A DNA stretch of 64,000 bases from an uncultured Acidobacteriota bacterium (GTDB taxonomy: Bacteria > Acidobacteriota > DATKUA01). Of the stretch, positions 1-64,000 are shown one piece after another. The number at the start of each line of letters is the position of its first letter. Position 1 is the first letter of the stretch. The DNA is taken from positions 7,627 through 71,626 of the forward strand of contig CAYOXX010000001.1 in the NCBI GenBank assembly GCA_964408025.1, in the 5' to 3' direction. The notes beneath the pieces were generated by a model. That model was not told the DNA's origin and did no database searches. It saw nothing but the letters and a program-made list of their open reading frames with translations. Both the position numbers and the translations under genes were made by a program.

Positions 1-314
1 CGCCGGTAGAGAGCTTCGATGCGGCCGAATATCTCGGCGTGGTATTTCAGCTCGAGGCCGAGGGCCTCGGCGAGCGCCTCTCGCGTGACGTCGTCGAACG
101 TCGGGCCGAGCCCGCCGCAGGCGATCACCATCTCGGCCCGCTCGCCGGCGGTGCGGAACAGTTCTTTGAGAGCCTCGCGGTCGTCGCCGACGACGCTCTT
201 GCGCGCCACGCCTATGCCGCGGGCGTTGAGCTGTTCGGTGAGCCACAAGGTGTTGGTGTCTCGGCGGTGGGGAGTAAGCAGCTCCGAGCCGACGGCGATC
301 AGTTCAGCAACCAT
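1..314 (-). CDS. cinA: Competence/damage-inducible protein CinA, N-terminal (MoCF-binding) part; gene runs off the window start
   Basis: Minus-strand translation from ATG at ~312-314 gives MVAELIAVGSELLTPHRRDTNTLWLTEQLNARGIGVARKSVVGDDREALKELF..., the typical CinA N-terminus. It overlaps the pgpA stop by ~16 nt, a common pgpA-cinA arrangement. The forward ORFs in the track here are antisense shadows. Confidence 0.55.
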   Translation of the reverse strand, partial: MVAELIAVGSELLTPHRRDTNTLWLTEQLNARGIGVARKSVVGDDREALKELFRTAGERAEMVIACGGLGPTFDDVTREALAEALGLELKYHAEIFGRIEALYR

Positions 315-913
315 AGCGGCAACTCGGGGAGGGGGAGTGCGCTGAGTACCCAGAGGGCGACGTGGGTGAGCAGACAGGCGTAGAGCCCGGCCACGACGTC
401 GTCCATCACGATACCGATCCCCCCACCCAATTTCTCAACGAGCCTTCCGGGTTGTATCTTTATGATATCAAAGACCCTGAAGAATACAAATGCGATGACG
501 AAGGCGGCCAGCGACGGCCTGACGGCGATCATCGCCACCGCGTAACCAACCACCTCGTCGATGACGACCATGCCTGGATCTTCCTTCTGCCGCTCCTCGT
601 CCTTGATCCACCGCTGTAGCGCCTCGCTGTCGAATATCCGCCGCGCGTGAGGGTTCAGGCGCCTGATCCGCGCGTGGCTGCGGTAGAGGCTTGCCGCCCG
701 CGCCGCCATGGGGATGGCTATCAGGGTGAGTATCGCTGCGGCCGCGACGTAGTGTAGGGGAGCGAGCAGTATCGACATCGCCGCCACCAGCGGCACGGCC
801 GCCAGCGTCCCCCAGGTGCCCGGCATCAGCGGCAGCAGGCCGCTGCCGAACCAGGTGGCGCCAGCCAGGGCGATAAGGTCGAAGAGCGACATGCGGGGGC
901 TATTCTCTTCCAT
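299..913 (-). CDS. pgpA: Phosphatidylglycerophosphatase A
   Basis: The 204 aa ORF carries the PgpA signature (LIALAGATWFGSGLLPLMPGTWGTLAAVP). It overlaps the rimO 3' end by 14 nt. Confidence 0.8.
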   Translation of the reverse strand: MEENSPRMSLFDLIALAGATWFGSGLLPLMPGTWGTLAAVPLVAAMSILLAPLHYVAAAAILTLIAIPMAARAASLYRSHARIRRLNPHARRIFDSEALQRWIKDEERQKEDPGMVVIDEVVGYAVAMIAVRPSLAAFVIAFVFFRVFDIIKIQPGRLVEKLGGGIGIVMDDVVAGLYACLLTHVALWVLSALPLPELPLWLLN

Positions 914-2264
914 CGGTTATCCTTCCGACCAGGTCGTAGGGGTGGGCCTCGGTGATCTCCACGGTCACCAGGCGGCCCGGTTCGGCGAAGCCGTCGTTGA
1001 TTATCACGCCTCCGTCCGACTCCGGCGCCTGCGTCGCCAGGCGGCCGCTGAGCAAAAGCTCGCTTTCGGGGTGGAGGCCGTCTACGAGGCATTCACGGCG
1101 CGTCCCCACCAGAGAGGTGTTATTGTCCAGCGATATCTTCCGCTGCAGCTCCATCACGCGGTCGCGGCGCTCGGCCTTGACCTCGGCGGGCCAGCGGTCG
1201 GCGAAGCGGTCTGCCGAGTCGCTGCCCTCCTCATGCGAGTAGGTGAAGACGCCGAGGTGCTCGAAGCGGGCGGCGGCGACGAAGTCCAGCAGCTTGAGGA
1301 AATCTTCCTCCTCTTCCGTCGGGAAGCCGACGATCAGCGATGTCCTGATCGCCAGGCCGGGAATGTTGTTCCTGAGACGATCGAGCTTCTCGAGCGATTT
1401 GGTGCCGTCGCCAGGGCGGCACATCGACTTGAGCACGCGGGCGGAGGCGTGCTGCAGCGGTATGTCGAGGTACGGCACCACGTCCGGCTCGGCTGCGATT
1501 GTTTCCACCAGCCCCGGGCCGAGCCCCTCGGGGTAGACGTAGAGCAGCCTCAGCCAGCGGAGTCCCTCGAGCTGCGCCAGCGAGCGCAGCAGCTTGGCGA
1601 GGCCGTTCTCCAGGCCTATGTCGCTGCCGTAGGGGCCTAGGTCCTGGGCGACGAGGTTGAGCTCGACGGCGCCGTCGCCGACGAGCGAGCGGGCCTCGGC
1701 AACAACGTCGTCGAGCGGCCGGCTGCGGTAGCGCCCGCGGATGGCGGGGATGACGCAGAAGCCGCAGGCGTGGTCGCAGCCGTCGGAGATCTTCAGGTAG
1801 GCGTAGTGGCGCGGCGTCGTCCGCATACGAGGCTGGCCGGCGTAGTCCAGGCGTCGCGGCTCCGGCGCAGCCTCGCGGGAGGGAGAGGGGACGTAGGCAC
1901 CGGAGCAGGCATCCGCTATACGGTCCATCTCGTCGATCCCGAGGCAGGCATCGATTTCGGGTATCGAATCGAGCAGCTCAGCGCGGTAGCGCTGGCTGAG
2001 GCAGCCGGTAACGACGAGGCGGCGGCAGCACCCCGTGTCCTTGTATCGGGCCATCTCGAGGATCGTCTCTATCGACTCCTCCTTGGCCTCCTCGATGAAG
2101 CCGCAGGTGTTGACTACGATGACCTCGGCCGCCTCCGCACGCGTCTCGATTTCGAATCCTGCCTCTGTCAGCAGGCCCAGCATCACCTCCGAGTCGACGG
2201 TGTTCTTAGCGCAGCCGAGGCTGCAGAGGCCGACGGATGTCGTACCTGTCTCGGAATTCCGCAT
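900..2264 (-). CDS. rimO: Ribosomal protein S12 methylthiotransferase RimO (radical SAM MTTase)
   Basis: 454 aa. The N-terminal MTTase Cys motif (SLGCAKNTVDSE) is RimO-type. It has a radical-SAM CxxxCxxC (DGCDHACGFC) and a C-terminal TRAM-like region. Confidence 0.85.
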   Translation of the reverse strand: MRNSETGTTSVGLCSLGCAKNTVDSEVMLGLLTEAGFEIETRAEAAEVIVVNTCGFIEEAKEESIETILEMARYKDTGCCRRLVVTGCLSQRYRAELLDSIPEIDACLGIDEMDRIADACSGAYVPSPSREAAPEPRRLDYAGQPRMRTTPRHYAYLKISDGCDHACGFCVIPAIRGRYRSRPLDDVVAEARSLVGDGAVELNLVAQDLGPYGSDIGLENGLAKLLRSLAQLEGLRWLRLLYVYPEGLGPGLVETIAAEPDVVPYLDIPLQHASARVLKSMCRPGDGTKSLEKLDRLRNNIPGLAIRTSLIVGFPTEEEEDFLKLLDFVAAARFEHLGVFTYSHEEGSDSADRFADRWPAEVKAERRDRVMELQRKISLDNNTSLVGTRRECLVDGLHPESELLLSGRLATQAPESDGGVIINDGFAEPGRLVTVEITEAHPYDLVGRITDGRE

Positions 2265-2354
2265 ACGTTAGGCATTATAACCGCCCCGGCTCCCGTTGGC
2301 GAAGGGCGCAAGAAGGCCGGCTGGGTGGCAGCCGGCCTGGAGTTTGAGACTGAC

Positions 2355-4139
2355 TCAGTGAACCGCTTTAGGAACCGCCTCCTCTTCCACTTCGGTCTCG
2401 CTTTCGGCATCGTCGGACGATTTCATGGCGGCGAAAAACGGTATCATTGCCATGATGGATCGGGCGTTGAAATCCGCTTCAATGTAGATGCCGTCGTACG
2501 TCGCCGTGGCGAAACCCATGTCCGAGCCTTCATGTCTTACGAAATCGAGGATAGCGGTGCGGAGTGCCTCGAAGTCGATCCCCTCGGCTCCTCCGACTGT
2601 GGATATAGTCTGCAGGCCGACCGACAGGCCATTGCGGTGGTACTCGTCGGTCGTGTAGCTTACGAGGAAGGCCGAATGCGGGATTCGTGCTGCGGACGCA
2701 GTGAAATCGGGGCTGTTCAGCAGTGATCTGCCGGAATCCAGTTCGTCTATCGCCGCGCGCAGATCGTCCATATTTAAGCTGAAGATGAGGTAGTCTCCGT
2801 AAACTGTGAGGGCGGGTTCCACCGGAATATTGGGCACCGGTATGGCGAAGATGTGGGCATTGCCGTAGACCTCTTCCTGGATGGGGAGGCCTGGGACGTC
2901 CGTCATGGTTCTCAGCGAGGCGAGGAAGTGTTCTGTATCGTCAAGGCTGAAGACTAACTGCATCTGCATAAACTGAAACATCATGGCAGGAGAGGCTGTT
3001 ATATCACCGCTTAGCTCGAATTCGGGATCGAAACTGATGGTAATTGCCGCCTGGTTTCCCAGAGGAGCGAGGAAATCCTCGCGCAGACTAATACCGAGCA
3101 TTGCTTCGAACTGCTGCTCGGCAGCCTCGAGCTGAGCCGCCTGGAAGGTGGGCACTAGTGCAGCGATCTCCATGACGATGGCGTCGAGGATCAGCTCGAC
3201 ATCGTTAATGGAGGCGGCGATGAAGGCCTGAGTGGAGGCTGGAACAGCAGCGGCGATGCCTGTTCCCACCGGCCGCTCGCTGAAAATATGAGGGAGTATA
3301 CCTGCGGGTTCAGGTACTCTGACGAAGATCCGCAGCCTCTCGCCTTCGGTGAGCGGGATTGTCGCTGAGATAGACTCGATTGCCGATAGCCCTAATATAT
3401 TAGATACAGCATCGACGATCTGGAGGTTGGCTGTCGGCGGCATGAAGTTGCCGATTAGCTCAATGATGCGGGGAAAGTCCAAATAGACCACGAGGCCGCT
3501 CGTCATTCCCGTGAGTTCTTGGTGGCGCAAGAATGACTGCGACTGCGAGAGCGGGTTCTGCGGGGCGAGCACCTGCTCCATCACCGCGGTGCTGTTGGTA
3601 ATGACCAAGAGGCCGGAGTGGATGGCCAGGAACGCCTTCTGATCGAGGCCGAATACCCCGACGCCGGCGATGCTGTGCCTGGTTATCTCCATTTCTGGCG
3701 GCGACATCTCCAGTATCCGGTCCATGAGACCCTGGATCGTCTCCTCGGCGCCGGCTATACCGGCGAAGAGGGCGATGTCGAAGTCACTTGTGGATGCTAC
3801 GTCGATTAGACCGATTGTCAGCTCGCCGCTCAGCGCCTCGAAGAGATCCTTCAAGTGGATGCCCATGGTCTCGTGGAACCGCTCGTCGAGTTCACCGAGC
3901 TCCTCGAACAGGTTCTCGCTGAGCCCCGCGGCACTCAGCAGGCTGATGAACGCGGGATCAGCTAATAGCGTTTTGATCTCGCTGACGTCGGGGATCGAGA
4001 TCACGCAAGCCGTGCTGTCGGGTAGGCGGCTTGCGAATGGCGGTTGCTCTTGGGGAGCAGCGAGCACCGAATCGGCGACCAGGGCGACGGCGGCCACGCT
4101 CAGGGCCGCCAACACGATGATTCCGGTCTTGGTACGCAT
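2355..4139 (-). CDS. Hypothetical secreted protein (~595 aa), N-terminal signal peptide
   Basis: The long ORF has a cleavable-looking signal peptide, MRTKTGIIVLAALSVAAVALVADSVLA. GGAGGA sits 6 nt upstream of that ATG, so the start was moved from 4199 to 4139. I recognise no catalytic motif. Confidence 0.5.
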   Translation of the reverse strand: MRTKTGIIVLAALSVAAVALVADSVLAAPQEQPPFASRLPDSTACVISIPDVSEIKTLLADPAFISLLSAAGLSENLFEELGELDERFHETMGIHLKDLFEALSGELTIGLIDVASTSDFDIALFAGIAGAEETIQGLMDRILEMSPPEMEITRHSIAGVGVFGLDQKAFLAIHSGLLVITNSTAVMEQVLAPQNPLSQSQSFLRHQELTGMTSGLVVYLDFPRIIELIGNFMPPTANLQIVDAVSNILGLSAIESISATIPLTEGERLRIFVRVPEPAGILPHIFSERPVGTGIAAAVPASTQAFIAASINDVELILDAIVMEIAALVPTFQAAQLEAAEQQFEAMLGISLREDFLAPLGNQAAITISFDPEFELSGDITASPAMMFQFMQMQLVFSLDDTEHFLASLRTMTDVPGLPIQEEVYGNAHIFAIPVPNIPVEPALTVYGDYLIFSLNMDDLRAAIDELDSGRSLLNSPDFTASAARIPHSAFLVSYTTDEYHRNGLSVGLQTISTVGGAEGIDFEALRTAILDFVRHEGSDMGFATATYDGIYIEADFNARSIMAMIPFFAAMKSSDDAESETEVEEEAVPKAVH

Positions 4140-4271
4140 TTCTAATCCTCCGCTCAGTCTATTCCCGTCAGGTTGGTACCTGACGAAATGTTTTGACATT
4201 GACGGTTGCCCGTACTTTACCGCAGGCAGAGTACCGCTTACAAGCGAAATGGTACAAGCCGTCCGCTCGCC

Positions 4272-5570
4272 TCAGGGGTAGATGCGGTTGATGGTGCGCG
4301 GGTAGGGGATCGTCTCGCGTATATGGTGTAGCCCGCAGATCCAGGTGACAACCCGTTCGATCCCCATGCCGAAACCGCTGTGTGGTACGCCGCCGTAGCG
4401 GCGGACATCGACGTACCATCGGAAAGCTTCTTCGGGGAGACCATGTTCGCGGACTCTCTTGGCGATCAGTTCAGCGTTGCCGATACGTTGGCCGCCGCCG
4501 ATGAGCTCGCCGTACCCTTCTGGCGCCTGGACATCTACGCCGAGCACCAGCTCGGGCCGCTCCGGGTCCGGCTCCATGTAGAAAGCCTTGGTCTCCGCCG
4601 GCCAGCGGTGAATCAGAATTGGCCGGTCCTCATCGCGGGTCAGGAGCTGCTCATGGGGCGCGCCGAAGTCCACGCCCCACTCGATCTCGGAGCCGGAGGC
4701 ACGCAGTTTTTCTACCGCTTCGTCGTAGGAGAGGCGCGGGTAGGGCCTGCGCGTGGCCGCCTCGAGCCTGCCGATGTCTCTCTCCAGCAGTTCGAGCTGC
4801 GGTCGGCAGCGCTCGATAACTGCACCGACGATCTCGCTGACGAAGTCCTCGCACAGCTCCATCAGCTCGTCGAACTCCATCCAGGCCACCTCCGGTTCGA
4901 TCATCCAGAACTCGGTCAGGTGGCGGCGCGTCTTGCTCTTCTCGGCGCGGAAGGTGGGGCCGAAGCAGTAGACCTTGCCGAAGCTCATGCAGGACGCCTC
5001 GGAGTAGAGCTGGCCGCTTTGCGTCAGGTACGCCTTCTCGCCGAAGTAGTCGGTCTCGAACAGCGTCGTCGTCCCCTCGCAGGCGGCCGGGGTCAGCATC
5101 GGCGAGTCGATGAGCACGTAGTCGCGGCTGTCGAAGTAGTTGCGGCAGGCGCGGACCAGCTCGTGGCGCACGCGCAGGATGGCGTGCTGGCGCGACGAGC
5201 GCAGCCAGAGGTGGCGGTGGTTGAGCAGGAACTCGATGCCGTGCTCCTTCGGCGTGATCGGGTACGGCTCGGCGATCTGCACCACCTCGATATCCCCAAC
5301 ACTCAGCTCGTAGCCGCCCGGGGACCTCGGGTCCTCGCGCACGGTGCCTGTAACCCGCAGCGAGGACTCCTGCGTCAGCTCGTCGAAGCGGTCGAATGCC
5401 TCCCCGGGGAGGTCGGCGCTGCTGAGTACGCACTGCACGACGCCGGTGCCGTCGCGAACAAGCATGAAGCGGATCTTGCCGCTGCTGCGCTTGTTGTAGA
5501 GCCAGCCGCGGACCGTCACCTGCCGCCCGACGTGATCCTTCAACTCACTTATCTCGGCTACGGTCATCAT
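4272..5570 (-). CDS. asnS: Asparagine--tRNA ligase
   Basis: It has class IIb aaRS motifs ([29 protein letters not shown]), an N-terminal OB anticodon-binding domain and AsnRS length (~433 aa). The start was trimmed to MMTVAEI, which has a GGAGGG RBS. Confidence 0.85.
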
Positions 5571-5898
5571 CTCCCTCCGGCCGGCCCGAAGACAGGCGGG
5601 CCGGCGCTGTCCCACGGCTCCCCGACAGCGATCAAACTGCCGCGATTATAGAAAGCCACCGCGGAGCGCGCAAGTGAGGGGTGGGAGCAGCCGCCTTGGG
5701 CTTGCTTACGCGCCGGTCTTCGCCGAAGCCGCCGGCGTACCGGTGGACTCCGTGTTCACAACACAAAGGTCCCCAAGAGGGATCGACCTCTTGGAGACCT
5801 TGTTTTCGCGGTTAACGAAGTTGGCTGATGATTTGCGCTGTATCGGGATGGATTTACGAGAGATCAGAGGTGCCGGATCATCTCAACCGTTTCTAGCG

Positions 5899-5922
5899 AA
5901 AATCCGTGAGCCTCGCGGCTCA
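5899..5922 (-). terminator. Putative rho-independent terminator of cspA
   Basis: On the minus strand TGAGCC-GCGA-GGCTCA forms a 6-bp stem with a 4-nt loop that overlaps the stop codon. It is followed by a GGATTTTCG U-tract. Confidence 0.4.
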
Positions 5923-6123
5923 GCTCTGCAACTTGTTTACGTTTTCCGCTTGCGGACCCTTGGGGCCCTGTTTGATCTCGAAGCTCACACGCTCGTTCTC
6001 AGCCAGGGACCTGAATCCCTCGGCTATTATCGAGGTGTGGTGCACGAAGACGTCGACGCCGTCATCGGCCGTGATGAAACCGTAGCCCTTGGCGTCGTTG
6101 AACCATTTTACGGTACCTTCCAT
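5920..6123 (-). CDS. cspA: Cold-shock protein, CspA family
   Basis: 67 aa. [17 protein letters not shown]...VFVHHTSI carries the RNP1 and RNP2 motifs. Confidence 0.9.
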
Positions 6124-6482
6124 AATCCTGCTCCGTTAATACAGTTACCTTTCCCCAGCACCACTGTGCTGAGACACGATTGTACTTGAGTCCCGACGTG
6201 CGGCAGTTGATGTTTTGGGAAAAATCACTTACCGGGTAGGTTACTCCTACATACAATCAAGTCATATATAAGCGACGGGCAAAGCATTGTCAAGCAAAAT
6301 AATACTCCGGCAATAAATCATCTTGCGGGGTTTTATGCGTCTTGGAAATATTTCAGCTCAAAATTCCAAGCTGCCGGTTCGACTAACATGTCAGCTTACC
6401 CTCCCCAAAAGCCCTTTGAAATGATATGATTATATCAGCCACCGGTGAGCGATCAGTACTCGGGCCGGGGTAGCGTCGAGGG

Positions 6483-6511
6483 TTGACAGGCCCGGGGGCG
6501 TGTGATACTTA
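6483..6511 (+). promoter_or_regulatory. Candidate sigma70-type promoter for the rplU-rpmA-obg-rsfS operon
   Basis: A perfect TTGACA -35 box lies ~50 nt upstream of the rplU ATG. It is followed by TGtGATACT, an extended -10-like element with a 15-nt spacer, or TACTTA with a 17-nt spacer. Confidence 0.3.
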
Positions 6512-6537
6512 CTTGCGCTCCGTTGGAGAGCGTGCGG

Positions 6538-7107
6538 ATGGAAAAAGACGAGAATATTGCGGTGATCGCCACAGGCGGCAAGCAGTACCGCGTGCGCGAG
6601 GGCGATCGTATCAGCATCGAGGTCCTGGACGCGGAACCGGGGAAAGACGTCAAGTTCGCCGACGTGCTGCTGCTGCGCAAGGGTGGCAAAACAGAAATCG
6701 GCATGCCCACGGTAACGGGTGCCAGCGTAACCGGGAAGGTGCTCGAGAAGTTCAAGGGCGAGAAAATAGTCGTCTTCAAGAAGAAAAAGCGCAAGGGATA
6801 CAAGCGGACGCGCGGCCACCGCCAGAACCTCCTGATGGTAGAGATCGGGAGCATCAACGCCAAGCCCGCGGCGGCGCCGAAGGAGACGGCAGCCAAAACA
6901 AAGGCGGCGCCCGCTAAGAAGACGGGCAAGGCAAAGGCGGCGCCGAAGAAGGCCGCTCCAAAGGCAAAGGCAGCGCCGAAGAAAGCCGCACCGAGGAAGA
7001 CCGCCGCCAAGGTCGCGGAGAAGCCGAAGAAGGTTGAGGCGAAGGCTAGGCCGACGGCAATGAAGACCTCCGCGAAGAAGAGTGCCGCCGCCAAGAAAAG
7101 CGAATAG
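6538..7107 (+). CDS. rplU: 50S ribosomal protein L21 with an ~85 aa Lys/Ala/Pro-rich histone-H1-like C-terminal extension
   Basis: The core reads MEKDENIAVIATGGKQYRVREGDRISIEVL...KKKRKGYKRTRGHRQNLLMVEI, which is L21. The tail is AKPAAAPKETAAKTKAAPAKKTGKAKAAPKK.... The ATG at 6538 has GGAGAG 6 nt upstream, whereas the ORF-track start at 6502 is GTG. Confidence 0.85.
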   Translation: MEKDENIAVIATGGKQYRVREGDRISIEVLDAEPGKDVKFADVLLLRKGGKTEIGMPTVTGASVTGKVLEKFKGEKIVVFKKKKRKGYKRTRGHRQNLLMVEIGSINAKPAAAPKETAAKTKAAPAKKTGKAKAAPKKAAPKAKAAPKKAAPRKTAAKVAEKPKKVEAKARPTAMKTSAKKSAAAKKSE

Positions 7108-7116
7108 GAGCTGGAT

Positions 7117-7371
7117 ATGGCCCACAAGAAAGGACAGGGAAGCTCGCGCAACGGCCGCGACAGCAATCCCCAGTTTCTGGGAGTGAAGCGTTTCGCCGGC
7201 CAGGCTGTTCGAGGCGGCTCGATTCTGGTCCGCCAGCGCGGGACCGTATACAAGCCCGGCCTCAACGTCGGCCGCGGCAAGGACGACACACTTTTCGCCC
7301 GCGTCGACGGCATCGTCGAGTTCAGGTCCAGAGGTCGCATGGGCAAGTTCGTATCGGTAGTCCCGAATTAA
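7117..7371 (+). CDS. rpmA: 50S ribosomal protein L27
   Basis: [26 protein letters not shown] is the canonical L27 N-terminus. Confidence 0.95.
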
Positions 7372-7532
7372 AGAACTGTTGCGGCTCGTAATCGACAGGA
7401 TCGCCGGCCCGCCCGCCCGCCTGATACTGGAAGCGGAGCGCGTCGGCGTTAGCCACGTACGCTTGCGGACGTTGGATTTATCGCGCGCGGCGTTTGACAG
7501 TCTGGCGATTCCATAACCGCGGGTCTTCCGGC

Positions 7533-8576
7533 TTGAGCGAGTTCATAGATCACCTGAAGTTCACGGCCGCCGCAGGCGACGGCGGCAGGGGTTGCGTCAG
7601 CTTCCGCCGCGAGAAGTTCGTGCCTCGAGGCGGCCCCAACGGGGGCGACGGCGGACGCGGCGGCCACGTGACCCTGAAGGCCACGGCTCAGCGCACCACC
7701 CTCAGCCACCTGAGGGCCAACAGCCTCGTCCGCGCCGGCAGGGGGGGGCACGGAAAGGGTTCCAACAGGACCGGCGCCGACGGGAAGGACAAGATGCTCG
7801 GGGTGCCGCTCGGGACCGTGGTCAGGGACGCGGCGACGGCCCTAGTGCTCGGCGACCTGGTCGGCGAGGGCCAGGAGTTGGTTGTCGCCCAGGGCGGAAG
7901 AGGCGGACTGGGCAACGCATCGTTCGCCGGTCCCACTAATCAGGCGCCGCGCTACGCCCAGCCGGGCGAGCCGGGGGTGGAGCGTCTGGTGGAGCTCGAG
8001 CTGAAGCTGCTGGCCGAGGTCGGCATCGTCGGCCTGCCCAACGCCGGCAAGAGCACACTCACGGCGCGCGTTACCGCCGCCCGGCCCAAGATAGCCTCCT
8101 ACCCCTTCACCACGCTCGTCCCCGTGCTCGGCGTGGTAGACTGGAAAGACCGGAGTTTCGTCGTCGCCGAGATACCCGGCCTGATCGAGGGGTCTCACGC
8201 CGGCGCCGGGCTGGGGCACCGTTTCCTGCGCCACGCCGAGCGCACGCGCACGCTGCTCCACCTGGTAGACGTTGGCGGTCCCGAGTCGGCCGATCCGGTC
8301 CGCAGCCTCGAACAGTTGGACGAGGAGCTGCGGCTGTTCCAGCCGCTCCTGGCCGAGAAGCCGCAGCTTGTGGTCGGCAACAAGATAGACCTGAATCCGC
8401 CCGAGGGGAGGATCGATTCTCTAAGGCGCGTGGCCGCGGAGCTGGGGAGGCCCTTTTGCGCCGTCTCGGCGGCCACCGGCGAGGGGCTCGATGGGATGTT
8501 CGCGGAGCTGGTGAGGCTCATGGACGGCTCCAGCGTGGGCGGCGAGGGCGGCGGGGACAGCCACGACGGGAGGTGA
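7533..8576 (+). CDS. obg: GTPase Obg/CgtA
   Basis: It has the Obg fold Gly-rich N-domain (AGDGGRGCVSFRREKFVPRGGPNGGDGGRGG) and the GTPase motifs GLPNAGKST and DIPG. The in-frame TTG at ~7533 fits an Obg N-terminus; the track ORF begins at 7494. Confidence 0.85.
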   Translation: MSEFIDHLKFTAAAGDGGRGCVSFRREKFVPRGGPNGGDGGRGGHVTLKATAQRTTLSHLRANSLVRAGRGGHGKGSNRTGADGKDKMLGVPLGTVVRDAATALVLGDLVGEGQELVVAQGGRGGLGNASFAGPTNQAPRYAQPGEPGVERLVELELKLLAEVGIVGLPNAGKSTLTARVTAARPKIASYPFTTLVPVLGVVDWKDRSFVVAEIPGLIEGSHAGAGLGHRFLRHAERTRTLLHLVDVGGPESADPVRSLEQLDEELRLFQPLLAEKPQLVVGNKIDLNPPEGRIDSLRRVAAELGRPFCAVSAATGEGLDGMFAELVRLMDGSSVGGEGGGDSHDGR

Positions 8577-8579
8577 TGC

Positions 8580-8963
8580 TTGGCAGCGGAAGCGGGAGTA
8601 GGGGCAGTGGACGAGCGGCTCAAGGAGATCGCGCGCGCCGCTGACGGGAAGCAGGCCGCGGACATCATCGTCCTCGACGTGTCAGAAATCAGCAGCATCG
8701 CCGACTACTTCGTCTTCTGCAGCGGCATAAACGTCCGGCAGACCAAAACGATAGCCGAAGCGATCGAGGAGAGGCTGGCGGCGGGCAGGACCAGGCCGCT
8801 GCACATCGAGGGTGAGACCGCCGGAAGCTGGGTGCTGATGGACTACGGCGACATAATCGTCCACATCTTCATGCCCGAGGCGCGCGAGTTCTACGACCTC
8901 GAGGGGCTCTGGGGCGACGCGGCGGCCGTCCCGGTAGAAGAGCTGCTCGGCGAGGCGGTCTGA
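8580..8963 (+). CDS. rsfS: Ribosomal silencing factor RsfS (Iojap family)
   Basis: 127 aa. ...KQAADIIVLDVSEISSIADYFVFCSGINVRQTKTIAEAIEE... matches RsfS. It sits directly after obg, as is conserved. It has a TTG start. Confidence 0.8.
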   Translation: MAAEAGVGAVDERLKEIARAADGKQAADIIVLDVSEISSIADYFVFCSGINVRQTKTIAEAIEERLAAGRTRPLHIEGETAGSWVLMDYGDIIVHIFMPEAREFYDLEGLWGDAAAVPVEELLGEAV

Positions 8964-9081
8964 ACGCCCCCCGCCCCCCCCGCTCCCTCGCGTATGATTC
9001 GCTACAGACCAAGTAGCCACTACCCGTCGTAAACTTATTCCCTACTGAAACGCCTTAGAAAGAGCGGAGGGAGTGGGTTTC

Positions 9082-9681
9082 ATGGTTCCGACCGACGCGG
9101 AACTGGTAAGCAGAGCGCGCGGGAATGAGATGGGCGCCTTCCGCCAGCTCGTCGACCGCTACAAGCGCAGGGCCTACTATACCGCCCTTGGCATCGTCGG
9201 TAACCATCACGACGCCGAGGACGTGATGCAGGAGAGTTTCCTGCAGGCGCTCCGCTCGCTCGACCGCTTGCGGAACCCGGGTGGGTTTTGCGCCTGGCTG
9301 CTGCGGATAGCCTACAACAGGTCGATTGATCTGCGCCGTCGCCGCCTCCGCGAGGTCTCGCCCGATGGGAGGGAGGATGGAGTCGAGCTGTTCGACACTA
9401 TCGGGAGCGAGAGCGCGGAGAACAATCCGGAGCGCTCGATGCGTTCCGGCGAGATAGCTGGGCTGGTGATGAGCACGATGGAGAAGCTGCCGGAGAGCCA
9501 GCGCGTCGCCTTCGCGCTCAAGCATATCGGCCAGCTATCGATAAAGGAGATCGCCGCCGCAACGGGGAGCACGGAATCGACGACGAAGACAAATATCTAC
9601 CGCGCCGTGCAGCGCATGCGGAAGGTGCTCTCGCCGCTGAGGATACAAGGGTCAGGAGTGGCAGATGAGCGAGTTTCTTGA
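9082..9681 (+). CDS. ECF-family RNA polymerase sigma factor (sigma-70 regions 2 and 4)
   Basis: Region 2 reads YKRRAYYTALGIVGNHHDAEDVMQESFLQA. Region 4 has an HTH, LSIKEIAAATGSTESTTKTNIYRAVQRMR. GGAGGGAG sits upstream of the ATG at 9082. Confidence 0.8.
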   Translation: MVPTDAELVSRARGNEMGAFRQLVDRYKRRAYYTALGIVGNHHDAEDVMQESFLQALRSLDRLRNPGGFCAWLLRIAYNRSIDLRRRRLREVSPDGREDGVELFDTIGSESAENNPERSMRSGEIAGLVMSTMEKLPESQRVAFALKHIGQLSIKEIAAATGSTESTTKTNIYRAVQRMRKVLSPLRIQGSGVADERVS

Positions 9682-10513
9682 AATTCGAGACCTGATGATA
9701 TCGGCCATCTACGGCGAGGCCGACGAGGAGGAGCTGCGACGGCTCGAGGCCGGGCTGGCGCGGGACGAAAGCTTGGCGGAAGAGTACAGACAGCTACGGG
9801 CTACCGTAGCGGAAGTCGAGGGGGCAGACCTGGCCGGCGACCCCGGGAAGAAGTTTTGGCTCGGCGTCTGGCCGCGGGTCCGCCGGGGCTTGGAGGCCGA
9901 GGGCCGCGCCGAACAACGGCGAATTCTTAGCGGCCGTCTGACCGCGTTCCCCTGGCGGCCCGCTTTGCAATTTGTCTTCGTCGCCATCATGCTCGTAGTC
10001 GGGATCTTCATCGGCAGGTTCCTGGGCGAGCAGGATGTCGAGCCGGCTCAGCCGCCCGCGCCATCGGTAACAGCGGTATCATTTCCCTACGAGGACGAGA
10101 TCGAGGCTCGCGAGCAGGATTTCATCGTCGACGCCACGCTCGCCTCCCTCGAGAGGTCGGAGAGCGTGTTGCAGGAGTTCCTCGATGTGGATCCGGGTCG
10201 CTGGGGCGACCGGGAGGAGGCCTTCTTCAGTAACCTCGAGTCCAGCCACAACCTGTTCGACGAGCTCGCCGAGCTGCGGGGCAGCCTGCGGGGCGGGCGC
10301 TACGGCTTTGTCTCGACCCTGCTCGACGAGCTGGAGATCATCCTTGGGGACATCGCCGGTATCGAGGTTGACGACGATCTAGCCTTCGAGATCGAGCGCC
10401 TGCAGGAGGACATCGCCGACAGGCGCCTGCTGGTCCGCATTCGCGAGATAGAGACCGCGTTTCCGGAGAGCCGATCGGTGCGCACGCTGCCGCTGAGGCC
10501 CGTGAACAGGTGA
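9665..10513 (+). CDS. Putative anti-sigma factor (single-pass membrane protein)
   Basis: It overlaps the sigma-factor stop by 17 nt. It has one predicted TM segment (LQFVFVAIMLVVGIFIGRF) after a ~90 aa cytoplasmic N-domain, the typical ECF partner layout. There is no direct motif proof. Confidence 0.5.
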   Translation: MSEFLEIRDLMISAIYGEADEEELRRLEAGLARDESLAEEYRQLRATVAEVEGADLAGDPGKKFWLGVWPRVRRGLEAEGRAEQRRILSGRLTAFPWRPALQFVFVAIMLVVGIFIGRFLGEQDVEPAQPPAPSVTAVSFPYEDEIEAREQDFIVDATLASLERSESVLQEFLDVDPGRWGDREEAFFSNLESSHNLFDELAELRGSLRGGRYGFVSTLLDELEIILGDIAGIEVDDDLAFEIERLQEDIADRRLLVRIREIETAFPESRSVRTLPLRPVNR

Positions 10514-10517
10514 GAAG

Positions 10518-12107
10518 ATGACAGTGAGAACTGGATTTCTGGCAACAGCCATCATCGCAGCTTGCTGGTCGGTTGTCGCGGCCTCCGACGCGTTAGCGGC
10601 CGAGCAGGACCCCGGCGTGGCCGCCTACCACGAGGCCCGCGCGCTCCTGGTTGAAGGCCGCGTCGCCGAAGCGGCCGCCAGGTTCGAGTCGCTCATCTCC
10701 GCTTACCCCGACAGCAGCCGCGCCGACGACGCCGCCTTCTACCTCGCCTACTGCCGCCACCGGCTCGGCCAAAAGCATTTGGCTTTCACCCAATACGTGA
10801 GCTTTCTCGAACGCTATCCCCGCAGCATACTTGCCCGCCGGGGGCTGATGTTCGCCATCGGCCTGGCCCAGGAATTGCGTCGCGACGACGGCGATATCTA
10901 CGATCAGTTCCTGGCGCGCTACGTTCGCCGTGGACAGAGTTTTACAAGCCGCGTGGAGATCGCCATCAGGCTGGCGCAACTGGGCAACTGGAGCGGCCTG
11001 GACCTGCTCGTGCGGGGACTGGAGCGGGGCAGCGGCATACAGCAGATCGTGATCTCCGACCTGCTGCGTTACCGGCTCGACGAGGAGAGTGTCCGCGGAG
11101 CATTCGAGCGCGCGCTGCGGGGCTCCGCTAACGAGATAGTGCGTATGAAGGCCGCGTCGGCGCTCTCGCGCGTGACCCATCTGGACTCCGTGCGCGAAGC
11201 GATGAGCGAGGCGATGCTGCACGACCGCAACGAGCTCGTCAGGATCAGCGCCGCCGAGGCGCTCTCGCACCACCGGGCGGACAGGGCGGTCCAGAGGGCC
11301 TTCAATAGTGCCCTGGGCAGCGAGCGCGATCCGATTGTGCTGATCAACGTGATCGAATCGCTCGGCGACGGCCTCGCCGACGTGGGAGTCCACGCACAGC
11401 TGCTCAGCAGGCTCAGCAACGAAGAGGATCCTATGATCAGGTTCGCTGTCACCGGGGCACTGCGCGGACACGTCGTCATCGACTCCGACACGCTGCCGGG
11501 GCTGGAGACGTTGGTTCACGCGCCAGAACCACTAGTGCGGCTAAACACGATCCGGGTCCTGGCACAGCGGACAGACGATCCCCAAGTTCGCGTTGTGATC
11601 CTGGAGAGCCTGGAGAACGATCCGAACATAGACGTCAGGATGGCGGCTGTCAGCGTCCTCGCGCCGCACGCGTCCAACGAGCGGGTTCGCCGCGTCCTTG
11701 AGCTGACGGTGGAGAATTCGGAGAGCGTTAGCCTGATAACCTCTTCCATCAGGGCCCTGGGTAGCCAGGCGGCTCACGCGGAAGTGCGCCGCATGCTTGC
11801 GGGGATGCTCAGCGCGCCGCAGCCACCAGTGGTGTCGTACGACCTGGTGAGGGTGCTGGCGCCGTACTCCGACAGGCCGGAGGTTCAGGACGGCTTCATT
11901 TTCCTGCTCGAGAACGCCGAAGACGGCAACCTGAGGCACGTCGTGGCCAGGAGCCTGCGCGCGGTCGAGGGGGAATCGAGGCTCGAGCGGCTCGAGCGCC
12001 TCTACCTCGAAGAAGAGGACGTGGAGCTTGCCGCCCTCTATCTCGAACTGATCGCCAGGGCCGACCCGGAGCGGGGCCGGGCGCTGGGAGAGGGATCGTT
12101 ACGTTAA
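10518..12107 (+). CDS. Secreted HEAT/PBS-lyase-like repeat protein
   Basis: It has a signal peptide (MTVRTGFLATAIIAACWSVVAASDALA). It also has repeated ...R..A..AL..L.D... helical repeats (VRMKAASALSRV, VRISAAEALSHH, VRMAAVSVLAPH), typical of HEAT_2/PBS-lyase repeats. Confidence 0.55.
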   Translation: MTVRTGFLATAIIAACWSVVAASDALAAEQDPGVAAYHEARALLVEGRVAEAAARFESLISAYPDSSRADDAAFYLAYCRHRLGQKHLAFTQYVSFLERYPRSILARRGLMFAIGLAQELRRDDGDIYDQFLARYVRRGQSFTSRVEIAIRLAQLGNWSGLDLLVRGLERGSGIQQIVISDLLRYRLDEESVRGAFERALRGSANEIVRMKAASALSRVTHLDSVREAMSEAMLHDRNELVRISAAEALSHHRADRAVQRAFNSALGSERDPIVLINVIESLGDGLADVGVHAQLLSRLSNEEDPMIRFAVTGALRGHVVIDSDTLPGLETLVHAPEPLVRLNTIRVLAQRTDDPQVRVVILESLENDPNIDVRMAAVSVLAPHASNERVRRVLELTVENSESVSLITSSIRALGSQAAHAEVRRMLAGMLSAPQPPVVSYDLVRVLAPYSDRPEVQDGFIFLLENAEDGNLRHVVARSLRAVEGESRLERLERLYLEEEDVELAALYLELIARADPERGRALGEGSLR

Positions 12108-12131
12108 AAGCGCAGTGGTGGATGAAGCGGT

Positions 12132-13403
12132 CTACGCCTTCGCGCCGCGCATACGCCCGAGCTGCCCTCCCATGGTACCGGTGATTTTCTGCCAGATCGC
12201 CAGGACCGGGCTGGCGATGAAGATGGAGGAGTAGGTGCCGACCAGGATGCCGATAATCAACGTGAAGGCGAAATCGTTGATTACCGAGCCGCCCATGAAG
12301 AATAGGAAGAGTACGACAATCAGCGTTGTCACCGAGGTCAACAGCGTCCTGCCCAGGGTGCTGTTGATGCTGGCGTTGAGAATGCCCTCGTAGTCATCGC
12401 GCGCCTCGCGGCGCCGGATGGTGAGGTTCTCGCGGATGCGGTCGAAGACGACGATTGTGTCGTTGAGCGAGTAGCCGACGATGGTCAACAGGCCGGCAAC
12501 GATCGGCAGGTTGAACTCCCTTCCGGTCATGGAAAAGATGCCGACCGTGATGAGGAGGTCGTGGATGGTGGCGGCGATTGCCGCCACCGAGAACCTGGGG
12601 TTGAAGCGGAACCAGATGTAAGCCAGGATGCCGCCAAGCGAGAAGACGATTGCCCAGACTGCCTGCTCGCCCAGCTCCGCGCCGACGACGGCGCTGACCA
12701 TCTCGGCCCTGATTCTGCTGAAGTTGCCTAGGAACGTGCGCGCGGGGATGAAGTTCCTGAAGTCATCGGCGCGCTGTGCGTGCTCCTCGCGGAAGACCAG
12801 CGAGTCCAGGGCGCGCTCGAGGCCCTCCTCGGTGAAGATGCCGTGTAACTCCGTCTCCCTGTACCTGTCGATGAGCTGCTCGGAGAGGTCGCCGTAGATC
12901 TCGCGGATCTCCTGGGTAGTCAGGTTGGTCCGCCGCAGGGCCAGGGGATCGTTATCCTCCGCGGCCAGCAGTTCCGTCACCCTGTCCTTGCCCTCGAGGT
13001 TGAGGTTCAGCCTGCCCTCCTCGATAAGTGCCAGGTCCGATTCGCTCGACAGGGCGTCAATTATCCGGTTGACGACGTCCTCCTGCGCCGCGGAGCCCGC
13101 GGTCGCGCCATCATCCTCAAGATCCTCGCGCTGGACGCGTATCATCACGTCGCGGTGCTCCGCGTCGGCCTGGATCATGGCGTCGCCGTAGCCGACGGTG
13201 GCCAGATTGGCGCGGATGGCGTTGAGACTCGGCAATTCGTTGAACTTCAACTGGATCAGGTTGCCCCCGGCAAAGTCGATACCCAGGTGGAGGCCGTTTA
13301 CGGCTACGTATATACAGCAGGCGGCTATGAGGAGTAAGGAGAGGCTGATGGCGAGGAACTTTTTGCCGAGGAAGTCGATCTTTGTTTCGCGGAAGAACTG
13401 CAT
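12132..13403 (-). CDS. secF: Protein translocase subunit SecF (with enlarged periplasmic domain)
   Basis: 423 aa. The N-terminus is MQFFRETKIDFLGKKFLAISLSLLLIAA. It has the ...GIDFAGG... SecD/F fold and six C-terminal TMs. It is ~100 aa longer than typical SecF because of an acidic periplasmic insertion. Confidence 0.85.
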   Translation of the reverse strand: MQFFRETKIDFLGKKFLAISLSLLLIAACCIYVAVNGLHLGIDFAGGNLIQLKFNELPSLNAIRANLATVGYGDAMIQADAEHRDVMIRVQREDLEDDGATAGSAAQEDVVNRIIDALSSESDLALIEEGRLNLNLEGKDRVTELLAAEDNDPLALRRTNLTTQEIREIYGDLSEQLIDRYRETELHGIFTEEGLERALDSLVFREEHAQRADDFRNFIPARTFLGNFSRIRAEMVSAVVGAELGEQAVWAIVFSLGGILAYIWFRFNPRFSVAAIAATIHDLLITVGIFSMTGREFNLPIVAGLLTIVGYSLNDTIVVFDRIRENLTIRRREARDDYEGILNASINSTLGRTLLTSVTTLIVVLFLFFMGGSVINDFAFTLIIGILVGTYSSIFIASPVLAIWQKITGTMGGQLGRMRGAKA

Positions 13404-13415
13404 TGAGGTCCTCTG

Positions 13416-15104
13416 TCAGATGCTCAGTTTCTGAATCTGGTTGCGCTTGATGGCCAGCACGGAGTCGAAGACGACGCGGGCTACGAAGACCGCCGTGAAC
13501 ATCGAGGCCGCCAGGCCGATGGTGATCGTGGTGGCGAAGCCGCGTATCGGCCCGGTGCCAAACTGGAAGAGAAAGATGGCGGCGATGAAGGTGGTGACGT
13601 TGGCGTCGAAGATGGTCCCGAACGCCTTGCCGAAGCCGCTCTCGATCGAGCTCATCACCGTCTTGCCTACACGCAGCTCCTCGCGGATGCGCTCGAATAT
13701 CAGCACGTTGGCGTCGACCGCCATGCCGATGGTAAGGATTATGCCGCCGATACCGGGCAGCGTTAGGACCGCCCCGAACCAGGCCAGGAAGGCCATGATC
13801 AGCAGGATGTTCATGGCCAGGGCGAGGACGGCGACGAAACCCGAGAGGCGGTAGTAGAGGACCATGAAGACGACCACAATCGCCATGCCCCAGAGGGCTG
13901 CGGTCGTGCCGAAGCGGATCGAGTCGGCGCCCAGGGCCGGGCCGACCGAGCGCTCCTCCTCGAAGTGCATCGAGGTCGGCACGGCTCCGGAGCGGAGCAG
14001 CCAGGCGAGGCGATCGGCCTCTTCGCGCGTGAACTGGCCGGAGATCTCGCCTACCGATCCGATCTCGTCGTTGATGACGGCCACCTCGATCGCCTCGTCG
14101 TCCAGCACCACGGCCATCAGCTTGCCGATATTGGCGGCGGTTAGCTGCCGAAAGCGCTGCCCGCCCTCGGCGTCGAAGGTGAACTGGACAACGATCCTGT
14201 TCTGCTGGCCGCGGCTGGCGCGCGCGTCGATCAGGTAGTTGCTGTTGACTGTGGCCTCCTTGTAGAGAAGGTGGAACTCGAGCGGAAGCCGCTCCTGGCC
14301 CCGGGCCTCAGCCAGCGTCTGCGCGTACTCCGGCACGATCTCCTGACCGGCGAGGACGTCGCCTCCCAGGTTCTCCAGCAGGGCTTCGCGCGTCAGCGCC
14401 TGGTAAGGCCGGTCCGCTTCGTCGTAGACGAGCATTCGGAACTCCAGGTTGCCGGGAGTACGGATGCGATCCTTGGCCTCCTCGGGATCCTCGATGCCGG
14501 GCAGCTGCAGCAGGATACGCTGCGAGGTGGCCTGGTCGCCCTGGATCACGATGTTCGGCTCAGCCACGCCGAGCTGGTCGATGCGGTAGGAGATGGAGCG
14601 GCGCACGTTCTGGACAGTGCTGCGGCGGATATCGGTAATCGCTCCCATCGACAGCGTCAGTCGGATGGTCCCGCTCGCCGGCGAAGTCATCGACCAGTCG
14701 CCCTCGACGTTTATCCGCTCGCGGATCGCCTGCCGGGCGTCGTCCATCCTCTCCGCATCGGCGAGGTCGAACTCCAGGTGGGGAGGGTTGCCCTCCGGGT
14801 CATCAAGAATCTTGAAAAAGGGCATTCCCGGCGGAAACGCTGTTCGGTCGCCCTCCGGCATGAAGGCCACCGATTCGCGCGCAGTGCTGATCTCGATACC
14901 AGCGTCCTGCAGCGCGTTGCGGGCGGCGGCGAAGGTGTTGTCAACCTCGCTCTCTACCGCCTCGTCGACGTGGACGCGGATCAGCAGGTGCGAGCCGCCC
15001 TGCAGGTCGAGCCCAAACATTATCGGCTTGGAAAAGATGACCAGCGCGGAGACCGCCAGGATAACCAGGATGAATAGGATTCGTCCCCAGGGGATGCGAG
15101 ACAT
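13416..15104 (-). CDS. secD: Protein translocase subunit SecD
   Basis: 562 aa. It has GLDLQGGSHLLIRV, a large periplasmic domain and a C-terminal 6-TM bundle. It directly precedes secF. Confidence 0.9.
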   Translation of the reverse strand: MSRIPWGRILFILVILAVSALVIFSKPIMFGLDLQGGSHLLIRVHVDEAVESEVDNTFAAARNALQDAGIEISTARESVAFMPEGDRTAFPPGMPFFKILDDPEGNPPHLEFDLADAERMDDARQAIRERINVEGDWSMTSPASGTIRLTLSMGAITDIRRSTVQNVRRSISYRIDQLGVAEPNIVIQGDQATSQRILLQLPGIEDPEEAKDRIRTPGNLEFRMLVYDEADRPYQALTREALLENLGGDVLAGQEIVPEYAQTLAEARGQERLPLEFHLLYKEATVNSNYLIDARASRGQQNRIVVQFTFDAEGGQRFRQLTAANIGKLMAVVLDDEAIEVAVINDEIGSVGEISGQFTREEADRLAWLLRSGAVPTSMHFEEERSVGPALGADSIRFGTTAALWGMAIVVVFMVLYYRLSGFVAVLALAMNILLIMAFLAWFGAVLTLPGIGGIILTIGMAVDANVLIFERIREELRVGKTVMSSIESGFGKAFGTIFDANVTTFIAAIFLFQFGTGPIRGFATTITIGLAASMFTAVFVARVVFDSVLAIKRNQIQKLSI

Positions 15105-15113
15105 CGACGGACC

Positions 15114-15476
15114 TCACTTCTTCTCGACGGCGGTTTCCTCGCCTTCCGGCTGGACGACCGTCCCGACGGCCTGGCGGCTTACCTCGATCTTTATCTGGTC
15201 GGCGATGCGCAGGATGATCGTCTTCTCGGTGACGCCGGAGACGGTGCCGTGGATGCCGCCTACGGTCACGATCTTGTCTCCCGACTTCAGCGAGCCGATC
15301 ATCTCCTGCAGCTTCTTCCTTCGCTTGCGCTCGGGGCCGATGATGAGGAAGTACCAGACGGCAACCAGGATGCCCATGAGCACGAGCATCGGGACGAGGC
15401 CACCTCCTCCCTCGCCTGTAGGGGCCATCGCGATCTGCGCCGCCCAGTCTGTTAACTGACTGGCAAGATTGGTCAT
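15114..15476 (-). CDS. yajC: Preprotein translocase subunit YajC
   Basis: 120 aa with a single TM. The conserved YajC core reads MLVLMGILVAVWYFLIIGPERKRRKK...GDKIVTVGGIHGTV. Confidence 0.8.
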   Translation of the reverse strand: MTNLASQLTDWAAQIAMAPTGEGGGGLVPMLVLMGILVAVWYFLIIGPERKRRKKLQEMIGSLKSGDKIVTVGGIHGTVSGVTEKTIILRIADQIKIEVSRQAVGTVVQPEGEETAVEKK

Positions 15477-15596
15477 TATCCCACCCTTCTATAAATGGCA
15501 CGTTTAGTGCCCAAAACGGTTTCGTAGGGTGACCGATTTCGGGGAACATGTCAAGGCGATGCGAGCGCGTATCGTCGGCGGGCCGGTAAGGTGTTC

Positions 15597-16745
15597 TCAG
15601 GTTGATTTCTTTTCGACATCGAGGCTTGAACGCTGACGAAAGCCGTCGATGAAGTCGTCGCGGAAGCGTGTGAACCTTCCCGCCGCGATCGCCTCGCGCG
15701 CGCGCGCCAATAGAGTAAGGAAGAAATGCAGGTTGTGATGTGTGTTGAGCATCGAGGCGAGGATCTCTCCGGAGACGAACAGGTGACGCAGGTAGGCGCG
15801 GCTGAATCGCGAGCAAACGGAGCAGCCGCACTCCGGGTCTATCGGCGAGGGATCGTTGCGGTAGTGTGCATGCTTGATCGACAGCCGGCCGCGCGAGGTG
15901 AACAGCGTCCCGGTGCGCGCGTTGCGGGTCGGCAACACGCAATCGAACAGGTCGTAGCCGAGGCCGATCATGGTGAGCAGGTCGTCCGGCGGCCCTACGC
16001 CCATCAGGTAGCGTGGCCTGTCATCCGGCAGCATCGGGGCACAGAGGGCGGCGGTCTCGAGCAGCAGCTCCTTCGGCTCGCCGACGCTGAGGCCGCCGAC
16101 AGCGTGGCCGGCGAAGTCGAGTTCGGCGAGGCGCTCGGCGCAGGCGCGGCGCTGCCGCGGGTCGAAACCTCCCTGCTGGATGCCGAACAGGGCGCCGCCA
16201 GCTGGGCCGGGCACCCGGCGGTACTCCGCGAGGCTACGAGCCGCCCAGCGACAGGTGAGCTCCGTCGCTTCCCGCACAACTGGCGTCGGGGCGGGATAGG
16301 GTAGACAGTGGTCGAGGACCATGATGATGTCGCTGCCGAAGGAGAGCTGATTCCGTACGCAGCTCTCCGGTGTCATGAGGTGCTCGCTACCGTCGAGGTG
16401 CGAGTTGAAGCGCACCCCCTCCTCAAGAACCCGGTGGCGACCCTGCATGCTGTAGATCTGGAAACCTCCGCTGTCGGTCAGTATCGCACGCTGCCAACCG
16501 ATGAAGCTGTGCAGCCCACCGAGGGACCGGATGAGCTCCGCGCCGGGGCGCAGGCTCAGGTGGTAGGTGTTTCCGAGGACGATATCCGCTCCCAGCTCTT
16601 CCAGGTCACGGGGGTGCATGGCCTTAACTGAACCCTGCGTTCCGACCGGCATGAAAGCGGGTGTGCGAACTGGCCCGTGCGGAGTCGAGAGCACGCCACA
16701 CCTGGCGGCGGAGGGCCCGTCTTTACAGGTGATCTCGAAAGCCAT
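15597..16745 (-). CDS. tgt: Queuine tRNA-ribosyltransferase
   Basis: It has PAFMPVGTQGSVK, the catalytic region, and the Zn site CGCSVCSRFSRAYLRHLF. The start was trimmed to MAFEITCKDG to match the Tgt N-terminus; the track ORF begins at 16874. Confidence 0.9.
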   Translation of the reverse strand: MAFEITCKDGPSAARCGVLSTPHGPVRTPAFMPVGTQGSVKAMHPRDLEELGADIVLGNTYHLSLRPGAELIRSLGGLHSFIGWQRAILTDSGGFQIYSMQGRHRVLEEGVRFNSHLDGSEHLMTPESCVRNQLSFGSDIIMVLDHCLPYPAPTPVVREATELTCRWAARSLAEYRRVPGPAGGALFGIQQGGFDPRQRRACAERLAELDFAGHAVGGLSVGEPKELLLETAALCAPMLPDDRPRYLMGVGPPDDLLTMIGLGYDLFDCVLPTRNARTGTLFTSRGRLSIKHAHYRNDPSPIDPECGCSVCSRFSRAYLRHLFVSGEILASMLNTHHNLHFFLTLLARAREAIAAGRFTRFRDDFIDGFRQRSSLDVEKKST

Positions 16746-17135
16746 AGCCGCGGAGTATAGCCGCAATCGAAAGCGGGTGCTAGTGAGTGGAAGACATAAA
16801 GTAAATTCTAGGTATTTTCGCGGCGAGAACTTACTGGCAGCCCGGGTAGTTAATAGATGGGAGAATAATTCCAAAAAATACTCAAGTATTTTCTACAAGA
16901 TCTTGTATGCTTAAAGCACTTTAGTGCAATATCGAGTAAGTGTAATGTTATCAACAATATGCGAGCGCGGATTGTTGACCTTTCAAGGCTTGAGTAGTAC
17001 ACTCTAGTATGATGTCTTCCATCCATGGGTATGGACATCGTGTGAGGAGTTAGCCCTCGGCTGAATGAGCATGGAAAGACTTATCCGGGCGGGGGCGAAA
17101 AAGGCAATGCGGGTTCTCCCGCGGGAGGGCGTAGA

Positions 17136-17336
17136 GTGACCTACACCACATCCCAAGTTGCAGAAAGAGTTGGAGTATCTAAGAAGACCCTCTACAGCTG
17201 GCTGAAGAAGAGGATCATCGAGGAGCCTGATCGCGACTACAAGGGCTACCGCATCTGGAGCGAAGAGGACATCAACAAGTGCCTGGAGTATAAGAACCGC
17301 CGCATCCCGGCGTCCCAGGTGAAGAGCAGAAAGTAG
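17136..17336 (+). CDS. Small HTH DNA-binding protein (MerR/excisionase-type HTH_17), possible pil-locus regulator
   Basis: 66 aa. TSQVAERVGVSKKTLYSWLKK is a helix-turn-helix. It has a GTG start with GGAGGG 6 nt upstream. It sits in an AT-rich divergent promoter region directly upstream of pilM. Confidence 0.5.
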   Translation: MTYTTSQVAERVGVSKKTLYSWLKKRIIEEPDRDYKGYRIWSEEDINKCLEYKNRRIPASQVKSRK

Positions 17337-17355
17337 AGTACCGTTCGGAGGAGGC

Positions 17356-18414
17356 ATGTTTGGGCGTCGCAAGCGTCTGCTTGGCGTCGATATTGGCTCA
17401 CACGCCATCAAGTCGGTGCTGCTCAAGCGCTCGAAGAAGGGCGGCATGCAGTACGAGCTGGAGAAGATCGCGCTGGAGCCGGTACCGCCGCAGGTGATTG
17501 TCGAGGGCGACATAATCGATTCGGTCACCGTCATAGACGTGTTCGACCGCCTGCTGCGCTCCATGCGTACGCGGGTCAACGACGTCGCCATCGCCATGGC
17601 CGGCAACTCGGTGATAATTAAGAAGATCGCCATGCCCGGCATGAGCGAGGAGGATCTCGAGGATTCGATTCAGTGGGAGGCGGAGCAGTACATCCCCTTC
17701 GAGATCGACGAAGTAATGGTTGACTACCATTTGATGTCCGAGTCGACGGAAGGCGGTTCAATGGACGTAGTGTTGGTGGCGGTCAAGAAGGACAAGATAC
17801 TCGACTACACCAGCATCGTCAGCCAAGCGGGCAAGTCGACGGCGGTTGTGGACGTCGACGTCTTTGCCATCCAGAACTGCTTCGACGTCAACTACCAGGA
17901 CGTCGGTGGCGCCAACATAGGCCTGGTGAACATCGGGGCAAGCGTCACCAGCATCAACATCCTGGAGGACGGCAGGACCTCGTTCTGGCGCGACATCATC
18001 GCCGGCGGCAACAAGCACACCGAGGCGCTACAGCGGGACCTGGGCCTGGGGATCGAGCAGGCGGAGGACGCCAAGCGTGGCTTTGAGGTCGAGGGGGCAC
18101 CACCCGACGCAGTGATTTCGGTGCTTGACAAGGCTTCGGAAGAGGTCGTCGACGTGATAGCCAAGACCTTCGATTTCTACCGGGGCAGCTCCGGCGGCGC
18201 GTCGCTGGAGAGGGTTTACGTCGGCGGCGGCGCGGCAGCGACCTCCGATTTCCTCGACATGCTCGGCGGCAGGATCGGCGTGCCGGTGGAGATGATGGAT
18301 CCGTTCCGCGCCATCTCGGTAAACCCGAAGAAGTTCGATGTCGATTACATCCGCGACCAGAGTACCAGCTTCGCGGTCGCAGTAGGCTTGGCGCTGCGGG
18401 AGGCTGACTACTGA
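17356..18414 (+). CDS. pilM: Type IV pilus assembly protein PilM (actin-like ATPase fold)
   Basis: 352 aa. LGVDIGSHAIKSVLLK... is the PilM/FtsA-like N-terminus. It heads a pilMNOPQ gene order. Confidence 0.85.
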   Translation: MFGRRKRLLGVDIGSHAIKSVLLKRSKKGGMQYELEKIALEPVPPQVIVEGDIIDSVTVIDVFDRLLRSMRTRVNDVAIAMAGNSVIIKKIAMPGMSEEDLEDSIQWEAEQYIPFEIDEVMVDYHLMSESTEGGSMDVVLVAVKKDKILDYTSIVSQAGKSTAVVDVDVFAIQNCFDVNYQDVGGANIGLVNIGASVTSINILEDGRTSFWRDIIAGGNKHTEALQRDLGLGIEQAEDAKRGFEVEGAPPDAVISVLDKASEEVVDVIAKTFDFYRGSSGGASLERVYVGGGAAATSDFLDMLGGRIGVPVEMMDPFRAISVNPKKFDVDYIRDQSTSFAVAVGLALREADY

Positions 18415-19058
18415 TGATACGTATAAACCTGCTGCGCAGAGAGCGCGTCAAGGAGAAAAGGGTAAAGGTACCCGCGCGGGCTCCGACGCAGATGGTGGGT
18501 CAGCTGGGCTTCGTGGCCGTTTTCGTCGTCACGCTGGCGGTGATCGCCTTTCTCTGGCTGGACGTCCAGGGCAAGAAGGGCAACCTGGAGAGCGAGTACC
18601 GCGCGGCGTCGCAGGAGCGGGAGCGACTGCGCGGCGTGGAGGAACTGGTCAACCGGCTGGAGGCCGAGAGGGAGCGGCTGGCGACGCGCCTGCGGACGCT
18701 CAGCGACCTCAAGGACAACCTGCGCACGCCTTACTACGGCATCGGCGTGATCTGGGCCGCCTATCTGCCCCTGGAAAACAACCGCGATTTCGCCCTCTCC
18801 AGCGTCGCTCAGGAAACGGACTCTGATGTACGCTTCGTCGTCGAGGGAGAGGCGTCCCGGGATGCACTCCTGCGGTTTCACGACAACCTCAACGGCTTCA
18901 CCGAGCTGGTGCAACGGGTGCGCATTCTCGAGCACCAGTACGAGCGCGACGGGAGATTCGAGTTGCTAGTCGAGTTTGTAAATTTCGGTGACTTGAGGAC
19001 GGAATCGCAGGAGAGCGAAGCGTCGCCCAGCGTGAGCGAGGGGGGCGAGGGGTCGTAG
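18414..19058 (+). CDS. pilN: Type IV pilus assembly protein PilN
   Basis: It has the N-terminal INLL motif (MIRINLLRRE), one TM and a coiled-coil region. Its start overlaps the pilM stop. Confidence 0.75.
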   Translation: MIRINLLRRERVKEKRVKVPARAPTQMVGQLGFVAVFVVTLAVIAFLWLDVQGKKGNLESEYRAASQERERLRGVEELVNRLEAERERLATRLRTLSDLKDNLRTPYYGIGVIWAAYLPLENNRDFALSSVAQETDSDVRFVVEGEASRDALLRFHDNLNGFTELVQRVRILEHQYERDGRFELLVEFVNFGDLRTESQESEASPSVSEGGEGS

Positions 19059-19060
19059 CG

Positions 19061-19642
19061 ATGCAGAATCTGCCGTACTGGGGACAGCTGTTGATCGTGG
19101 TCGGCGTCTGCGCGGTGATGGGTTTCATGTTCTATCAGTTCATCTATACAAACGAGTTGCAGGAAGTCACGGATATCGAGGCGCGGCTCGAATCGGTGAA
19201 CGCCGAGATCCGCCGATTCAGGCCGTACGAGCACCGCATGGGCGAGCTGGAGCGGGAGATCGAGGAGATCAGAGCCGACCTGGAGCTGATACGCTCCGTC
19301 TTCCCGGAGGAGATTGACGACGCCGCGCTCAACCGGTTTGTGGGTAGCGTCGCCAACAGCGACAACATCTACTTGGCCAACTACAGCGCCGGCGAGATGA
19401 TCGATCAGGAGCAGTACCTGGAGCTGGTCGTCAACTACAACTCGCGCGGGCGCTTCCAGGACTTCCTGAATTTCTTCAACGACATCGGCAGCCGGGGGCA
19501 GGTGATGCACATCTACGGGCTCAACATGGAGCGCTCCTCCTCGCGACAGAATCCCAGCGGCCGCCACCCCGTGACAGCGAGCTTCACGATCTCCACTTAC
19601 ATCTACAAGGAGATCGCCGAGGAGCCGGAGGAGAGCGAGTGA
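19061..19642 (+). CDS. pilO: Type IV pilus assembly protein PilO
   Basis: 193 aa with an N-terminal TM, a coiled coil and a C-terminal ferredoxin-like domain. Its position between pilN and pilP/Q supports the call. Confidence 0.65.
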   Translation: MQNLPYWGQLLIVVGVCAVMGFMFYQFIYTNELQEVTDIEARLESVNAEIRRFRPYEHRMGELEREIEEIRADLELIRSVFPEEIDDAALNRFVGSVANSDNIYLANYSAGEMIDQEQYLELVVNYNSRGRFQDFLNFFNDIGSRGQVMHIYGLNMERSSSRQNPSGRHPVTASFTISTYIYKEIAEEPEESE

Positions 19643-20226
19643 GCGGCGAGCACAACAGGTTTTGCGCGCGCGGCTCCGGCCACGGCGGGCTCTGGGGTGG
19701 GGGTGTCGCGGCGCTGCTACTGTGCCTGCTGTTCGCGCTGGCGGCGGAGCTGCCGGCACAGGAGGAGCCGACCCAGCCGCGGCAGCAGGGCAGGTGGGTG
19801 GGAGCCATGCCGGAGATAAACACCCTGGAGGAGCTGGAGCGCTTCCTGAGGCAGTTCCTGACCGACCGCACTCGGCGGCGCGACCCGTTCACGCGCGAAG
19901 TGCAGGAGGCGCAGCAGTCCTCGGCCACCTATCAGCTCCAGACGCGCCCTCGGCCGGCTTCAGGTTTCGGGCGCTACGACATAGACGACCTCACACTCCA
20001 GGCCATCTGGAACGACGGCGAGCAGATTACCGCGGTCTTCAGGGCGCCGGATCAGAAGCTGTTCATCGTGTCCGTCGGGGATGAGGCTTACGACGGCCGC
20101 ATTGTGGAGATAAACATAGAGCAGCGCTACGTGAGGTTCATGCAGGAACTCAGACGGGTCGGCCAGCAAGCGGAGGGCCAGCCGGTCGTAAGGTACGAGC
20201 CTAAGATCGTCAGGTTACGACGGTGA
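19639..20226 (+). CDS. Putative PilP-like pilus assembly protein
   Basis: 195 aa. It has a hydrophobic N-terminal segment and a beta-rich C-terminal domain, and sits in the PilP position of the cluster. The call rests on position only. Confidence 0.4.
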   Translation: MSGEHNRFCARGSGHGGLWGGGVAALLLCLLFALAAELPAQEEPTQPRQQGRWVGAMPEINTLEELERFLRQFLTDRTRRRDPFTREVQEAQQSSATYQLQTRPRPASGFGRYDIDDLTLQAIWNDGEQITAVFRAPDQKLFIVSVGDEAYDGRIVEINIEQRYVRFMQELRRVGQQAEGQPVVRYEPKIVRLRR

Positions 20227-20236
20227 GGAGGAGGCT

Positions 20237-23200
20237 ATGGGCTTCAGGGTGACCGTCACTCTCGCCGCGTTCACGGCGGCCTGCCTCTGGCTGGCGGTAT
20301 CCGGGCCGGTCGCTGTGGCGCAGGACGAGACCCTGCGAATAATCGATCTCCAGTACCTGGAAAGCGGCAGCACGAGCAGGCTTGTCGTTCGGGCCAGTCT
20401 ACCGTTTACCTACAGGGCCTACTCCGAGGGCACCGGGACGCTGGTGATCGAAACCGACGCTGCCGACACAAGCGACATCGCGCCGGGCATTACCATAGGA
20501 TCCAGATTTGTGCACAGCATCACCGTGGAGAACAGGCGCGCGGAACAGGATAGGGAGGTGACCGCGATAACCATCCGCTACAGGCCGGAGAACCGCTACG
20601 AGATCACGCCTCGCGGAAGAAGGCTCTTCATAGATTTCGCCCCGGCCGACGCCGGGGTGCCTGAACAGTCGACCGCGGAGGAGACCGCAACGGCTTCGCG
20701 AGAGCCCGATGAGGTAGGGGAGCCGGCTGACGCACCCGAACCGGAAGCCGAAGGAAGCCACGGCGATTCAACAGGCCCCGATTCGACGGCAGCACCGCGG
20801 CCCACCGATTCCGATTCCCTGCGTTATAGGTTGGATCCAGTGGTGACGTACTCGCTCACCGCGCTGCGCGTCGACAGGTCCAGAGGCGGCGTCGAGATAG
20901 TGATCTCCACGGACCGCCCCATGGAGCGGAGACTTTACCGAATCGTGCCGGTGGGGCCGCCCCCGCGCTACGTCGTCGACCTGCACGGCGCCACCAACAA
21001 CCTGCGGCGAGGAATAACCGAAGCTGTATCCGGTTACTTCGCCAGCATTCGCACGGCGCAGTTCGACGTGAATCCGTACCCAATTTCGCGCGTGGTGCTC
21101 GATATTGAAGACGAGCGGTGGCCGCAGGCCTTCTCCAGAGGGAATGACCTTGTCCTGAGCTTCAGCGTCGATGCCGAGGCAGCAGGCGCCGGCGGTAGCG
21201 AAACCGCCCGAGTGGAGCCGGTCGTCGTTGTTTCGGCCGACCAGCCGCGGATCGAGGAACCGACTGAAGCCGAAGCCGGAGGCGCGACCGGGTCCGCAGA
21301 CGTCGCCGAACAGGAACCAACAAGTGTTGAGCGGAAGGCCGACGCCGCTGAGTCAGGTGAGACTCGCGAAGTAATTTACGACCCGGCACCGGAGCCGGAA
21401 CCGGCCGTGGAGCCGGCATTAGAGGTGGAGGCCGATGCTGCCGAGAAAGGTGAGGCTCGCGAAGTAACTTCCGATCCGGCACCGGAGACGGAAGAGGCTG
21501 TGGAGCCGGCATTAGAGGTAGAGGCCGATGCTGCTGAGACAGGTGAGCCTCGCGAAGTAATTTCCGATCAGGCACCGGAGACGGAAGAGGCTGTGGAGCC
21601 GGCATTAGAGGTAGAGGCCGATGCTGCTGAGACAGGTGAGACTCGCGAAGTAATTTCCGATCAGGCACCCGAGCCGGAACCGGCCGTGGAGCCGGTGTTA
21701 GAGCCGGAAGCTGAGGCGGAGCCGGAATCAGAGCCGGAAGCTGATGCGGAAGTCGGCTCGCTGCCGTTCGAGTCCGAGCAGGCGTCTCGAGGCGATGCGC
21801 AGCCCGCGATTGCGGCGCACAGCAGTGAAGCGTCGGCGAGCTATGACTATGTTTCGACGTCGGGCAGTGACGCCGCAGCGGAGGCGGAAGCCGAGGTCGC
21901 GACTGGCGGTACTACGGGAATCACGGAGCCGCCGGAGGAGAATCTGCAGCTCTTCTCTGAGCAGTATCCAGACGGCATGAGGTCGAGCTCCGCAGTGGCG
22001 AGCGCAACGCATCCGGCGCCGGTCGGCACTCGACCGCAGCAGCAGAGCGAGGCACCGCAGCAGGGCGGCGAGGAGCAGTTCGATCTCACGACGGAGCGAG
22101 ACCAAGATTTCTTCCGCACCCGCGAGATCACGCCCAGCGAAAGGCGTTACAGAGGCCGCAGGGTGAACCTCGAGTTCGAGAGCATCAGCCTGCGAGCGCT
22201 GATTCTGCTACTGGGCCAGATGACCGATAAGAACTTCATTGTCGATCCGTCGGTCAGGCATCTGGAAGTGTCGCTCAGCCTGCGGGACGTGCCATGGGAC
22301 CAGGCTCTGGAAATCATTCTCGACTACTACGGTCTGGGAAGCGTCGAGGAGGACAACGTCATCCGCATCGCCACGCGGCAAAGGCTGACCCAGGAGGCCG
22401 AGGAGCGCCGCCAGCTGGCCCTGCAGCGCGCCCTGTCGGTGCCGCGCCGGCAGGTTACGAGGCCGGTGAACTACGCCAAGGCGAGCGACCTGCTGGCGCT
22501 CATCCGGCGCAACCTCAGCAGCCAGGGGGAGGCGGTGGTCGACGAGAGGACGAACACGCTTGTGATCACTGACATCCCCTCCAAGGTCGACGAGCACCTC
22601 GCACTGCTCGAGGCCCTGGACATACCGACAAGGCAAGTGATAGTCGAGGCGCGCATAGTAGAGACGACGCGAGACTTCATCAACGAGTTCGGTCTCCAGT
22701 ACGGATTCCGGGCCTCGGCGACGTCGGATTACGGCAGCTCCACGGGGTTGATATTTCCGAACCAGATGACTATCTCCGGTGGCGGACCTGAGTTCTCGCC
22801 GAATCTGCTGCCGTTCGCCGTCAACCTGCCTGCCTCGACGATAAACAGCTCGATTCTCGGTTCCTTCGCCAACATCAATGGCTCGTTCATTCTCGACGCC
22901 ATACTCACGGCGGCGGAGAGCGAGCGCAAGGTGAGGGTGCTCAGCCGGCCCCGCATCAGCGCCCTGAACAACGACCGGGCGGAGATCAAGAGCGGCATCG
23001 AGGTCCCCTATCAGGTGATCCAGAACAACACGGTCTCCATCCGTTGGCGAGAGGCGACGTTGAGGCTGACGGTAACACCTCACATAACCTCCGACGCCAC
23101 CGTGATCTTGGATGTCGAGGTCGACAAGAGCTCGCTGGGCATTCAGACGGCGGCCGGATTCACCATCCAAACGCGGCAGGCGACGAGCACGGTGCTGGTG

Positions 23201-23377
23201 CCCGACGGCGGCGTAGCCGTCATCGGCGGGGTTCTGGAGATCTCCGAGAACATCACCAGCGAGCGGACTCCTTTCCTGCACCGGATCCCGCTGATAGGTC
23301 GCCTCTTCCGCAGCAGGCAGGAGCGAGTCCAGAACACCGAGTTGCTGATCTTTATTTCGCCGAAGATCATCGGCTAG
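20237..23377 (+). CDS. pilQ: Type IV pilus secretin PilQ (1046 aa) with two N-terminal AMIN domains and an acidic tandem-repeat linker
   Basis: It has a signal peptide. The AMIN-like domains read LRIIDLQYLESG..LVIET and LRYRLDPVV...YVVDLHG. The secretin N and secretin C-terminal motifs are present (VLVPDGGVAVIGGVL...IPLIGRLFRSRQERVQNTELLIFISPKII). Confidence 0.85.
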   Translation: MGFRVTVTLAAFTAACLWLAVSGPVAVAQDETLRIIDLQYLESGSTSRLVVRASLPFTYRAYSEGTGTLVIETDAADTSDIAPGITIGSRFVHSITVENRRAEQDREVTAITIRYRPENRYEITPRGRRLFIDFAPADAGVPEQSTAEETATASREPDEVGEPADAPEPEAEGSHGDSTGPDSTAAPRPTDSDSLRYRLDPVVTYSLTALRVDRSRGGVEIVISTDRPMERRLYRIVPVGPPPRYVVDLHGATNNLRRGITEAVSGYFASIRTAQFDVNPYPISRVVLDIEDERWPQAFSRGNDLVLSFSVDAEAAGAGGSETARVEPVVVVSADQPRIEEPTEAEAGGATGSADVAEQEPTSVERKADAAESGETREVIYDPAPEPEPAVEPALEVEADAAEKGEAREVTSDPAPETEEAVEPALEVEADAAETGEPREVISDQAPETEEAVEPALEVEADAAETGETREVISDQAPEPEPAVEPVLEPEAEAEPESEPEADAEVGSLPFESEQASRGDAQPAIAAHSSEASASYDYVSTSGSDAAAEAEAEVATGGTTGITEPPEENLQLFSEQYPDGMRSSSAVASATHPAPVGTRPQQQSEAPQQGGEEQFDLTTERDQDFFRTREITPSERRYRGRRVNLEFESISLRALILLLGQMTDKNFIVDPSVRHLEVSLSLRDVPWDQALEIILDYYGLGSVEEDNVIRIATRQRLTQEAEERRQLALQRALSVPRRQVTRPVNYAKASDLLALIRRNLSSQGEAVVDERTNTLVITDIPSKVDEHLALLEALDIPTRQVIVEARIVETTRDFINEFGLQYGFRASATSDYGSSTGLIFPNQMTISGGGPEFSPNLLPFAVNLPASTINSSILGSFANINGSFILDAILTAAESERKVRVLSRPRISALNNDRAEIKSGIEVPYQVIQNNTVSIRWREATLRLTVTPHITSDATVILDVEVDKSSLGIQTAAGFTIQTRQATSTVLVPDGGVAVIGGVLEISENITSERTPFLHRIPLIGRLFRSRQERVQNTELLIFISPKIIG
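21338..21709. repeat. Four in-frame tandem 93-bp repeats (31 aa units ADAAE.GE.REV..D.APE.E.AVEP.LEVE) inside pilQ
   Basis: Period 93 nt. Copies start at ~21338, 21431, 21524 and 21617. Copies 3 and 4 are nearly identical at the DNA level. A degenerate acidic EPEAEAEPESEPEADAE tail follows. Confidence 0.85.
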
Positions 23378-23387
23378 GGGTGAAAAG

Positions 23388-23936
23388 ATGTCGAGAAAAC
23401 TGCTGATTCTGCCGGCGCTGGCCATCCTGATTTTCGCCCTCTCTTGCAGCGAGGAGAGGGGCCAGGTAATCCTCACAGTCGCGTCGATCAACCCCACCTC
23501 CGAGCCCTTCGGGGACATCATGGATGAAGACGGTATCATTCCGCCGGACACAGTCGACATAGAGCTCCACAACGACCTCAAGAATCCTGGGGGGCTGGGG
23601 AGTCTGACCTTTGCCGACATCGTTGTGGAGTCGGTCACCATCAGCTTCACGCGCGTCGACGGCGGCTCGGACGAGCCCGCGACGTTCCGCACGGCCACGA
23701 GCTACTTGATACCGGCCCAGGGAATCCTGACGATCACCGATTTCCTGATCATTCCCGCGACACTGAAGGCCCAGTTTCCGCTGAGCGATCTGCTCTACTA
23801 CGGATTCGAGCGCAGCACCAATTTCGCCAGCATTCGAATGGACGTTCGACTGGAGTTCGCCGGCCACACACACGAAGGAGATCCCGTCTACGCGTCTGGG
23901 AGTATCACCATGGAATTCACGAACTGGGCGGACTGA
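23388..23936 (+). CDS. Hypothetical lipoprotein (182 aa)
   Basis: It has a signal peptide with a lipobox-like FALSC. It has no recognisable domain. It lies 10 nt after pilQ on the same strand. Confidence 0.5.
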   Translation: MSRKLLILPALAILIFALSCSEERGQVILTVASINPTSEPFGDIMDEDGIIPPDTVDIELHNDLKNPGGLGSLTFADIVVESVTISFTRVDGGSDEPATFRTATSYLIPAQGILTITDFLIIPATLKAQFPLSDLLYYGFERSTNFASIRMDVRLEFAGHTHEGDPVYASGSITMEFTNWAD

Positions 23937-23955
23937 GCGCGCAGGAGGATAACAG

Positions 23956-25344
23956 ATGAGGCGAGCGGCGAGATCAATCAGTTGGTTAGTGCTGTTGGCG
24001 GTTCTCTGGTTGCCGCCGGGCGGCTGCAGCCCAGAGGATCCGGCAACGCCGACCCAACCGACTACGCAACCACCGGCGACCGGCGCGCGGGCCGTCAGCG
24101 TCAGCGTTTCGCCGAGTAGGATTCCGGCTGACGGCATCTCGGCCGCGCTCATCATAGCCAGCTGCTACGTGGGCGGCCAGTCAGCGCCGGACAACCTGCC
24201 GGTGAGTTTCACCACGGACCGCGGCGATTTAAGCCTAAACGGCGTCGATCCGATAAATGCGGACCAGCCGACGCACTCAGCCACGTTATACACCTCCGGC
24301 GGCACGGTTAGCATCTATCTGATCAGCGAGGCGGCGCCAGCGACAGCTCGCTTGAATGTTTACTTTGGCACCGATGCGGCGGCCAGCGCCAGCATCGAAT
24401 TCATCCTCAGCGACCAGCAAATAGGTTCGATTGAGCTCACTTTGACTCCCGAGAACGGCAACTCTCCCCTCACGATTTTAGCCTCGGCTACCGTGAAGTC
24501 GCCGAACGACGACACGATGCAGGGGCTCCGCGTCACCTTCGAGATCGACGACCCCTCGGCCTCCATCGACGACAGGAGGATCAAGACCGATAGCAGCGGC
24601 ATCGCGGCGACCTACATCAGCGGTATCGTCAGGGACGCGACGGTGACCGCCTCGGTCGGGGATTACGTCGCCATGAAGCAGGTGAGGATCGACAACGAGG
24701 AGGCCAAGCTGCTGACCCTCGAGGCGCTCGACGAAACCGGAACGGCGAGAAGCGAGCCGGTGCTGGTCGGCTCATCGTGGCAGATGCTGCTGCGCGCCTC
24801 GGTAAGCAGCGAGACCACCGGAGGCTCCCCAGTACCGGGAGTGGTTGTCTCGTTCAGTTCCAACATCTCCGGCGCCAGCTTCGGAAGCAGCCAGGTGACC
24901 ACCAATTCCAACGGCGAAGCCGAGACGTACATCTTCAACATGGGCAGCGACGGCTACATAACGGCTTCCGCACCGGGGGCCGACGACACGCTGTTTGTGA
25001 AGCTGAACAGGCCGCCGGTTGCGCGCATCGACGTACTCTCCGGAACCGACGCTAACGGAGACGGCTACGCGGGCGATGTCAACGTTTTCGTGTTATCCGC
25101 AGCGCGAAGCTACGATCCCGACGAGAACTTCGGCGATTCGATAGAATATTCGTGGACGTTTACCATCAATTCTTCTGCCGACGTTAATGTTAGCCCGTCA
25201 ACGAGCACCGACGAGGTAGTGACCGTAACCGTGGGCGACGCGACGACGCAACCTGCTGCAGGCGACATACTGACGATAACACTGACGGTGACCGACGAAA
25301 ACGGCCTGCAGGACACCGAGGTCATGACGATAGAATTCCAATGA
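23956..25344 (+). CDS. Surface/lipoprotein with bacterial Ig-like (Big) domains
   Basis: It has a signal peptide and a Cys (LPPGGCS), then a PT-rich linker. Repeated ~90 aa beta-rich modules (...VSVSPSRIPADGISAALIIAS..., ...VTFEIDD..SGIAATYISG..., ...VVSFSSNISGASFG...) are typical of invasin/intimin-type Ig-like repeats. Confidence 0.5.
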   Translation: MRRAARSISWLVLLAVLWLPPGGCSPEDPATPTQPTTQPPATGARAVSVSVSPSRIPADGISAALIIASCYVGGQSAPDNLPVSFTTDRGDLSLNGVDPINADQPTHSATLYTSGGTVSIYLISEAAPATARLNVYFGTDAAASASIEFILSDQQIGSIELTLTPENGNSPLTILASATVKSPNDDTMQGLRVTFEIDDPSASIDDRRIKTDSSGIAATYISGIVRDATVTASVGDYVAMKQVRIDNEEAKLLTLEALDETGTARSEPVLVGSSWQMLLRASVSSETTGGSPVPGVVVSFSSNISGASFGSSQVTTNSNGEAETYIFNMGSDGYITASAPGADDTLFVKLNRPPVARIDVLSGTDANGDGYAGDVNVFVLSAARSYDPDENFGDSIEYSWTFTINSSADVNVSPSTSTDEVVTVTVGDATTQPAAGDILTITLTVTDENGLQDTEVMTIEFQ

Positions 25345-25433
25345 TGTTGTCCCTAAAGTGTTTGACTTCCAAGGTTTTGGCGTCATACACTTGGATTGGA
25401 AATCTTCTGCGGAAACTGGCCGAGGAGAATTAG

Positions 25434-27122
25434 ATGGCCGAAGATTCCGATGGCGAAATTGTACTCTCACCGAGGCTGGAATCGCTGTCAGAGGAGTATG
25501 CCAAGGATCCGACCTCGAAGAAGTTCTATCCGCTCGCCGAAGAATACCGCAAGTCGGGCATGTTTGACGAGGCGATATACATCTGCAGTGAGGGCCTCAA
25601 GAACCACCCGGGCTATCTTCCGGCCCAGATGACGCTGGCGCACTGCTACGTCGAGACGAAGAATTATATAGAAGGTCAACTGCTGCTGCAGGAAATACTC
25701 GAAGAACACCCCGAAAACGCTCCGGCGCACCGTCTAGCGGGGGACCTCTACTTCTCCCAGGGCGAGATCGATTCGGCCCGTGAGCATTATCTGGCAGCGC
25801 AGAAGCTGCGTCCCGACGACCAAATCGTTGATGAGCGGCTGCAGATGATTGATTTCCCCGAGAAGGACCTGACGTCGGACAGGGAGATCGATGTCTCGGC
25901 GACACCCGAGCCCCCGGCCGCCGAGGAGTCTCCGGGTTTGGAGTTGAGTGGGGCCGTAGACGGGGACGCAGGTGAACCGGAGCTTGATCTTGATGATGCG
26001 GACGAGCCCACCGACGTCGTTCTGACGCTAGGTGACGAAGCCGAGTCTGTGGACCTGTTTGTTCCGACGCAGAAGCGTATGGCAGTCGTCGAGGAGCCGG
26101 TTGCGCCGGAGCCCTCCGCTGCGGAATCCCAAGATGAGGTTTCTGTTATTGAGAGCGGGCTGGCGGATACCTCGCCCCCGGAAGAGACCGATGAGGTGGT
26201 AGCCGAGGAACAGGCCGGAGTCGGCGATTCTATCGAGGTCGGTGACGCGGAGGTTGCCGCGTTTGCTGAACCGGCAGGGGAAGAAGAAGGCGGCGGTGAG
26301 CCGCTGTTGCCGCAGGAAGAGATAGAGCCCCTCGAGATACCGCAGTTGGAAACCGCAGGGGTAGCCGAGGCCGACTCGGTTCCGACCTTGGAATCTCCCG
26401 ACGAGATTACGGTGAGATTCGAATCCCCTCCGTTACAGGAAGGACGGGAAGAGGATATCGGTGTTCCCGAAGAGGCTGAACGGGAGCTCAAGGTCGACGC
26501 GACGGCCCTGGTTCTCGAGCTCGAGAGCCTGTCGCCTGAAGAGCTCCAGGAGGTCCCTCCGGAGGAGATGGTGCTGGGCGAGGGGGATATCATCGAGAGG
26601 GGCGTTGCGCCAGCGCTCGAAGCGGAAGCCGAAGCTGTCGCCGATAAGGAGATCGAGATCGGGCCGGAAGCGCTCGAGGCGCCGGCGGAGCCGTCAGCAG
26701 AGCCGGCGGAAGCGCGAGAACAGGAAGTCCCCGCGGAGGTGGCGGAGCCGCCCGCCGTGGAGGAGCCTTTTCTCGTCGAGCCGCTGGAGATCGGCGACCT
26801 GGCAGTGGGGGAGCATGTCGCCGCGGAGCCCGAGGCGCCAGAGAGTGAGGAAGAGCTGCCGGCGCCGCCAACCATCACCTCGGCGAAGATTTACGAGGAA
26901 CAGGGTCACCTGGCCGAGGCCCTCGAGATATACAGGTGGCTTCTCGAGCGAGATCCCGATTTCAGGCATCTCGGAGGCAAGGTCAGAGAACTCGAAAGAG
27001 AACTAGAGCTGGCAGCGGCAAGCTCTGTGGACGACTCGCAGCAGCGGAAGGTCGAGAAGCTGCGAAGATGGCTTCGCAACATCGAAGCGTTCGAGGGCGG
27101 GCGGAACGTCCAAGATGCGTAG
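25434..27122 (+). CDS. TPR-repeat protein with long acidic Glu/Pro/Ala-rich low-complexity middle region
   Basis: The N-terminal TPR-like helices read AEEYRKSGMFDEAIYICSEGLKNHP... and AGDLYFSQGEIDSAREHY. A ~330 aa acidic linker follows. A C-terminal TPR reads AKIYEEQGHLAEALEIYRWLLERDPD. There is no signal peptide or TM. Confidence 0.55.
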   Translation: MAEDSDGEIVLSPRLESLSEEYAKDPTSKKFYPLAEEYRKSGMFDEAIYICSEGLKNHPGYLPAQMTLAHCYVETKNYIEGQLLLQEILEEHPENAPAHRLAGDLYFSQGEIDSAREHYLAAQKLRPDDQIVDERLQMIDFPEKDLTSDREIDVSATPEPPAAEESPGLELSGAVDGDAGEPELDLDDADEPTDVVLTLGDEAESVDLFVPTQKRMAVVEEPVAPEPSAAESQDEVSVIESGLADTSPPEETDEVVAEEQAGVGDSIEVGDAEVAAFAEPAGEEEGGGEPLLPQEEIEPLEIPQLETAGVAEADSVPTLESPDEITVRFESPPLQEGREEDIGVPEEAERELKVDATALVLELESLSPEELQEVPPEEMVLGEGDIIERGVAPALEAEAEAVADKEIEIGPEALEAPAEPSAEPAEAREQEVPAEVAEPPAVEEPFLVEPLEIGDLAVGEHVAAEPEAPESEEELPAPPTITSAKIYEEQGHLAEALEIYRWLLERDPDFRHLGGKVRELERELELAAASSVDDSQQRKVEKLRRWLRNIEAFEGGRNVQDA

Positions 27123-27125
27123 CCG

Positions 27126-27479
27126 ATGATTGCCGCAATCCTCAAGGAACTTTCCGAAAGGGTATCGCAGTTCAGGGGAGTAGTACTCACAGGAATGGAC
27201 GGATTACCGATCGGCCGCATCGTGCCTCCCGATTCGAGGTTCGAGCAACTAGTGATCGAGCACATCGCCGTGCAGAAACGCCTCCGCTCGCACATGGATT
27301 CCTTCGACTTCGGGTTGCCGCGGGAGTTCACAGTCGTGGGCGAGCGCTTGAAGCTGATAATCCTCGCCGTCAACGAAGACTATTTCCTCGCCCTCGGGGT
27401 AGGCCCCAAAGAGAACATCGGGAGGGCCCGCTACGAGCTTCGCCGCGCCGCCATACCGTTGAAGAGAGAGCTCTCATAA
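27126..27479 (+). CDS. Roadblock/LC7 (MglB-like) domain protein
   Basis: 117 aa. ...[15 protein letters not shown]... and ...[31 protein letters not shown] match the Roadblock/LC7 fold pattern. It starts 4 nt after the TPR gene. Confidence 0.55.
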
Positions 27480-27615
27480 CCGATCCGGCGTCGCCCCCAG
27501 CCTCGATCTTACCCCCGGAGTCATCTTCGCAGGGATCGCTCTCTTGCTTCGGCCGGCGGTCCTACCCTATAGTTTTGCTAGTAGAGTCTTTCGAAAATCG
27601 ACACGGGAGAGTGAC

Positions 27616-29280
27616 ATGGCCGGGAGTCGGGAAGTGAGGGCGCCGCGCGGCACGGAGCTCGTCTGCAAGGGCTGGGGTCAGGAGGCGGCGATGAGGATGC
27701 TGATGAACAACCTCGACGCCGAGGTCGCGGAGAATCCCGACGAGCTGATCGTCTACGGGGGCAGCGGCAAGGCGGCGCGCAACTGGGAGTGCTTCGACGC
27801 CATCGTCAGCTCTCTCAGGGAGTTAGGTGGCGACGAGACGCTGCTGGTGCAGAGTGGCAAGCCGGTAGGCGTCTTCAGGACCCACCAAGATGCCCCCAGG
27901 GTGTTGATCAGCAACTCGATGCTGGTGCCGGCCTGGGGCACCTGGGATCACTTCCGAGAGCTCGAGCGTAAGGGGCTGATGATGTATGGCCAGATGACGG
28001 CGGGCAGCTGGATATACATAGGCACGCAGGGGATTCTGCAGGGCACTTACGAGACGCTGGCCGCGGCCGCTAAGAAGAGATTCGGCGGATCGCTGCAGGG
28101 CAAGCTCGTGGTAAGCGCCGGCCTCGGCGGCATGGGCGGGGCCCAGCCCCTGGCGATAACCATGAACCTCGGTACCGCCCTGGTGGCCGAGGTGGACGAG
28201 CAGCGGATTCAGAGGAGGCTGGAGTCCGGTTACCTCGACGTCGCGGAGCGCGACCTGGACGCGGCGCTCGAGAAGGCTCTGCGGGCCAAGGAGGCCCACG
28301 AGCCGGTTTCGATCGGCCTGCTGGCGAACGCCGCGGACCTGTTGCGGGAACTCGTCAAGCGCGGCGTGACGCCCGACGTCCTCACCGACCAGACCTCGGC
28401 CCACGACGCGTTGAACGGCTACGTGCCTAACGGCATGTCGTACTCGGAGGCCCTGAAGCTGCGCGTCGACGATCCCGAAGCCTACATAGCCGAGGCGATG
28501 CGTTCCATGGCCGAGCAGGTCAGCACCATGCTCGAGCTGAAGCGCCGCGGGGCGGTGACCTTCGACTACGGCAACAACATCCGCGGCCAGGCCAGGGAGG
28601 CCGGCGTCGAGGAGGCGTTCGAGATACCCGGATTCGTGCCCGAGTACATCAGACCGCTATTCTGCGAGGGTAAGGGACCGTTCCGATGGGCGGCTTTGAG
28701 CGGCGACCCCAAGGACATCGCCGTCACGGACCGGGCCGTGCTTGAAACCTTCCCCGATGATGAGCCGCTCTGCCGCTGGATACGCCTGGCTGGCGAGAAG
28801 GTCAAATTTCAGGGCCTCCCGAGCCGCATCTGCTGGCTCGGCTACGGCGAGCGCGACAGGATGGGACTCATCTTCAACGAGCTGGTGGCCAGCGGCGAGG
28901 TCAGCGCCCCTATCGTCATCGGGCGCGACCACCTGGACGCCGGCTCGGTCGCCAGCCCCTACCGCGAGACCGAGGGGATGGCCGACGGCACGGACGCCGT
29001 GGCGGACTGGCCGATTCTCAATGCCCTGCTCAACGCGGTCGGCGGGGCCACATGGGTCAGCGTTCACCACGGCGGCGGCGTCGGCATCGGCAATTCGATT
29101 CACGCCGGCATGGTAATCGTCGCCGACGGCACCCCCGAGGCCGCGGTGCGCCTAAAACGGGTTCTGACTACCGACCCGGGCACAGGAGTGATGCGCCATG
29201 TAGACGCGGGTTACGAGAAGGCGATAGCTGTGTCCCGCGAACGCGGAGTCAAGATCCCGATGACTTCCGGAAAGCGATAA
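27616..29280 (+). CDS. hutU: Urocanate hydratase
   Basis: 554 aa. It carries the urocanase signature [16 protein letters not shown]...[10 protein letters not shown]...[22 protein letters not shown].... The start was moved to MAGSREV, which has a GGGAGAG RBS. Confidence 0.9.
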
Positions 29281-29338
29281 GTATCGTATAGCAGCCGGGC
29301 GACGAGGTGACTTGCCGGAGTCAGATTCGCGCCCTGCG

Positions 29339-30379
29339 TCAATCCGGCAGGAGCTCTTCGGCCAGCGCAATCGCGTCGAGGACGCCCCCCCTGAGAATGT
29401 TGTCGTAGCTGATCCACATCCAGAAGGCGCCGGTGACGCCTGAAACTGCTTGCAGCCGTCCAACCTGGAAGAGCCGACTCTGCGATGAATCCAACGGGCT
29501 TGGAATGTCCGCCGGATCATCAGCCTCATCGAAGAGCTGGAAGAGCGGGCCCTCCTCGGATGGCGATCGGTATCGGGTAAGCGCGGAGCGGAGACTCTCT
29601 TCGCTCGGATCGTCCTCGAACTTGACGAAAAGAGAGATGATAGTGGAGAAGAATATCGGCGCCAGTGCAGCGCGGGCTAGCAGCGGCAGCTCGGGTCTCG
29701 AGATCAGGTGCCGAACCTGGGCCTCGACCGCCTTCTCGTAAACCGAGCACCCTCCGCCGGGGGGCGCGGGGGTTGGTTGAGCGAACGCCGGGTGGATGTT
29801 AAAGATAAGCTGCCGACCGAAGAGGTCTTCGGGGACGGCCGAGAAGTTGAGCAGCTCGACGGTCTGCCTGTGCAGCGCTTCGCTGCCGGCGTTACCCAGC
29901 TCCGACACAGGGACGATATTGGTGGAGAGGGCGTACTCGAGCTCGCCGGCCTGGAAACAGGCATCCAGAACGGTGGCCAGACCGATCGCCAGCGAGTCAG
30001 GGAGGGCCAGCGTCGAGGTCGGCTGGCGGCCGCGCGGCAGCAGGGCGGTAGTCGGAAGACGGTTCCCGGTGGAGCCGGGTACGCAGCCTAGGACTATGGC
30101 GACAGCCCCTTCCTTGCCGAGACCGCGAAGGCACTCCTCTGTCTGCTCGGCATCTCCGCATAAGAAGACGAGGTCGGCCGAATTGACGGCCTCGAGAGTT
30201 AGGCCGGCGATCATCTCCGCCCCGTTGTCGTATTCGGTTAGCGTGCCGGCTAAATCTATGTCGTCGAGGAACTTTACTTGCCCGCTTTGCAAGCGGCTGC
30301 TGGGCAGCGCTTCCTTGAGCGCCTTGCCCTTTGGCGAGGTCGAGCCGGTAATAGCTATCGAGATCTTTTTAGCGGCCAT
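29339..30379 (-). CDS. Aspartate-semialdehyde dehydrogenase (Asd) family protein, apparently lacking the catalytic Cys
   Basis: It has an N-terminal Rossmann fold (ISIAITGSTSPKGKAL) and an Asd-like C-terminus (WISYDNILRGGVLDAIALAEELL). The region that aligns with the Asd active site NPNC reads LPDS, so Cys is replaced by Ser in my manual alignment. It also has an acidic insertion. Confidence 0.45.
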   Translation of the reverse strand: MAAKKISIAITGSTSPKGKALKEALPSSRLQSGQVKFLDDIDLAGTLTEYDNGAEMIAGLTLEAVNSADLVFLCGDAEQTEECLRGLGKEGAVAIVLGCVPGSTGNRLPTTALLPRGRQPTSTLALPDSLAIGLATVLDACFQAGELEYALSTNIVPVSELGNAGSEALHRQTVELLNFSAVPEDLFGRQLIFNIHPAFAQPTPAPPGGGCSVYEKAVEAQVRHLISRPELPLLARAALAPIFFSTIISLFVKFEDDPSEESLRSALTRYRSPSEEGPLFQLFDEADDPADIPSPLDSSQSRLFQVGRLQAVSGVTGAFWMWISYDNILRGGVLDAIALAEELLPD

Positions 30380-30445
30380 TGCCTTACCATGAAAAAAAGG
30401 AGCTCGGGGCTCCCATTTTCCGGTTTGCTTTCGAATGCGAGAGGA

Positions 30446-30676
30446 CTAAGAGCTCCGGGCTCTGTACTGCTCGATAAAGATCTGCATCTGGTCCTTGAGG
30501 TTGAGTTTCTTCTTTTTCATTTCGGTCATCTCGCGTTCCTCTTCCGACGTCAAATAGGAACGCCCTTGAAGCTGGCCCAGGCGCTTTTCGTAGTTCTGGT
30601 GCTCGCTGTAGAGCCGTTTGAAATCAAAGTTCTCCTTGATAAGCATCTCTTTGATGTTGGCACTACTAAGGCCCAT
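30446..30676 (-). CDS. DUF465/YdcH-family small coiled-coil protein
   Basis: MGLSSANIKEMLIKENFDFKRLYSEHQNYEKRLGQL...LTSEEEREMTEMKKKKLNLKDQM is the typical YdcH-like pattern. The start was trimmed to MGLSS. Confidence 0.5.
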   Translation of the reverse strand: MGLSSANIKEMLIKENFDFKRLYSEHQNYEKRLGQLQGRSYLTSEEEREMTEMKKKKLNLKDQMQIFIEQYRARSS

Positions 30677-30923
30677 AATCTCTCCTCCCGGCTCACTGAT
30701 AATTGGTCGCTCTAGTGCGATTTTAACATAAAGTCCGTGTCCGGCCAAGCCTCGTGAAGTATTCTGGCTAATTGCTTGTAGAAAAAGGATTTGTCTAGTA
30801 ACCGAAAACGTAGATATCCACTCTTGAAAGTGCTGATCCAGTCCAAGTCGGCGGTCTCATAACTGTCGTTAGTATGGGAGTTACCGGCGTCGAAATCCAC
30901 AAACGGGCTCGGTCTCCATTCCG

Positions 30924-33548
30924 TTAGCCTCGCTTGCGGAATTCTTCTTCGACCAAGCGAATCTCGCCCTCGCGGTTGTCGATCTCGCCATCGAGCCGGG
31001 CCTGCCGTAGGCGCTGGAAGATCTCGCTGAATTGGGGGCCCGGCTGCAGTCCGAGGGCGATAAGGTCTTTTCCGCGCAGCCGGGGACGGACTAGTCGATA
31101 GGAGGTGAGGTAGTTGGCTACGGCCTGCCTCATCGGCTCCCGGTTGGAGAAGGCGTGGATGAAGAGTGCCGTCTCCAGGGGCATCGAATCGAACAGGATG
31201 GTGAATTCGCTCGGCAGCGGCGCTCGCTTGCGGCGCTGCAGCGCCAGGGAAAGCCTCACGTCACTCTTGTATCTCAGCAAGATTCGGGATGTTTTGGCCG
31301 GGAGATCGAGGCGCTCGCACAGGCGTCGACGCTCATGCGCTCGCAGCTTTTCGAACAGGGCCATGTAGAAGATCAGGACGCGGCTGGGGGAGCCCTTGAG
31401 GTAGTTCAGCTCGAACCAGCTCAGAGAGGCGTCTATTTTCCTGATCAGGTTCGCGGTGAAGCGGTCGAGCTTGACCTTGCCGTGCAGGGCCGAGAGGACG
31501 CCGTGGCGGTCCAGCAGCTCGGCGGCGTGCAGCGGCCTCGGGTCGTCGAAGAGCAGCTTCATCTCCGTGTGGATGCGCTTCCCGGAGACCCGCCTGGTCA
31601 TGCCCCGGCGCATCGCGCCCTGCATGAGCTGGCGGGTGCCGTCGGCGATCTCGAAGGAGAGGCGGTTGGCGAAGCGGATGGCGCGCAGGATGCGCGTCGG
31701 GTCGTCGACGAAGCTGAGGCTGTGCAGCACCCGAACCTTGCGGTTGCGGATATCCCTGAGGCCGCCGAAGTAGTCGATGAGCCTCCCGAACTCGCCGGCG
31801 ACGAGGCTGACGGCGAGAGTGTTTATGGTGAAGTCGCGGCGGTAGAGGTCGGCGCGCAGACCGCCCTTCTGCACCTGTGGCAGGGCGCCGGGGGAGGGGT
31901 AGCTCTCGCTGCGGGCGGTAGCCACGTCGAGGCGGAATCCGTCCGGGAAAATAACTACGGCAGTGCCGAAGTGTGGATGAGCCTTCGCATAGCCGCCACC
32001 GCGAGCGGCCATCTCGTGGGCGAAGCCGATTCCGTCGGCGCTGACGACTAGGTCCACGTCTTTGTTGGGAAGATTTAGTAGCAGGTCGCGGACGATCCCG
32101 CCCACTAGGTAGACTTCTTTTCCCTGCTGCTGAGCGGTTTCGGAGGCCAGCTTCAGGGCCTCGAGCACCCGCTGGTCCAGACGCTTGTCAAGCATGTCGG
32201 CGACGTTGAGGCTCCTCGAGGATCTCTGCAGGTCGATGCGCGTCCTATCCCTCGCATCCCTGCGCTCGACGTAGAGGCGAAGGAACAGGTCCATGCGCGT
32301 GATGATCCCTTCCACCTTCCCCGGACCGTCACCTACCAGGAGCGCGCGCTGGGTGCCCTCCATCAGGAGCTCCTCTGCCTCGTCGATGCTGGCATCGGGG
32401 GGGACGATCACGATGTCGGGATTCATCACCTCCGACACCTTACCTCGCAGGCGGTGCGCCGCGGCGCGGTCGAGCTGCTGGCGTGTGACGATGCCGACGA
32501 CCCGTCCTCCACGCTCGATCGGCAGGGAGTTGATATTGAGCTTGACGATCTTGGAGCGCGCATCTCGTATGTCCTCTTCCGCGCCGATCGAATGGGGGTT
32601 GGGGTGCATGATGTCGCGGGCCATCAGCGTAGGCTTGACGGTCGAGCGCAAGACTGAGATGAGTTGTTCGACGACCTCGACGGTGGTTTTATCGGATACT
32701 ACCGCCGAGGCGGCGGTGGCATGACCGCCGCCGCCTATTTCACCTAGCGCTCGCGATATGTCGACCCTGTGATGCCGGCTGCGGCCGATCACGTGCACCT
32801 TGTCGCCCATGCGCATGACCGCGACGTAGACCAGGTAGCGCTCCAGTTCCACCTGCTTGTGTACCACCGAGGCGGCGTCGCTGACGAAGTCCTCGCGCTC
32901 GGCGGTGGAAATGATTACCGGCACCCCAGCGACGTCGTGGCTGCGGGCGCCGGCGATGAGCTGGTTCAGCAGCGAGAGCTGCTCGGTCGAAAGGTCGCGG
33001 CTTAGGAAGTTGGAGACCAGCGAGAGGTCGGCGCCGCAGCTCAATAGGTAGGCGATCTGGCGGGCGTCCTCGGGTGTGGTTGTGCGGTAGGTGAGGAAGC
33101 CGGTGTCCTCGTAGATCCCCATGGCCATGATCGTCGCCTCCATGCGCGAGATGGCGATACGGCGTCGGCGGAGCAGCCGCAGCAGCAGCGTGGTGACGGC
33201 TCCGTAGGGGCGGATGAGGGTTCGGGATGCCTTGATATCGCTCTCCGGCGAGGAGTGGTGGTCGTAGATGACCACCTTAACGTCGGGTTTGCGCGCCAGC
33301 TCCGCCAGGGGACCGAGCCGCGAGCTGTGGCTGACGTCGACGAGGATCATCTTGTCAACGCTGTCGAAATCGAGGTCGCGAAGCCGGACCTCGTCGAAAC
33401 GGTAGTACGGGTTGTCGATGAAGGCCTGCAGTGCCGTCTCCTTCGACCCCGAAAAGACGATTCGCGCGCCCGGGTGCAGCTTGTGGGCGGCCAGCATGGC
33501 GGCGAAGGAGTCGAAGTCGGCGTTGCCATGCGAGGTGATGATTTCCAT
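30924..33548 (-). CDS. Multidomain DHH/DHHA1 phosphoesterase - CBS pair - poly(A) polymerase/CCA-adding nucleotidyltransferase family protein (874 aa)
   Basis: The N-terminus (HGNADFDSFAAM...DHH) is DHH-like. Mid-region CBS motifs follow. The C-terminal half has the pol-beta-like NTase head motif (GGIVRDLLLN..NKDVDLVV..) and a tRNA-NT/HD-like tail. Confidence 0.65.
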   Translation of the reverse strand: MEIITSHGNADFDSFAAMLAAHKLHPGARIVFSGSKETALQAFIDNPYYRFDEVRLRDLDFDSVDKMILVDVSHSSRLGPLAELARKPDVKVVIYDHHSSPESDIKASRTLIRPYGAVTTLLLRLLRRRRIAISRMEATIMAMGIYEDTGFLTYRTTTPEDARQIAYLLSCGADLSLVSNFLSRDLSTEQLSLLNQLIAGARSHDVAGVPVIISTAEREDFVSDAASVVHKQVELERYLVYVAVMRMGDKVHVIGRSRHHRVDISRALGEIGGGGHATAASAVVSDKTTVEVVEQLISVLRSTVKPTLMARDIMHPNPHSIGAEEDIRDARSKIVKLNINSLPIERGGRVVGIVTRQQLDRAAAHRLRGKVSEVMNPDIVIVPPDASIDEAEELLMEGTQRALLVGDGPGKVEGIITRMDLFLRLYVERRDARDRTRIDLQRSSRSLNVADMLDKRLDQRVLEALKLASETAQQQGKEVYLVGGIVRDLLLNLPNKDVDLVVSADGIGFAHEMAARGGGYAKAHPHFGTAVVIFPDGFRLDVATARSESYPSPGALPQVQKGGLRADLYRRDFTINTLAVSLVAGEFGRLIDYFGGLRDIRNRKVRVLHSLSFVDDPTRILRAIRFANRLSFEIADGTRQLMQGAMRRGMTRRVSGKRIHTEMKLLFDDPRPLHAAELLDRHGVLSALHGKVKLDRFTANLIRKIDASLSWFELNYLKGSPSRVLIFYMALFEKLRAHERRRLCERLDLPAKTSRILLRYKSDVRLSLALQRRKRAPLPSEFTILFDSMPLETALFIHAFSNREPMRQAVANYLTSYRLVRPRLRGKDLIALGLQPGPQFSEIFQRLRQARLDGEIDNREGEIRLVEEEFRKRG

Positions 33549-33649
33549 ACGCTTCCGACGTGGTTCCCGATAGCCGTGCTAGACGCGAGCGAAAAAGGGT
33601 TTACCAGGTTTCATATTAACCCATTCGCGTTACGATGGCCTGCGCGGAT

Positions 33650-34318
33650 CTAGTGGGCGGCCGGGCTCAGAAGGCTCAGAGGATCTATCGGCGTGCCGTG
33701 GCGTCGGATTTCGAAGTGCAGGTGGTAGCCGCTCGCGTTACCGCTGCGGCCGACGGTGGCGATGCGCTGGCCCCGCTGTACCGGCTGGCCGCGCCGAACC
33801 AGGTTGCTATCGTTGTGGGCGTAAAGGCTAAGCAGGCCGTCGGAGTGCTGGACCTTGATGGTGTTGCCGTAATCGCCCAGCCTGCCGCTGAATACCACGC
33901 GCCCCGCAAGCACCGCGCGCACCGGGCTCCCTCGTGGCGCTGCGATGTCGATTCCCGTGTGCCGGTGGCCCCTGCGCACGGAGCCGAAGTAGCTGGTTAT
34001 CGACCCCGCGACGGGGAGTAGTGATAAACGTGCCGCGTTCGGCCGAATCACGGGAACTTCCAGGACGCTACGGGCGCCCGGTATGAACAGCCGCTGGCCG
34101 CTGCGGATCCGATGCGGATTGGCGATGCCGTTGACTCGGGCGACGCGGTCCAGAGGGACGCGGTAGGTCAGGGCTATGCGGTAGAGTGTCTGGCCGGGCC
34201 GCACCACGTGGTAGACGCCGTCTCCGACCGCCGGATGGTGCCTCGAGGCGCACGATGTAATCGAAAGGAGCAGGGCGGAAAGAAATAGCGCTATCAGAAA
34301 GGTTTTTCGGAAAAACAT
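33650..34318 (-). CDS. LysM + M23 peptidase family lipoprotein (NlpD/EnvC-like)
   Basis: It has a signal peptide with a lipobox (ITSCAS). The LysM domain reads YHVVRPGQTLYRIALTYRV. The M23 motifs are HTGIDIAA and HLHFEIR. Confidence 0.8.
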   Translation of the reverse strand: MFFRKTFLIALFLSALLLSITSCASRHHPAVGDGVYHVVRPGQTLYRIALTYRVPLDRVARVNGIANPHRIRSGQRLFIPGARSVLEVPVIRPNAARLSLLPVAGSITSYFGSVRRGHRHTGIDIAAPRGSPVRAVLAGRVVFSGRLGDYGNTIKVQHSDGLLSLYAHNDSNLVRRGQPVQRGQRIATVGRSGNASGYHLHFEIRRHGTPIDPLSLLSPAAH

Positions 34319-34420
34319 CGATCGAATTGACCGTAATAACCCTTGACCGATACCGTCGTTAACCGTAAACTATTATCTCATACTATTCGTTATTTTACAA
34401 GAGGTTAGAGCGATTAGGCT

Positions 34421-35173
34421 ATGTATTTAATTGAATTGGTGGAATATCTTGACGGCTTGCTTGGTGTTGCCGAGATCAAGGATACAGCCTGCAACGGCCT
34501 GCAGGTCGAGGGGCCGGAAGAGGTTTCTAAGCTGGCCTTCGCCGTCGACGCGTGCCGTGCGTCAATAGAGGAAGCGGCGTTGCGTGGCGCCCAGCTACTC
34601 GTAACTCATCACGGCCTCCTGTGGGAGGACGTCCAGCCCGTCGTCGACATCCACTACGGCAGGCTCAGGGCACTCTTGGACGGGAGCATGGGGCTCTACG
34701 CGGTCCACCTGCCCCTCGATTGCCACCCCCAGCTCGGCAACAACGCGCAGCTGGCAGCGGTCCTGGGTATGACCGACGAAGGATTCTTCGGCCTTTACGA
34801 GGGAGAGATGATCGGTAAAATCGGCCTCTACGCCGACGGTCTGCACAGGGTTGAGCTCTCCGAAAGGGTGGAATCCGCGCTGGCAACGTCTGCGCGGCTG
34901 CTTCCGTTCGGGCCGGAGTGCGCCGGGAAAGTCGGCATCGTCTCGGGCCGCGGCGGTTCCTTGATCGCCGATGCCGCCAAGTGCGGCTGCGACACCTTCA
35001 TCACCGGTGAGCACGAGCACGCGATCTACCACGCGGCGCTCGAGCACGGCATCAACGTCGTGCTGGCCGGACATTACGCCACCGAGAAAGTGGGAGTGCT
35101 CGCCTTGCAGGAGCACCTCCGCAGTGAGTTTGACCTCGAGACGACATTCATAGACCTGCCTACGGGGCTCTGA
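34421..35173 (+). CDS. Nif3-family dinuclear metal centre protein (GTP cyclohydrolase 1 type 2 homolog)
   Basis: 250 aa. ...GLQVEG...LVTHHGLLW... and the C-terminal ...FITGEHEHA...AGHYATE match the NIF3/YqfO pattern. Confidence 0.75.
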   Translation: MYLIELVEYLDGLLGVAEIKDTACNGLQVEGPEEVSKLAFAVDACRASIEEAALRGAQLLVTHHGLLWEDVQPVVDIHYGRLRALLDGSMGLYAVHLPLDCHPQLGNNAQLAAVLGMTDEGFFGLYEGEMIGKIGLYADGLHRVELSERVESALATSARLLPFGPECAGKVGIVSGRGGSLIADAAKCGCDTFITGEHEHAIYHAALEHGINVVLAGHYATEKVGVLALQEHLRSEFDLETTFIDLPTGL

Positions 35174-35176
35174 GCT

Positions 35177-36850
35177 ATGTTGAGGGACTTGAACATCAGC
35201 AACGTGGCCATCATCGATCGGCTGGAGATGGAGTTCACACCCGGCCTAAACCTCCTCACCGGGGAAACGGGGGCGGGGAAGTCGATAATCATCGACGCCC
35301 TCGGGCTGGCACTCGGCGCCCGCGGATCCGCGGATCTCGTCAAGACAGGCGCCAAGGAGGCTGTGGTCGAAGCGGTCTTCGACAATCCGGACAGCGAGGA
35401 GATCAGGCGGCTGGCGGACGAGGCCGGATTCAGCCTCGGGGATGAACTGATCCTGCGGCGAAGGGTGAGCGCCAAGGGGGTGAGCCGCGCCTACGCAAAC
35501 GATTCGCACGCCAGCGTGAGCACGCTCCGCAGGCTGGGAGAACTGCTGGTGAACGTGCACGGGCAGCGGGAAGGAGACGAGCTGCTGGGACCGGAGGGCC
35601 AGATGGCAGTCCTCGACGCTTACGCCGACGCCGGCGAAGCCGCGCAACGCGTGTCGGAAACCTTCGATCGCCTGAGGTCTGTGGAAGGCGAGCTGCAATC
35701 GACACTCACGGACGAGCGGGCCCGCGCCCGGGAGCTTGACCTGCTGAGTCACCAGGTGAACGAGATCGAGTCGGCCAAGCTCGATCCGGGCGAGGAGGAG
35801 CACCTGGGGCGTGAGAGCGAGCTGCTGCGCAACGCCGAGAGGCTCCGGGAGCTGAGCGACAGGGCATTTCGGCAGCTCTACGCCGGCGACGACGCGATAA
35901 CCGCGCGTTTGGCCGTGCTGGTAGGCGACGTGTCGGAGCTGGCCGGTTTCGACAAGTCGTTCGCCGCCGACAGGAAACAATTGGAAGAGACGCGCTACCA
36001 GTTAGAGGAGATAGCCAACTCGCTGCGCGATTTTTCAGCGCGCATAGACGACGATCCACGCCGGCTGGAGAAGATCGAACAGCGCCTGGACGCGATCAGG
36101 ACTCTGCAGCGCAAGTACGGCGAGACGACAGCCGAGGTTCTCGATTATCTGGAGAAAGCGAAAGCAAGGCACGCGGAGCTGCAGGGCGCCGATGAGAGGC
36201 TGGAAATCCTACGGGCAGAGCTGAGCGAGCTGGAGGGGTACTACGAGAGTGAGGCCGCCGAGCTGCGTTCTATCAGGGAAAGCTCGGTCCCGGAGTTCGT
36301 CGCCAAGGTGAAGAGCCACCTCGCGGAGCTGGCCATGTCGAAGGCCAGGTTCGAAGTGTCGCTTCGGGACAATCCGCGCGGGCGGACGCGCCGAGGCAAA
36401 GACAGGGTGGCGTTCAGGATCTCACCAAATCCTGGTGAGGATCTGAAGCCCCTCGAGAAGGTCGCCTCCGGAGGCGAGCTATCGCGGCTGATGCTGGCTA
36501 TCAAGTCCTCGTCCGCAGAACCGAAAGGCTACCGGACGGTGATCTTCGACGAGGTGGACGCGGGTATCGGTGGCCGGGTGGCTGAATTCGTGGGGCGCAA
36601 GCTGAAGCGCCTCTCCGCCTCGCAGCAGGTTATCTGCATTACCCACCTGCCGCAGATCGCGGTCTACGCGGAGCACCACAGCAGGGTTGTGAAGAGGTCG
36701 GGCGCCGGCGTAACCGAGGTCGAATCGCGCACGCTGGGTGAAGAAGAGCGCGTCGAGGAGCTGGCGCGGATGCTGGGCGGGGAGAGGATCACCGAGGTCA
36801 CACGCCGCCACGCCCTCCAGCTGCTGAAGCAGGCGCGAAGCTACTCCTGA
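35177..36850 (+). CDS. recN: DNA repair protein RecN
   Basis: 557 aa. It has a Walker A (LTGETGAGKSIIIDAL), a long coiled coil, a signature motif (GGELSRLMLAI) and a Walker B (VIFDEVDAGIGG). Confidence 0.9.
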   Translation: MLRDLNISNVAIIDRLEMEFTPGLNLLTGETGAGKSIIIDALGLALGARGSADLVKTGAKEAVVEAVFDNPDSEEIRRLADEAGFSLGDELILRRRVSAKGVSRAYANDSHASVSTLRRLGELLVNVHGQREGDELLGPEGQMAVLDAYADAGEAAQRVSETFDRLRSVEGELQSTLTDERARARELDLLSHQVNEIESAKLDPGEEEHLGRESELLRNAERLRELSDRAFRQLYAGDDAITARLAVLVGDVSELAGFDKSFAADRKQLEETRYQLEEIANSLRDFSARIDDDPRRLEKIEQRLDAIRTLQRKYGETTAEVLDYLEKAKARHAELQGADERLEILRAELSELEGYYESEAAELRSIRESSVPEFVAKVKSHLAELAMSKARFEVSLRDNPRGRTRRGKDRVAFRISPNPGEDLKPLEKVASGGELSRLMLAIKSSSAEPKGYRTVIFDEVDAGIGGRVAEFVGRKLKRLSASQQVICITHLPQIAVYAEHHSRVVKRSGAGVTEVESRTLGEEERVEELARMLGGERITEVTRRHALQLLKQARSYS

Positions 36851-36874
36851 ACCCTTTGCCGGCCGGGTTTTCTC

Positions 36875-36903
36875 TGGATTTATTGTCGAAAAAGTCTTAT
36901 AAT
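36875..36903 (+). promoter_or_regulatory. Candidate sigma70 promoter upstream of the sensor kinase gene
   Basis: A perfect TATAAT at ~36898-36903 lies 17 nt downstream of TGGATT, in an AT-rich 85-nt gap after recN. A possible hairpin (AACCC...GGGTT) lies just upstream. Confidence 0.3.
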
Positions 36904-36935
36904 ATTAATTTGTTGGTGGCTTTCATGAAATAACT

Positions 36936-38978
36936 TTGAAACCGCAAGCTCCAATACCGCAGTTTTTCAAAGTATACAATACCGGTGTATTCATCGTCGG
37001 CGTAGGACTCGTCCTGGCCTTCTCCTGGTTTGAGCCGGTTGAGGACTGGGTCTCACTTTTACATCAGATGGCATTATTCACCGGCCTGGTACTTGGGGCC
37101 TACTACTTCGCCTTCCAGGTCGGTCCCCGCATTATCTTTTCCATGGATGCCGCGATCTACATCGCCAGCATCTTGGCTTTTGGCCCGGTTAAGGCAGCCT
37201 GGCTGGCAATTATTGCCAACGCCCTCAACGAACTGCTGATCACCAAGCGGAATATCTTTTACCTGTTCCGCTCCTCCGGCATGTACGCCCTGATGGTCAT
37301 GGCGGCTGGACACGTATACATCGCTCTCGGCTACGTGCCGGGCGATCTAACGATATTGCAGTCGCCCCTATCGCTATTGGTTTTCCTGCTCGTTTTCACG
37401 GTCTATTCGGTGTTGAACAACCTGATTATCTCCCTATCGCAGGCCTCCGTCATGCGGATGAGCGCCACGCGCTTCATCTCCGAGAACTTCGTCACGTTAT
37501 ACTTCTCTGAACTGGCGATGGTGCCGCTGGGTGTGATGATCGCCTGGGTGAATCGCTGGGGGATTATTCCTACGCTACTACTGGGGATTGTCCTGATCCT
37601 GGGCAGCGCCATACTCAAGCGACTCGTGCTAACGAAGCAGGACCTAGAGCGCAGGATCGGGGACCTGAACACGCTGACCTCCGTATCACAGATAATCGGC
37701 TCGACGATCTATCTCGACGACCTCTGCAACAAGATCTACGAGCAGTGCAAACGGCTCGCACCGGTGATGACCTTCAGCATCGCCCTCCACAAGCGTGAGA
37801 AAGATCGTCTGGAATTCGTCTACTACGTCAAGGAGGAGCGACGCCTCTCGAAGCCGCCGGAGCCGGACAAGGGCGGCATTAGCGAAACCACGTTCAGCAA
37901 GCAGGAGCCGGTGGTCCTGGCCGATATGGTTAAAGATGCGGAGCGGCAGGGGATCCGGTTAAGCGAGCAGTACGTCAACAGCCGCGGAGAAAAGGCCACT
38001 TCGGCGTTGTGCATACCGCTGGTGAGTGACGAGAATATCATCGGCGCGATGTGTATAACCAGCTCCCAGAAGGGCGCCTATCACGACTTCCACATCCAGG
38101 TTTTTACGATTCTCGGCAACTACATAGCCAGCGCCCTGGTTAACGCCAACCTCTACAAGCAGCTCGAGAACCTCAATCAGGAGCTGGAAGAGAAGGTGCG
38201 CGAGCGGACCGGGGAGCTGGAGAGCGCGATGGAGAAGGCCCTCGAGTCCGACCGCCTCAAGAGCGAGTTCCTCGCCAACATGAGCCACGAGCTGCGCACG
38301 CCCCTGAACGCCATCATCGGCTTCACCGAGCTGGTGATGGACAACAGTGGCGATGTTCCCAAGCGGCAAAGGACGAACCTGGGCAAGGTGATCCGCAACG
38401 CACGCCATCTCCTGGAGATGATCAACCACATTCTCGATCTGTCCATGATCGAAAGCGGGCGGATGGATATCAAGGTGGAGTCTTTCGACCTGATGGAGGT
38501 TATAGATTCCGCAGCCGTCATGATCTCGCCTATGGTGGCCAAGAAAGGTATAAAACTCAGCTACCCGACCGACGAGCAGCCCCTGAGGATCGTGACCGAT
38601 AGGGGCAAGGTGAAGCAGATTCTGATTAATCTCCTCAGCAATGCAGTGAAGTTCACGGAAGAGGGTGGTATAGAGCTGCTGGCCGATGCGAAAGAATCCG
38701 ACGGCGGAGAGAAGATATCCATCACCGTTCGCGATACCGGCATCGGCATCCGGGAACAGGACATCCCCAAAGTGTTCGATAAGTTTCGCCAGGTGGACGG
38801 CTCCAGCACGCGCGAGTACGGCGGAACGGGGCTGGGGCTGGCCATAACGCGGCAGCTTTGCGAACTTCTCGGTGGATCGATCTCGGTCCAGAGCACCTAC
38901 GGAGGCGGCTCCACTTTCACGGTGGTGCTTCCAAGTAAAATCAGCATCAACGCGTATGTCGAGTCCGAGTCCGGGTAG
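36936..38978 (+). CDS. Orphan sensor histidine kinase: polytopic membrane N-domain + GAF + HisKA + HATPase_c
   Basis: It has ~6-7 TM helices in the first 240 aa and a GAF-like region. The H-box reads SHELRTPLNAIIGF. The N, G1 and G2 boxes read NLLSNAVKF, RDTGIGI and GGTGLGL. The start is uncertain: TTG in the track, with no obvious RBS. No response regulator is adjacent. Confidence 0.8.
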   Translation: MKPQAPIPQFFKVYNTGVFIVGVGLVLAFSWFEPVEDWVSLLHQMALFTGLVLGAYYFAFQVGPRIIFSMDAAIYIASILAFGPVKAAWLAIIANALNELLITKRNIFYLFRSSGMYALMVMAAGHVYIALGYVPGDLTILQSPLSLLVFLLVFTVYSVLNNLIISLSQASVMRMSATRFISENFVTLYFSELAMVPLGVMIAWVNRWGIIPTLLLGIVLILGSAILKRLVLTKQDLERRIGDLNTLTSVSQIIGSTIYLDDLCNKIYEQCKRLAPVMTFSIALHKREKDRLEFVYYVKEERRLSKPPEPDKGGISETTFSKQEPVVLADMVKDAERQGIRLSEQYVNSRGEKATSALCIPLVSDENIIGAMCITSSQKGAYHDFHIQVFTILGNYIASALVNANLYKQLENLNQELEEKVRERTGELESAMEKALESDRLKSEFLANMSHELRTPLNAIIGFTELVMDNSGDVPKRQRTNLGKVIRNARHLLEMINHILDLSMIESGRMDIKVESFDLMEVIDSAAVMISPMVAKKGIKLSYPTDEQPLRIVTDRGKVKQILINLLSNAVKFTEEGGIELLADAKESDGGEKISITVRDTGIGIREQDIPKVFDKFRQVDGSSTREYGGTGLGLAITRQLCELLGGSISVQSTYGGGSTFTVVLPSKISINAYVESESG

Positions 38979-39130
38979 AAAAACCACTCCTTCATCCCTT
39001 CATCTTGAATCTGGGAACAGATCCGGGAGGACAAGCAGGGCCGGCCATAAGGCTTCCCAAAAGGATGTGCTAGAATCGCTAGCGACGACGCGCCCCGACT
39101 GCGAGCGCGCTCATACTTCGGCTGTATCGA

Positions 39131-40492
39131 GTGATGGCCTCCCCGCGATACCTGATACACACATTCGGCTGCCAGATGAATGTGCACGACTCCGAGCACC
39201 TGGCGGGCTTGCTGGAGAGCATCGGCTACCTGCCGGCGAGTGAGGAGGCGGAAGCGGATATCATCCTGCTGAATACCTGCAGCGTGCGCGAAAAGGCCGA
39301 CCAGAAGCTCTTCTCCAGGTTGGGCCGCGTTGGCGAACTTAAGCTGTCTAAGCCCGGCCTCGTCGTCTGTGTCTGCGGATGCACTGCTCAGAGAGAGGGC
39401 GTGGCTCTCTTCCGCAGGGCTCCGTTCGTCGACATCGTTCTCGGCACGCGCACCGTCGCGAGGCTCCCGGTCGTCCTGCGCGAACTCCTTCAGCGAAGGG
39501 AGGACGGTCGCTCCGCGAGCAGGTGCCGGCGATGCTGCGTCGAGTTGTCTACGGACATCGGCGACGTATCCGTCTACGTCAGGTCGTCCGCCGCAGTAGC
39601 CTACGTTACGATCATGGAGGGCTGCGATAACTATTGCAGCTACTGCATCGTACCCTTCGTACGCGGGCGCGAGGTGAGCAGATCGTCCGTCAGCATTCTG
39701 GACGAAGTCAGGGGCCTTGCAGCGGAGGGGTACCGCGAAGTCCATCTGCTGGGGCAGAACGTCAACTCATATTTCGACACGGCCGCAGAGGTGAGCTTTG
39801 CCGACCTGCTCGGCCGCGTTTCAAGTGTAGGCGGCATCAGCAGGATACGCTTCATCACTTCCCACCCGAAGGATCTTAACGAAGAGATAATCGCCGCCAT
39901 GGCGAATAACGACAACATCTGCAACGCCATTCATCTCCCTCCCCAGAGCGGGAGCAACAGGATCCTGAAAGCGATGAACAGAGGCTACACACGCGAGCGT
40001 TATCTAGAGGCCACATATTTATTAAAGCGAAACTTGAAGAACATATCTGTTTCGGGCGATATTATTACCGGATTTCCGGGCGAAAACGGCCTCGACTTCA
40101 AGCAAACTCTAGATTTAGTGAGAGAAGTCGGCTTCTCGCAGCTATTCACGTTCATCTACTCTCCGCGCCCCGGTACGGCTGCCGAGCACCTTGTCGACGA
40201 TGTCCCGCGCGAGGTTAAGATCGACAGGCTACACCGACTTCAGGAGCTGCAAAACAGTATCCAGCTTGAGCGTCACCGGAAAATGATTGGTAGCAAGCTG
40301 GAGGTTCTCATCGAGGGGGAATCGGCGCGCGGCGGAGGACAGGCTACCGGCCGAACGGAGGGGAACACCATAGTTAACATCGACGATTGCGACAAGCCAG
40401 CGAGCAGTATCGTTCTCGTTTCGATAACCGATGCCGGCGTACATAGCTTGAAGGGCAGAATCGGCGGCCACCTTGACAAAAGGAACATCTAA
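39131..40492 (+). CDS. miaB: tRNA-2-methylthio-N6-dimethylallyladenosine synthase MiaB
   Basis: It has the MiaB-type N-terminal MTTase motif (IHTFGCQMNVHDSE), radical-SAM CxxxCxxC (EGCDNYCSYC) and a C-terminal TRAM domain. Confidence 0.85.
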   Translation: MMASPRYLIHTFGCQMNVHDSEHLAGLLESIGYLPASEEAEADIILLNTCSVREKADQKLFSRLGRVGELKLSKPGLVVCVCGCTAQREGVALFRRAPFVDIVLGTRTVARLPVVLRELLQRREDGRSASRCRRCCVELSTDIGDVSVYVRSSAAVAYVTIMEGCDNYCSYCIVPFVRGREVSRSSVSILDEVRGLAAEGYREVHLLGQNVNSYFDTAAEVSFADLLGRVSSVGGISRIRFITSHPKDLNEEIIAAMANNDNICNAIHLPPQSGSNRILKAMNRGYTRERYLEATYLLKRNLKNISVSGDIITGFPGENGLDFKQTLDLVREVGFSQLFTFIYSPRPGTAAEHLVDDVPREVKIDRLHRLQELQNSIQLERHRKMIGSKLEVLIEGESARGGGQATGRTEGNTIVNIDDCDKPASSIVLVSITDAGVHSLKGRIGGHLDKRNI

Positions 40493-40525
40493 GACCTAAA
40501 ATATACTTAAATAAAGGGGATAGCG

Positions 40526-41011
40526 ATGCTAATCGAGATGCGTATCAAGAGCCTGATGATCGATCCGATAAACGAGATGCCGATTGTGGTTTTGATGGAC
40601 TCCGAAGGCAAGAAGCTACTGCCAATCTGGGTTGGTTTCTTCGAGGCCAACGCTATCGCCCTCAAGATAGAGGATGTTCAGACTCCCAGGCCGATGACCC
40701 ATGATCTGATCAAGAACATGCTCGAAGAGCTTGGGATGTCGCTGAAGCGTATCGAAATAAACAAGCTCGAAGACAGCACCTATTTCGCCAACATCTTCTT
40801 GGACATGAAAGGCAAGGAGTATAAAGTCGATTCCCGCCCCAGCGACGCAATCGCGCTCGCCCTCCGCATGGCTTGCCCGATAATGGTCGACGACCAGGTG
40901 ATCGAGGCCGCCAGCGGTTTCGAGATCTCCAGCGATCCGCAGCAGCGCGAGAAGCTGAAGAAGTGGCTGGAGAACCTGGACGTAGATGCATTCGGTAAAT
41001 ATAAAATGTAA
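40526..41011 (+). CDS. Bifunctional nuclease (BFN/DUF151) family protein
   Basis: 161 aa. IDPINEMPIVVLMDSEGKKLLPIWVGFFEANAIAL...RPMTHDL...SRPSDAIALALR fits the DUF151 pattern. Confidence 0.65.
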   Translation: MLIEMRIKSLMIDPINEMPIVVLMDSEGKKLLPIWVGFFEANAIALKIEDVQTPRPMTHDLIKNMLEELGMSLKRIEINKLEDSTYFANIFLDMKGKEYKVDSRPSDAIALALRMACPIMVDDQVIEAASGFEISSDPQQREKLKKWLENLDVDAFGKYKM

Positions 41012-41100
41012 CCCATCGCCACCACGCCTCCATGGCGTGCCTTCGCGGCTCGATATGTAGTAGGCTTTCCTCCGCCCCCACGAGATCTGGTAGTAAAACC

Positions 41101-41129
41101 TTGACTACTCGACCAGTCGGCAGTACTAT
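41101..41129 (+). promoter_or_regulatory. Candidate sigma70 promoter for parAB
   Basis: TTGACT, a 17-nt spacer, then TACTAT, ~40 nt upstream of the parA GTG. Confidence 0.35.
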
Positions 41130-41166
41130 TCTATTGATCTGATTCGGGACAGGCGAGGGGATAGGT

Positions 41167-41943
41167 GTGGCTTTGATCGTAACGATAGCCAACCAGAAGG
41201 GTGGCGTGGGGAAGACGATCACCTCGATCAACCTGGCTGCGGCTTTGGGCGCGCAGCGTTGCAAGACCCTTCTCGTAGACATGGACCCGCAGGGGCATTC
41301 CTCCCTCAGCTTCATCGACAAGCTGGACGGCCGCCTATCGATCCAATCAGTCTTCAGGGGCGAGGCTTCACTGGTCGACGTCATTCGGCCGGTGACAGAC
41401 GAGAATATTGATATCCTACCCTCCAGCATCGCCCTGTCGAAAGTTGAAAGGGATCTGGTGACCGAGATCGACGGCCACTTCAAGCTTAAGGACCTCATCG
41501 TCCAGGTGGCAGGCGATTACGATTTCGTAATCATTGACACGCCGCCTGCTCTGGGGATGCTGACGATTAACTGTCTGGTGGCCACGGACTACGTCATCAT
41601 ACCTATCCAGTCATCATACCTGAGCCTGGAGGGCACCGATGACCTGCTGGAGACTATTCAGAAGATACGGAACAGATTAAATCCGAAACTGCGCATCCTC
41701 GGTGCCCTGATTACCATACACGATCGCCGCACGATCCTCGGAAAGGACATCAAGAATCGCATCAAGGAGGTGTTCAGCAAGCAGGTGTTCTCCACCATCA
41801 TCCACCGCGCGGTAAGGCTGGAGGAGTGCCCTGCCTACCGCGAGTCGATATTCCGCTACGCTCCGAAGTCGGCGAGCGCAGAGGAGTACCGGCGTCTTGG
41901 TAAGGAGGTGATTAAGCGTGTCGGTACGTCGCGGTCTGCCTGA
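41167..41943 (+). CDS. parA: Chromosome partitioning ATPase ParA/Soj
   Basis: It has a deviant Walker A (KGGVGKTIT) and ...LLVDMDPQG.... It has a GTG start with a GAGGGG RBS. Confidence 0.85.
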   Translation: MALIVTIANQKGGVGKTITSINLAAALGAQRCKTLLVDMDPQGHSSLSFIDKLDGRLSIQSVFRGEASLVDVIRPVTDENIDILPSSIALSKVERDLVTEIDGHFKLKDLIVQVAGDYDFVIIDTPPALGMLTINCLVATDYVIIPIQSSYLSLEGTDDLLETIQKIRNRLNPKLRILGALITIHDRRTILGKDIKNRIKEVFSKQVFSTIIHRAVRLEECPAYRESIFRYAPKSASAEEYRRLGKEVIKRVGTSRSA

Positions 41944-42742
41944 GGTGTTGCAGCCTCGCTACGATAAGCACTACGTAGAGAGCCTTGGGGATCCGCTGCC
42001 CGAGCCACTGGGGCAGATGGTCCCAGTGAGCGACATAGTCGTGAACAGGGACCAGCCACGGTTTTCCCTTGGCGACCTCTCGGGCTTGAAGAGGTCGATC
42101 GAATCGAAGGGGATTATCGAACCGATAATTGTCCGCAGGCTGGATAGGGGGGACAAGTACCAGATAATCTCGGGCGAGCGCCGCTACTCGGCTGCCGTGG
42201 AGTTAGGTCTGCTTGAAATCCCCTGCGTGATTCGCGATGCGGACGACAAGGAGACGCTGGAGTTAGCCCTCATCGAGAACCTGCAGCGTAAAGACCTGAC
42301 TCCGTTCGAGGAAGCCGACGGTCTCAAGCAGTTGGTGGAGCGGTACGGTTTTTCGCACGAGAGGATTGCCAGGAGGATTGGCAAGTCACGCAGTTCTATA
42401 ACGGAAAGCCTCAGCCTGGCTCGCATACCGGCCGATGTCCGCAGCCTGTGCGGAAGCCACGGCATAGAGGCCAAGTCGATGTTGCTTCAGCTGGCGAGGC
42501 AGGAGACCGCTCCAGACATGCTTAGCCTCGCCGAGAGCATCATTAACCGCGGCATCACGCGCAGGGAGGCGCGCTCGTTCAGGCCCAGGATGGCGACTGC
42601 CAGACCGAAGCCGTTCACGTTTCGCTACAAGCCCCCGGATAAGTCCTACGCCGTTACGGTGCGCTTCAGCAAGACGGAGGTATCGCAGGAGGAAGTGACG
42701 GCGGCCTTGAAGGAGGCAACCCGGAAAGCATCGGGAGAATAA
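41918..42742 (+). CDS. parB: Chromosome partitioning protein ParB/Spo0J
   Basis: It has the ParB box (GIIEPIIVRR...YQIISGERRYSAA) and an HTH. It overlaps the parA 3' end. Confidence 0.85.
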   Translation: MSVRRGLPEVLQPRYDKHYVESLGDPLPEPLGQMVPVSDIVVNRDQPRFSLGDLSGLKRSIESKGIIEPIIVRRLDRGDKYQIISGERRYSAAVELGLLEIPCVIRDADDKETLELALIENLQRKDLTPFEEADGLKQLVERYGFSHERIARRIGKSRSSITESLSLARIPADVRSLCGSHGIEAKSMLLQLARQETAPDMLSLAESIINRGITRREARSFRPRMATARPKPFTFRYKPPDKSYAVTVRFSKTEVSQEEVTAALKEATRKASGE

Positions 42743-42855
42743 AGTCGGCACGCCGACAGATAAATTAATACTTTTAAAGAAATTTGTTGTAGCCGCTGCG
42801 TTGTAGTAGAGAAGCTGGTTACAGAAGGTGGCGCGCTGCTATTTATTGAAGTAGT

Positions 42856-43122
42856 TTATGAAGTCGCTCGGTGCAGGCTGGCAACGAGGCGCGACTTTAT
42901 GCGGGCCGCTTTATTAGGGTGAATGATTCCCCGTTTGCTCGTCTTGTCGATCGTCGAGTAAGTACCGTCCAGTAGGGAGCGCGCTCCTTCGAAATCGCCC
43001 TCGGCGAGACGTCTACGAAACCTCTTGATAGCGGTTCGCATTCGGCTCCGGTGAGATCGATTTATAGCCTGCCTTTTGATGTTCTGGCGGTTACGCTTAA
43101 TAGCGGATTTGATGTTCGCCAT
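42856..43122 (-). CDS. rpsT: 30S ribosomal protein S20
   Basis: MANIKSAIKRNRQNIKRQAINRSHRSRMRTAIK is the S20 N-terminus. AGAGAGGA sits upstream. The track ORF starts further upstream at 43182. Confidence 0.85.
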   Translation of the reverse strand: MANIKSAIKRNRQNIKRQAINRSHRSRMRTAIKRFRRRLAEGDFEGARSLLDGTYSTIDKTSKRGIIHPNKAARIKSRLVASLHRATS

Positions 43123-43323
43123 CTCAGTCCTCTCTACTTCAAAGCGGTGCGGGAGTATAGGTAAGGCGTTCGCTCGTGTCAAGTGATTTCACTCCAAGCA
43201 ATTGCGGGGGCGTTGAGTTGCGGCTACAATCGGCGGACGCTGCAAACCCGATTGATCGAACACGGTTTGGAGAGACGATCCGAGAGAGTGAGCGACACAC
43301 GACCATCTGACGTGAAGGGGACG

Positions 43324-44907
43324 GTGCTGGAGGAGGGGCACAGGCGCCTGCTGCGCTCGGCCGGCGTGATGAGCCTGATGACGGCTACCAGCCGGATATT
43401 CGGCCTCGTTCGCGACATGTCGATGGCCTCGCTCCTGGGCACCGGCACCGGCATGGACGCCTTCCGCGTCGGCAACGTCATCCCGAACATGCTGCGGCGG
43501 CTCCTGGGCGAGGGTGCGATGACCGCGGCCTTCGTGCCGACCTTTGCCGAGCAGGCAAAGGACGGCGACAAGGAGAAGCTCTGGCGCTTCGTCAGCACCT
43601 TCTTCTGCACATTTGCACTGGTGCTGCTGGTCGTCGCCGCGCTTGGGGTGGCGCTCTCGCCGCTGCTGGTAGACCTGATTACCCAGGAAGGCGGCTTTGA
43701 CGCGGTGCCGGGCAAGGTCGAGCTGACGATAAGCCTGAACCAGCTAATGTTCCCATACATCTTCTTCATCGGCTTGGCCGCGGTGGCGATGGCCGTCCTC
43801 AACTCGCTGGGAAGCTTCGGGCCGCCGGCCTTCACGCCGGTGCTGCTAAACCTCAGCATCATCGTCTGCGGCTGGGCCTTCGCCTCCACATTCGTCAGCC
43901 CGGCCTACGGCTTCGCCATCGGAGTGCTGCTCGGCGGGCTGGCGCAGTTCCTCTTCCAGCTGCCGTTCATGCGACGCTATGGCGTGAGATTCAGATTCAG
44001 AATTTCGTTTACCGACCCAGCAGTGCGCCAGGTATTCCGCCTGATGCTGCCGGGGCTGTTCGCCGTCGGCGTAACGCAGATAAATATCTTCATCGCCACG
44101 CGGGTACTCACCGGGCTCGAGGAGGGCGCGACGGCCGGCATCTACTACTCCGATCGCCTGATGGAGCTTACGCTCGGGATTTTTGCCATCTCGGTGGCCA
44201 CGGTAATACTGCCGCTGCTGAGCAGGCAGGCGGCCGCAGGAGACAAGGCAGCGATGCGGGGGACGCTGTCGATGGCGATCCGGATGGTCGCCTACATAAC
44301 GCTGCCGGCTTCGGTGGGCCTGATCGTACTGCGCGAGCCGATAGTTAGCATCGTTTTCCAGCGCGGAGCATTCGACCGGCGTTCGCTGGAGCTGACCGCA
44401 GAACCGCTGATCTACTTCAGCCTGGGGCTTTTACTCTTCGCGCTCATCAAGGTCCTGGCGCCCGCCTTCTACGCACTCAAGGAGATGAAGATCCCGGTTA
44501 TGATCAGCGCCGGCGACATGGTCCTCAATGTCACTCTCTGCTATATCCTGAGCGTCTTCATGGGCAACTCCGGCATCGCCCTGGCGCTCAGCTGCGGCGC
44601 CGCGCTCAACGTTACGTTGCTGCTTATCGTTTTCGTGCGTCGCCACGGGAAGCTGCGTTTCGGCGAGATTGGCGCTTCGCTGACCAGGATCGCCGCTGCG
44701 GCCCTGGCGATGGGGCTCTTCTGCTGGGGCGCTGCCGAATGGCTCGGGCTTGCCGCGATGCCCAACGGCTGGACGAAGATCGGCCTCACGCTGGGAACGA
44801 TAGCCGCAGCGGTACTGGTTTTCGCCGCCATCGGCCGCCTGCTGCGGGTGCGAGAGTCGGCGGAGCTGATCTCGATGTTCCGCCGGCGGAATGCGGAGCG
44901 GGAATGA
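43324..44907 (+). CDS. murJ: Lipid II flippase MurJ (MviN)
   Basis: The conserved N-terminal MurJ region reads ...LMTATSRIFGLVRDMSMASLLGTGTGMDAFRVGNVIPNMLRRLLGEGAMTAAFVPTFAE. It has ~14 TM helices. The start is ambiguous: GTG at 43324 or ATG at 43369. Confidence 0.8.
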   Translation: MLEEGHRRLLRSAGVMSLMTATSRIFGLVRDMSMASLLGTGTGMDAFRVGNVIPNMLRRLLGEGAMTAAFVPTFAEQAKDGDKEKLWRFVSTFFCTFALVLLVVAALGVALSPLLVDLITQEGGFDAVPGKVELTISLNQLMFPYIFFIGLAAVAMAVLNSLGSFGPPAFTPVLLNLSIIVCGWAFASTFVSPAYGFAIGVLLGGLAQFLFQLPFMRRYGVRFRFRISFTDPAVRQVFRLMLPGLFAVGVTQINIFIATRVLTGLEEGATAGIYYSDRLMELTLGIFAISVATVILPLLSRQAAAGDKAAMRGTLSMAIRMVAYITLPASVGLIVLREPIVSIVFQRGAFDRRSLELTAEPLIYFSLGLLLFALIKVLAPAFYALKEMKIPVMISAGDMVLNVTLCYILSVFMGNSGIALALSCGAALNVTLLLIVFVRRHGKLRFGEIGASLTRIAAAALAMGLFCWGAAEWLGLAAMPNGWTKIGLTLGTIAAAVLVFAAIGRLLRVRESAELISMFRRRNAERE

Positions 44908-45353
44908 AGATAGTTTACCAGCGCGTTAGCAGTGCCTCGGTGCGGATAGAAGGGGAGCGGCACGCGGTGATCGGTCCGGGAGCGCTGCTGCTGCTGGCGG
45001 TGGAGAAGGGCGACGACGAAGCGACGCTCTCCTGGGGCGCGCGCAAGTGCGCTGAGCTGCGGGCCTTCGAGGACGAGGAGCGGAAGATGAACCGCTCGCT
45101 GCTCGAGGTGGGTGGCGAGGCGCTGGTGGTATCGCAGTTCACGCTGGCGGCGCGGGTGCGCAAGGGCAGGCGCCCCAGTTTCGACAGAGCAGCGGAGCCG
45201 CACGAGGCCCACAGGCTATACGATTTTTTCTGCAGCGAACTCGAGCATCTGGGCCTCCTAATAAGCACCGGCGTTTTCGGGGCCATGATGGACGTGGAGC
45301 TCGTCAACGCCGGTCCGGTCACCTTCATCATCGAGCGCGGCAAAGATGGATGA
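44904..45353 (+). CDS. dtd: D-aminoacyl-tRNA deacylase
   Basis: [18 protein letters not shown]... is the DTD N-terminus, and the SQFTL and NAGPVT motifs are present. Its ATG overlaps the murJ stop (ATGA). Confidence 0.85.
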
Positions 45354-46257
45354 CGAGCGCCTGATAGACCTCTTCATCGAGAGCGCCTTGGCCGAACGCG
45401 GCCTCGCTGCGAACACCGTCTCCGCGTATCGCCGCGACCTTCTCAAGCTGCTCGACCACGCCCGTGAGCGCGGCCTCTCGCTCGTCGGCCTGGATCGGGA
45501 CGATCTTGCTGACTGGCTGGCGTTTCTGAGGCAAGGGGGCGGGGGAGAAGGCAGGGGAGTGTCGGCGCGGACGGCAGCGCGCGCGCTTTCGACGTTGCGG
45601 CAGTTCTACCGCTTTCTGCAGAGTGAAGGGGAGATTGAGGAGAATCCCACCGGAACGATCCCGTCGCCGCGCCTGCCCCGCAGGCTGCCCGAGGTTCTCG
45701 ACGAGAAAGAAGTGGAGGCGCTGCTACGCGCGCCAGACCTCTCTAAGCCGCTCGGCCTGCGCGACCGCGCCATGCTGGAGACGCTTTACGCCACCGGCTT
45801 ACGGATTTCGGAGCTGGTTTCTATTCGCCTCGACCAGCTCCGCTCCGACATGATGCCCTACCTGCTCGTGCTCGGGAAGCGGGACAAGGAGAGGATCGTG
45901 CCGTTGGGTGGCGAGGCCTACCGGCACGTAGAGCGCTACGCCAGCAAGGGGAGGGGAAAGATACTGAAGCAGCGCTCCAGTCCCTACCTCTTTGTCACCG
46001 GCAGGGGCGGAGCGGTCTCGCGAAAGACTTTCTGGGCGGCGCTGCGGCGCTACGCCCGCATGGCCGGGATCAAGGGGAGCGTTTACCCGCACAAGCTGCG
46101 CCACAGCTTCGCCACCCACCTGCTCGAGCACGGCGCCGACCTGCGCTCTGTCCAGACACTGCTCGGCCACAGCGACATCACCACCACCCAGATCTACACC
46201 CACGTCAACCGCGAGCGCCTGCGACGCCTCTACAACAAGACACATCCGAGGAAATAA
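45346..46257 (+). CDS. xerD: Tyrosine recombinase XerD/XerC (chromosome dimer resolution)
   Basis: 303 aa. ...RRDLLKL... is the core-binding domain. The catalytic R..H.R...Y ends ...[39 protein letters not shown]. It is embedded among housekeeping genes with no phage or IS neighbours. Confidence 0.75.
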
Positions 46258-46301
46258 CTGAATATTTGGCGCCAGCTCAGTGGCTGTAATGTCTAATTCG
46301 G

Positions 46302-48983
46302 CTAGCTGCGCAGTGTAGCGAAGAGCAGGATCCCGATGCCGAGGAAGACGATGTTGGGTGACCAGGCGGCCAGAATCGCGGGCAGTAACCCGGTCTGACC
46401 GAGGGCGCGGAAGAGGCTCATCATTCCCCAGAAGACGATCACGAAGCCGATGGAGATGAAGATGCCTGTCAGGGCTCCGGCGCGCTTGGCGGTGCCGAAG
46501 GCGAAAGGTAAGCCAAGCAATGTCATCACCAGCGGCAGGAACGGGAAGCTGATCTTCCAGTGCAGGTCGAACTGCTCGCGCGTGGTGGGGAATCCGTAGG
46601 TGCTGAGCGTGTCGATGTACTCGCTGAGTTCCAGGAAGCTCATCTGGTCCGAAGGCTTGACGTCCTGGCCGAAATATGCGGGGGATTCCGACATCGGCAG
46701 AGCTCGGGGGGAGGTGAACTCCTCCGCTTCGCTGTGGATGCCGCTGTAGTCGATGCTCCAGCCCCTTTCCGACACCCAGGACTCCTCGTCACCGTCCCAG
46801 AGCGCCTGGCGGGCATAGACGCGGCTCCTGAGGCTGAGGGCATCCGGCTCGATCTCGAACAGGTGGAGCTCGTCCAGCTCGCGCCGGTCCTCGTCGTACT
46901 TATGGAAGTAGTAGATACGGTTGCGGTCGGCGCCGAGCACCCATCGGTTGGTCGGGTCGCGCGTGGTCTGCACGGGGCGGTTGCGGATAATCCCCTTGAT
47001 CTCCGCCAGGCGCTGCGCGGTAGCCGGGATGGTAGAGTCGAGGTTGTAGAAACTCAGAGTGCTAACCAGCAGGGCCATCACGATCACCGGCACCGAGAGG
47101 CGGTAGATGCTTACTCCGGACGATTTGAAGGCCAGAACTTCGGCGTTCTTGCTCAGGATCCCGAGAGCGATCATGGTGCCCATGAGCGCGGAGATCGGAA
47201 TGACCCAGCGGGTCGTCTCCGGGGCATTGAATATGAAGTAGTCGACCAGTATAGCGGGATCGACGTTGTTCTTCTGGATATCGTTGTTGATGTCGATGAA
47301 CTGCACGAGACTGAAGACCAGGTAGACTACGACGAAGACGAGCAGAAACATCATGACGAACATCTTCATGATGTAGCGGTCGACGATCTGCGGGAATCCA
47401 ATCATCCTGCCCAGACGCGGCTCGTGAGCCTTCGACTCGTCCGCATCCCGTTCGGCGCGTCTTTCGACTCCAAGTGATTCCTTTGGGCCCGCTTCCTCCT
47501 GTTCCTCCTGCGTCCGCAGGCGGTATAGGAAGTTGCCGAGGCCCGGCACACGCAACTCCGCCCTGCGCCGCAGTAAGAGAGCTACCGCCAGGAGGCCGAA
47601 GATGATGTTGGGCGCCCAGATGCCGAGGGCGGGGGAGACCCTTTCGTAGATCGCCAGGCGCTCGCCTGTCGAGAGTATTCCCCAGTAGATGACGAATAGT
47701 GTGATACCGACTACGTAGCCGTAGGCCTTGCCGCCCCTGCGGTAGCTGAGGCCGAGCGGCATGCCCAGCAGCACAAAGATGATGCAGGTGAACGGTATGG
47801 CGAACTTCTTGTGGATCTCGATCCAGTAGCCGTTGGTTTTGCTGCGGATCACTCGCGGTGTTATCAGCTGGAGATCCGGTGACAGCTCGACGTTTGCATC
47901 CAGGGCGAACGTTAATCTCCTGCTGGCGAAATCGGCTACCGAGAAGCCGTGTTCTAGCACCGTCTCGCCGCCGTGCTCGAGCACGAGACGCAGCGGCCGG
48001 TCCTCGTAGCCAGGACCCAGCCGTAGCGGGACATCTAGTATCATCTCTCTGCCGCCGGTGGGCGGGATCTCGACTGTTGCCGAGGCGACCGGTTCGCCGG
48101 CCTCGTCGATGTAGATATCCAGGATCTGCGGCGAGCCGGAGCGGTTGCGCAGCTGTGTCCTGAAGGTAACGAGGTTTTCGTCGCGGTCGATATCTGCCAG
48201 CAGCTCCTGTATCGTCTTCGAGCGATTGTCCTTGGCCTGCCGCATGCGCTCGTCGATGATGTCAGATTCCATCAGGTGGAAAATGCTGGTGCCGCCGCGG
48301 GCCACCTGCGTGGGGCTTTCGAGGTCGTCGCGGGGAAATGTATAGCTGTGAAAATCCCTCACGTAGAGGTCGAATGTGTTGGAATCGTTCTGCTGAATCA
48401 GCCAGGCCTCGCGGGCAATTGTTGCCTTGGGGTTGCGGGGGTCGGAGCTGTCGAAGACGAAAACACGCTGCCATATTTTTGTCCGGGGGTCTATTTCGTT
48501 CACGTAGATGATGAAGCCCGGGAAGTCCTCGTTGAAGACTCTTGGCTGTACTTCGCTGGCGACAACTTCCGAGGTGTGTTCGATGACTATCTGGCCGTAG
48601 GCCTCGTTTGCCCATGGCACAGCCAGAGCCAGCAGCCAGGTGTTCGCCAGCCAGGCGACGGCTGCGAAGCCAAGCAGCGGGAAGATGTATGAGTGGCCGC
48701 TGACGCCGCTGGAGGTGAGCGCGATGACCTCGCTGTCGGAGCTCAGTCTGTTGAGTCCGACGATTACCCCGAGCAGGATCGACATCGGGATGACGTAGCC
48801 GAGGATAGCCGGGATGCTATAGAGAAGCAGGAGGCCGATCTCGGCTAGCGAGTATTGATGTTCAATCAGCCTCTCGGCCAGCTCGGCGATCGTTCGCATC
48901 AGGAATACGAAGGTGAAGATGGAGAGGGATATCAGCGTCGGGGGAACGACCTCCTTGATCACGTATTTGGAGAATATACGCAT
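46302..48983 (-). CDS. Fused LptF-LptG LPS export permease (two YjgP/YjgQ domains in one 893 aa polypeptide)
   Basis: The N-half reads MRIFSKYVIKEVVPPTLISLSIFTFVFLM... and the second half MIGFPQIVDRYIMKMFVMMFLLVFVVVYLVFSLVQFIDI.... Each has the LptF/G permease pattern with a periplasmic beta-jellyroll insert. Confidence 0.7.
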   Translation of the reverse strand: MRIFSKYVIKEVVPPTLISLSIFTFVFLMRTIAELAERLIEHQYSLAEIGLLLLYSIPAILGYVIPMSILLGVIVGLNRLSSDSEVIALTSSGVSGHSYIFPLLGFAAVAWLANTWLLALAVPWANEAYGQIVIEHTSEVVASEVQPRVFNEDFPGFIIYVNEIDPRTKIWQRVFVFDSSDPRNPKATIAREAWLIQQNDSNTFDLYVRDFHSYTFPRDDLESPTQVARGGTSIFHLMESDIIDERMRQAKDNRSKTIQELLADIDRDENLVTFRTQLRNRSGSPQILDIYIDEAGEPVASATVEIPPTGGREMILDVPLRLGPGYEDRPLRLVLEHGGETVLEHGFSVADFASRRLTFALDANVELSPDLQLITPRVIRSKTNGYWIEIHKKFAIPFTCIIFVLLGMPLGLSYRRGGKAYGYVVGITLFVIYWGILSTGERLAIYERVSPALGIWAPNIIFGLLAVALLLRRRAELRVPGLGNFLYRLRTQEEQEEAGPKESLGVERRAERDADESKAHEPRLGRMIGFPQIVDRYIMKMFVMMFLLVFVVVYLVFSLVQFIDINNDIQKNNVDPAILVDYFIFNAPETTRWVIPISALMGTMIALGILSKNAEVLAFKSSGVSIYRLSVPVIVMALLVSTLSFYNLDSTIPATAQRLAEIKGIIRNRPVQTTRDPTNRWVLGADRNRIYYFHKYDEDRRELDELHLFEIEPDALSLRSRVYARQALWDGDEESWVSERGWSIDYSGIHSEAEEFTSPRALPMSESPAYFGQDVKPSDQMSFLELSEYIDTLSTYGFPTTREQFDLHWKISFPFLPLVMTLLGLPFAFGTAKRAGALTGIFISIGFVIVFWGMMSLFRALGQTGLLPAILAAWSPNIVFLGIGILLFATLRS

Positions 48984-49526
48984 CGTGGCTCCGCAGGCTT
49001 CCGGAGGTTCATTGTAGCGGAGAGATAGCAGGAAGTGTAGGGGGAGGGATCGGAGCGAGGCAGGAGGGCTACACGCCGCGTCCGATAAGATATATTATGT
49101 CTAATAGTTGGGGGATAACTCTTTATTCTTTTATTCTTTATTGGATTATCCGATTAGAATGCCCGCCAGGCACGACCGGGTGGTTAGATCCGCCAGCTAT
49201 GGAGTCAACGTTTTCGCTGTTGGTTTTACTACAGATAACCATCTTTCAGGCTTATCAGGTATTGAAATAACGTATAGCCGCAAAGATTACAAGCGCGCTA
49301 CCTGAACGGACGCGACTACAATAGTGTGAATCTGCAGCGGTTACGCGCGTAGGCAAGGTCCGCCGCGCCCACCTTGGCGCGCCCTGGCGGGGCGAATTAG
49401 CCCTTGAGGGTGAACTATCAATAACAGCATTTTAAGAGAAATGGTATTAACACATCTCCCCCACCCTATGATTGTTAGGTTAGCTGTCGCATCAAACGGA
49501 GGAAAAACGAGACGTGGAGGAAGGGG

Positions 49527-50258
49527 TTATTCGGATGCGGTTTCGCCAGCTTCCGCCCCGCTCTCGGAGCCGCCAAGTTCCTGTATGCGGCGTTCGATCT
49601 CCATGGAGAGCGTGGAGTCGATCATCAGCGTATCGCTGGACTTGGCGAGGTTATAGTAGCGCAAAGCCTCTTGAGTGTCGTCGAGCTCCTCGTAGCAGTT
49701 TCCGGCTTTGAAGGCGAAGTAGGCAACAGGCAGACCGGTGTTGTCCGCATCGGCGACGAGTCTGTAGACCTCGCATGCCCGCTCGTGCTCGCCGCGCCGC
49801 TCGTATACCCTCCCCAGTTCCGCCGCCGCAAACTCCCAGTAAAAAGGGTGCCTGCTGTCGATTACGGCGCGATACTCGGTCTCGGCGGCGTCGTAATCTT
49901 CTCGGGCGGCGTTCACCATACCAAGGTTGAAGCGGGCGATTATCGCGGCGGCGGTACCTCCGTGGTTCTCGGCCACGGATTGTAATTTATCGGCCACCTC
50001 ATCGAGCGCTGCGGCGTCGTCAGCGTTGTCCATGCGGGCATCGAGCAGACCCGCGAGCGCCTCGTTGAGGGCGGCTGCGGCTGCAGTCTCGCGCGACTCG
50101 AGGTACCAAGAGATGCCGAGCCAGCTTACGGCTACGAGGAGGATCGCGCCGACGGTGAAGAGGATCGTCCTGCCGTGCCGCGAGAGAAAATCCTGGGCCA
50201 CGGCTACTGTTTCCAGGAACCTGTCGGTCTTTATATCGTGACGTTCTTTGGCTTTCAT
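49527..50258 (-). CDS. Membrane-anchored TPR protein (YfgM-like)
   Basis: It has an N-terminal TM (TILFTVGAILLVAVSWLGISWYL) followed by TPR-like helices (...AELGRVYERRGEHERACEVY...). Confidence 0.5.
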   Translation of the reverse strand: MKAKERHDIKTDRFLETVAVAQDFLSRHGRTILFTVGAILLVAVSWLGISWYLESRETAAAAALNEALAGLLDARMDNADDAAALDEVADKLQSVAENHGGTAAAIIARFNLGMVNAAREDYDAAETEYRAVIDSRHPFYWEFAAAELGRVYERRGEHERACEVYRLVADADNTGLPVAYFAFKAGNCYEELDDTQEALRYYNLAKSSDTLMIDSTLSMEIERRIQELGGSESGAEAGETASE

Positions 50259-50356
50259 TGCGCTATCGCCTTACTTTCCAATAGTTTCTACGGTCCGCCA
50301 TCAGTGGCGCATGGTAGCGCAGCGCCGGCTGCGGGTCAAGAGAACCTGCTCTACGC

Positions 50357-51922
50357 TCACTCCAGCAGCTTGATCACCACGGCCGTCATGTCGTCGAACT
50401 GCTCGGCGGAACCGATGTGGATTCTTACGTCGGCGATTAGTGTCTCGAGCAGCTCGCGCGGGCTGGCGAAGACGACGGAGGCGAGTATCTCTTCAAGCCT
50501 TTCGTAACCGAATACGGAGCCGCCCTCGTCGAGCGCCTCGACGATGCCGTCCGAATAGTAGACGAGGAAATCGCCGGGCCGCAGCTTTGCCTGCTTGGCG
50601 CTGAATTGCAGGCCGGTCTTGACGGCGAGCGGGTATGAGATCGACTCCAGCGGGATCAGGTCCGGCCGGTTGCCGCGCAGAAGATAGGTGAACGGGTGGC
50701 CGGCGTTGGAGTAGCGGATGGTCATCCTCTGCAGATCGATAACTGAGTAGAATAGAGTGACCATCGAGCGCGGCTCGCTGAGTTTGTAGAGAATGTCGTT
50801 CATCGAGGACATCGTGCGGTCGATATCTGCCTGGAAGGCGATCTGCGTGTGCAGGCAGCCCTTGGTGATCGCCATCAGCAGGCCGGCGCTCATACCGTGG
50901 CCGGAGACGTCGCCGATGACGACACCTAACCTGTCGTCGCCGAAGGTGAGGTAATCATAGAAGTCGCCTCCGACCTCTGTCGCCGGCTCGAAGTAGGTCT
51001 CGACCTCGAGGCGGGCGTGCTCGGGCATCCGACGCGGCAGCAGGTTGTGCTGGACCTCGCGGGCGATCTGGAACTCACGCTTGATCTTCTCCTTCTCGCG
51101 CAGACCTTCCGTCATGTAGTTGAAGGTGCTGGCCAGCGTTCCGATTTCGTCCCGGCCGGTTATCTCTATGCGCTGCTCGAGATCGCCAGCCGAGACGCGC
51201 TTCATCGCCTCCTCGAGCACCTTGATCGGCTTCGATATGGCGCCGCCCAGAAATACGGAGGCCAGGACGCCGATCACGATGTAGACGGCGAAGATGCCGA
51301 GGTTGATCGCGATCGCCTGGAAGATCTCCCCCCTCAAGCCGATGGTGCTGAAGCCGAGCACGATGGCATTGAGCTCCTCGCTGTCTTCGCCGACGAGGTT
51401 GGTGACGACGATCATCAGGTTGTTGCCGGCCTCGTGAATACGGCGTCGGAGCAGCTTGTCGATGAACTCTACCTCGTCCTCGGGAGTCTCGATCATGCGC
51501 GTCTCCTCGACCTCCCGACCACCCTCGGTTCTGACGACGGCGTACGAGCTGACGATGGTCCTGTTGACGGCGGCCGCGAGTATCTGGCCGCGCCGGTTGA
51601 GGAAGGAGACGAAGACGATATCCTGGGCCAGCTCTTCCTGACCCAGGAAGCGGCGCAGCAGCCGCTGGACTTCAGAGTAGTTGGTTCTCCGCTCGGCGAG
51701 GATGTTGAAGCTGAGAATAGTTTTGGCCACCGTCTCGGCCCTGCGGCCCATCTCCCTTTCACGCAGTCTGCGGTCGCGCTCGATCTGCAGGTAGCCGATA
51801 GACAGCAGGATGGCGACGAGCAGGAAGACCACGAGGACCGTGATCTTGGTCTTCAAGCTGAAGGCCTTGCGCCCGATGAAAAATAGTGGCCTTTTTTTCA
51901 CTCGCAAGTCGTTTGCCGCCAT
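50357..51922 (-). CDS. HAMP-domain PP2C-type serine phosphatase (SpoIIE/RsbU-like)
   Basis: It has an N-terminal TM and a HAMP domain (KVLEEAMKRVSAGDLEQRIEITGRDEIGTLASTFNYM). The PP2C motifs are GGDFYDY and DVSGHG, and C-terminal metal-binding Asp residues are present. Confidence 0.75.
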   Translation of the reverse strand: MAANDLRVKKRPLFFIGRKAFSLKTKITVLVVFLLVAILLSIGYLQIERDRRLREREMGRRAETVAKTILSFNILAERRTNYSEVQRLLRRFLGQEELAQDIVFVSFLNRRGQILAAAVNRTIVSSYAVVRTEGGREVEETRMIETPEDEVEFIDKLLRRRIHEAGNNLMIVVTNLVGEDSEELNAIVLGFSTIGLRGEIFQAIAINLGIFAVYIVIGVLASVFLGGAISKPIKVLEEAMKRVSAGDLEQRIEITGRDEIGTLASTFNYMTEGLREKEKIKREFQIAREVQHNLLPRRMPEHARLEVETYFEPATEVGGDFYDYLTFGDDRLGVVIGDVSGHGMSAGLLMAITKGCLHTQIAFQADIDRTMSSMNDILYKLSEPRSMVTLFYSVIDLQRMTIRYSNAGHPFTYLLRGNRPDLIPLESISYPLAVKTGLQFSAKQAKLRPGDFLVYYSDGIVEALDEGGSVFGYERLEEILASVVFASPRELLETLIADVRIHIGSAEQFDDMTAVVIKLLE

Positions 51923-51984
51923 ACCGGGTGGTTGCTAGCTATAAAGACGCTCAAAACGCCCGACAGTTCTACGGCGGGCAGTAA

Positions 51985-52488
51985 TCACCTGCTCTCGCCT
52001 CCAACTCTCTCGCGTATCGATTCGATGTTGGTCCTGCTCAGGGTTACCAACGCCAGCGGTTCCGACGGGGAATCGTGCAGCCGCTCGTAAACTCGAATCA
52101 CTACTTCGCCGCTGTCCAGCGGCTGATTATCATAGATTATGGCCTCGATGCGGGCAAGGAATCTTTGGGGATCGTCGATCCTCTGCGGGCTCTCCGCAGT
52201 CACGGAGAGCAGGCGGATGCGGCCCTCGCCCTCGAGCTGCACGGAGAACTCGCATTCCGGCATCTCCTCCAGTAGAACCCGCTCGAGGCCGGAGCTGGCA
52301 GGGCTCGAGAGGAATGATCTGATGGGGCCCCAGAAGCGGGAGAGCAGCAACGCTACGAGCGCAAGCACCAAGCTCAGGACCATGACGACGGTGTTGCGTC
52401 GATAGGTACGGCGAAGCCTCTCGTCGCCCTCGCGGTGATTACTGCTGCCCCCGGACTGCCTCGTCCAAGGCATCTCTCGTTCCCCCAA
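51985..52488 (-). CDS. Hypothetical single-TM membrane protein
   Basis: The ORF has one TM (VVMVLSLVLALVALLL). It has no recognisable domain and sits between the PP2C phosphatase and the bactofilin gene. Confidence 0.4.
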   Translation of the reverse strand: MGEREMPWTRQSGGSSNHREGDERLRRTYRRNTVVMVLSLVLALVALLLSRFWGPIRSFLSSPASSGLERVLLEEMPECEFSVQLEGEGRIRLLSVTAESPQRIDDPQRFLARIEAIIYDNQPLDSGEVVIRVYERLHDSPSEPLALVTLSRTNIESIRERVGGESR

Positions 52489-52598
52489 GGACCGTCGGTA
52501 TCATCGGCCCTCAAGAATATCACAGACTCGGGTCGGCGATTGCTCGATTCTTCAAGCTTGTCCGCTGGATTGCGAAACAGGACGCCTTGCTGGCCTTC

Positions 52599-53102
52599 TC
52601 AGTTCAAGGGCGGCCGGCCCTGGGTAGCTCGCTTACTCGTATCGCTTATTAGGTCGAAACGTTTCTCTTTTTCTTCCGTCGCCGGCCTTTCCACCGCGGC
52701 GCTCTTCTGGGTCATGTCGATGTTGCCGCGGAAGTGGGCACCTTCGTTGATCATCAGTTTGGGCGAGTGTATGTTGCCCTCTATCGAGCCTGTCGGCTCG
52801 ATGGCGACGCGATCCGTCGCCACTACGTCTCCTATTATCTTGCCGTGAACGTTGAGTGTGGTGGCCGTCACGTCGGCTTGCACTTGCCCGTTCTTGCCGA
52901 CCGTGACGGTATTCTTTACGGTGATGCTTCCTTCAATCTGCCCGTCGATGACAAGATGGTCGTTTGAAGAGATCTTTCCGCGGATTACGGTCCCGTTGCT
53001 CAGTACGGTGCGTTGCTTCGATGGCTGCGTCTCGGCTTCCAGCGGCTGCAGCCTGCCCGAGCCTGAGTGTTCCTTAGGCTTCCCAAATATGCTCACAACC
53101 AT
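52599..53102 (-). CDS. Bactofilin (CcmA family) cytoskeletal protein
   Basis: Repetitive beta-helical ...VIRGKISSNDHLVIDGQIEGSI.V...VTVGKNGQVQADV...LNVHGKIIGDVV...IEPTGSIEGNI... is the bactofilin DUF583 pattern. The start was trimmed to MVVSIFGK (GGGGAG RBS) because the longer ORF would overlap the tRNA. Confidence 0.7.
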   Translation of the reverse strand: MVVSIFGKPKEHSGSGRLQPLEAETQPSKQRTVLSNGTVIRGKISSNDHLVIDGQIEGSITVKNTVTVGKNGQVQADVTATTLNVHGKIIGDVVATDRVAIEPTGSIEGNIHSPKLMINEGAHFRGNIDMTQKSAAVERPATEEKEKRFDLISDTSKRATQGRPPLN

Positions 53103-53144
53103 CTCCCCGAGTAGGATTTCCTTTAAATTCGTCCGAGAAGCAAT

Positions 53145-53220
53145 TGGAGCGGGCAACGGGGCTCGAACCCGCGACCTCAAGCTTGGGAAGCTCGCGCTCT
53201 ACCAGCTGAGCTATGCCCGC
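53145..53220 (-). tRNA. tRNA-Gly (anticodon CCC)
   Basis: Minus strand: GCGGGCATAGCTCAGCTGGTAGAGCGCGAGCTTCCCAAGCTTGAGGTCGCGGGTTCGAGCCCCGTTGCCCGCTCCA. I folded it manually. The 7-bp acceptor stem, D, anticodon (loop TTCCCAA) and T arms all pair. U73 and an encoded CCA are present. Confidence 0.85.
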
Positions 53221-53324
53221 CGGACAACACGAAAAGCGTACACGCACTCGCCGGTGGTGTCAAGCTGCTCTGCCGCTTCGGCGCCGCTGCTGTTGCCCAA
53301 CCCGCTTCTCCTGTCGTCGGGTTG

Positions 53325-53768
53325 CTACCTCCGCGCAAAATAGTCGTCGAGGATGCGGGCGTGGTCGAAGGCGAGCTTGTCGGGCAGTTCTACCCGGCTG
53401 AAAAGGCCGATGCGTGCGGCGTCGTCGCCGGCCCTGGGTTCGCCTTGGGCCGTAGCCGTGAAGACCGTCGAGATCGTGTGCTGCCGCGGATCCCTGTCGG
53501 GATCTGAGTACACACCCAGGAGTCCGGTGAGCTCGACGTGGAGAGATGTCTCTTCCAGCGCTTCCCGCACGGCGGCCGCCTCCGCGGACTCGCCGTAGTC
53601 GATGAAACCGCCCGGCAGTGCCCATCCCGGCGGAGGATTGCGGCGCTCGATGAGCACGATCTTGCGCCCCGCCTTTCCGGGAGCTTCTATCTCGATTACG
53701 ACGTCCACGGTCGGCACGGGATTGCGATAGCGGTCTATTTCCGCTCCGCAACGTGGGCACTTAGGCAT
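53325..53768 (-). CDS. NUDIX hydrolase with N-terminal zinc ribbon
   Basis: The Nudix box reads [24 protein letters not shown]. The N-terminal Zn ribbon reads CPRCGAEI. Confidence 0.8.
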
Positions 53769-53807
53769 GCTGTTCTCCGCCCCTCCCCCCCGGCGGAAGG
53801 ATGATGG

Positions 53808-54224
53808 TTAAGTCCCACCCTCCGGTTGGCACAGCTCTATCAGCACGCCGCCGGTTGACGCGGGGTGCAGGAAGGCGATGAGGGAGCCGTGCGCTCCGGC
53901 CACGGGCTCGCGGTTTATGAGGCGGATTCCGCTTTCGCTGCAGCGCTTGAGCGCAATTTCGATATCGCCAACGCGAAACGCGATGTGGTGGAATCCCTCG
54001 CCCCGCTTGCGGATGTGCTCCGCGATAGGTCCGTCCTGGGTGGTGGATTCCAGCAGCTCGACCGCGGTCTCCCCTACCCTGAACAGCGCGATGCGGGCTT
54101 TCTGGCCGGGAACTTCTTCGGTGCCCAGGTGATCCAAACCGAGGACGTCGCGGTAGAGCGGCATCGCATCGTCGATGCTGGCGACGGCGATGCCGACGTG
54201 ATCTAAACCTGTAATTTGCGGCAT
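53808..54224 (-). CDS. mce: Methylmalonyl-CoA epimerase (VOC/glyoxalase family)
   Basis: MPQITGLDHVGIAVASIDDAMPLYRDVLGL...HHIAFRV...VLIELCQ is the typical MCE pattern. Confidence 0.75.
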   Translation of the reverse strand: MPQITGLDHVGIAVASIDDAMPLYRDVLGLDHLGTEEVPGQKARIALFRVGETAVELLESTTQDGPIAEHIRKRGEGFHHIAFRVGDIEIALKRCSESGIRLINREPVAGAHGSLIAFLHPASTGGVLIELCQPEGGT

Positions 54225-54239
54225 GGAGACCAAGACCGG

Positions 54240-54887
54240 TCAGCGGGGCGGCAGCGTCTTCAGCCTGTGCTTCAGGATGGCCAGGCCAAACGCCAGATTC
54301 TCGTTCTTGATAATCACGCTCTCGGGCACCTCCAGGTTGATGGGAGCGAAGTTCCAGATGGCTTTGATGCCACTCCTGACCATGACATCGGTAACTTCCT
54401 GGGCGCCGGGTGCCGGCAGGGTGAGTATCCCGACAGGGATGCTCTGTTCCTTGATGTACTGGCCGACGGTATTGACGTCCTGGATGACCCGCCCCTGGAT
54501 GTGGGTACCAATTTTGGCCGGGTCGGCGTCGAATACCGCCTTGATGCGAAGCCCGTAGTTGGCGAATCCGCCGTACTGTACAATCGCCGTCCCGAGGTGG
54601 CCGACACCTACCAGTACCGCGTCCTCGACACTGCGGAGGCCGAGGAAATCCTCGATCGTATCCATCAGCTGCGAGATCTCGTAACCGACCTTGGGCTTGC
54701 CGGTGTGGCCTATCGAAGTCAGGTCCTTGCGCACCTGTGTAGCTTCGACGTAAGTCTGCAACGAGAGCTTGAGCGAGGAGACGTGGCGGACGCCCTGCTT
54801 GCGCAGGTAGGATATATACTGGTAATAACGTGGAAGACGCTGGATAGTCTGGACCGAAACCTTCCTTTTTCCACCACCTCGCTTCAT
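54240..54887 (-). CDS. rex: Redox-sensing transcriptional repressor Rex
   Basis: The N-terminal winged helix reads RLPRYYQYISYL. The Rossmann NADH-binding motif reads GVGHLGTA. Confidence 0.85.
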   Translation of the reverse strand: MKRGGGKRKVSVQTIQRLPRYYQYISYLRKQGVRHVSSLKLSLQTYVEATQVRKDLTSIGHTGKPKVGYEISQLMDTIEDFLGLRSVEDAVLVGVGHLGTAIVQYGGFANYGLRIKAVFDADPAKIGTHIQGRVIQDVNTVGQYIKEQSIPVGILTLPAPGAQEVTDVMVRSGIKAIWNFAPINLEVPESVIIKNENLAFGLAILKHRLKTLPPR

Positions 54888-55103
54888 AAGGACCCCCTTG
54901 GCCGCCAAGCACTAGCCTAGCTTAAGGTGTTATATTCGCTACTGAAGTCGCAATTCAAGAGTATAAACGTTTATGAACGGATGTCAAGAAAGATTTTGCT
55001 GGCTATATTTCCGGCTGCAGGGAGCAGTCGGCGGGCTTGAGAATTGCTGTTCGGTAGTTCGCCATCCGAAGCTACGGATACATCTGCTCGCGCGTCGGCT
55101 GAT

Positions 55104-56336
55104 CTAGATGATGCCCAGTGCCTGCAACAGGTAGCGGCCGCTGAGGGCTACCACGACGAGCAGAACGGCCATCGCCACTACATTCATCGGCATAGAATTA
55201 GCCATGTTGCCGAGTCGCCTCCTGTTGTTCAGTGCGACGATGAGGAATACAGCCGCTACCGGGAGTATCACCGCGTTCAGAGCTTGGGCGGCGACTATCA
55301 GGAGTACGGGATTGGCACTTAGCAGGGCGAAGGCCATCCCTACCGCCATGACCGCGATCCAGGTCGTCCTGAAGCGCTTGCTGCGCGAATCCTGAGGCCA
55401 GCCGGCCGCTCCGGACACGGTGTAAGCTGCGGCCAGCGGCGCCGTAATGGACGAGGTCATCCCCGCTGCCCAGAGGCCGACTCCGAAAACCGCCGCGCCG
55501 GCGTCGCCCAGCATGATCCTCAGCGGTTCAGCCACCGAGTCGATCCCGCTGATCCCCTCTCCCTTCATCGCCCCGGCTGCCGTGATCATTATTCCCGCCG
55601 AGACGGCTATGCCGATGCCCACGGCGAACAGAACATCCAGCCGCGCAGTGCGCAGCGCCCCGCGTCCGGTGCCCCACTTTTCCCCCACTATCCTCGAGTG
55701 CAGAAAGAGGTTGTAGGGAACGACGGTCGTTCCGATCAGCGCCAGCACTGTCAGCAGCCCAGCCTCTGGAATGACGGGTGTGAGCAGCCCCGATGCCAGT
55801 TGCGGCACTCGCGGCGCGAAGACTACCGCGGTGACGACAAAGCACATGCTCATAACCGCCACCAGTGCGATCAGAACGCGCTCGATGGCCTTGTAGCGGC
55901 CGGTCCAGAGCAGCACCGCTCCTACGGCGCACTGCAGCAGCGCCCAAGCGCGCAGGTCGCCGCCCATGAGAGCCGAGAGGCCGGCGGCCCCTCCGACGAG
56001 GTTGCCGGCTTGGTAGGCGGCGCAGCCGATCAGTATCGCGCCCGCCACCAGGAAACCGGCTGCGGCACGCAGCCATCTGTTGCCCGAAGATTCACGCAGC
56101 ATCTGCGCTAGGTCCTTGCCGGTCGACAATCCGAGGCGCATCGACATCTCCTGCAGAACCAGCACCGTGATCCCGGCGAAAAGCAGCGTCCACAGCAGCG
56201 CCGGACCGAACGCCGCTCCGGCGGCCGTGCAGGTGATCACGGTGCCCGGTCCGATAAAGGCGGCGGTGATCACCAAGCCTGGACCGAAACGTCCGGCGCG
56301 GGAGCTGTCCTTACCAGCGGTTTCTTCGCTAGCCAT
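55104..56336 (-). CDS. NRAMP-family divalent metal (Mn2+/Fe2+) transporter
   Basis: 410 aa, ~11 TM. The conserved ...AAFIGPGTVITCTAAGA... corresponds to the Nramp DPGN region, and the later ...VVPYNLFLHS... is also conserved. Confidence 0.7.
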   Translation of the reverse strand: MASEETAGKDSSRAGRFGPGLVITAAFIGPGTVITCTAAGAAFGPALLWTLLFAGITVLVLQEMSMRLGLSTGKDLAQMLRESSGNRWLRAAAGFLVAGAILIGCAAYQAGNLVGGAAGLSALMGGDLRAWALLQCAVGAVLLWTGRYKAIERVLIALVAVMSMCFVVTAVVFAPRVPQLASGLLTPVIPEAGLLTVLALIGTTVVPYNLFLHSRIVGEKWGTGRGALRTARLDVLFAVGIGIAVSAGIMITAAGAMKGEGISGIDSVAEPLRIMLGDAGAAVFGVGLWAAGMTSSITAPLAAAYTVSGAAGWPQDSRSKRFRTTWIAVMAVGMAFALLSANPVLLIVAAQALNAVILPVAAVFLIVALNNRRRLGNMANSMPMNVVAMAVLLVVVALSGRYLLQALGII

Positions 56337-56484
56337 AGTAGCCGGCCTCGTTCATCCATCTTACCGACAGAAGCACACTACGTGCGGAGAATGCGGGCCC
56401 CGCTGCCTCAATATGAGTCGGACGCGTCTCTCGGCGAAACCCGATCACAGAGGATAGCCTCGATCCTCGCCCGGGGCAATCGGG

Positions 56485-56519
56485 GAAAAGAGAAAAGAGA
56501 AAAGAGAAAAGAGAAAAGA
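56485..56519. repeat. Heptanucleotide microsatellite (GAAAAGA)x5 within a ~44-nt pure polypurine tract
   Basis: The tract reads GGGGAAAAGAGAAAAGAGAAAAGAGAAAAGAGAAAAGAGAGGAAG. It is non-coding, ~150 nt upstream of the nramp start. It lies on the far side of the long hdr leader. Confidence 0.85.
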
Positions 56520-56668
56520 GAGGAAGCTCTTGTTCGCACCCCCAAGCGCTCGATAGAGCGCTGCTGCGTTGCCGAGGCGCCGTAGCAACGAGACCGGTAT
56601 TCATTTGAAGGTTGGTCGAGAATTTGTGCGAAAAGATGACATATCGGTCGCGTTCTGATATTTCAGGG

Positions 56669-56697
56669 TTGACATATCACGGGATCACGGTTTAAAT
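56669..56697 (+). promoter_or_regulatory. Candidate sigma70 promoter far upstream of hdrCBA
   Basis: A perfect TTGACA, a 17-nt spacer containing a direct repeat of ATCACGG, then TTAAAT. It is ~390 nt upstream of the hdrC GTG, which implies a long 5' leader. Confidence 0.3.
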
Positions 56698-57090
56698 AAG
56701 CAGTGCAGTGGCAATATTGGATGCTGGTGCATAAGGGACTCTAGGCATCACGAAAAGGGATGAAGAGATGGCGCTTCTATCGCGGTTCGATAATCCAGGT
56801 GGATTTGTGATCTCGAGAGAGCGCGTTTAACCTGGTTCTCAGACCACGCGAGCGGCGTTTTAGTTGGCAATAATAGGAAATTCGAGCGCAGCCACATCAG
56901 CGGTGTCGCAGTTGGACGCTTGGGCATATTCCGCTTCGGCTTGCCTAATTAAGGTCAGTGCTTTGTGGGAGCAGCGGTCGAGGAGTTCAATCGTTACTCC
57001 CAAGCTTAACAAGTCGAGCAGCGAAGCTTGCTGCACTGAAGAGAATTCGAGGTTCATTCGCTGATAATCATTAATTGAGAGGAGGCTCGA

Positions 57091-57681
57091 GTGGCTACCG
57101 TCAGGGGAATAAAACTCGAACAGTCGATGAAACTCGACTTCATGGATGAAGTTTACGCCTTGCCGGGCGGTGACAAGGTGAAGGACTGCATCCAGTGCGG
57201 GACATGCAGCGGTAGCTGCCCCGTCGCCGACAGGATGGAGCACTCCCCGCGGCAGATCTTCGCGATGATCCGCGCCGGGATGCGGGAGGAGGTCCTGAGC
57301 AGCAATACCGTTTGGATTTGCGCTTCGTGCTACACCTGCCCGGTGCGCTGCCCCAAGGAGATCAAGATCGCCGACCTCTTCTACTCGATCAAGAGGATCG
57401 CCATTCGCGAGGGCAAGGCTGGCAAGAACAAGGCGGCAGCTCTTAGCTCCAGCTTCGCCAGGCAGGTGAACAAGTACGGCCGCAACAACGAGATCCGCTT
57501 ATTGATCGATTACTTCCTGCGCGCTGACTTCTGGGGCTGGATCAAGCAGCTGCCGATAGGATGGAAGCTGCTGAGCAAGGGCCGCCTGCCGCTGCTGGCC
57601 AAGAAGATCAAGGGTATGCGCCAGGTCAGGACGATAATCAAAAAGGTGCACGCCATGCAGAACAACGGAGGTCCGAGATGA
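57091..57681 (+). CDS. hdrC: Heterodisulfide reductase subunit C (2x[4Fe-4S] ferredoxin-like)
   Basis: It has two Cys motifs, CIQCGTCSGSCP and CASCYTCPVRCP. It has a GTG start with GAGAGGAGG upstream. hdrB overlaps it by 4 nt. Confidence 0.8.
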   Translation: MATVRGIKLEQSMKLDFMDEVYALPGGDKVKDCIQCGTCSGSCPVADRMEHSPRQIFAMIRAGMREEVLSSNTVWICASCYTCPVRCPKEIKIADLFYSIKRIAIREGKAGKNKAAALSSSFARQVNKYGRNNEIRLLIDYFLRADFWGWIKQLPIGWKLLSKGRLPLLAKKIKGMRQVRTIIKKVHAMQNNGGPR

Positions 57682-58547
57682 AGTACACCTACTACCCCGG
57701 TTGCAGCTGCGAGCATTCCGCGAGGATGTACGACGTCTCCACCCGCGCCGTTTTCGAGCACCTGGGGGCGGAGCTGATCGAGCTCGATGACTGGAATTGC
57801 TGCGGCGCCACCGCTTACATGAGCGTCGAGGAGCTGATGAGCTTCTGTATCAGCGCCCGCAACCTGGCGATGGCCGAGGGGCTCGAGCGCGACATGGTGA
57901 CCCCGTGTAGCGGCTGCTACGTCACCCTCAACAAGACCCACAGCTACTACAACGAATACCCCGAGCTGCGCGAGAAGGTAGACGAGACTCTCGATGCCGT
58001 CGGCCTGAAGTACAACGGCACGCAGAGTGTCCGCCACGCTCTCGACCCGCTGGTCAACGACATCGGGCTGGAGGCGATCGCCGAGAAGGTTACCAGGCCT
58101 CTGAAGGGCCTGAAGGTGGCGCCGTATTACGGCTGCCAGATCGTACGCCCCTTCACCGATCTGGACGACCCAGACTATCCGATGATGATGGATCGGTTGC
58201 TTGAGACCTTGGGGGCGACTGTTGTGGCCTTCGAGTACAAGACAAAATGCTGCGGCGGCGCCCAGATGGGCACGAATCAGGATCTGGCATTACGGCTGGT
58301 AAGGAACATCCTGCTATGCGCCCAGAGAGCGGGCGCCGACCTCATCTGTACCACTTGCCCTCTGTGCCAGATGAATCTCGAGGCCTATCAGGGCACCGTC
58401 AACAGGCGCTTCAAGCTCGATTTCAACATTCCGGTTGTCTACTTCACCCAGCTCACCGCCGTCGCCATGGGCCTGCCGGAAAAGGTAGTAATGCCCGAGA
58501 AGCATATCGTGCCTTTCAAGGACAAGCTGGCCGCGGTCGCGGGTTAA
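57678..58547 (+). CDS. hdrB: Heterodisulfide reductase subunit B (two CCG domains)
   Basis: It starts MKYTYYPGCS. The CCG domain motifs are WNCCGATAY, CSGC, YYGCQ, KCCGG and TCPLCQ. Confidence 0.85.
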   Translation: MKYTYYPGCSCEHSARMYDVSTRAVFEHLGAELIELDDWNCCGATAYMSVEELMSFCISARNLAMAEGLERDMVTPCSGCYVTLNKTHSYYNEYPELREKVDETLDAVGLKYNGTQSVRHALDPLVNDIGLEAIAEKVTRPLKGLKVAPYYGCQIVRPFTDLDDPDYPMMMDRLLETLGATVVAFEYKTKCCGGAQMGTNQDLALRLVRNILLCAQRAGADLICTTCPLCQMNLEAYQGTVNRRFKLDFNIPVVYFTQLTAVAMGLPEKVVMPEKHIVPFKDKLAAVAG

Positions 58548-58557
58548 GGAGGATAGC

Positions 58558-59418
58558 ATGGCCGAGGAAACCAAGGACGTGAGCACGCCCCGCATCGGGG
58601 TATACATCTGCCACTGCGGCTCGAACATCGCCAAGCAGGTCGACGTCTTCGGCGTCGCCGACTACGCGTCGACTCTCCCCAACGTCGACATCGCCCGCGA
58701 GTACAAGTTCATGTGCTCCGAACCGGGTCAGGATCTGATCAAGAACGACATCAAGGAGCGCGGCCTGACGCGCGTGGTCGTGGCTGCCTGCAGTCCGCTG
58801 ATGCACGAGCTGACCTTCCGCAAGGCTGCCGAGACCGCCGGCCTCAACCAGTACCTGGTTCAGATCGCCAACATCCGCGAGCAGTGCGCCTGGGTTACAG
58901 TCGACAAGAGCGATGCGACGGTCAAGGCCAAGGCGCTGGTGCACGGCGCCGTCAACAAGGCCACATATCTCGAGCCGCTGCAGACCCGGAAGGTAAAGAT
59001 AAACCCGGCAACGCTTGTGGTCGGCGGCGGCATAGCCGGTATCCAGGCCTCGCTGGACCTGGCCGAGGCCGGCTTCCAGGTCTACCTGGTGGAAAGGGAC
59101 ACGACAATCGGCGGCCAGATGGCCCGCTTCGACAAAACCTTCCCCACACTCGACTGCGCCGCCTGCATCCTGACGCCGAAGATGGTTAGCGTTGCGCATC
59201 GAGAGAAAATCAAGATTTTGGACAGCTCTGAAGTCGAGGACGTGTCAGGCTACATCGGCAACTTCGAGGTCAAGGTGCGTAAGCACCCCCGCTACGTCGA
59301 CGTGGACAAGTGCACGGCCTGCACGGCCTGCTGGACCGCCTGCCCGGCGGTGCGGACGCCGACAAACCGTGAGATCAGGAGGGGAGAGTTCCTCGTCAAG
59401 CAGAAAGTCACGGCCTGA
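58558..59418 (+). CDS. HdrA-like protein, N-terminal 286 aa only (truncated hdrA / possible gene remnant)
   Basis: It has the HdrA-type N-terminal Fe-S domain (IGVYICHCGSNIA), the FAD-binding motif (LVVGGGIAGIQASLDLAEAG...ERDTTIGG) and the first Cys cluster of the inserted ferredoxin domain (CTACTACWTACP). A stop follows. The next gene starts 32 nt later, and there is no continuation in any frame. Confidence 0.55.
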   Translation: MAEETKDVSTPRIGVYICHCGSNIAKQVDVFGVADYASTLPNVDIAREYKFMCSEPGQDLIKNDIKERGLTRVVVAACSPLMHELTFRKAAETAGLNQYLVQIANIREQCAWVTVDKSDATVKAKALVHGAVNKATYLEPLQTRKVKINPATLVVGGGIAGIQASLDLAEAGFQVYLVERDTTIGGQMARFDKTFPTLDCAACILTPKMVSVAHREKIKILDSSEVEDVSGYIGNFEVKVRKHPRYVDVDKCTACTACWTACPAVRTPTNREIRRGEFLVKQKVTA

Positions 59419-59450
59419 GGCTCGGGCGGAGCGTCTTCGGGGAGATTGCC

Positions 59451-59798
59451 ATGAGCCTACGGCTCGAGGAGGTTAAAGAGATTCTGGAGTGCGAGGTGGT
59501 CGTCGGCGAGGACCAGCTGGATCTCAGCGTCGATCTGGGCTGCGCCGCGGACCTCATGAGCGACGTGCTGGCCTTCAGCCAATCAGGGTCGCTGTTGCTT
59601 ACCGGCCTGGCGAACGAGCAGGCGGTGCGGACAGCCGACATCGCGGAGGTCAAGGCGATAGTGTTCGTACGCGGCAAGAAACCGAACTCGGAAGCCATCA
59701 AGCTGGCCGAGCGCCGGAGGATACCCCTGCTGTGCACGAAGTTCTACATGTACGAGGCCGCGGGGCGCTTATACGCAAGCAATCTCAAAAGTCGGTAG
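59451..59798 (+). CDS. DRTGG-domain small protein (paralog 1) of the sensory-hydrogenase module
   Basis: 115 aa. ...DLMSDVLAFSQSGSLLLTGLANEQAVRTADIAEVKAIVFVRGKKP...IPLL.T resembles the DRTGG domain found N-terminal in Pta and CBS-DRTGG proteins. Confidence 0.45.
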   Translation: MSLRLEEVKEILECEVVVGEDQLDLSVDLGCAADLMSDVLAFSQSGSLLLTGLANEQAVRTADIAEVKAIVFVRGKKPNSEAIKLAERRRIPLLCTKFYMYEAAGRLYASNLKSR

Positions 59799-59808
59799 GT
59801 AGTAAGGC

Positions 59809-60261
59809 ATGGGTAGCGAGGCCCAGCTAACGCAGGAATTTGAGATAGAAGGAGGCAACCTTTCAAGGGCCGGCGATGTTTCGATGCATATCAAGTCGAC
59901 ACTCAGGGCCATCGGCGTGCCGTCGGATTCGATCCGCCGGGCGTCGATCGCCTGCTACGAAGCGGAGATGAACGTGGTGATGTACGCCAGGCGTGGCACG
60001 TTGTGCTTCTCCATCTCGCCGCAACGCATCAGCGTCGAGGTGGCCGACGAAGGTGAAGGCATCCCCGACATCGAGCTGGCCATGCAGGAAGGATACTCGA
60101 CAGCCTCTGAAGAAATACGTGAGTTGGGCTTCGGCGCCGGCATGGGGCTGCCCAACATCAAGAAGAACACCGACGAGATGGAGCTCTCATCCGTTGTCGA
60201 CCAGGGAACCGTGCTGAAGTTCAATATCAACCTTAACAAGGCGGGTGCCTCAGGTGGGTGA
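59809..60261 (+). CDS. GHKL-type ATPase, anti-sigma regulatory factor (RsbW/SpoIIAB-like Ser/Thr kinase) family
   Basis: 150 aa. The N box reads EAEMNVVMYA. The G1 and G2 boxes read ADEGEGIPD and GFGAGMGL. Its size and motifs match partner-switching kinases. Confidence 0.6.
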   Translation: MGSEAQLTQEFEIEGGNLSRAGDVSMHIKSTLRAIGVPSDSIRRASIACYEAEMNVVMYARRGTLCFSISPQRISVEVADEGEGIPDIELAMQEGYSTASEEIRELGFGAGMGLPNIKKNTDEMELSSVVDQGTVLKFNINLNKAGASGG

Positions 60262-61579
60262 TTTTATCCACTCGATCCGTTTCGACAGCCAGCGCTGCAA
60301 GGGCAGAATGGCGTGCATGCGCGTCTGCCCCACCGAGGCGATCCGGGTGCGCAACGGCCACGCCTCCATGCTGGAAGACCGCTGCATCGACTGCGGCGAG
60401 TGCCTGACGATCTGCCCGTCCGGCGCCGTGGTGCCGCTGACGAACTCCTTCGTTGATTTCTCCCGCTTCCGCCACACGATCGTAATCCCGACGCCGTCGT
60501 TTTACGTCCAGTTCGGCCTCAACGTGGCACCTGAGACGCTCGTCCGGGGCTTGCTGGAGATAGGCTTCGACAGCTTCTACGACGTATCGCTAGTCTGCGA
60601 AGCAACCGGGATGGCGATAAGCGAATTTCTCGATCGTTACGACGGTCCCCTACCCCTCATCACGCCGTTCTGCCCAACCGTGGTGCGGCTCATGCAGTTG
60701 AAATTCCCGGACATCTCCGGATTGCTTATGCCTATCGAGTCGCCGATGGAAACGGCCGCCCTTGAGGCGAAAGAGAAAGTTGCCGCGCAGACCGGATTGC
60801 CCCTGGAGGACATCGGTACTATCTACCTGACGCCCTGTCCGGTGAAGATGATCGCCATCCAGCACCATCCGCGCAAGGCCTATTCCTACATTGACGGCGC
60901 AATCGCAATTTCCGATATATATCAGCCGCTGCTTGCGGCACTGCAAAAGCTCCCCCATAACGATGAAGAGAAACGGGAAAAGGTAGAGCTTTCGGCAGCC
61001 GGCCTGGGCTGGGGAAGACCGAATGGTCTGACGCGCAGCCTTGGCAGCGAGGATATACTCTTCGTGTCGGGACTGAACAACGTAATCAGCATCTTCGAAG
61101 AGATCGAGAGGGGGCACCTCAAGGACATCAAGATGGTGGAGTGCCATACATGCTGGGGTGGCTGTATCGGTGGCAGCCTTCTGATTGAGAACTCTTACGT
61201 GTCGCGCCACCGGATGCAGGCTATGCAGGCAAGGCTCGGGTGGGAACCGAAGGTAGATCGCGAGGACGTATCCAAGCGCTTCAAAGAAGGCTACTACACG
61301 GTAGACCAGGCACTACCCACCAGCCCTTTCAAGCCCCTTGACAAAGACTTTGCCAAGGCGATCGAGAAGATGAAGCAGATAGAGGAGCTTCATCAGATTC
61401 TCCCGGGCATCGATTGCGGCGTGTGCGGGGCCCCGACCTGCCAGGCTTTCGCGGAGGACGTGGTGCTGGGGCGCGCAGAGGTAAGCGACTGCGTTTTCGA
61501 GCAGCGCAAGCAGATCGAGGGCTTGCTGCGGCAGTCGCTCGACTGCCTGGCGGGGCAGCTCGATTCAAAGGAAGGCTGA
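60245..61579 (+). CDS. Sensory-type [FeFe]-hydrogenase homolog (HydS-like): N-terminal 2x[4Fe-4S] ferredoxin + H-cluster domain with non-canonical motifs + C-terminal Cys-rich tail
   Basis: The ferredoxin domain has CKGRMACMRVCP and CIDCGECLTICP. The H-domain motifs are TPFCP (canonical L1 is TSCCP), TPCPVK (canonical L2 is MPCxxK) and ECHTCWGGCIGG (canonical L3 is ExMACxxGCxxGGGQP). The C-terminus has CGVCGAPTC...SDC. It overlaps the upstream GHKL gene by ~17 nt. Confidence 0.75.
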   Translation: MPQVGDFIHSIRFDSQRCKGRMACMRVCPTEAIRVRNGHASMLEDRCIDCGECLTICPSGAVVPLTNSFVDFSRFRHTIVIPTPSFYVQFGLNVAPETLVRGLLEIGFDSFYDVSLVCEATGMAISEFLDRYDGPLPLITPFCPTVVRLMQLKFPDISGLLMPIESPMETAALEAKEKVAAQTGLPLEDIGTIYLTPCPVKMIAIQHHPRKAYSYIDGAIAISDIYQPLLAALQKLPHNDEEKREKVELSAAGLGWGRPNGLTRSLGSEDILFVSGLNNVISIFEEIERGHLKDIKMVECHTCWGGCIGGSLLIENSYVSRHRMQAMQARLGWEPKVDREDVSKRFKEGYYTVDQALPTSPFKPLDKDFAKAIEKMKQIEELHQILPGIDCGVCGAPTCQAFAEDVVLGRAEVSDCVFEQRKQIEGLLRQSLDCLAGQLDSKEG

Positions 61580-61581
61580 CG

Positions 61582-61923
61582 ATGCTATTGCGACAGCTAG
61601 TCGAGGCGCTGGAGCTGGAGGTCCTGACCTGCCGGCAGAAGCTGGAACGGGAGGTGACCGCCGGCTACGCAAGCGACATGCTCAGCTTCGTGATGGCCAA
61701 CGCCACGGAGGGCTCGGTATGGGTTACGGTGCAGGTGCACGAGAACATCGTGGCCGTGGCGATGCTGAGAAGCCTGGCGGCAATCCTCCTGGTGGGCGAT
61801 CGCAGCCCGGAGCAGTCGACCTTGGATAAAGCCGAACAGGAGGAAGTCTGCGTGCTCCGCAGCCGCCTGTCGGCATTCGAGGTCGTGGGCAGAATGTACG
61901 AGGCTGGAATCCGGGGAGGCTGA
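61582..61923 (+). CDS. DRTGG-like small protein (paralog 2)
   Basis: 113 aa. ...DMLSFVMANATEGSVWVTVQVHENIVAVAMLRSLAAILLVGDRSP... is similar in pattern to the protein at 59451. It starts 3 nt after the HydS-like stop. Confidence 0.4.
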   Translation: MLLRQLVEALELEVLTCRQKLEREVTAGYASDMLSFVMANATEGSVWVTVQVHENIVAVAMLRSLAAILLVGDRSPEQSTLDKAEQEEVCVLRSRLSAFEVVGRMYEAGIRGG

Positions 61924-62660
61924 TGCTGAGTGCCTACAGCGCCGACCTGCACATCCACACCTGCCTCTCGCCGTGCGGGGAGCTGGAGATGAGCCCGCTA
62001 AGTGTAGCCGAGCGGGCGGCCAGCGTCGGCCTGGACATGATCGCCATCTGCGACCACAACAGCGCGGAGAACGCGGGAGCAGTGATGAAGGCGGCCGGCC
62101 AGGGCAAGGTAACCGTCATCGCCGGCATGGAAATAACCACCAGCGAGGAGGTCCACGTCCTCGGTCTCTTCCCCACCCTGCGCAGCGCTCTGGCCGCGCA
62201 GGAGGTGGTGTTCGAGCACCTCGAGGGGGAGAACGACGAGGAGGCTTTCGGAATGCAGGTGATCGCCGACGAGCGGGACGAAGTAGTCGGCTTCAATACG
62301 AGGCTGTTGATCGGCGCCACCGACCTGGATTACAGCAAGGTGGTGGCCCTGATCCGCAAGCACGGCGGGCTGGCGATCGCTTCGCACGTCGACCGCGACG
62401 GCTTCGGGCTCATCGGTCGCCTCGGCTTCATTCCGGAAGAGCCGCCGCTGGACGCCGCTGAGCTGTCGTGCGACGGGTCGGCGGACCAGGTAACGGAGTC
62501 GTGCCTCGGATCGAAGCCGCCTATGCTCATTCGCAGCTCGGACGCCCACCGGCTCGACGAGATAGGAGAGGGACGTTGCCTGTTGCTGGCTGCGGAGGCT
62601 TCGTTCGACGAGCTGCGCTCGGCCCTGCACGGCGAGGGCGGCCGCCGAGTGGACATATGA
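61923..62660 (+). CDS. PHP-domain phosphoesterase
   Basis: ADLHIHTCLSPCG...MIAICDHNS...ASHVDRD is the PHP His/Asp metal-binding pattern. Its ATG overlaps the upstream stop (TGATG). Confidence 0.65.
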   Translation: MLSAYSADLHIHTCLSPCGELEMSPLSVAERAASVGLDMIAICDHNSAENAGAVMKAAGQGKVTVIAGMEITTSEEVHVLGLFPTLRSALAAQEVVFEHLEGENDEEAFGMQVIADERDEVVGFNTRLLIGATDLDYSKVVALIRKHGGLAIASHVDRDGFGLIGRLGFIPEEPPLDAAELSCDGSADQVTESCLGSKPPMLIRSSDAHRLDEIGEGRCLLLAAEASFDELRSALHGEGGRRVDI

Positions 62661-62668
62661 GGTGAAGC

Positions 62669-63253
62669 GTGGAAGACCTGTCTCTGCACATCCTCGACGT
62701 AGCCGAGAACGGCATCGCAGCCGACGCCGATTTTGTGCGCATATCGCTGGACGAAGACAGCAGGGACGACAGACTTACTCTCGAGATCGCCGACAACGGC
62801 TCTGGCATGGACCCGGAGCTGCTGCGCTCGGTTACCTCGCCGTTCACGACGACCAGGACCTCGCGCAACGTAGGTATGGGCCTGCCGATGCTGGCCATGT
62901 CCGCGGAGAGCGCGGACGGGGGGCTGAGCATCGATTCCGTCCCCGGCGAGGGGACAACAGTGCGAGCGACGTTCCGGCTCGGACACATCGACCGCATTCC
63001 GATTGGCGATCTGAGTCAGACCGTCAGGACGTTGATCGTCGGGAACGAAGACGTGGACTTCGTGTTCGAGTACCGCAAGAACGGCAGGGAGTTCTCGCTG
63101 GACACCCGCGAACTCCGGAGGGCCTCCGGCGGCAAGCCGTTCTGGAAGCCCGAGGTAATGAGGACCCTGCGTGAGCTTATCGACGAGGGCATGCGCGAAC
63201 TCGACGGCATGGCCGCGAAGGTTGCCTCGGGGAAGGACGTTGAGGATAGGTAG
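62669..63253 (+). CDS. GHKL/HATPase_c-domain ATP-binding protein (second kinase-like ATPase)
   Basis: 194 aa. The G1, G2 and G3 boxes read IADNGSGMD, GMGLPM and GEGTTV. It has a GTG start with a GAGGTGAAG RBS. Confidence 0.6.
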   Translation: MEDLSLHILDVAENGIAADADFVRISLDEDSRDDRLTLEIADNGSGMDPELLRSVTSPFTTTRTSRNVGMGLPMLAMSAESADGGLSIDSVPGEGTTVRATFRLGHIDRIPIGDLSQTVRTLIVGNEDVDFVFEYRKNGREFSLDTRELRRASGGKPFWKPEVMRTLRELIDEGMRELDGMAAKVASGKDVEDR

Positions 63254-63335
63254 TAGGCAAAGAAGCGGCATCCGCCCACGCGACGCAACGAGGGATGGAC
63301 GCCGCATGAGAATGCCGAATCAGTTACGGGGGTAA

Positions 63336-63794
63336 ATGGTTATGGCGACCAGCAAAGTAGAGGAGATCATCTCCAAATACTCAGGAGGAGAACAGGATAT
63401 CATCGCGATCCTCCAGGATGTACAGGATGAGTACAACTACATCCCCAAGGACGTCCTGGCCGAAATAACGGGTGCACTCCAGATTCCCATGAGCCGGGCA
63501 TATTCCCTGGCGACCTTCTTCAGTGCTTTCAGTCTCGAGCCGAAGGGTAAGTATCCGATCAACGTCTGCATGGGAACAGCCTGCCACGTTCAGGGTGCCC
63601 CCAGGATTCTCGATAAGCTCGAGCGCGATCTGAGTATCAAGAAGGGGCAGACAACATCCGACGGGCTTTTCAGCCTCGACGAGGTTCACTGCCTTGGCTG
63701 CTGCGGTCTGGCGCCGGTTATCACAGTTGGCGAGGACCTCTATGGCAAGGTGAAGCACGGGCAACTGAAGAAGATTCTGAAGAAGTACCAGTAG
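63336..63794 (+). CDS. hydC: NuoE-like [2Fe-2S] thioredoxin-fold subunit of a NADH-dependent/bifurcating [FeFe]-hydrogenase (HydC/HndA type)
   Basis: 152 aa. The Cys motif reads CMGTACHV...CLGCCGLAP. ILQDVQDEYNYIPKDVL matches the 24-kDa NuoE family. Confidence 0.8.
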   Translation: MVMATSKVEEIISKYSGGEQDIIAILQDVQDEYNYIPKDVLAEITGALQIPMSRAYSLATFFSAFSLEPKGKYPINVCMGTACHVQGAPRILDKLERDLSIKKGQTTSDGLFSLDEVHCLGCCGLAPVITVGEDLYGKVKHGQLKKILKKYQ

Positions 63795-63850
63795 CATTCT
63801 GAAGCTATTTCCGGTGGTGAGTACCCCGGAACGCGAAAGGAGAGGAGATC

Positions 63851-64000
63851 GTGGGAAAGCTAAAAGTATCCGATCTCGAAAAGATCAAAGATAAAATAAA
63901 GCGTGCTACGAAGCTGCGGGAAGGCAAGGGCAGTGCACGCGTTACGGTGCACATGGGCACCTGCGGCATCGCAGCGGGGTCGCGAAACATCATGAGTGCG
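63851..64000 (+). CDS. hydB: NuoF-like hydrogenase beta subunit (HydB/HndC type), N-terminal fragment; continues past window end
   Basis: GTG start with an AAAGGAGAGGAG RBS. The N-terminal 2Fe-2S thioredoxin-like domain motif reads ARVTVHMGTCGIAAGSR. Confidence 0.65.
   Translation, partial: MGKLKVSDLEKIKDKIKRATKLREGKGSARVTVHMGTCGIAAGSRNIMSA

Follow-up and report, generated by a model that had tools for sequence, protein, structure and literature searches.

INTRODUCTION

What does it mean for a type IV pilus secretin if its gene carries a tandem array that can lose or gain whole units? This question is raised by pilQ in a stretch of 64,000 nucleotides, hereafter called the window, in which a first-pass annotation had described four in-frame 93-bp repeats coding for an acidic linker between two N-terminal AMIN domains and the N0 domain. 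It had been proposed that the number of repeats might differ between strains and that the linker, through its length, could set how far the outer-membrane pore lies from the peptidoglycan anchor. The DNA derives from an uncultured marine-sediment bacterium. In this study we ask whether the array is what it seemed to be, whether its copy number varies and whether such variation is likely to matter. Judged from the assembled sequences, the length polymorphism is real but of a fairly ordinary kind.

RESULTS

The host gene and its domains

The array lies in pilQ, the final gene of a pilMNOPQ operon with pilM, an ORF in the pilN position, pilO and pilP directly upstream (17356..20226, Table 1). As a whole the 1046-aa protein scored 336.9 bits against the PilQ model TIGR02515 (cut-off 284.35), and the GspD, HofQ, SctC and MshL models all stayed under their own cut-offs on it. 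The secretin pore domain was matched at aa 892-1045 (PF00263, 143 bits, cut-off 27.5) and Secretin_N at aa 743-800 (PF03958, 44.5 bits, cut-off 28.2); the N0 model PF21305 reached 24.8 bits at aa 646-711, slightly below its cut-off of 27. Score, domain order, placement in pilMNOPQ and the presence of AMIN domains thus all agree with a type IVa PilQ. Compared with a sister lineage, dN/dS of the N0-to-pore region is 0.07. The closest species-level genome is a MAG with 55% PilQ identity; the next ones are at ∼40% and mostly belong to Acidobacteriota.

Two N-terminal AMIN domains had been assigned at first. For the second domain this holds at the level of sequence: AMIN (PF11741) matches aa 210-293 with 25-29 bits (cut-off 20.5), and the domain has a pLDDT of 70-84 in the full-length AlphaFold model. 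The first domain, however, can be recognized by its predicted fold only. Pfam gave no match for aa 31-137, including a search of 7 orthologues, a PDB profile search yielded no sequence match, and the hhalign probability against the second AMIN domain was 0.3%, which is not significant. The AlphaFold (AF2) model of this domain has a pLDDT of 93.6, and its best Foldseek matches are 4BIN (AmiC), 3JC8 (3JC8_Qa, M. xanthus PilQ) and 4AQZ (N. meningitidis PilQ B2) with TM 0.71-0.74. Going by this model, the first N-terminal domain has an AMIN fold that is undetectable as AMIN by sequence. The AMIN domains of this PilQ are predicted to bind peptidoglycan, the second on account of its sequence and the first on account of its fold.

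Table 1. Features of the pilQ locus, in positions of the window
Feature	Position	Strand	Residues of PilQ	Basis
pilM	17356-18414	+		Pfam PilM_2, E=1e-73
pilN-position ORF	18414-19058	+		position; no family match
pilO	19061-19642	+		Pfam PilO, E=2e-9
pilP	19639-20226	+		Pfam PilP, E=3.5e-7
pilQ, type IVa pilus secretin	20237..23377	+	1046 aa	TIGR02515 and Pfam matches
First N-terminal beta domain, AMIN fold	20327..20647	+	31-137	predicted fold
Second AMIN domain	20816..21169	+	194-311	Pfam PF11741
Acidic low-complexity tether, AMIN2-N0	21170..22153	+	312-639 (∼328 aa)	composition
Four head-to-tail 93-bp units, in frame with pilQ	21338..21709	+	368-491	TRF, translation
Unit 1	21338-21430	+		
Unit 2	21431-21523	+		
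Unit 3	21524-21616	+		
Unit 4	21617-21709	+		
70-nt perfect direct repeat, left copy (end of unit 2, start of unit 3)	21478..21547	+		lag-93 identity scan, longest-repeat search
70-nt perfect direct repeat, right copy (end of unit 3, start of unit 4)	21571..21640	+		lag-93 identity scan, longest-repeat search
Degenerate Glu/Pro/Ala tail AEAEPESEPEADAE	21710..21751	+		TRF, translation
Conserved short motif in tether EPPEENLQLFSEQYPDGMRSS	21920..21982	+	562-582	clade conservation
N0, N1/Secretin_N and secretin pore domains	22154..23371	+	640-1045	Pfam, NCBIfam

Structure of the repeat array

TRF recovered the fourfold acidic repeat inside PilQ as a single array at 21336-21703 (period 93, 4.0 copies, 90% matches, 0% indels) with a score of 568. 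In 200 codon shuffles of pilQ the top score was 57, and no repeat with a period of 30 or more appeared in any of them. Every unit codes for 31 aa (net charge -9 or -10) with the pattern ADAAE.GE.REV..D.APE.E.AVEP.LE.E, in which Glu, Asp and Pro are regularly spaced. The array lies behind the end of the second AMIN domain (aa ∼311) and before N0 (aa ∼640), in the position first given to it. The degenerate tail that had been described behind it was seen as well, both in the translation and as short TRF repeats at 21671-21750 (30 nt x 2.7 and 18 nt x 2.1).

Copies 3 and 4 had been called almost identical at the DNA level. This is correct in a shifted register, where 21478-21576 and 21571-21669 agree at 98/99 positions, including the 70-nt perfect repeat, but not in the codon register, where units 3 and 4 share 81/93 positions and units 2 and 3 are the most alike (88/93).

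Several other readings of the region were ruled out. A foreign insertion is at odds with the absence of a GC anomaly across the array and with a sister lineage that carries the same units. The minus-strand ORF at 21162-21668 is a repeat shadow inside the well-supported PilQ frame, and a structured RNA was dismissed, Rfam giving one distant tRNA only in the window. Frame-shifting phase variation does not apply either: the unit is 31 codons long, and 2-, 3- and 4-unit alleles all form a full-length ORF. A protein search with the array alone returned no match, the parent protein included, its candidate list being swamped by low-complexity words.

The tether between AMIN2 and N0

The array is part of a much longer acidic region. 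From AMIN2 to a conserved motif the tether measures 253 aa, with 28% D+E and a net charge of ∼-61, and D+E amounts to 24-34% in the tethers of all clade members. The whole pre-N0 region spans 640 aa (the median is 423 aa) and is the fifth longest of 150 homologues, 22 of which have acid-rich PilQ linkers. Comparing linker lengths in related genomes had been suggested as a check; across the clade the AMIN2-to-motif length ranges from 113 to 253 aa.

The tether could not be aligned across relatives save for this one motif (aa 562-582, dN/dS 0.15), whose residues E564, E568, L572, F573, Y577 and P578 do not vary among 10 clade members with identities as low as 52%. In the linker dN/dS is 0.3-1.0, compared with 0.07-0.20 in the folded domains. 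For the array alone, small counts gave a dN/dS of ∼0.32 against the sister lineage; as this value is not 1, the sequence is not wholly free of constraint.

The tether is apparently disordered. In the full-length AlphaFold model aa 313-640 have no predicted secondary structure and a pLDDT below 50. Since this model is poor overall (mean pLDDT 44, from an alignment of 10 sequences, with low values in the known-folded secretin domain too), low pLDDT in the linker is weak evidence for disorder.

Copy-number alleles

As had been anticipated, the copy number appears to vary from strain to strain. Among the assemblies there are alleles with 4, 3 and 2 units, so an invariant repeat number, the outcome that was to speak against the idea, is not what they show. 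All copy numbers come from short-read metagenome assemblies, several of which break inside the array. Samples in which the operon occurs are JGI 3300008517, 3300008516, 3300007871 and 3300028837, those behind ERZ25073496, ERZ25073485 and ERZ27251135, and SRR3095939, SRR6056591, SRR26215678 and SRR3085585. The window and one further complete assembly (L003) have 4 units, and their arrays are identical base for base. Three contigs from three samples (L004, L005 and L006) have 3 units each. Contigs with 4 and with 3 units are otherwise 99.8-100% identical. L004 is the window sequence shortened by exactly 93 nt; it retains units 1, 2 and 4 and shows zero differences in the remaining pilQ and none at the 25 variable sites in 9 kb. 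Dropping one period between the 70-nt copies yields exactly this allele. The 70-nt exact repeat itself occurs in 4-unit alleles only; 3-unit alleles contain no exact repeat longer than 31 nt.

Further differences are found within the units. In L005 and L006 the last unit carries the same G>A substitution, and L006 also differs in units 1 and 2. When unit 1 of L006 is compared with unit 1 of the window, 8 of the 10 differences are bases present at the same position in other units, and L006 diverges by ∼4% in the array compared with 0.18% outside. As far as sequence comparison goes, such mosaic units show that units have exchanged sequence with one another. The sister lineage (L002), 9% diverged, has 2 units that resemble one another (86/93) more than any unit of the window. 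Unit 3 contains a private codon, CCT, which gives GEPREV, and was found in four independent assemblies: the window, L003 and two partial contigs with the diagnostic unit 3 (L007 and L097). A scan of metagenome DNA with a degenerate pattern returned one contig, L007, which adds unit 3 in a further sample and ends inside the array. Ends inside the array were seen in at least five contigs of other samples (L007, L092, L094, L097, L102, L103, L107), so that a unit may have collapsed in some of the 3-unit contigs.

The 3- and 4-unit alleles each occur on both flanking haplotype groups, implying a minimum of two copy-number events. Strains with changed copy number differ elsewhere by ∼0.1-0.2%. The 31-aa unit occurs in a single species-level group and in the sister lineage only, and relatives at 52-71% identity lack it.

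DISCUSSION

A probable young minisatellite in a presumably flexible tether

We consider it probable that the array is a young in-frame minisatellite (VNTR) in a disordered and strongly acidic tether between the AMIN domains and N0/secretin, that its units turn over by recombination or slippage, and that its copy number is nearly neutral in a linker acting as a flexible leash. It has the features of a coding minisatellite, with head-to-tail units in the 10-100 bp range, an allele difference of one whole 93-nt unit and mosaic or converted units. Units would be gained, lost and shuffled through unequal homologous recombination or replication slippage between 93-bp units, and the 70-nt perfect repeat across units 2/3 and 3/4 would be an obvious substrate for the gain or loss of one unit. 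With a unit of 31 codons, no such change can disturb the reading frame. Each event would alter every PilQ protomer by 31 residues and ∼9-10 negative charges, which might amount to ∼130-140 charges per ring if there are 14 subunits as in P. aeruginosa PilQ. Most likely the tether would behave as a long, flexible and self-repelling leash rather than as a ruler. As such it would tolerate changes in copy number, which would be nearly neutral and would not form a tuning device. The sequences themselves show the repeat, its frame and position, the alleles and the mosaic units; how the units mutate, that the tether is disordered and that the changes are nearly neutral is what we infer.

Is the number of repeats adjusted by selection?

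It might instead be possible that repeat number is selected to set the length or charge of the tether, for example to suit envelope geometry or the efficiency of pilus assembly, which would make the locus an adjustable, fast-evolving module. We regard this as rather unlikely. At least two copy-number changes among strains so similar elsewhere would fit such a module, a dN/dS of ∼0.3 suggests some constraint on the sequence of the unit, and a long, very acidic tether has been kept clade-wide. The small basic repeats (SBR) of Neisseria PilQ are reported to affect the efficiency of pilus formation (PMC3441751, citing Tonjum 1998), and according to one proposal PilQ lengthens and shortens by ∼20 Angstrom on going from the piliated to the non-piliated state or back (bioRxiv 10.1101/2020.05.29.123786). 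However, the 70-nt perfect repeat alone predicts high turnover, with no need for selection, relatives work with tethers of very different length, and the absence of the units from relatives implies that the repeat itself is no conserved functional module.

The original idea of a distance between peptidoglycan and pore that is tuned by repeats appears physically weak when the linker is modelled as a disordered chain. One unit would shift the expected end-to-end distance of a 328-aa chain by ∼0.6 nm of ∼12.8 nm. The contour length of ∼125 nm far exceeds any periplasm, and what the linker connects with the AMIN domains is N0, which forms the base of the secretin in the periplasm; it is not a strut between wall and pore.

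Could assembly have produced the alleles?

It seems quite improbable that the array exists but that copy differences, especially between 3 and 4, reflect collapse or mis-joining and that all strains have the same number. Several assemblies do stop right at the borders of the 70-nt repeated block, L004 lacks one period just as a collapse would give, and L002 has a coverage of just 3.6x. Yet the 4-unit array is identical in two full independent assemblies and partly present in two more, and the 3-unit contigs of three samples differ from each other (the G>A of L005 and L006; units 1 and 2 of L006). L005 comes from a k=141 graph, compared with a longest exact repeat of 70 nt, and the 2-unit allele stands in a 9%-diverged lineage and its two units are distinct.

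Wider readings and meaning

We are very doubtful that secretin tethers are general hot spots of rapid, selectable length and charge variation, with the array as a second, independent adjustable module of PilQ besides the Neisseria SBR. If this were true, copy number would set a property of the pilus machine, candidates being the charge of a polyanionic ring at the periplasmic vestibule, the handling of cations, the efficiency of assembly or the way in which peptidoglycan is engaged, and sediment populations would keep several alleles by selection, beyond mutation pressure. Most improbable of all is an acidic unit that binds divalent cations, a partner protein or a peptidoglycan-associated factor with copy number as valency rather than length: the charge and regular Glu/Asp/Pro pattern of each unit, a dN/dS below 1 and the recurrence of acid-rich PilQ linkers would fit, but no secondary structure is predicted in the array region (in the poor full-length model), the unit occurs only in this species-level group and the sister lineage, and recent duplication with conversion explains the likeness of the units.

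Among secretins, the polymorphic repeats of Neisseria PilQ were described as unprecedented by Berry et al. 2012 (PMC3441751). The present locus has an unrelated acidic 31-aa repeat in a different PilQ linker of an environmental bacterium outside Neisseria. Its 2-, 3- and 4-unit alleles offer a natural series for asking whether the length or charge of the tether matters. There is also a practical consequence: since the array breaks or may collapse short-read assemblies, PilQ lengths in MAGs are not trustworthy at this site. Beyond this warning, it is the kind of variation to be expected in a disordered linker.

Comparison with known systems

The nearest known system is the SBR of Neisseria PilQ (Tonjum et al. 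1998, Mol Microbiol 29:111, as summarized in PMC2884949, PMC3441751 and PMC3031610). In both cases in-frame tandem repeats occupy low-complexity sequence towards the N terminus of a type IV pilus secretin and adjoin AMIN ('B') domains. In Neisseria the copy number varies between strains and species, N. meningitidis having 4-7 copies and N. gonorrhoeae 2-3 (PMC3031610); in our assemblies 4, 3 or 2 units are seen, several contigs breaking inside the array. However, the SBR unit is the basic octapeptide PAKQQAAA (PMC3031610), whereas the unit described here has 31 aa, a charge of -9/-10 and no sequence similarity to it. The SBR lies between the two AMIN/B domains (PMC3441751), the present array after the second AMIN and before N0. 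In Neisseria the basic SBR region takes part in DNA binding, while a polyacidic tether would be expected to repel DNA. An effect of repeats on piliation has been tested in Neisseria only.

With the PilQ proteins of M. xanthus and P. aeruginosa the present protein shares the order AMIN, linker, N0, N1/N3 and secretin. In M. xanthus the AMIN domains are flexibly linked and mediate recruitment by septal or polar peptidoglycan (PMC10653833); in the cryoEM map of P. aeruginosa PilQ AMIN and N0 are unresolved, consistent with random orientations. Compared with these linkers the tether is unusually long and strongly acidic and contains a recent expansion of 4 x 31 aa.

Tandem repeats upstream of N0 were also found in 30 of 80 other PilQ loci, mostly from Acidobacteriota, with periods that are a multiple of 3 in 37 of 41 cases, and 4 of 148 other PilQ homologues passed a strict repeat test at the protein level. 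Examples in linkers are 39 nt x 3.1 (97% identical, L061), 33 nt x 4 (L024) and 48 nt x 3.2 (L016), and at the protein level an acidic 15-mer x 3.3 (P0098) and a 7-mer x 6.3 (P0111). These repeats of uncultured bacteria have shorter units (5-16 aa) and are mostly Pro/Ala-rich. Together they suggest that repeats commonly drive changes in the length of the AMIN-N0 tether among PilQ genes. VNTRs of bacterial envelope proteins in general share with the array head-to-tail units with lengths in multiples of 3, concerted evolution and whole-unit change by recombination or slippage. In principle the array does not differ from them; the particular instance described here sits in the tether of a secretin.

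Results

By the TIGR02515 model (336.9 bits; cut-off 284), pilQ encodes a type IVa pilus secretin of 1046 aa, which falls under the curated cut-offs of the GspD, HofQ, SctC and MshL models. Its gene is the last of a cluster in the order pilM, pilN-position ORF, pilO, pilP and pilQ, in which the pilN-position ORF had no Pfam or NCBIfam match. The first-pass annotation had placed the repeats between two AMIN domains and N0, and this order is correct, one AMIN domain being assigned by predicted fold only. That first N-terminal domain matched nothing by sequence in Pfam or PDB and showed no significant similarity to the second domain (hhalign); its confident AlphaFold model (pLDDT 93.6) is all beta and best matches the solved structures 4BIN (E. 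coli AmiC), 3JC8 (the M. xanthus PilQ model) and 4AQZ (the N. meningitidis PilQ B2 domain), with TM values of 0.71-0.74. Three candidate pilotin or accessory genes (23388-27122) lie directly 3' of pilQ. The first, an ORF of 182 aa, has an N-terminus like that of a lipoprotein (…LSC), matches no Pfam or NCBIfam family and has an identical protein encoded on 16 contigs; the second encodes a protein with a Big_1 domain, and the third a TPR protein of 562 aa whose weak matches are PilW- and GltE-like.

Tandem Repeats Finder (TRF) returned one strong array with a period of 93, 4.0 copies, 90% matches, no indels and a score of 568, confirming the head-to-tail in-frame units described earlier, and the degenerate Glu/Pro/Ala tail is also present, as weak 30-nt and 18-nt repeats. 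In 200 codon shuffles of pilQ the top TRF score was 57 and no period of at least 30 occurred. Each unit encodes 31 aa (ADAAE.GE.REV..D.APE.E.AVEP.LE.E, net charge -9 or -10). The reported near-identity of copies 3 and 4 holds in a shifted register, where 98 of 99 positions match (21478-21576 vs 21571-21669), but not in codon register, where they share 81/93 positions, fewer than the 88/93 of units 2 and 3, the best-matching two. The units are mosaics: units 2 and 3 have identical second halves, units 3 and 4 have first halves one base apart, and units 1 and 4 have a PEPEPAVEP variant in common in their second halves. It is this mosaic structure that produces the 98/99 match and an exact 70-nt identity in shifted register. 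Unit 3 carries a private codon, CCT, giving GEPREV. On the minus strand, a repetitive 168-aa ORF (…PDRKLLRE.HLSQQHRP…) only reflects the pilQ repeat and is no gene. The sole other tandem array scoring at least 80 in the 64-kb window, a 33-nt repeat of 3.5 copies, lies in the Lys/Ala/Pro-rich C-terminal extension of rplU (ribosomal protein L21).

Features of the window, array alleles in other contigs (L-numbers) and repeats in other PilQ genes and proteins (P-numbers)
Feature	Position	Source	Remarks
rplU	6502-7107 (+)
33-nt repeat in rplU	6870-6983	TRF
pilN-position ORF	18414-19058 (+)
pilQ ORF	20237-23377 (+)
First N-terminal domain	aa 31-137	AlphaFold
AMIN, second N-terminal domain	aa 210-293	Pfam	sole AMIN match
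Tether, AMIN2 to N0	aa 312-639
Array	21336-21703	TRF
Unit starts	21338, 21431, 21524, 21617		in frame with pilQ
70-nt exact identity	21478-21547 = 21571-21640
Weak Glu/Pro/Ala repeats	21671-21750	TRF	3' of array
Conserved motif	21920-21982 (aa 562-582)
N0	aa 646-711	Pfam	slightly below cut-off
Secretin_N	aa 743-800	Pfam
Secretin	aa 892-1045	Pfam
Minus-strand ORF	21162-21668 (-)		rejected
182-aa ORF	23388-23936 (+)
Big_1-domain protein	23956-25344 (+)
TPR protein	25434-27122 (+)
Array, window (L001)		JGI 3300008517	4 units; reference array
Array, L003		ERZ25073496	4 units; identical to window array
Array, L004		JGI 3300028837	3 units (1, 2, 4); window less exactly 93 nt
Array, L005		ERZ27251135, k=141 contig	3 units; single G>A in last unit
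Array, L006		JGI 3300007871	3 units; same G>A as L005; units 1 and 2 differ too
Array, L002		sister lineage, 9% nt divergence	2 units; units distinct
Other PilQ linker repeats	L061 2194-2315; L024 2818-2950; L022 2913-3002; L016 2815-2966; L045 2907-2972
Other PilQ linker repeats, proteins		P0098, P0111, P0136, P0166

The predicted variability of repeat number is supported at the assembly level by arrays of four, three and two units, the window and L004 differing by exactly one 93-nt period and showing no difference in the remaining pilQ or at any of the 25 sites that vary within 9 kb. The 90%-identity PilQ protein cluster holds two members of 1046 aa and three of 1015 aa, exactly 31 aa less; the nearest separate cluster (82% identity) has 983 aa. 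Flanking SNPs define two haplotype groups, {window, L004} and {L003, L005, L006, L007}, and both contain 3-unit and 4-unit alleles, implying at least two independent changes, or recombination. In L102 (SRR6056591) unit 2 reads ADAAETGEA instead of ADAAEKGEA, as in L006 unit 2, which shows the array to be richer in allelic diversity than its flanks.

In at least five other samples, contigs (L092, L094, L097, L102, L103, L107, L007) stop within the array where the 70-nt repeated block begins or ends, showing that this site is hard to assemble. They come from SRR3095939, SRR6056591 and SRR26215678 (Logan contigs, assumed to be built with 31-mers) as well as Ga0114922 and Ga0111033, and split PilQ into an N-terminal fragment of 423 aa and C-terminal fragments of 588 or 621 aa. 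Because no 31-mer recurs within a pure 1-2-4 allele, the breaks point to samples that contain unit 3 or a mixture of alleles. The private codon of unit 3 recurs in the partial contigs L007 and L097, from further samples, which rules out the 4-unit form as an over-expansion artefact. The converse artefact, a unit collapsed during assembly, may have occurred, above all in L004, but has the lower probability; the 3-versus-4 unit difference is probably real, and the sister lineage's count of two units is safer still.

Loss of one period anywhere in the 70-nt perfect repeat turns the window array into that of L004; the 3-unit alleles have no exact repeats longer than 31 nt. Unit 1 of L006 differs from window unit 1 at 10 bases, 8 of them being bases that other units have at that position, and L006 divergence is ~4% in the array vs 0.18% outside it. 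The two L002 units match each other (86/93) better than either matches any window unit, the last being nearest to unit 4. The period loss, mosaic bases, array divergence and likeness of the L002 units are signatures of unequal crossing-over or slippage together with conversion. Unequal crossing-over or slippage would change unit number, and conversion between units would lead to concerted evolution; the terminal units are read as orthologous and internal units 2 and 3 as the recent expansion.

The nearest species-level genome is a MAG with 55% PilQ identity, followed by PilQs at ~40%, mostly from Acidobacteriota. Two operon-carrying runs sampled sediment at 0.75-3 m beneath the Baltic sea floor (Bornholm Basin or Aarhus Bay; PMC9301287). 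Between AMIN2 and a conserved motif, the 253 aa of the tether contain 28% D+E and 4% K+R (net charge ~-61), and every relative at 52-82% identity has an acidic tether too (D+E 24-34%), of 113 to 253 aa. Similarly acidic linkers occur in 22 of 150 PilQ homologues, among which the 640-aa region before N0 ranks fifth (median 423 aa). The tether has no predicted secondary structure and a pLDDT below 50; this counts as weak evidence, since the shallow alignment gave low values for the folded secretin domain as well. Clade members cannot be aligned across it except at the motif, EPPEENLQLFSEQYPDGMRSS, which has a dN/dS of 0.15 and in which 10 members, with identities as low as 52%, all share E564, E568, L572, F573, Y577 and P578; it may be a docking motif. 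The tether is under relaxed selection: against the sister lineage, dN/dS values, all from small counts, are 0.10 in the first N-terminal (AMIN-fold) domain, 0.20 in the second AMIN domain, 0.26 before the array, 0.32 in the array, 1.0 in the tail 3' of it and 0.07 from N0 to the secretin domains.

Discussion

The array is best read as a coding minisatellite that is tolerated and nearly neutral, every unit contributing 31 residues and 9-10 negative charges to each protomer. In published work, peptidoglycan is bound by the AMIN domains and PilP by N0, and PilQ is proposed to lengthen and shorten by ~20 Angstrom between its piliated and non-piliated states (bioRxiv 10.1101/2020.05.29.123786); flexible linkers join AMIN domains, which bring PilQ to the septal and polar wall (PMC10653833). 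Given these published roles the tether would act as a leash between AMIN domains on the wall and the secretin base, and not as a wall-to-pore spacer. Standard scaling for disordered chains gives the 328-aa tether a computed end-to-end distance of ~12.8 nm and a contour of ~125 nm, probably far longer than geometry needs. Repeat number might instead set the valency of an acidic binding module, a reading of lower probability. Adaptive tuning by repeat number is likewise less probable and physically weak: a tether less one unit computes to ~12.2 nm end-to-end and 113 nm contour.

Short in-frame repeats are common in PilQ linkers, as shown by tandem repeats at 30 of 80 related loci, with 37 of 41 periods being multiples of 3; a strict protein-level repeat test was passed by 4 of 148 other homologues, and the present array is the largest in the survey of related PilQ. 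The other in-frame linker repeats, mostly in Acidobacteriota MAGs, are unrelated and include KPDATSAQPALLS x3 (97% DNA identity), an acidic EEEVPAVEEELALPV x3.3 and EPVAVAE x6.3. A phase-variation locus is ruled out, the array always keeping frame. Neisseria PilQ carries small basic repeats (SBR), the octapeptide PAKQQAAA, of which N. meningitidis has 4-7 copies and N. gonorrhoeae 2-3 (PMC3031610). They are located between the two AMIN/B domains, reportedly affect how efficiently pili form and were called unprecedented within the secretin family in 2012 (PMC3441751); they contribute to DNA binding (PMC2884949). In sequence, charge and position, which define the SBR, the present array differs from them and is therefore an analogue and no member; what it shares with them is the concept of an in-frame repeat, here probably polymorphic too, in the N-terminal low-complexity region of PilQ.

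Follow-up and report, generated by a model that had tools for sequence, protein, structure and literature searches.

The window analysed here, the whole stretch of 64,000 nucleotides, carries near its end a run of forward-strand genes in which an hdrC-like, an hdrB-like and a short hdrA-like gene are followed by a sensory-hydrogenase module and a nuoE-like gene. The genes, together with the motifs of the short hdrA-like ORF (hdrA-N), are as follows.

57091..57681, + strand: hdrC-like gene, 196 aa, alternative start at 57127 (Pfam Fer4_8/Fer4_17; NCBIfam CoB_CoM_SS_C, E 2.6e-26)
57678..58547, + strand: hdrB-like gene, 289 aa, two CCG domains (Pfam CCG, E 6.9e-27, in two stretches; NCBIfam CoB_CoM_SS_B, E 4.6e-63)
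58558..59418, + strand: hdrA-N, the N-terminal piece of a split HdrA, 286 aa (matches to the HdrA2 model and to PDB HdrA chains)
59023..59040, + strand: GGGIAG dinucleotide-binding motif of the FAD domain, residues 156-161 (G156, G158 and G161 invariant in 66 family members)
59311..59346, + strand: lone ferredoxin motif, C252-x2-C255-x2-C258-x3-C262-P263 (all four Cys invariant)
59347..59418, + strand: family-specific C-terminal tail, residues 264-286, with the TGA stop
59451..59798, + strand: DRTGG-domain gene, the first of an optional insert (Pfam DRTGG)
59809..60261, + strand: HATPase_c_2 gene, kinase/anti-sigma-like (Pfam)
60245..61579, + strand: sensory-type [FeFe]-hydrogenase-like gene with Fer4, Fe_hyd_lg_C and PF04060 FeS domains (Fe_hyd_lg_C, E 2e-25; FeS, E 6e-14)
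61582..61923, + strand: second DRTGG-domain gene (Pfam)
61923..62660, + strand: PHP-domain gene (Pfam PHP, PHP_C)
62669..63253, + strand: HATPase_c gene, the last of the insert (Pfam HATPase_c, E 1e-15)
63336..63794, + strand: nuoE/hydC/bfuC-like [2Fe-2S] gene (Pfam 2Fe-2S_thioredx, E 9e-50)

The hdrB-like gene shares 4 nt with hdrC, and 10 nt separate its end from hdrA-N. Adjacent genes for an HdrB with two CCG domains and an HdrC with 2x[4Fe-4S] mark the locus as an HdrABC-type operon. The order hdrC-hdrB-hdrA had been considered unusual in a reading of the DNA made from sequence only, but it is the commonest order among the loci recovered with hdrA-N, and wherever the upstream DNA of a split-form locus is covered, an hdrC-like gene stands before hdrB and hdrA-N. 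The nuoE-like gene is of the BfuC type; it opens an NAD(H)/ferredoxin module, and with it the genes visible in the window end. The presence of a Rex-like gene upstream prompted a search with the Rex operator (TTGTGAAnnnnTTCACAA, at most 3 mismatches), which gave one match elsewhere in the window, no more than expected by chance. In 56300-64000, a promoter and terminator scan found no signal beyond what shuffled sequence would give, and it is neutral on whether the genes form a single transcription unit.

The sequence-only reading had described hdrA as cut short, and this was confirmed. The ORF ends with a TGA at 59418, corresponds to HdrA residues 1 to about 265 followed by a 23-aa tail, and thus contains only the front part of HdrA. 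It matched positions 1-256 of the 777 positions of the NCBIfam HdrA2 model (E 1.5e-108) and residues 1-266 of the solved HdrA chains 8rvu and 5odc (E 5e-97 and 4e-93), and its score of 364 bits lies far under the NCBIfam HdrA cut-off of 1100 bits. The N-terminal Fe-S domain, the GGGIAG motif and the first ferredoxin Cys cluster named in that reading were all found. Residues 10-140 align to the N-terminal domain of 8rvu/5odc HdrA, and its four [4Fe-4S] cysteines (C18, C20, C53 and C78) are invariant. Only the first segment of the FAD domain (HdrA 145-236) is encoded in hdrA-N; the second lies on a 587-aa fusion protein encoded downstream. The ORF therefore lacks a thioredoxin-reductase-like FAD domain that is complete within a single polypeptide of about 650 aa, and all segments of the domain are present only when the two polypeptides are counted together. 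The C252-C262 motif is the first motif of the inserted ferredoxin domain of HdrA, and the second motif of that domain, matching it, is likewise on the fusion protein. The tail has the consensus A-x-R-x-P-x2-R-x-I-x2-G-x2-L-V, with P268 invariant and R271 and G276 at least 90% conserved, and alignment showed it to be absent from canonical HdrA. In AF2 models the tail is predicted as a beta-hairpin (271-283). When the N-half was modelled alone, the N-terminal domain was confident (pLDDT >90) and residues 188-201 and 245-266 fell below 50, as would be expected of a piece that needs a partner.

A tblastn search of the 64-kb window, with nine C-halves of full-length HdrA as queries, found no frame for the rest of HdrA, in agreement with the earlier statement that no downstream frame continues hdrA. 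The matches were short, confined to ferredoxin motifs, and the best (E 4e-6) lies inside a HydS-like gene. Contig L090 is 100% identical to the window over 15,443 nt, and contig L087 is 100% identical to window positions 53336-64000 (10,665 nt) and extends beyond the window end. Genes past that end are known from these identical contigs and are given in window numbering (the L087 coordinate plus 53335):

63851-64234: 2Fe-2S ferredoxin gene
64367-66124: nuoF/bfuB-like gene
66134-67897: BfuA-N::HdrA-C fusion gene, 587 aa
3' of the fusion gene on L087: mvhD, mvhG and mvhA, and further on hycI

The missing C-half was thus located by tblastn 6.7 kb downstream of hdrA-N, in the same operon and just beyond the window end, fused to a BfuA-like FeS domain. 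Residues 1 to about 190 of the fusion form a BfuA/HydA-type N-terminal FeS domain, and residues from about 190 to 587 correspond to HdrA 240-650. In NCBIfam, residues 166-585 matched HdrA2 model positions 239-640 (E 9e-128) and residues 2-183 matched the first 204 positions of group A6 HydA (E 6e-41); in the PDB, residues 162-585 matched 5odc HdrA 240-649 (E 6e-104) and residues 2-192 matched WorA/BfuA of 9mqx (E 9e-40). The FeS domain has motifs for one [2Fe-2S] and two [4Fe-4S] sites, and by sequence reading it has no His-ligated cluster motif. E356 and K409 (M. thermolithotrophicus numbering) are the bifurcating-flavin signature of HdrA (PMC9430772). These two residues of 5odc align to the E in 'LEFERM' and the K in 'CCMYALKF' of the L087 fusion, and both are on the fusion partner, outside the hdrA-N ORF. 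Fusion proteins of this kind form a large family: 118 of the 120 best homologues are full-length (582-624 aa, 100% coverage).

The two halves lie in strict synteny. A C-half was found downstream in every split-form locus with enough DNA, with or without the sensory-hydrogenase module, and tblastn of full-length C-halves against these loci gave 41-69% identity over about 390 aa. The order HdrC-HdrB-HdrA_N-[insert]-NuoE-(Fdx)-NuoF-BfuA_N::HdrA_C is kept in L087, L007, L073, L001, L010, L009, L039, L056 and L022; L003 and L005 have the same order from HdrC to the fusion as far as their DNA reaches. MvhD-MvhG(-MvhA) follows directly after the fusion, except in L022, which has a match to MvhD only, about 5 kb further on. 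In L087 the hydrogenase genes encode FlpD (152 aa), Oxidored_q6 (319 aa) and NiFeSe_Hases/HoxH (487 aa), followed by HycI. The presence of mvhD (FlpD), mvhG (small subunit) and mvhA (large subunit) next to the hdr genes points to a group-3c-type [NiFe] hydrogenase, and mvhD-mvhG-mvhA is conserved in L009, L039, L056, L011 and L081. The NuoF-like protein has a HydB/BfuB-type architecture, with an N-terminal 2Fe-2S Trx-like domain, an FMN domain and a C-terminal 2x[4Fe-4S] domain, as seen in the Pfam domains of its L007 orthologue, which has 82% identity to the protein of L087; Pfam results for the L087 protein itself agree (FMN, NADH_4Fe-4S and C-terminal Fer4).

Trees of the N-half and the C-half placed the split loci congruently, and pairwise distances over the split loci correlated between the halves (r 0.61). 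The data indicate that the two halves evolve congruently. L009 and L012 were grouped in 92 of 100 bootstraps, and L022 was placed among archaeal sequences in the half-trees. Natural single-chain forms were also recovered: in L011 and L081 the N-half, with its tail retained, the BfuA ferredoxin domain and the C-half are joined in a protein of about 835 aa, and L012 is probably another natural re-fusion. A single origin of the split forms had no support in NJ trees (0 of 100 bootstraps), which with 255-346 columns are a weak test; either several fissions or several re-fusions may lie behind the pattern.

The sequence-only reading offered a choice between a remnant at a rearrangement junction and a naturally short HdrA-like protein. 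As a pseudogene, hdrA-N would be the dead 5' fragment left when insertion of the sensory-hydrogenase module destroyed hdrA; the stop 32 nt before the DRTGG gene (ATG at 59451, as that reading had placed it) and the lack of a continuing frame in the window fit this idea. However, 119 of the 120 best database homologues of hdrA-N are 275-314 aa long, at 60-95% identity; they share the tail and come from many phyla. Proteins of this size and with this tail, at least 119 of them, thus make up a large conserved family whose neighbours are intact and syntenic in many phyla, the very finding that the sequence-only reading had named as its refutation. All ten cysteines are conserved across the family. 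A dN/dS of 0.12 against 81%-identical relatives shows strong purifying selection on the ORF. The insert, a cassette of sensory-hydrogenase, kinase and phosphatase type, occurs in L003-L008, L010, L015 and L073 and is reduced in L001 to the sensory hydrogenase gene and one HATPase gene, but in L009, L022, L039, L056 and L057 nuoE comes directly after the same cut, so the module was not the cause of the cut. With an intact C-half downstream as well, we take the remnant reading to be refuted. It is scarcely credible, too, that an assembly or sequencing error, or a recoded TGA (selenocysteine or readthrough), masks a full-length hdrA. The stop is indeed a TGA, HdrA is a known selenoprotein family, and an in-frame TGA with ~458 codons after it occurs at codon ~202 in several Dehalococcoidia loci. 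Readthrough of hdrA-N, however, would add only 11 in-frame codons before a second TGA, and the Sec position of other HdrAs aligns with C200 rather than with the protein end. Family members stop at the same place with TAA, TAG or TGA, so both recoding and an assembly error are rejected as causes of the stop, and the identical protein was found on 14 contigs from independent assemblies. A separate search of 50%-identity cluster representatives returned fragments mixed with long fusion proteins and did not help in sizing the hdrA-N family.

The short protein is therefore natural and conserved, as the other half of that choice had it, but it does not appear to be a protein on its own, since its C-terminal piece is encoded 6.7 kb downstream. 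We think it unlikely that hdrA-N is a stand-alone FeS adaptor, for example between HdrBC and a hydrogenase or NADH module, with neither FAD nor pairing with a C-half. AF2 predicts the N-terminal [4Fe-4S] domain confidently on its own, and the pairing of the halves is predicted from sequence comparison. On the other hand, two segments of the FAD fold, GxGxxG and FDKTFPTLDCAAC, do not vary within the family, though they are only part of the FAD site; the segment boundaries of hdrA-N are complementary to those of the fusion, the halves evolve congruently, and natural re-fusions exist (L011, L081 and probably L012). In the ferredoxin topology, one CxxCxxCxxxCP motif alone is insufficient for four cluster ligands, and the lone motif of hdrA-N would hence be unable to provide all ligands of a ferredoxin-type cluster. 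A further alternative, also with a low but real chance of being right, accepts that the halves reassemble and takes the NuoEF-like module for an ordinary NAD(H) dehydrogenase that does not bifurcate. That would make the enzyme a heterodisulfide reductase dependent on NADH, H2 or both, with the HdrA FAD as its one bifurcation centre, and similar in function to FlxABCD-HdrABC. In favour of this, the locus has a NuoEF module and the HdrA signature residues, and NADH-linked Hdr enzymes such as FlxABCD-HdrABC are known (cited in PMC9430772). The NuoF-like protein, however, has the extra N-terminal 2Fe-2S and C-terminal 2x[4Fe-4S] domains, which constitute the conserved bifurcating BfuBC core in PMC9304861. 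On this comparison, coupled NAD(H)/ferredoxin bifurcation by the NuoEF-like module is predicted.

We believe that hdrA-N is probably the N-terminal subunit of a naturally split HdrA whose partner is the 587-aa fusion, the two being part of one Mvh-Hdr-Bfu complex. In such a complex, hdrA-N and the fusion would reassemble into one HdrA fold, and the lone Cys motif of the N-half would be completed in trans by cysteines of the fusion to form inter-subunit [4Fe-4S] clusters. The fusion alone carries motif (b) and motif 2, collinear with a complete inserted ferredoxin domain, so which partner motif would complete the N-half motif is ambiguous. PMC9430772 describes the inserted ferredoxin domain as the place where ferredoxin binds to HdrA. 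The site that in canonical HdrA gives low-potential electrons to free ferredoxin would here be wired through the BfuA-type clusters to the FMN of BfuBC, a site that may bind NAD(H) and ferredoxin. A single Mvh-Hdr-Bfu complex would thus handle H2, a disulfide at HdrBC, NAD(H) and ferredoxin, with two bifurcation centres in series; we infer its substrates and the direction of its reaction only from sequence. Taken to its full extent, the proposal would be an undescribed and widespread four-substrate enzyme, in which a split HdrA is held together by [4Fe-4S] clusters drawn from both fragments, bifurcation at the HdrA FAD and at the BfuBC FMN/FeS site is coupled in series, and the sensory [FeFe]-hydrogenase cassette is an optional regulator. 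We put this forward tentatively, as a possibility that may well prove wrong in part.

The MvhADG-HdrABC complex of hydrogenotrophic methanogens (5odc, 8rvu) likewise has MvhD, MvhG and MvhA in the same cluster. At the present locus, in contrast, HdrA comes as two polypeptides, with the break falling within the inserted ferredoxin domain; the C-half is preceded in its own chain by a BfuA-type FeS domain, and NuoE/NuoF-like genes separate the halves. Of the systems known, the nearest is class II benzoyl-CoA reductase (Bam, BamBCDEFGHI), which combines a HydBC/BfuBC-type module (BamGH with the BfuA-like BamI) with the HdrA-type BamE (bioRxiv 10.64898/2026.04.10.717634; PMC9304861). A BfuBC-type module and an HdrA-type bifurcating flavoprotein occur together in both, in Bam within one complex and here as genes of one locus. 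Bam differs in using the MvhD-like adaptor BamF to connect its modules, in having a fused HdrA dimer as BamE and in having a tungsten enzyme as its output. Here HdrA is split, its C-half is linked covalently to the BfuA-like domain at the inserted ferredoxin domain, and the output side would be HdrBC and a [NiFe] hydrogenase; no BamB/AOR gene was found at the split-form loci examined.

The locus shares its [2Fe-2S] and 2x[4Fe-4S] motifs and the BfuB domain set with the Bfu family, including members with a short BfuA 'plug' such as WorABCSL (9mqx; PMC12318220), whose WorA is matched by fusion residues 2-192. Lack of the His-ligated motif corresponds to the A1/A2/A4-only BfuA type of PMC9304861. 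The third module on BfuA is here the HdrA C-half, a combination not listed in PMC9304861, Bam-Bfu apart. HdrAs with a GltD/NfnB-like NAD(P)H module (1110-1180 aa; L020, L017 and L042) carry this graft in the same place, behind the first ferredoxin motif, and are interleaved with the split forms in both half-trees; Moorella thermoacetica HdrA is the comparison for such forms (PMC9430772). They differ in being single polypeptides from an unsplit gene, with a GltD-type FAD/NAD(P)H insert rather than a BfuABC-type one.

Homologues were assigned by MAG record to Ignavibacteriales, Phycisphaerae, Planctomycetaceae, Sumerlaeota, KSB1, Anaerolineae and Pseudomonadota, and by the name of the homologous protein in the source to Acidobacteriota, Aminicenantes, Zixibacteria and Eisenbacteria. 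In the searchable literature (subscription papers lay outside its scope), no description of a truncated or split HdrA or of an Hdr-Bfu composite was found. In current annotation the halves go by "FAD-dependent oxidoreductase" and "4Fe-4S binding protein", or are both called "HdrA", and by Pfam domains alone the fusion gene resembles the N-terminus of HydA. Because of this HydA-like appearance, split loci may be misread as HdrABC beside a bifurcating [FeFe] hydrogenase, or as plain MvhADG/HdrABC, as in PMC7509429. Such a misreading would distort predictions of how these organisms handle hydrogen and NADH. The preprint on class II benzoyl-CoA reductase states that no earlier report had described two different bifurcation modules in one complex (bioRxiv 10.64898/2026.04.10.717634). 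The split inside a two-cluster ferredoxin domain, together with the natural re-fusions, offers a ready system in which to study the grafting of modules onto HdrA. If the proposal is true, the Mvh-Hdr-Bfu complex would be a second, differently wired complex with two bifurcation modules, probably more broadly distributed and found in many phyla of uncultured anaerobes.

Within the window, the hdrA reading frame stops after 286 aa and the next gene begins 32 nt further on, as the sequence-only reading had noted:
58558-59418, + strand: hdrA-N, the N-terminal part of hdrA, 286 aa, TGA stop
from 59451: DRTGG gene, starting 32 nt after the end of hdrA-N

When the TGA was read through in frame, 11 further codons were followed by a second TGA. 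The product matched positions 1-256 of 777 of the NCBIfam HdrA2 model (E 1.5e-108) and the first ~266 residues of the solved HdrA chains 8rvu (E 5e-97) and 5odc (E 4e-93). It carries GGGIAG at residues 156-161 and the first ferredoxin motif as C252-x2-C-x2-C-x3-C262-P, which confirms the N-terminal HdrA match and both motifs read from the sequence. tblastn with the C-terminal halves of nine full-length HdrA proteins found only generic ferredoxin motifs in the 64-kb window, and no frame there continues the gene. The hdrC-hdrB-hdrA order had been considered unusual; most loci retrieved with the hdrA-N product have it.

A remnant gene had also been proposed, with a frameshift or misassembly at ~59.4 kb as a point to check. 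In a search of 5.8 billion proteins, 119 of the 120 best homologues were 275-314 aa long, at 60-95% identity, with source labels of Acidobacteriota, Ignavibacteriales and others. After the Cys motif, the family ends in a tail, A-x-R-x-P-x2-R-x-I-x2-G-x2-L-V, that canonical HdrA lacks. The dN/dS was 0.12 against two 81%-identical relatives, and an identical protein is encoded on 14 independently assembled contigs. The conserved length and tail, the dN/dS and the identical copies exclude a pseudogene, and the 14 contigs exclude an assembly error. Recoding at the TGA is excluded because the stop at this place varies among TAA, TAG and TGA within the family.

The missing half was located by tblastn. 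Wherever a split-form locus extended far enough downstream, it encoded the C-terminal ~390 residues of HdrA (41-69% identity to full-length forms). They make up the last two-thirds of the ~587-aa product of a gene 3' of a nuoF-like gene. Two contigs of the same organism run past the end of the window: L087 (490,727 bp), which matches it at 100% identity over 10,665 nt, and L090, which does so over 15,443 nt. Window-equivalent positions were obtained by adding 53335 to L087 coordinates:
63336-63794: nuoE, the last gene before those derived from L087
63851-64234: 2Fe-2S ferredoxin, 127 aa
64367-66124: nuoF-like gene, 585 aa
66134-67897: BfuA-N::HdrA-C fusion gene, 587 aa
after the fusion gene: mvhD, 152 aa
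after mvhD: mvhG, 319 aa
after mvhG: mvhA, 487 aa
further downstream of mvhA: hypothetical protein, C13 peptidase and hycI

The genes for the 133-aa hypothetical protein and the 430-aa legumain-like C13 peptidase (L087 17588-19322, window-equivalent ~70923-72657) lie between mvhA and the hydrogenase maturation protease gene hycI, and both products have hydrophobic N-termini, judged by eye.

Profile matches were made with the fusion of L007, the closest genome relative. Its residues 2-183 match the first 204 positions of the NADH-dependent [FeFe] hydrogenase HydA, as well as the N-termini of HoxU and NuoG, and residues 166-585 align with positions 239-640 of the HdrA2 model (E 9e-128). Going by its Pfam list alone, the gene can be mistaken for HydA. 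The L087 fusion aligned with 5odc HdrA (residues 240-649, E 6e-104) and retains E356 ('LEFERM') and K409 ('CCMYALKF'), the residues for recognising bifurcating HdrA flavins (PMC9430772). Over its N-terminal 190 residues it matches WorA, a short BfuA subunit (9mqx, E 9e-40; identified through PMC12318220). The fusion family is large: 118 full-length proteins among the best 120 matches were 582-624 aa with full coverage, named only "4Fe-4S binding protein" at NCBI and "heterodisulfide reductase subunit A" at JGI.

Nine loci (L087, L007, L073, L001, L010, L009, L039, L056 and L022) share the gene order hdrC-hdrB-hdrA_N-[optional cassette]-nuoE-(fdx)-nuoF-bfuA_N::hdrA_C, and L003 and L005 agree with it over the part covered. 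The short hdrA has intact neighbours in many phyla. mvhD-mvhG(-mvhA) lies directly 3' of the fusion gene except in L022, where only mvhD matched, about 5 kb further downstream. Some split loci carry the DRTGG/HATPase/HydS-like/DRTGG/PHP/HATPase cassette. L001 has only two of its genes, L009, L022, L039 and L056 lack it, and in L057 it lies upstream of hdrA_N. The hdrA cut is therefore independent of the sensory-hydrogenase module, which merely fills the gap in this lineage, and insertion of that module is refuted as the origin of the cut. Group C3 sensory [FeFe] hydrogenases usually cluster with BfuABC-type hydrogenase genes (PMC11406978), whereas the cassette here accompanies a BfuBC core without the [FeFe] catalytic subunit. 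The HydS-like protein (60245-61579) has a PF04060 FeS domain at its C-terminal end. By eye, it reads TPFCP, TPCPVK and ECHTCWGGCIGG at the positions where the catalytic H-cluster motifs would be expected.

Three divergent genes lie upstream of hdrC:
53808-54233, - strand: glyoxalase
54240-54908, - strand: Rex-like regulator (Put_DNA-bind_N + CoA_binding)
55104-56336, - strand: Nramp transporter

The 81%-identical relatives L003 and L004 also carry these neighbours. A search upstream of hdrC turned up no Rex operator consensus. A 750-bp intergenic region (56337-57090) separates the Nramp gene from hdrC; a simple scan found no promoter-like site in it, and a 65-aa minus-strand ORF was called there on other contigs (L087 3525-3722).

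The N-half ends right after motif 1 of the inserted ferredoxin domain. Clusters of ferredoxin-type domains are each bound by three Cys of one motif and a fourth Cys of the other. The fusion contains a [2Fe-2S] motif, BfuA-domain ferredoxin motifs a and b, a linker and HdrA motif 2; it has no Cys for a His-ligated cluster. Judging from this layout, the lone N-half motif would have to be completed by a motif of the fusion partner, with 2 or a as candidates, because each cluster draws Cys from two motifs. In the AF2 model of the N-half alone, the N-terminal domain had pLDDT >90, residues 188-201 and 245-266 fell below 50, and the tail formed a hairpin at 271-283. This pattern fits a fragment that would need a partner.

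In the canonical Mvh-Hdr complex, H2 electrons pass through MvhD to the HdrA FAD and are bifurcated to HdrBC and, via the inserted ferredoxin domain, to ferredoxin (PMC9304861, PMC9430772). In Bfu enzymes, the FMN/FeS core of BfuBC binds NAD(H) and ferredoxin and is fed by BfuA-type clusters (PMC9304861, PMC12318220). In the fusion, the ferredoxin-output site of HdrA would be covalently extended by BfuA-type clusters, which would wire it to the BfuBC FMN/FeS core. The domains of the NuoF-like subunit are those of BfuB. Based on this continuation of the HdrA output and the BfuB domain set, we believe that a single Mvh-Hdr(split)-BfuBC complex, its two bifurcation centres arranged in series, is most likely. 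The main functional rival, NuoEF acting as a plain NADH dehydrogenase in the FlxABCD-HdrABC manner, seems improbable to us. The closest known system to the proposed complex is class II benzoyl-CoA reductase (Bam-Bfu), the only Hdr-type member in a Bfu family survey (PMC9304861). That enzyme likewise unites HydBC-like and HdrA-like modules; it differs in its MvhD-like adaptor joint, fused HdrA dimer and tungsten output (bioRxiv 10.64898/2026.04.10.717634; PMC9304861). No account of a split HdrA or of an Hdr-NuoEF fusion was found in the literature open to search. Overall, the split gene architecture is well supported, and the protein complex and its chemistry are proposals.

NJ trees of the N-half and C-half placed the split loci congruently, and their pairwise distances correlated between halves (r 0.61). 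Monophyly of the split forms was never obtained (0/100). L010 grouped with L011 and L081, L022 fell among archaeal HdrA, and L009 grouped with the unsplit L012 (92/100 bootstraps, C-half tree). L011 (9989-12499) and L081 (~10001-12496), from Phycisphaeraceae and Sumerlaeota MAGs, encode single-chain HdrA of about 835 aa: N-half with tail, low-complexity linker of about 110 aa, BfuA 2x[4Fe-4S] domain and C-half. They lack nuoEF, and mvhDGA is directly next. This looks like re-fusion of a split gene. L012 (4262-6262, delta proteobacterium MAG) encodes a 666-aa HdrA, sister to L009 in both half-trees. Since it keeps the split N-half signature CW..CPA.R and the fusion C-half signature VH...TLGP..AIY.PT.Q ('VH...TLGP' linker), it also looks like a re-fusion, whose split ancestor may have lost nuoEF and the BfuA domain.

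In L022 (~2693-9715, from a MAG recorded as Halobacteria archaeon), a full-length hdrA of archaeal type lies directly 5' of the split hdrA. Both halves of the latter group with archaeal HdrA, and the bacterial hairpin motif is missing from its N-half tail; the fission may have been independent. Many Dehalococcoidia and Chloroflexota loci (L014, L019, L026, L034-L037, L043, L051, L061, L066, L080) have an in-frame TGA at hdrA codon ~202, aligned with C200 (TLDCAAC) of the window protein and followed by about 458 codons. It probably encodes selenocysteine. This TGA also occurs in the split-form N-half of L057 (5893-6735, Anaerolineae MAG), where 85 codons follow it.

In HdrA proteins of 1110-1180 aa (L013, L017, L020, L023, L028, L030, L033, L040, L042, L044-L046, L054, L060, L075 and others), a GltD/NfnB-like NAD(P)H-binding module is inserted right after the first ferredoxin motif, which is the split site. 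In the trees, these proteins and the split forms are intermixed. Because the split, the re-fusions and these insertions share one HdrA site, the inserted ferredoxin domain looks like a hotspot at which modules for electron input or output are grafted on.

Follow-up and report, generated by a model that had tools for sequence, protein, structure and literature searches.

The proteins known as M2e, group D or HydDB C1 form one class under different names, and its studied member is TamHydS of Thermoanaerobacter mathranii, which HydDB lists as C1 'histidine kinase-linked'. The 'putative sensory' definition of this class comprises the absence of Cys299, two N-terminal ferredoxin motifs, a C-terminal Cx2Cx4Cx16C motif and the absence of a PAS domain (PMC8163306). 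For TamHydS, an H-cluster and a C-terminal [4Fe-4S] cluster have been shown experimentally, H2 activity is very low, and the secondary structure changes upon exposure to H2 (PMC8163306, PMC13104023). TmHydS of Thermotoga maritima (M2f, group C) also lacks Cys299, has two N-terminal clusters and a C-terminal four-Cys cluster, and is encoded near bifurcating hydrogenase genes (PMC8163306). The operon for the NiFe-HydABCSL (NiFe-Bfu) complex of Acetomicrobium mobile encodes NuoE-like and NuoF-like subunits, a HydA without H-cluster and [NiFe] small and large subunits, as well as a hisK-like ATPase and HydD that are absent from the holoenzyme; its published descriptions make no mention of an [FeFe]-like sensor (PMC9304861, PMC8880783). 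The regulatory [NiFe] hydrogenases (HoxBC/HupUV with the HoxJ kinase; HydDB group 2b) provide a purely functional analogy, in which a hydrogenase-derived H2 sensor and a kinase control another hydrogenase.

The window analyzed here is a stretch of 64,000 nucleotides that encodes a homologue of these sensory proteins at 60245..61579; this gene and all features described below lie on the + strand. The HydS-like ORF comprises 444 aa from a GTG start at 60245, and an alternative GTG at 60254, yielding 441 aa, agrees better with the N-terminus of the family and is where the identical JGI protein P0001 starts. A ferredoxin-like N-terminus is followed by the H-domain and a C-terminal Cx2Cx4Cx16C domain (PF04060), with Pfam matches to Fe_hyd_lg_C (E=2e-25), PF04060 'FeS' (E=6e-14) and a Fer4 dicluster (E=1e-8). 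The first-pass annotation had described the protein as HydS-like without PAS, which agrees with our results: Pfam yields no PAS match, 28 residues remain after the last Cys, and BLASTP pairs residues 7-439 with residues 3-426 of TamHydS (36% identity, E=4e-106, end-to-end), whose sequence was rebuilt from a machine-read, frameshifted DNA listing and whose numbering was checked against ten published residue numbers. The three-part architecture and length are common to both proteins. TmHydS, compared by its published description, differs in the PAS domain after its C-terminal cluster. The published M2e feature set and the end-to-end match with TamHydS indicate that the class is not new, and by its sequence the window protein is a member of the already described M2e (group D) class.

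The AF2 model of the protein (pLDDT 94.2, pTM 0.89), computed from an input alignment (A2) that left out TamHydS, has only [FeFe] hydrogenases as its best Foldseek matches in the PDB (DdH, CbA5H, CpI and HydA of HydABC; TM 0.58-0.68). NCBIfam models for groups A and B score it at 89 and 99, against cut-offs of 406 and 450, respectively. Placement in the hydrogenase tree, proposed in the first-pass annotation, puts it on the M2e side of the split from group A in 200/200 bootstraps, and the window-type clade separates as a sister subclade within the M2e side in 154/200, both in a neighbour-joining tree with Kimura-corrected distances (not maximum likelihood) from which group C is absent. As judged from sequence, the protein comes from an M2e subclade that is divergent and as yet uncharacterised. 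Nar1 and NARFL serve Fe-S assembly in the eukaryotic cytosol and resemble the H-domain in fold, but have no [2Fe] subsite; a Nar1-like identity, initially raised as an alternative, finds no support in homology, since the nearest relatives are all bacterial M2e proteins.

The motifs of the H-domain and the C-terminal Cys motif had all been read correctly and at the right places in the first-pass annotation. L1 is TPFCP (aa 140-144, 60662..60676), with Phe142 at the position of CpI Cys299 and Cys143 as ligand of [4Fe-4S]H. L2 is TPCPVK (aa 196-201, 60830..60847), with Thr196 at the Met353 position, Cys198 and Lys201, and L3 is ECHTCWGGCIGG (aa 299-310, 61139..61174), with Glu299, an extra Cys300, His301 at the Met497 position, Cys303 and Cys307. 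Against PDB hydrogenases, phmmer pairs TPFCP with TSCCP, TPC..K with MPC..K and TCWGGCIGG with ACVGGCIGG. The alignment anchored on PDB-verified CpI gives F142=C299 and C143=C300, confirming the earlier reading that the proton-relay Cys is replaced by Phe with the cluster Cys kept; it further gives T196=M353, C198=C355 and K201=K358, and in L3 H301=M497, C303=C499 and C307=C503. Phe occupies position 299 in 88/119 nearest homologues, and the Thr196 position is T in 117/119. Absence of Cys299 together with Ser/Thr at the Met353 position is a group D trait that TamHydS shares. In TamHydS, however, position 299 is Ala (A137), the residue mostly found there in group D (PMC10407848), the Met497 position is Leu rather than His, and the extra Cys300 is a further difference.

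Where the canonical catalytic residues were looked for in the CpI alignment, we find F142, A124, M162, T196 and H301 instead. The group A proton path (Cys299-Glu279-Ser319-Glu282-Arg286) reads F142, A124, M162, E127 and a gap at Arg286, only E127 being kept, and Met353 and Met497, which flank the [2Fe] site, are replaced by T196 and H301. The path Glu252-Glu289-Ser249-Asp265 has been described as highly conserved in, and exclusive to, group D (PMC10407848). In the window protein, Leu262, Pro259 and Ser275 take the places of Glu252, Ser249 and Asp265 of TamHydS, with Glu289 kept as E299; among the 119 nearest homologues, the E252 position is Q in 73, I in 23, L in 11 and E in one. On this alignment, neither the group A relay (Cys299) nor the group D relay (Glu252) is present, and near the amine bridgehead the only pair that could obviously be protonated is His301 beside Glu299. 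[quoted passage not shown] We found no description of a subclade without the group D proton path, with Phe at Cys299 and His at Met497, in the literature searched.

The absence of both known proton relays would also suit a protein that uses the hydrogenase scaffold without a [2Fe] subsite, like Nar1 or apo-HydA. Instead of sensing H2, such a protein would act as an Fe-S redox sensor or as a subunit in electron transfer, signalling or passing on the redox state of ferredoxin/NAD(H) to the Bfu complex. Two formate-dehydrogenase-linked relatives (L042 and L057) have lost Cys499 to His, which indicates that loss of a canonical H-cluster does not entail loss of the scaffold; L022 carries Glu at the Lys358 position, and a study on Hydrogenedentota reports C1-type proteins whose H-cluster motifs were barely recognizable (PMC11406978). 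We nevertheless consider this explanation unlikely. Across the window protein and its 119 nearest homologues (120 sequences), no substitution occurs at the H-cluster ligands Cys143, Cys198, Cys303 and Cys307, at Lys201 or at Trp256 (Phe417 position), and at least 90% of the homologues retain Pro84 (Pro231). The formate-dehydrogenase-linked group, by contrast, shows visible decay. Moreover, positions 299, 496, 497 and 252, which map to second-sphere residues around the [2Fe] site (CpI mapping and cited papers), covary in defined sets, pointing at selection on the [2Fe] pocket. If the protein did lack the [2Fe] subsite, the subclade would represent a bacterial case in which a hydrogenase scaffold has been turned to redox sensing.

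The N-terminal ferredoxin-like domain (60296..60418) contains seven Cys, distributed over CKGRMACMRVCP and CIDCGECLTICP. In CKGRMACMRVCP, the second Cys is replaced by Arg21, leaving a 3-Cys site. Position 21 aligns to a Cys of PDB 9rkm and corresponds to C17 in TamHydS; among the 119 nearest homologues it is R in 98, K in 8, H in 3 and C in 5. The site, which we take to be the distal one from the CpI FS4B ligands C147, C150, C153 and C200, would have Cys18, Cys24 and Cys57 as ligands and Arg21 where the fourth would be expected, and probably harbors a [3Fe-4S] cluster. Compared with the group D trait of eight N-terminal Cys that hold two [4Fe-4S] clusters, with the conserved K35 and K58 close by, the window protein has seven Cys with R21, H39 and V62. 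An Arg21-type 3-Cys ferredoxin site in group D was not described in the literature searched.

The C-terminal Cx2Cx4Cx16C motif (CGVCGAPTCQAF...SDC, aa 391-416, 61415..61492) comprises C391, C394, C399 and C416 and is followed by a terminal helix; this domain matches the N-termini of RnfB and CoFeSP in the PDB. These four Cys together with E404 and D405 are invariant in the 120 sequences. R34, R36, E404, D405, D390 and D415 correspond to R30, R32, E392, D393, D378 and D403, the conserved interdomain and cluster-adjacent charges of group D (PMC13104023). The motif had initially been suggested to bind an additional Fe-S cluster or to act as the signal-output element. The first role is supported by the C379A variant of TamHydS, in which the C-terminal [4Fe-4S] turns into [3Fe-4S], and the second is disfavoured because the redox state of the TamHydS cluster does not respond to H2 (PMC13104023). 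From this ligand inventory, the protein would most likely carry four clusters: the H-cluster (Cys143, Cys198, Cys303 and Cys307, with Lys201), a proximal [4Fe-4S], the 3-Cys distal cluster and a C-terminal [4Fe-4S] held by Cys391, 394, 399 and 416. The lost ferredoxin Cys, the missing group D proton path and the gene context had not been part of the first-pass annotation.

Upstream, the operon is headed by HdrC-like (57091-57681; Pfam Fer4_8/Fer4_17) and HdrB-like (57678-58547; Pfam CCG) genes, followed by the N-terminal half of a split HdrA (58558..59418; 286 aa), which matches residues 1-266 of HdrA 8rvu_a (E=5e-97). A first DRTGG-domain protein (59451..59798; 115 aa, PF07085) precedes a SpoIIAB/RsbW-like GHKL ATPase (HATPase_c_2; 59809..60261; 150 aa), the stop of which overlaps the HydS start. 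Downstream follow a second DRTGG-domain protein (61582..61923; 113 aa), a PHP-domain metal-dependent phosphoesterase (61923..62660; 245 aa, Pfam PHP and PHP_C), a GHKL ATPase with a histidine-kinase-like catalytic domain and no DHp/HisKA (62669..63253; 194 aa, HATPase_c E=1e-15), a NuoE/HoxE-like [2Fe-2S] subunit (BfuC/HydC; 63336..63794; 2Fe-2S_thioredx E=9e-50, NCBIfam NuoE/HoxE) and the start of a HydD-like small [2Fe-2S] protein of 127 aa (63851..64000), which is cut by the window end. The HATPase_c_2 ATPase weakly resembles anti-sigma F factor in both PDB and NCBIfam searches, and its N-box, G1 and G2 motifs are conserved. The second GHKL ATPase matches histidine-kinase catalytic domains in the PDB, and its counterpart is 'hisK' of the A. 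mobile operon (PMC9304861, PMC8880783). Both ATPases and PHP retain their catalytic motifs, the metal-ligand His/Asp/Glu residues of PHP being conserved at 90% or more.

This neighbourhood recurs. Across 80 HydS-like loci from many phyla, the HATPase_c_2 ATPase lies directly upstream of HydS in all 80, the first DRTGG gene upstream in 76 and the second downstream in 74, joined by PHP in 62, HATPase_c in 57 and NuoE in 56. HdrC (14/80) and HdrB (12/80) occur upstream only in the window-type subclade. Tam-type loci share the DRTGG, HATPase, DRTGG and PHP flanks, including that of a Tepidanaerobacter species, whose genus is in the published group D set. Natural fusions join DRTGG to the N-terminal side of HydS (P0130, P0198) or to its C-terminal side (P0134, P0162, P0196, P0263), and HATPase to HydS (P0150). 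No DNA-binding or classical phosphoacceptor domain (HisKA, STAS, receiver) was found in the module, nor does it contain a PAS domain; the HoxBC/HupUV systems differ in this respect, as they work through a response regulator and a histidine kinase that contains PAS, besides belonging to an unrelated protein family with another metal site. The literature searched contained no description of the recurrent DRTGG/ATPase/HydS/DRTGG/PHP/GHKL module, and a search for DRTGG together with hydrogenase gave nothing relevant. Rex operators (TTGTGAA-N4-TTCACAA and its N6 variant, up to 3 mismatches) had no match in the intergenic region 56337-57090 and were not above shuffles in the whole window, nor did a promoter and terminator scan of 56300-64000 exceed shuffles.

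The tight gene spacing within a structural operon could point at a genuine low-rate catalytic subunit, docked on the BfuBC (NuoEF) core as an extra or alternative H2-producing or -consuming module. TamHydS does catalyse H2 evolution and oxidation (PMC8163306), and a metagenomic study has brought up a metabolic role on the grounds of the gene's position among subunits for bifurcation (PMC8542988). However, the activity of TamHydS is about a thousand-fold below that of group A (PMC11803613), the relay Glu252 is absent here, and the A. mobile NiFe-HydABCSL and [FeFe] HydABC holoenzymes lack such a subunit when purified (PMC9304861, PMC8880783). With ATPase, DRTGG and PHP as constant companions, proteins of a kind usually met in signalling rather than in electron transfer, a catalytic role seems improbable.

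The partner complex can be approached through related loci. L081, which contains the same DNA as the window, runs on through the HydD-like gene and stops inside a partial NuoF, and a metagenome scan for DNA downstream of the window yielded no more than a 2.5 kb contig. In L083, a run of 13 genes is colinear with the window (aa identities of 53-83%), and beyond this shared part the locus continues with NuoF, a BfuA::HdrA-C fusion that supplies the second HdrA half, MvhD, [NiFe] small and large subunits and HycI. Its [NiFe] large subunit matches 7t2r_D (5.6e-107) and is slightly closer to MvhA 5odc_F (1.6e-118). The window itself ends after NuoE; by synteny, the complex of its operon would be an Mvh-type [NiFe] hydrogenase with HdrCB, split HdrA and MvhD. 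The A. mobile complex resembles this arrangement in its NuoE-like, NuoF-like, BfuA-like and [NiFe] subunits, and the syntenic locus differs by the fusion of BfuA to the HdrA C-half and by the addition of HdrC, HdrB, the HdrA N-half and MvhD.

Partners at Tam-type loci are FeFe-HydA in 28 cases and NiFe in none, as opposed to 0 FeFe-HydA, 13 NiFe and 7 Fdh at 28 window-type loci. A partner context linked to [NiFe] or formate dehydrogenase for a group D sensor was not described in the literature searched. That window-type loci adjoin [NiFe] or formate dehydrogenase Bfu complexes instead of [FeFe] HydA lends some weight to a redox sensor without [2Fe] subsite, as does the fact that no hydE, hydF or hydG was seen among the scanned ORFs of the 64-kb window. 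In organisms with [NiFe] as the only linked hydrogenase, the three maturases would be needed for the HydS-like protein alone.

Since the module accompanies the BfuBC core whatever the catalytic partner, it could also serve to assemble or mature Bfu-type complexes, the HydS-like protein being an Fe-S scaffold or checkpoint. The GHKL family includes chaperones, and the authors of the NiFe-HydABCSL studies assigned hisK and hydD to 'maturation and/or regulation' (PMC9304861, PMC8880783). This explanation appears very improbable, given that the upstream ATPase resembles SpoIIAB/RsbW serine kinases most closely and that a scaffold has no need of the full set of H-cluster ligands. In addition, 16 Tam-type and 3 window-type loci have no NuoEF genes in the retrieved stretch, some of these stretches being short or cut by contig ends.

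The above observations can be best explained by a divergent M2e protein that splits H2 slowly and signals by contact to an ATPase/DRTGG switch controlling the Bfu complex, a reading to which we assign a probability of roughly 60%. We infer H2 sensing, which is a hypothesis even for TamHydS. H2 would be bound at the H-cluster and slowly split, giving a long-lived reduced state suited to reporting H2 over turnover. In place of a fused PAS domain, the signal would probably pass by protein contact, received by both DRTGG proteins and by the SpoIIAB-like ATPase that is co-translated with HydS. The PHP phosphoesterase and the second GHKL ATPase would complete a kinase/phosphatase-like switch, which in turn would control the NuoEF-type (Bfu) redox complex of the same operon.

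A broader version of this proposal is only tentative and, in our view, rather doubtful: that an [FeFe]-type H2 sensor subclade governs Bfu-core complexes post-translationally via the DRTGG/GHKL/PHP switch, here a [NiFe] hydrogenase. Such a subclade would span several phyla (Acidobacteriota, Ignavibacteriota, Aminicenantes and others) and serve Bfu catalytic modules of any kind. It would be marked by a relay-less pocket (Phe299, no Glu252, His/Tyr at 497) and a native 3-Cys distal cluster, and the module regulated here would be an Mvh/Hdr/NuoEF hybrid with split HdrA.

If the proposed function is correct, the proton path derived from TamHydS holds only for the Firmicutes-dominated branch sampled so far, and the Phe299/His497 and Ala299/Tyr497 combinations represent natural variants for second-sphere tuning of H-cluster reactivity. 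The adjacent DRTGG proteins and the SpoIIAB-like ATPase, which in some lineages are fused to HydS, would then be candidates for the missing output domain of group D sensors, and with such candidates the question of group D signalling becomes directly testable. A sensor of one hydrogenase class would moreover be tied, via the NuoEF (Bfu) core, to a catalytic enzyme of another class and to formate dehydrogenases. In metagenome hydrogenase counts, such genes may be scored as H2-producing [FeFe] hydrogenases.

The short HdrA of the operon could at first sight be taken for a pseudogene or for a gene read through at selenocysteine. We rejected both readings, as an ORF of 280-287 aa is conserved in four loci, the next gene lies in another frame, and the missing half occurs as a fusion to BfuA.

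The HydS-like protein is encoded by a real open reading frame at 60245-61579 on the forward strand, which starts with GTG and translates into 444 residues; an alternative GTG at 60254, yielding 441 aa, is the start used in an identical JGI metagenome contig (protein P0001, locus L081). All motifs named in the first-pass annotation are present where it placed them: L1 as TPFCP (aa 140-144), L2 as TPCPVK (aa 196-201), L3 as ECHTCWGGCIGG (aa 299-310) and, at the C-terminus, CGVCGAPTCQAFAEDVVLGRAEVSDC (aa 391-416), an exact Cx2Cx4Cx16C. In phmmer searches against the PDB, L1, L2 and L3 align to TSCCP, MPCxxK and ACxGGCxGG of solved [FeFe] hydrogenases, and the C-terminal domain aligns to the N-termini of RnfB and corrinoid Fe-S proteins. 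Pfam assigns a Fer4 dicluster domain (aa 11-62), Fe_hyd_lg_C (aa 77-310, E=2e-25) and PF04060, "putative Fe-S cluster" (aa 386-418, E=6e-14), and returns no PAS domain in the protein, as had been claimed. Numbering of the group A reference CpI was transferred by alignment, with CpI residues 226-574 checked against the PDB. It pairs F142 with C299, bearing out the proposed replacement of this Cys by Phe, and the cluster-ligating C143 with C300; the further pairs are T196/M353, C198/C355, K201/K358, W256/F417, H301/M497, C303/C499 and C307/C503. An AlphaFold2 model built on 120 homologues reaches a pLDDT of 94.2 and a pTM of 0.89, and every one of its top PDB matches is an [FeFe] hydrogenase (TM 0.58-0.68).

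The M2e or group D hydrogenases are defined by absence of the proton-relay Cys, two N-terminal ferredoxin motifs, a C-terminal Cx2Cx4Cx16C and no PAS domain (PMC8163306). The window protein matches this four-element description and is therefore a member of a known, named class, so that its novelty had initially been estimated too high. The class most likely corresponds to the HydDB "group C1, histidine kinase-linked (putative)" (PMC5037454, PMC8542988). [quoted passage not shown] The TamHydS C-terminal motif holds a [4Fe-4S] cluster whose redox state is unresponsive to H2 (PMC13104023). We reconstructed the TamHydS sequence from codon-optimised DNA given in a supplement, with ten published residue numbers confirming the numbering, and the window protein aligns to it end to end (residues 7-439 against 3-426) at 36% identity and E=4e-106. 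A word-indexed search found more than 3,600 family proteins at E≤1e-5, the architecture being common to all 120 matches listed of these, and an exhaustive search at E≤1e-30 gave 349 clusters at 50% identity. The HydS-like assignment also holds in a neighbour-joining tree of 231 H-domain columns that covers M2e and group A, rooted on CpI and 12 group A3 HydA from the same loci: the M2e and group A sides separate in 200/200 bootstraps, with the window protein on the M2e side.

When the window protein is compared with its 119 nearest homologues and with 80 genomic relatives spanning many phyla, the HydS homologues divide into two types. The Tam-type is found mostly in Firmicutes, which also dominate the 70 published group D sequences, alongside some Bacteroidetes and one Synergistetes. 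Tam-type proteins carry a complete first ferredoxin motif (CxxCxxCxxxC), Lys58, either Ala or Ser where CpI has Cys299, and Glu252 and Asp265 of the "alternative proton-transfer pathway", which is reported to be highly conserved in and exclusive to group D (PMC10407848). The window-type, in contrast, occurs in Acidobacteriota, Ignavibacteriota, Aminicenantes, Zixibacteria, Calditrichota and Planctomycetota, as well as in deltaproteobacterial and a few Clostridia-labelled MAGs, and is recovered as a clade in 154/200 neighbour-joining bootstraps. TamHydS Glu252 (CpI Val423) is replaced by Leu262 in the window protein (Q 73, I 23, L 11 and E 1 among the 119 nearest homologues), Ser249 by Pro259 (mostly L or V) and Asp265 by Ser275 (mostly G, S or A), while Glu289, window Glu299, is the sole group D pathway residue retained. 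Further, TamHydS Ala137 (CpI Cys299) is Phe142 (F in 88/119), Leu291 (Met497) is His301 (H 66, Y 28) and Gly290 (Val496) is Cys300 (C 87). Cys17, the second Cys of the first ferredoxin motif, is Arg21 (R 98, K 8, H 3 and C 5 of 119), leaving seven N-terminal Cys. The residues at positions 299, 496, 497 and 252 change together, in two combinations, F/C/H-or-Q/Q-or-L and V-or-A/A/Y/I-or-M, a covariation that speaks for selection acting on the [2Fe] pocket and against decay. To judge from sequence and synteny, the window protein is a variant of the known class with three distinguishing features: a Phe/His pocket that lacks the group D proton path, a predicted native three-Cys distal cluster, and partner complexes of the [NiFe] Mvh/Hdr/Bfu or formate dehydrogenase kind in place of [FeFe] HydABC. 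None of the three is described in the papers we searched.

In CpI, the first three Cys of motif 1 and the last Cys of motif 2 ligate the cluster farther from the H-cluster, and loss of the second Cys from a ferredoxin motif classically marks a [3Fe-4S] site. Hence, the distal cluster of the window protein is probably a [3Fe-4S] cluster or has a non-Cys ligand. The predicted site matters because the TamHydS exchange C20A, which alters the same distal cluster, abolishes maturation, and because a [3Fe-4S] cluster engineered at the TamHydS C-terminal site is readily reduced by H2 (PMC13104023). A native distal cluster of higher potential would readily accept electrons at low H2. By sequence comparison, both the group A and the group D relay are missing near the amine bridgehead, and His301 (Tyr in the other covarying set), beside the kept Glu299, is the only evident candidate for a relay. 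With slow proton exchange, the reduced state would tend to persist, in line with arguments already put forward for TamHydS and TmHydS.

Neither the window protein nor any of its 119 nearest homologues deviates at the four H-cluster Cys, Lys201 or Trp256. Together with the covariation of the pocket residues, this leads us to regard the protein as a putative H2 sensor, with a probability of about 0.6. The same evidence makes it rather unlikely that the protein is an Fe-S redox sensor devoid of an H-cluster, even though hydEFG are absent among the window ORFs scanned and some formate dehydrogenase-linked relatives have lost H-cluster ligands (C499 to His in loci L042 and L057, Lys358 to Glu in L022), so that the scaffold can outlive its cofactor.

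The gene of the putative H2 sensor is the third in a tightly packed, partly overlapping run: a first DRTGG protein (59451-59798), a SpoIIAB/RsbW-like GHKL ATPase (59809-60261), the HydS-like protein, a second DRTGG protein (61582-61923), a PHP phosphoesterase (61923-62660), a GHKL ATPase without DHp domain (62669-63253) and a NuoE-like protein (63336-63794). Across loci of both types, the upstream ATPase adjoins HydS in 80/80, the first and second DRTGG proteins are present in 76/80 and 74/80, and PHP, second ATPase and NuoE in 62/80, 57/80 and 56/80. Conservation is at least 90% for the ATP-binding motifs of the two ATPases and for the PHP metal ligands. Natural fusions occur among cluster representatives as DRTGG::HydS (P0130, P0198), HATPase::HydS (P0150) and HydS::DRTGG (P0134, P0162, P0196, P0263). 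Given this adjacency and these fusions, the DRTGG proteins and the ATPase are the best candidates for the output counterpart of the fused PAS domain of group C; our literature search returned nothing relevant on DRTGG combined with hydrogenase. The conserved, sometimes fused companions offer a testable route to how group D sensors signal. A HAMP and SpoIIE (PP2C) phosphatase gene lies at 50357-51922 on the reverse strand, its synteny with the operon being kept in L082 and L083. Kinases of the SpoIIAB/RsbW type usually pair with PP2C phosphatases, so this gene could be part of the same circuit.

NuoE is the last complete gene of the window, and after it comes the truncated start of a small [2Fe-2S] HydD-like protein (63851-64000, forward strand); the identical DNA of L081 adds the complete 127-aa protein (7359-7742) and a partial NuoF. 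In L083, whose HydS homologue is ~62% identical, 13 genes are colinear with the window at 53-83% amino-acid identity, the upstream ones including SpoIIE-HAMP, Rex and Nramp, then HdrC, HdrB and a short HdrA. Downstream follow NuoF, a 587-aa protein, MvhD (FlpD), the [NiFe] small and large subunits and a HycI protease. For the large subunit, the top match is MvhA (5odc_F, 1.6e-118), followed by its counterpart in NiFe-HydABCSL of Acetomicrobium mobile (7t2r_D, 5.6e-107). Over the 80 loci, partners partition cleanly by HydS type. The 52 Tam-type loci hold [FeFe] HydA in 28, a [NiFe] set in 0, a formate dehydrogenase-type BfuA in 1, NuoEF only in 7 and none seen in 16, whereas the respective counts for the 28 window-type loci are 0, 13, 7, 5 and 3. 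The module therefore tracks the NuoEF (Bfu) core and not one particular catalytic site. In A. mobile, the hisK and hydD products of the operon are absent from the purified complex and were assumed to act in maturation or regulation (PMC9304861, PMC8880783).

HdrA is split. The window ORF at 58558-59418 (forward strand, 286 aa) covers only residues 1-266 of methanogen HdrA (8rvu_a, E=5e-97), and the 587-aa BfuA/HydA-like protein of L083 (15896-17659) joins a NuoG-type N-terminus (aa 1-195) to HdrA residues ~250-653 (E=4e-106). About 7 kb, taken up by the sensor module and NuoE/HydD/NuoF, separates the two halves. A split HdrA whose second half is fused to a BfuA-like protein implies, at the level of predicted proteins, an Mvh/Hdr/NuoEF hybrid complex.

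Seven loci (L018 at 12629-15145, L021, L024, L034, L042, L057 and L059) form a sub-branch of the window-type clade. Here NuoE, NuoF and a BfuA of the molybdopterin (formate dehydrogenase) type come after the HydS-like gene, and there is no hydrogenase. L018 also contains NfnAB-like genes, and L057 has additionally lost the Trp at the Phe417 position. In the Tam-type loci that supplied the group A3 HydA (L019, L025, L028, L032, L033, L038; genes ~6.5 kb downstream of HydS), L1 of 12/12 proteins aligns as TSCSP, not TSCCP, with Ser at the Cys300 position.

A gene for the redox-sensing repressor Rex (54240-54908, reverse strand; NCBIfam E=2e-75) lies a short way upstream of the operon in the opposite orientation, separated from it by the Nramp gene; its synteny is kept in L082 and L083. 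The intergenic region 56337-57090 contains no canonical Rex operator (TTGTGAA-N4 or N6-TTCACAA, ≤3 mismatches). Between the Nramp gene and hdrC, the unit GAGAAAA is repeated about five times in tandem (~56484-56523). Upstream of hdrC, TGACATATC occurs twice in the intergenic stretch 56640-56700, ~40 bp apart, and may represent an operator or promoter element.
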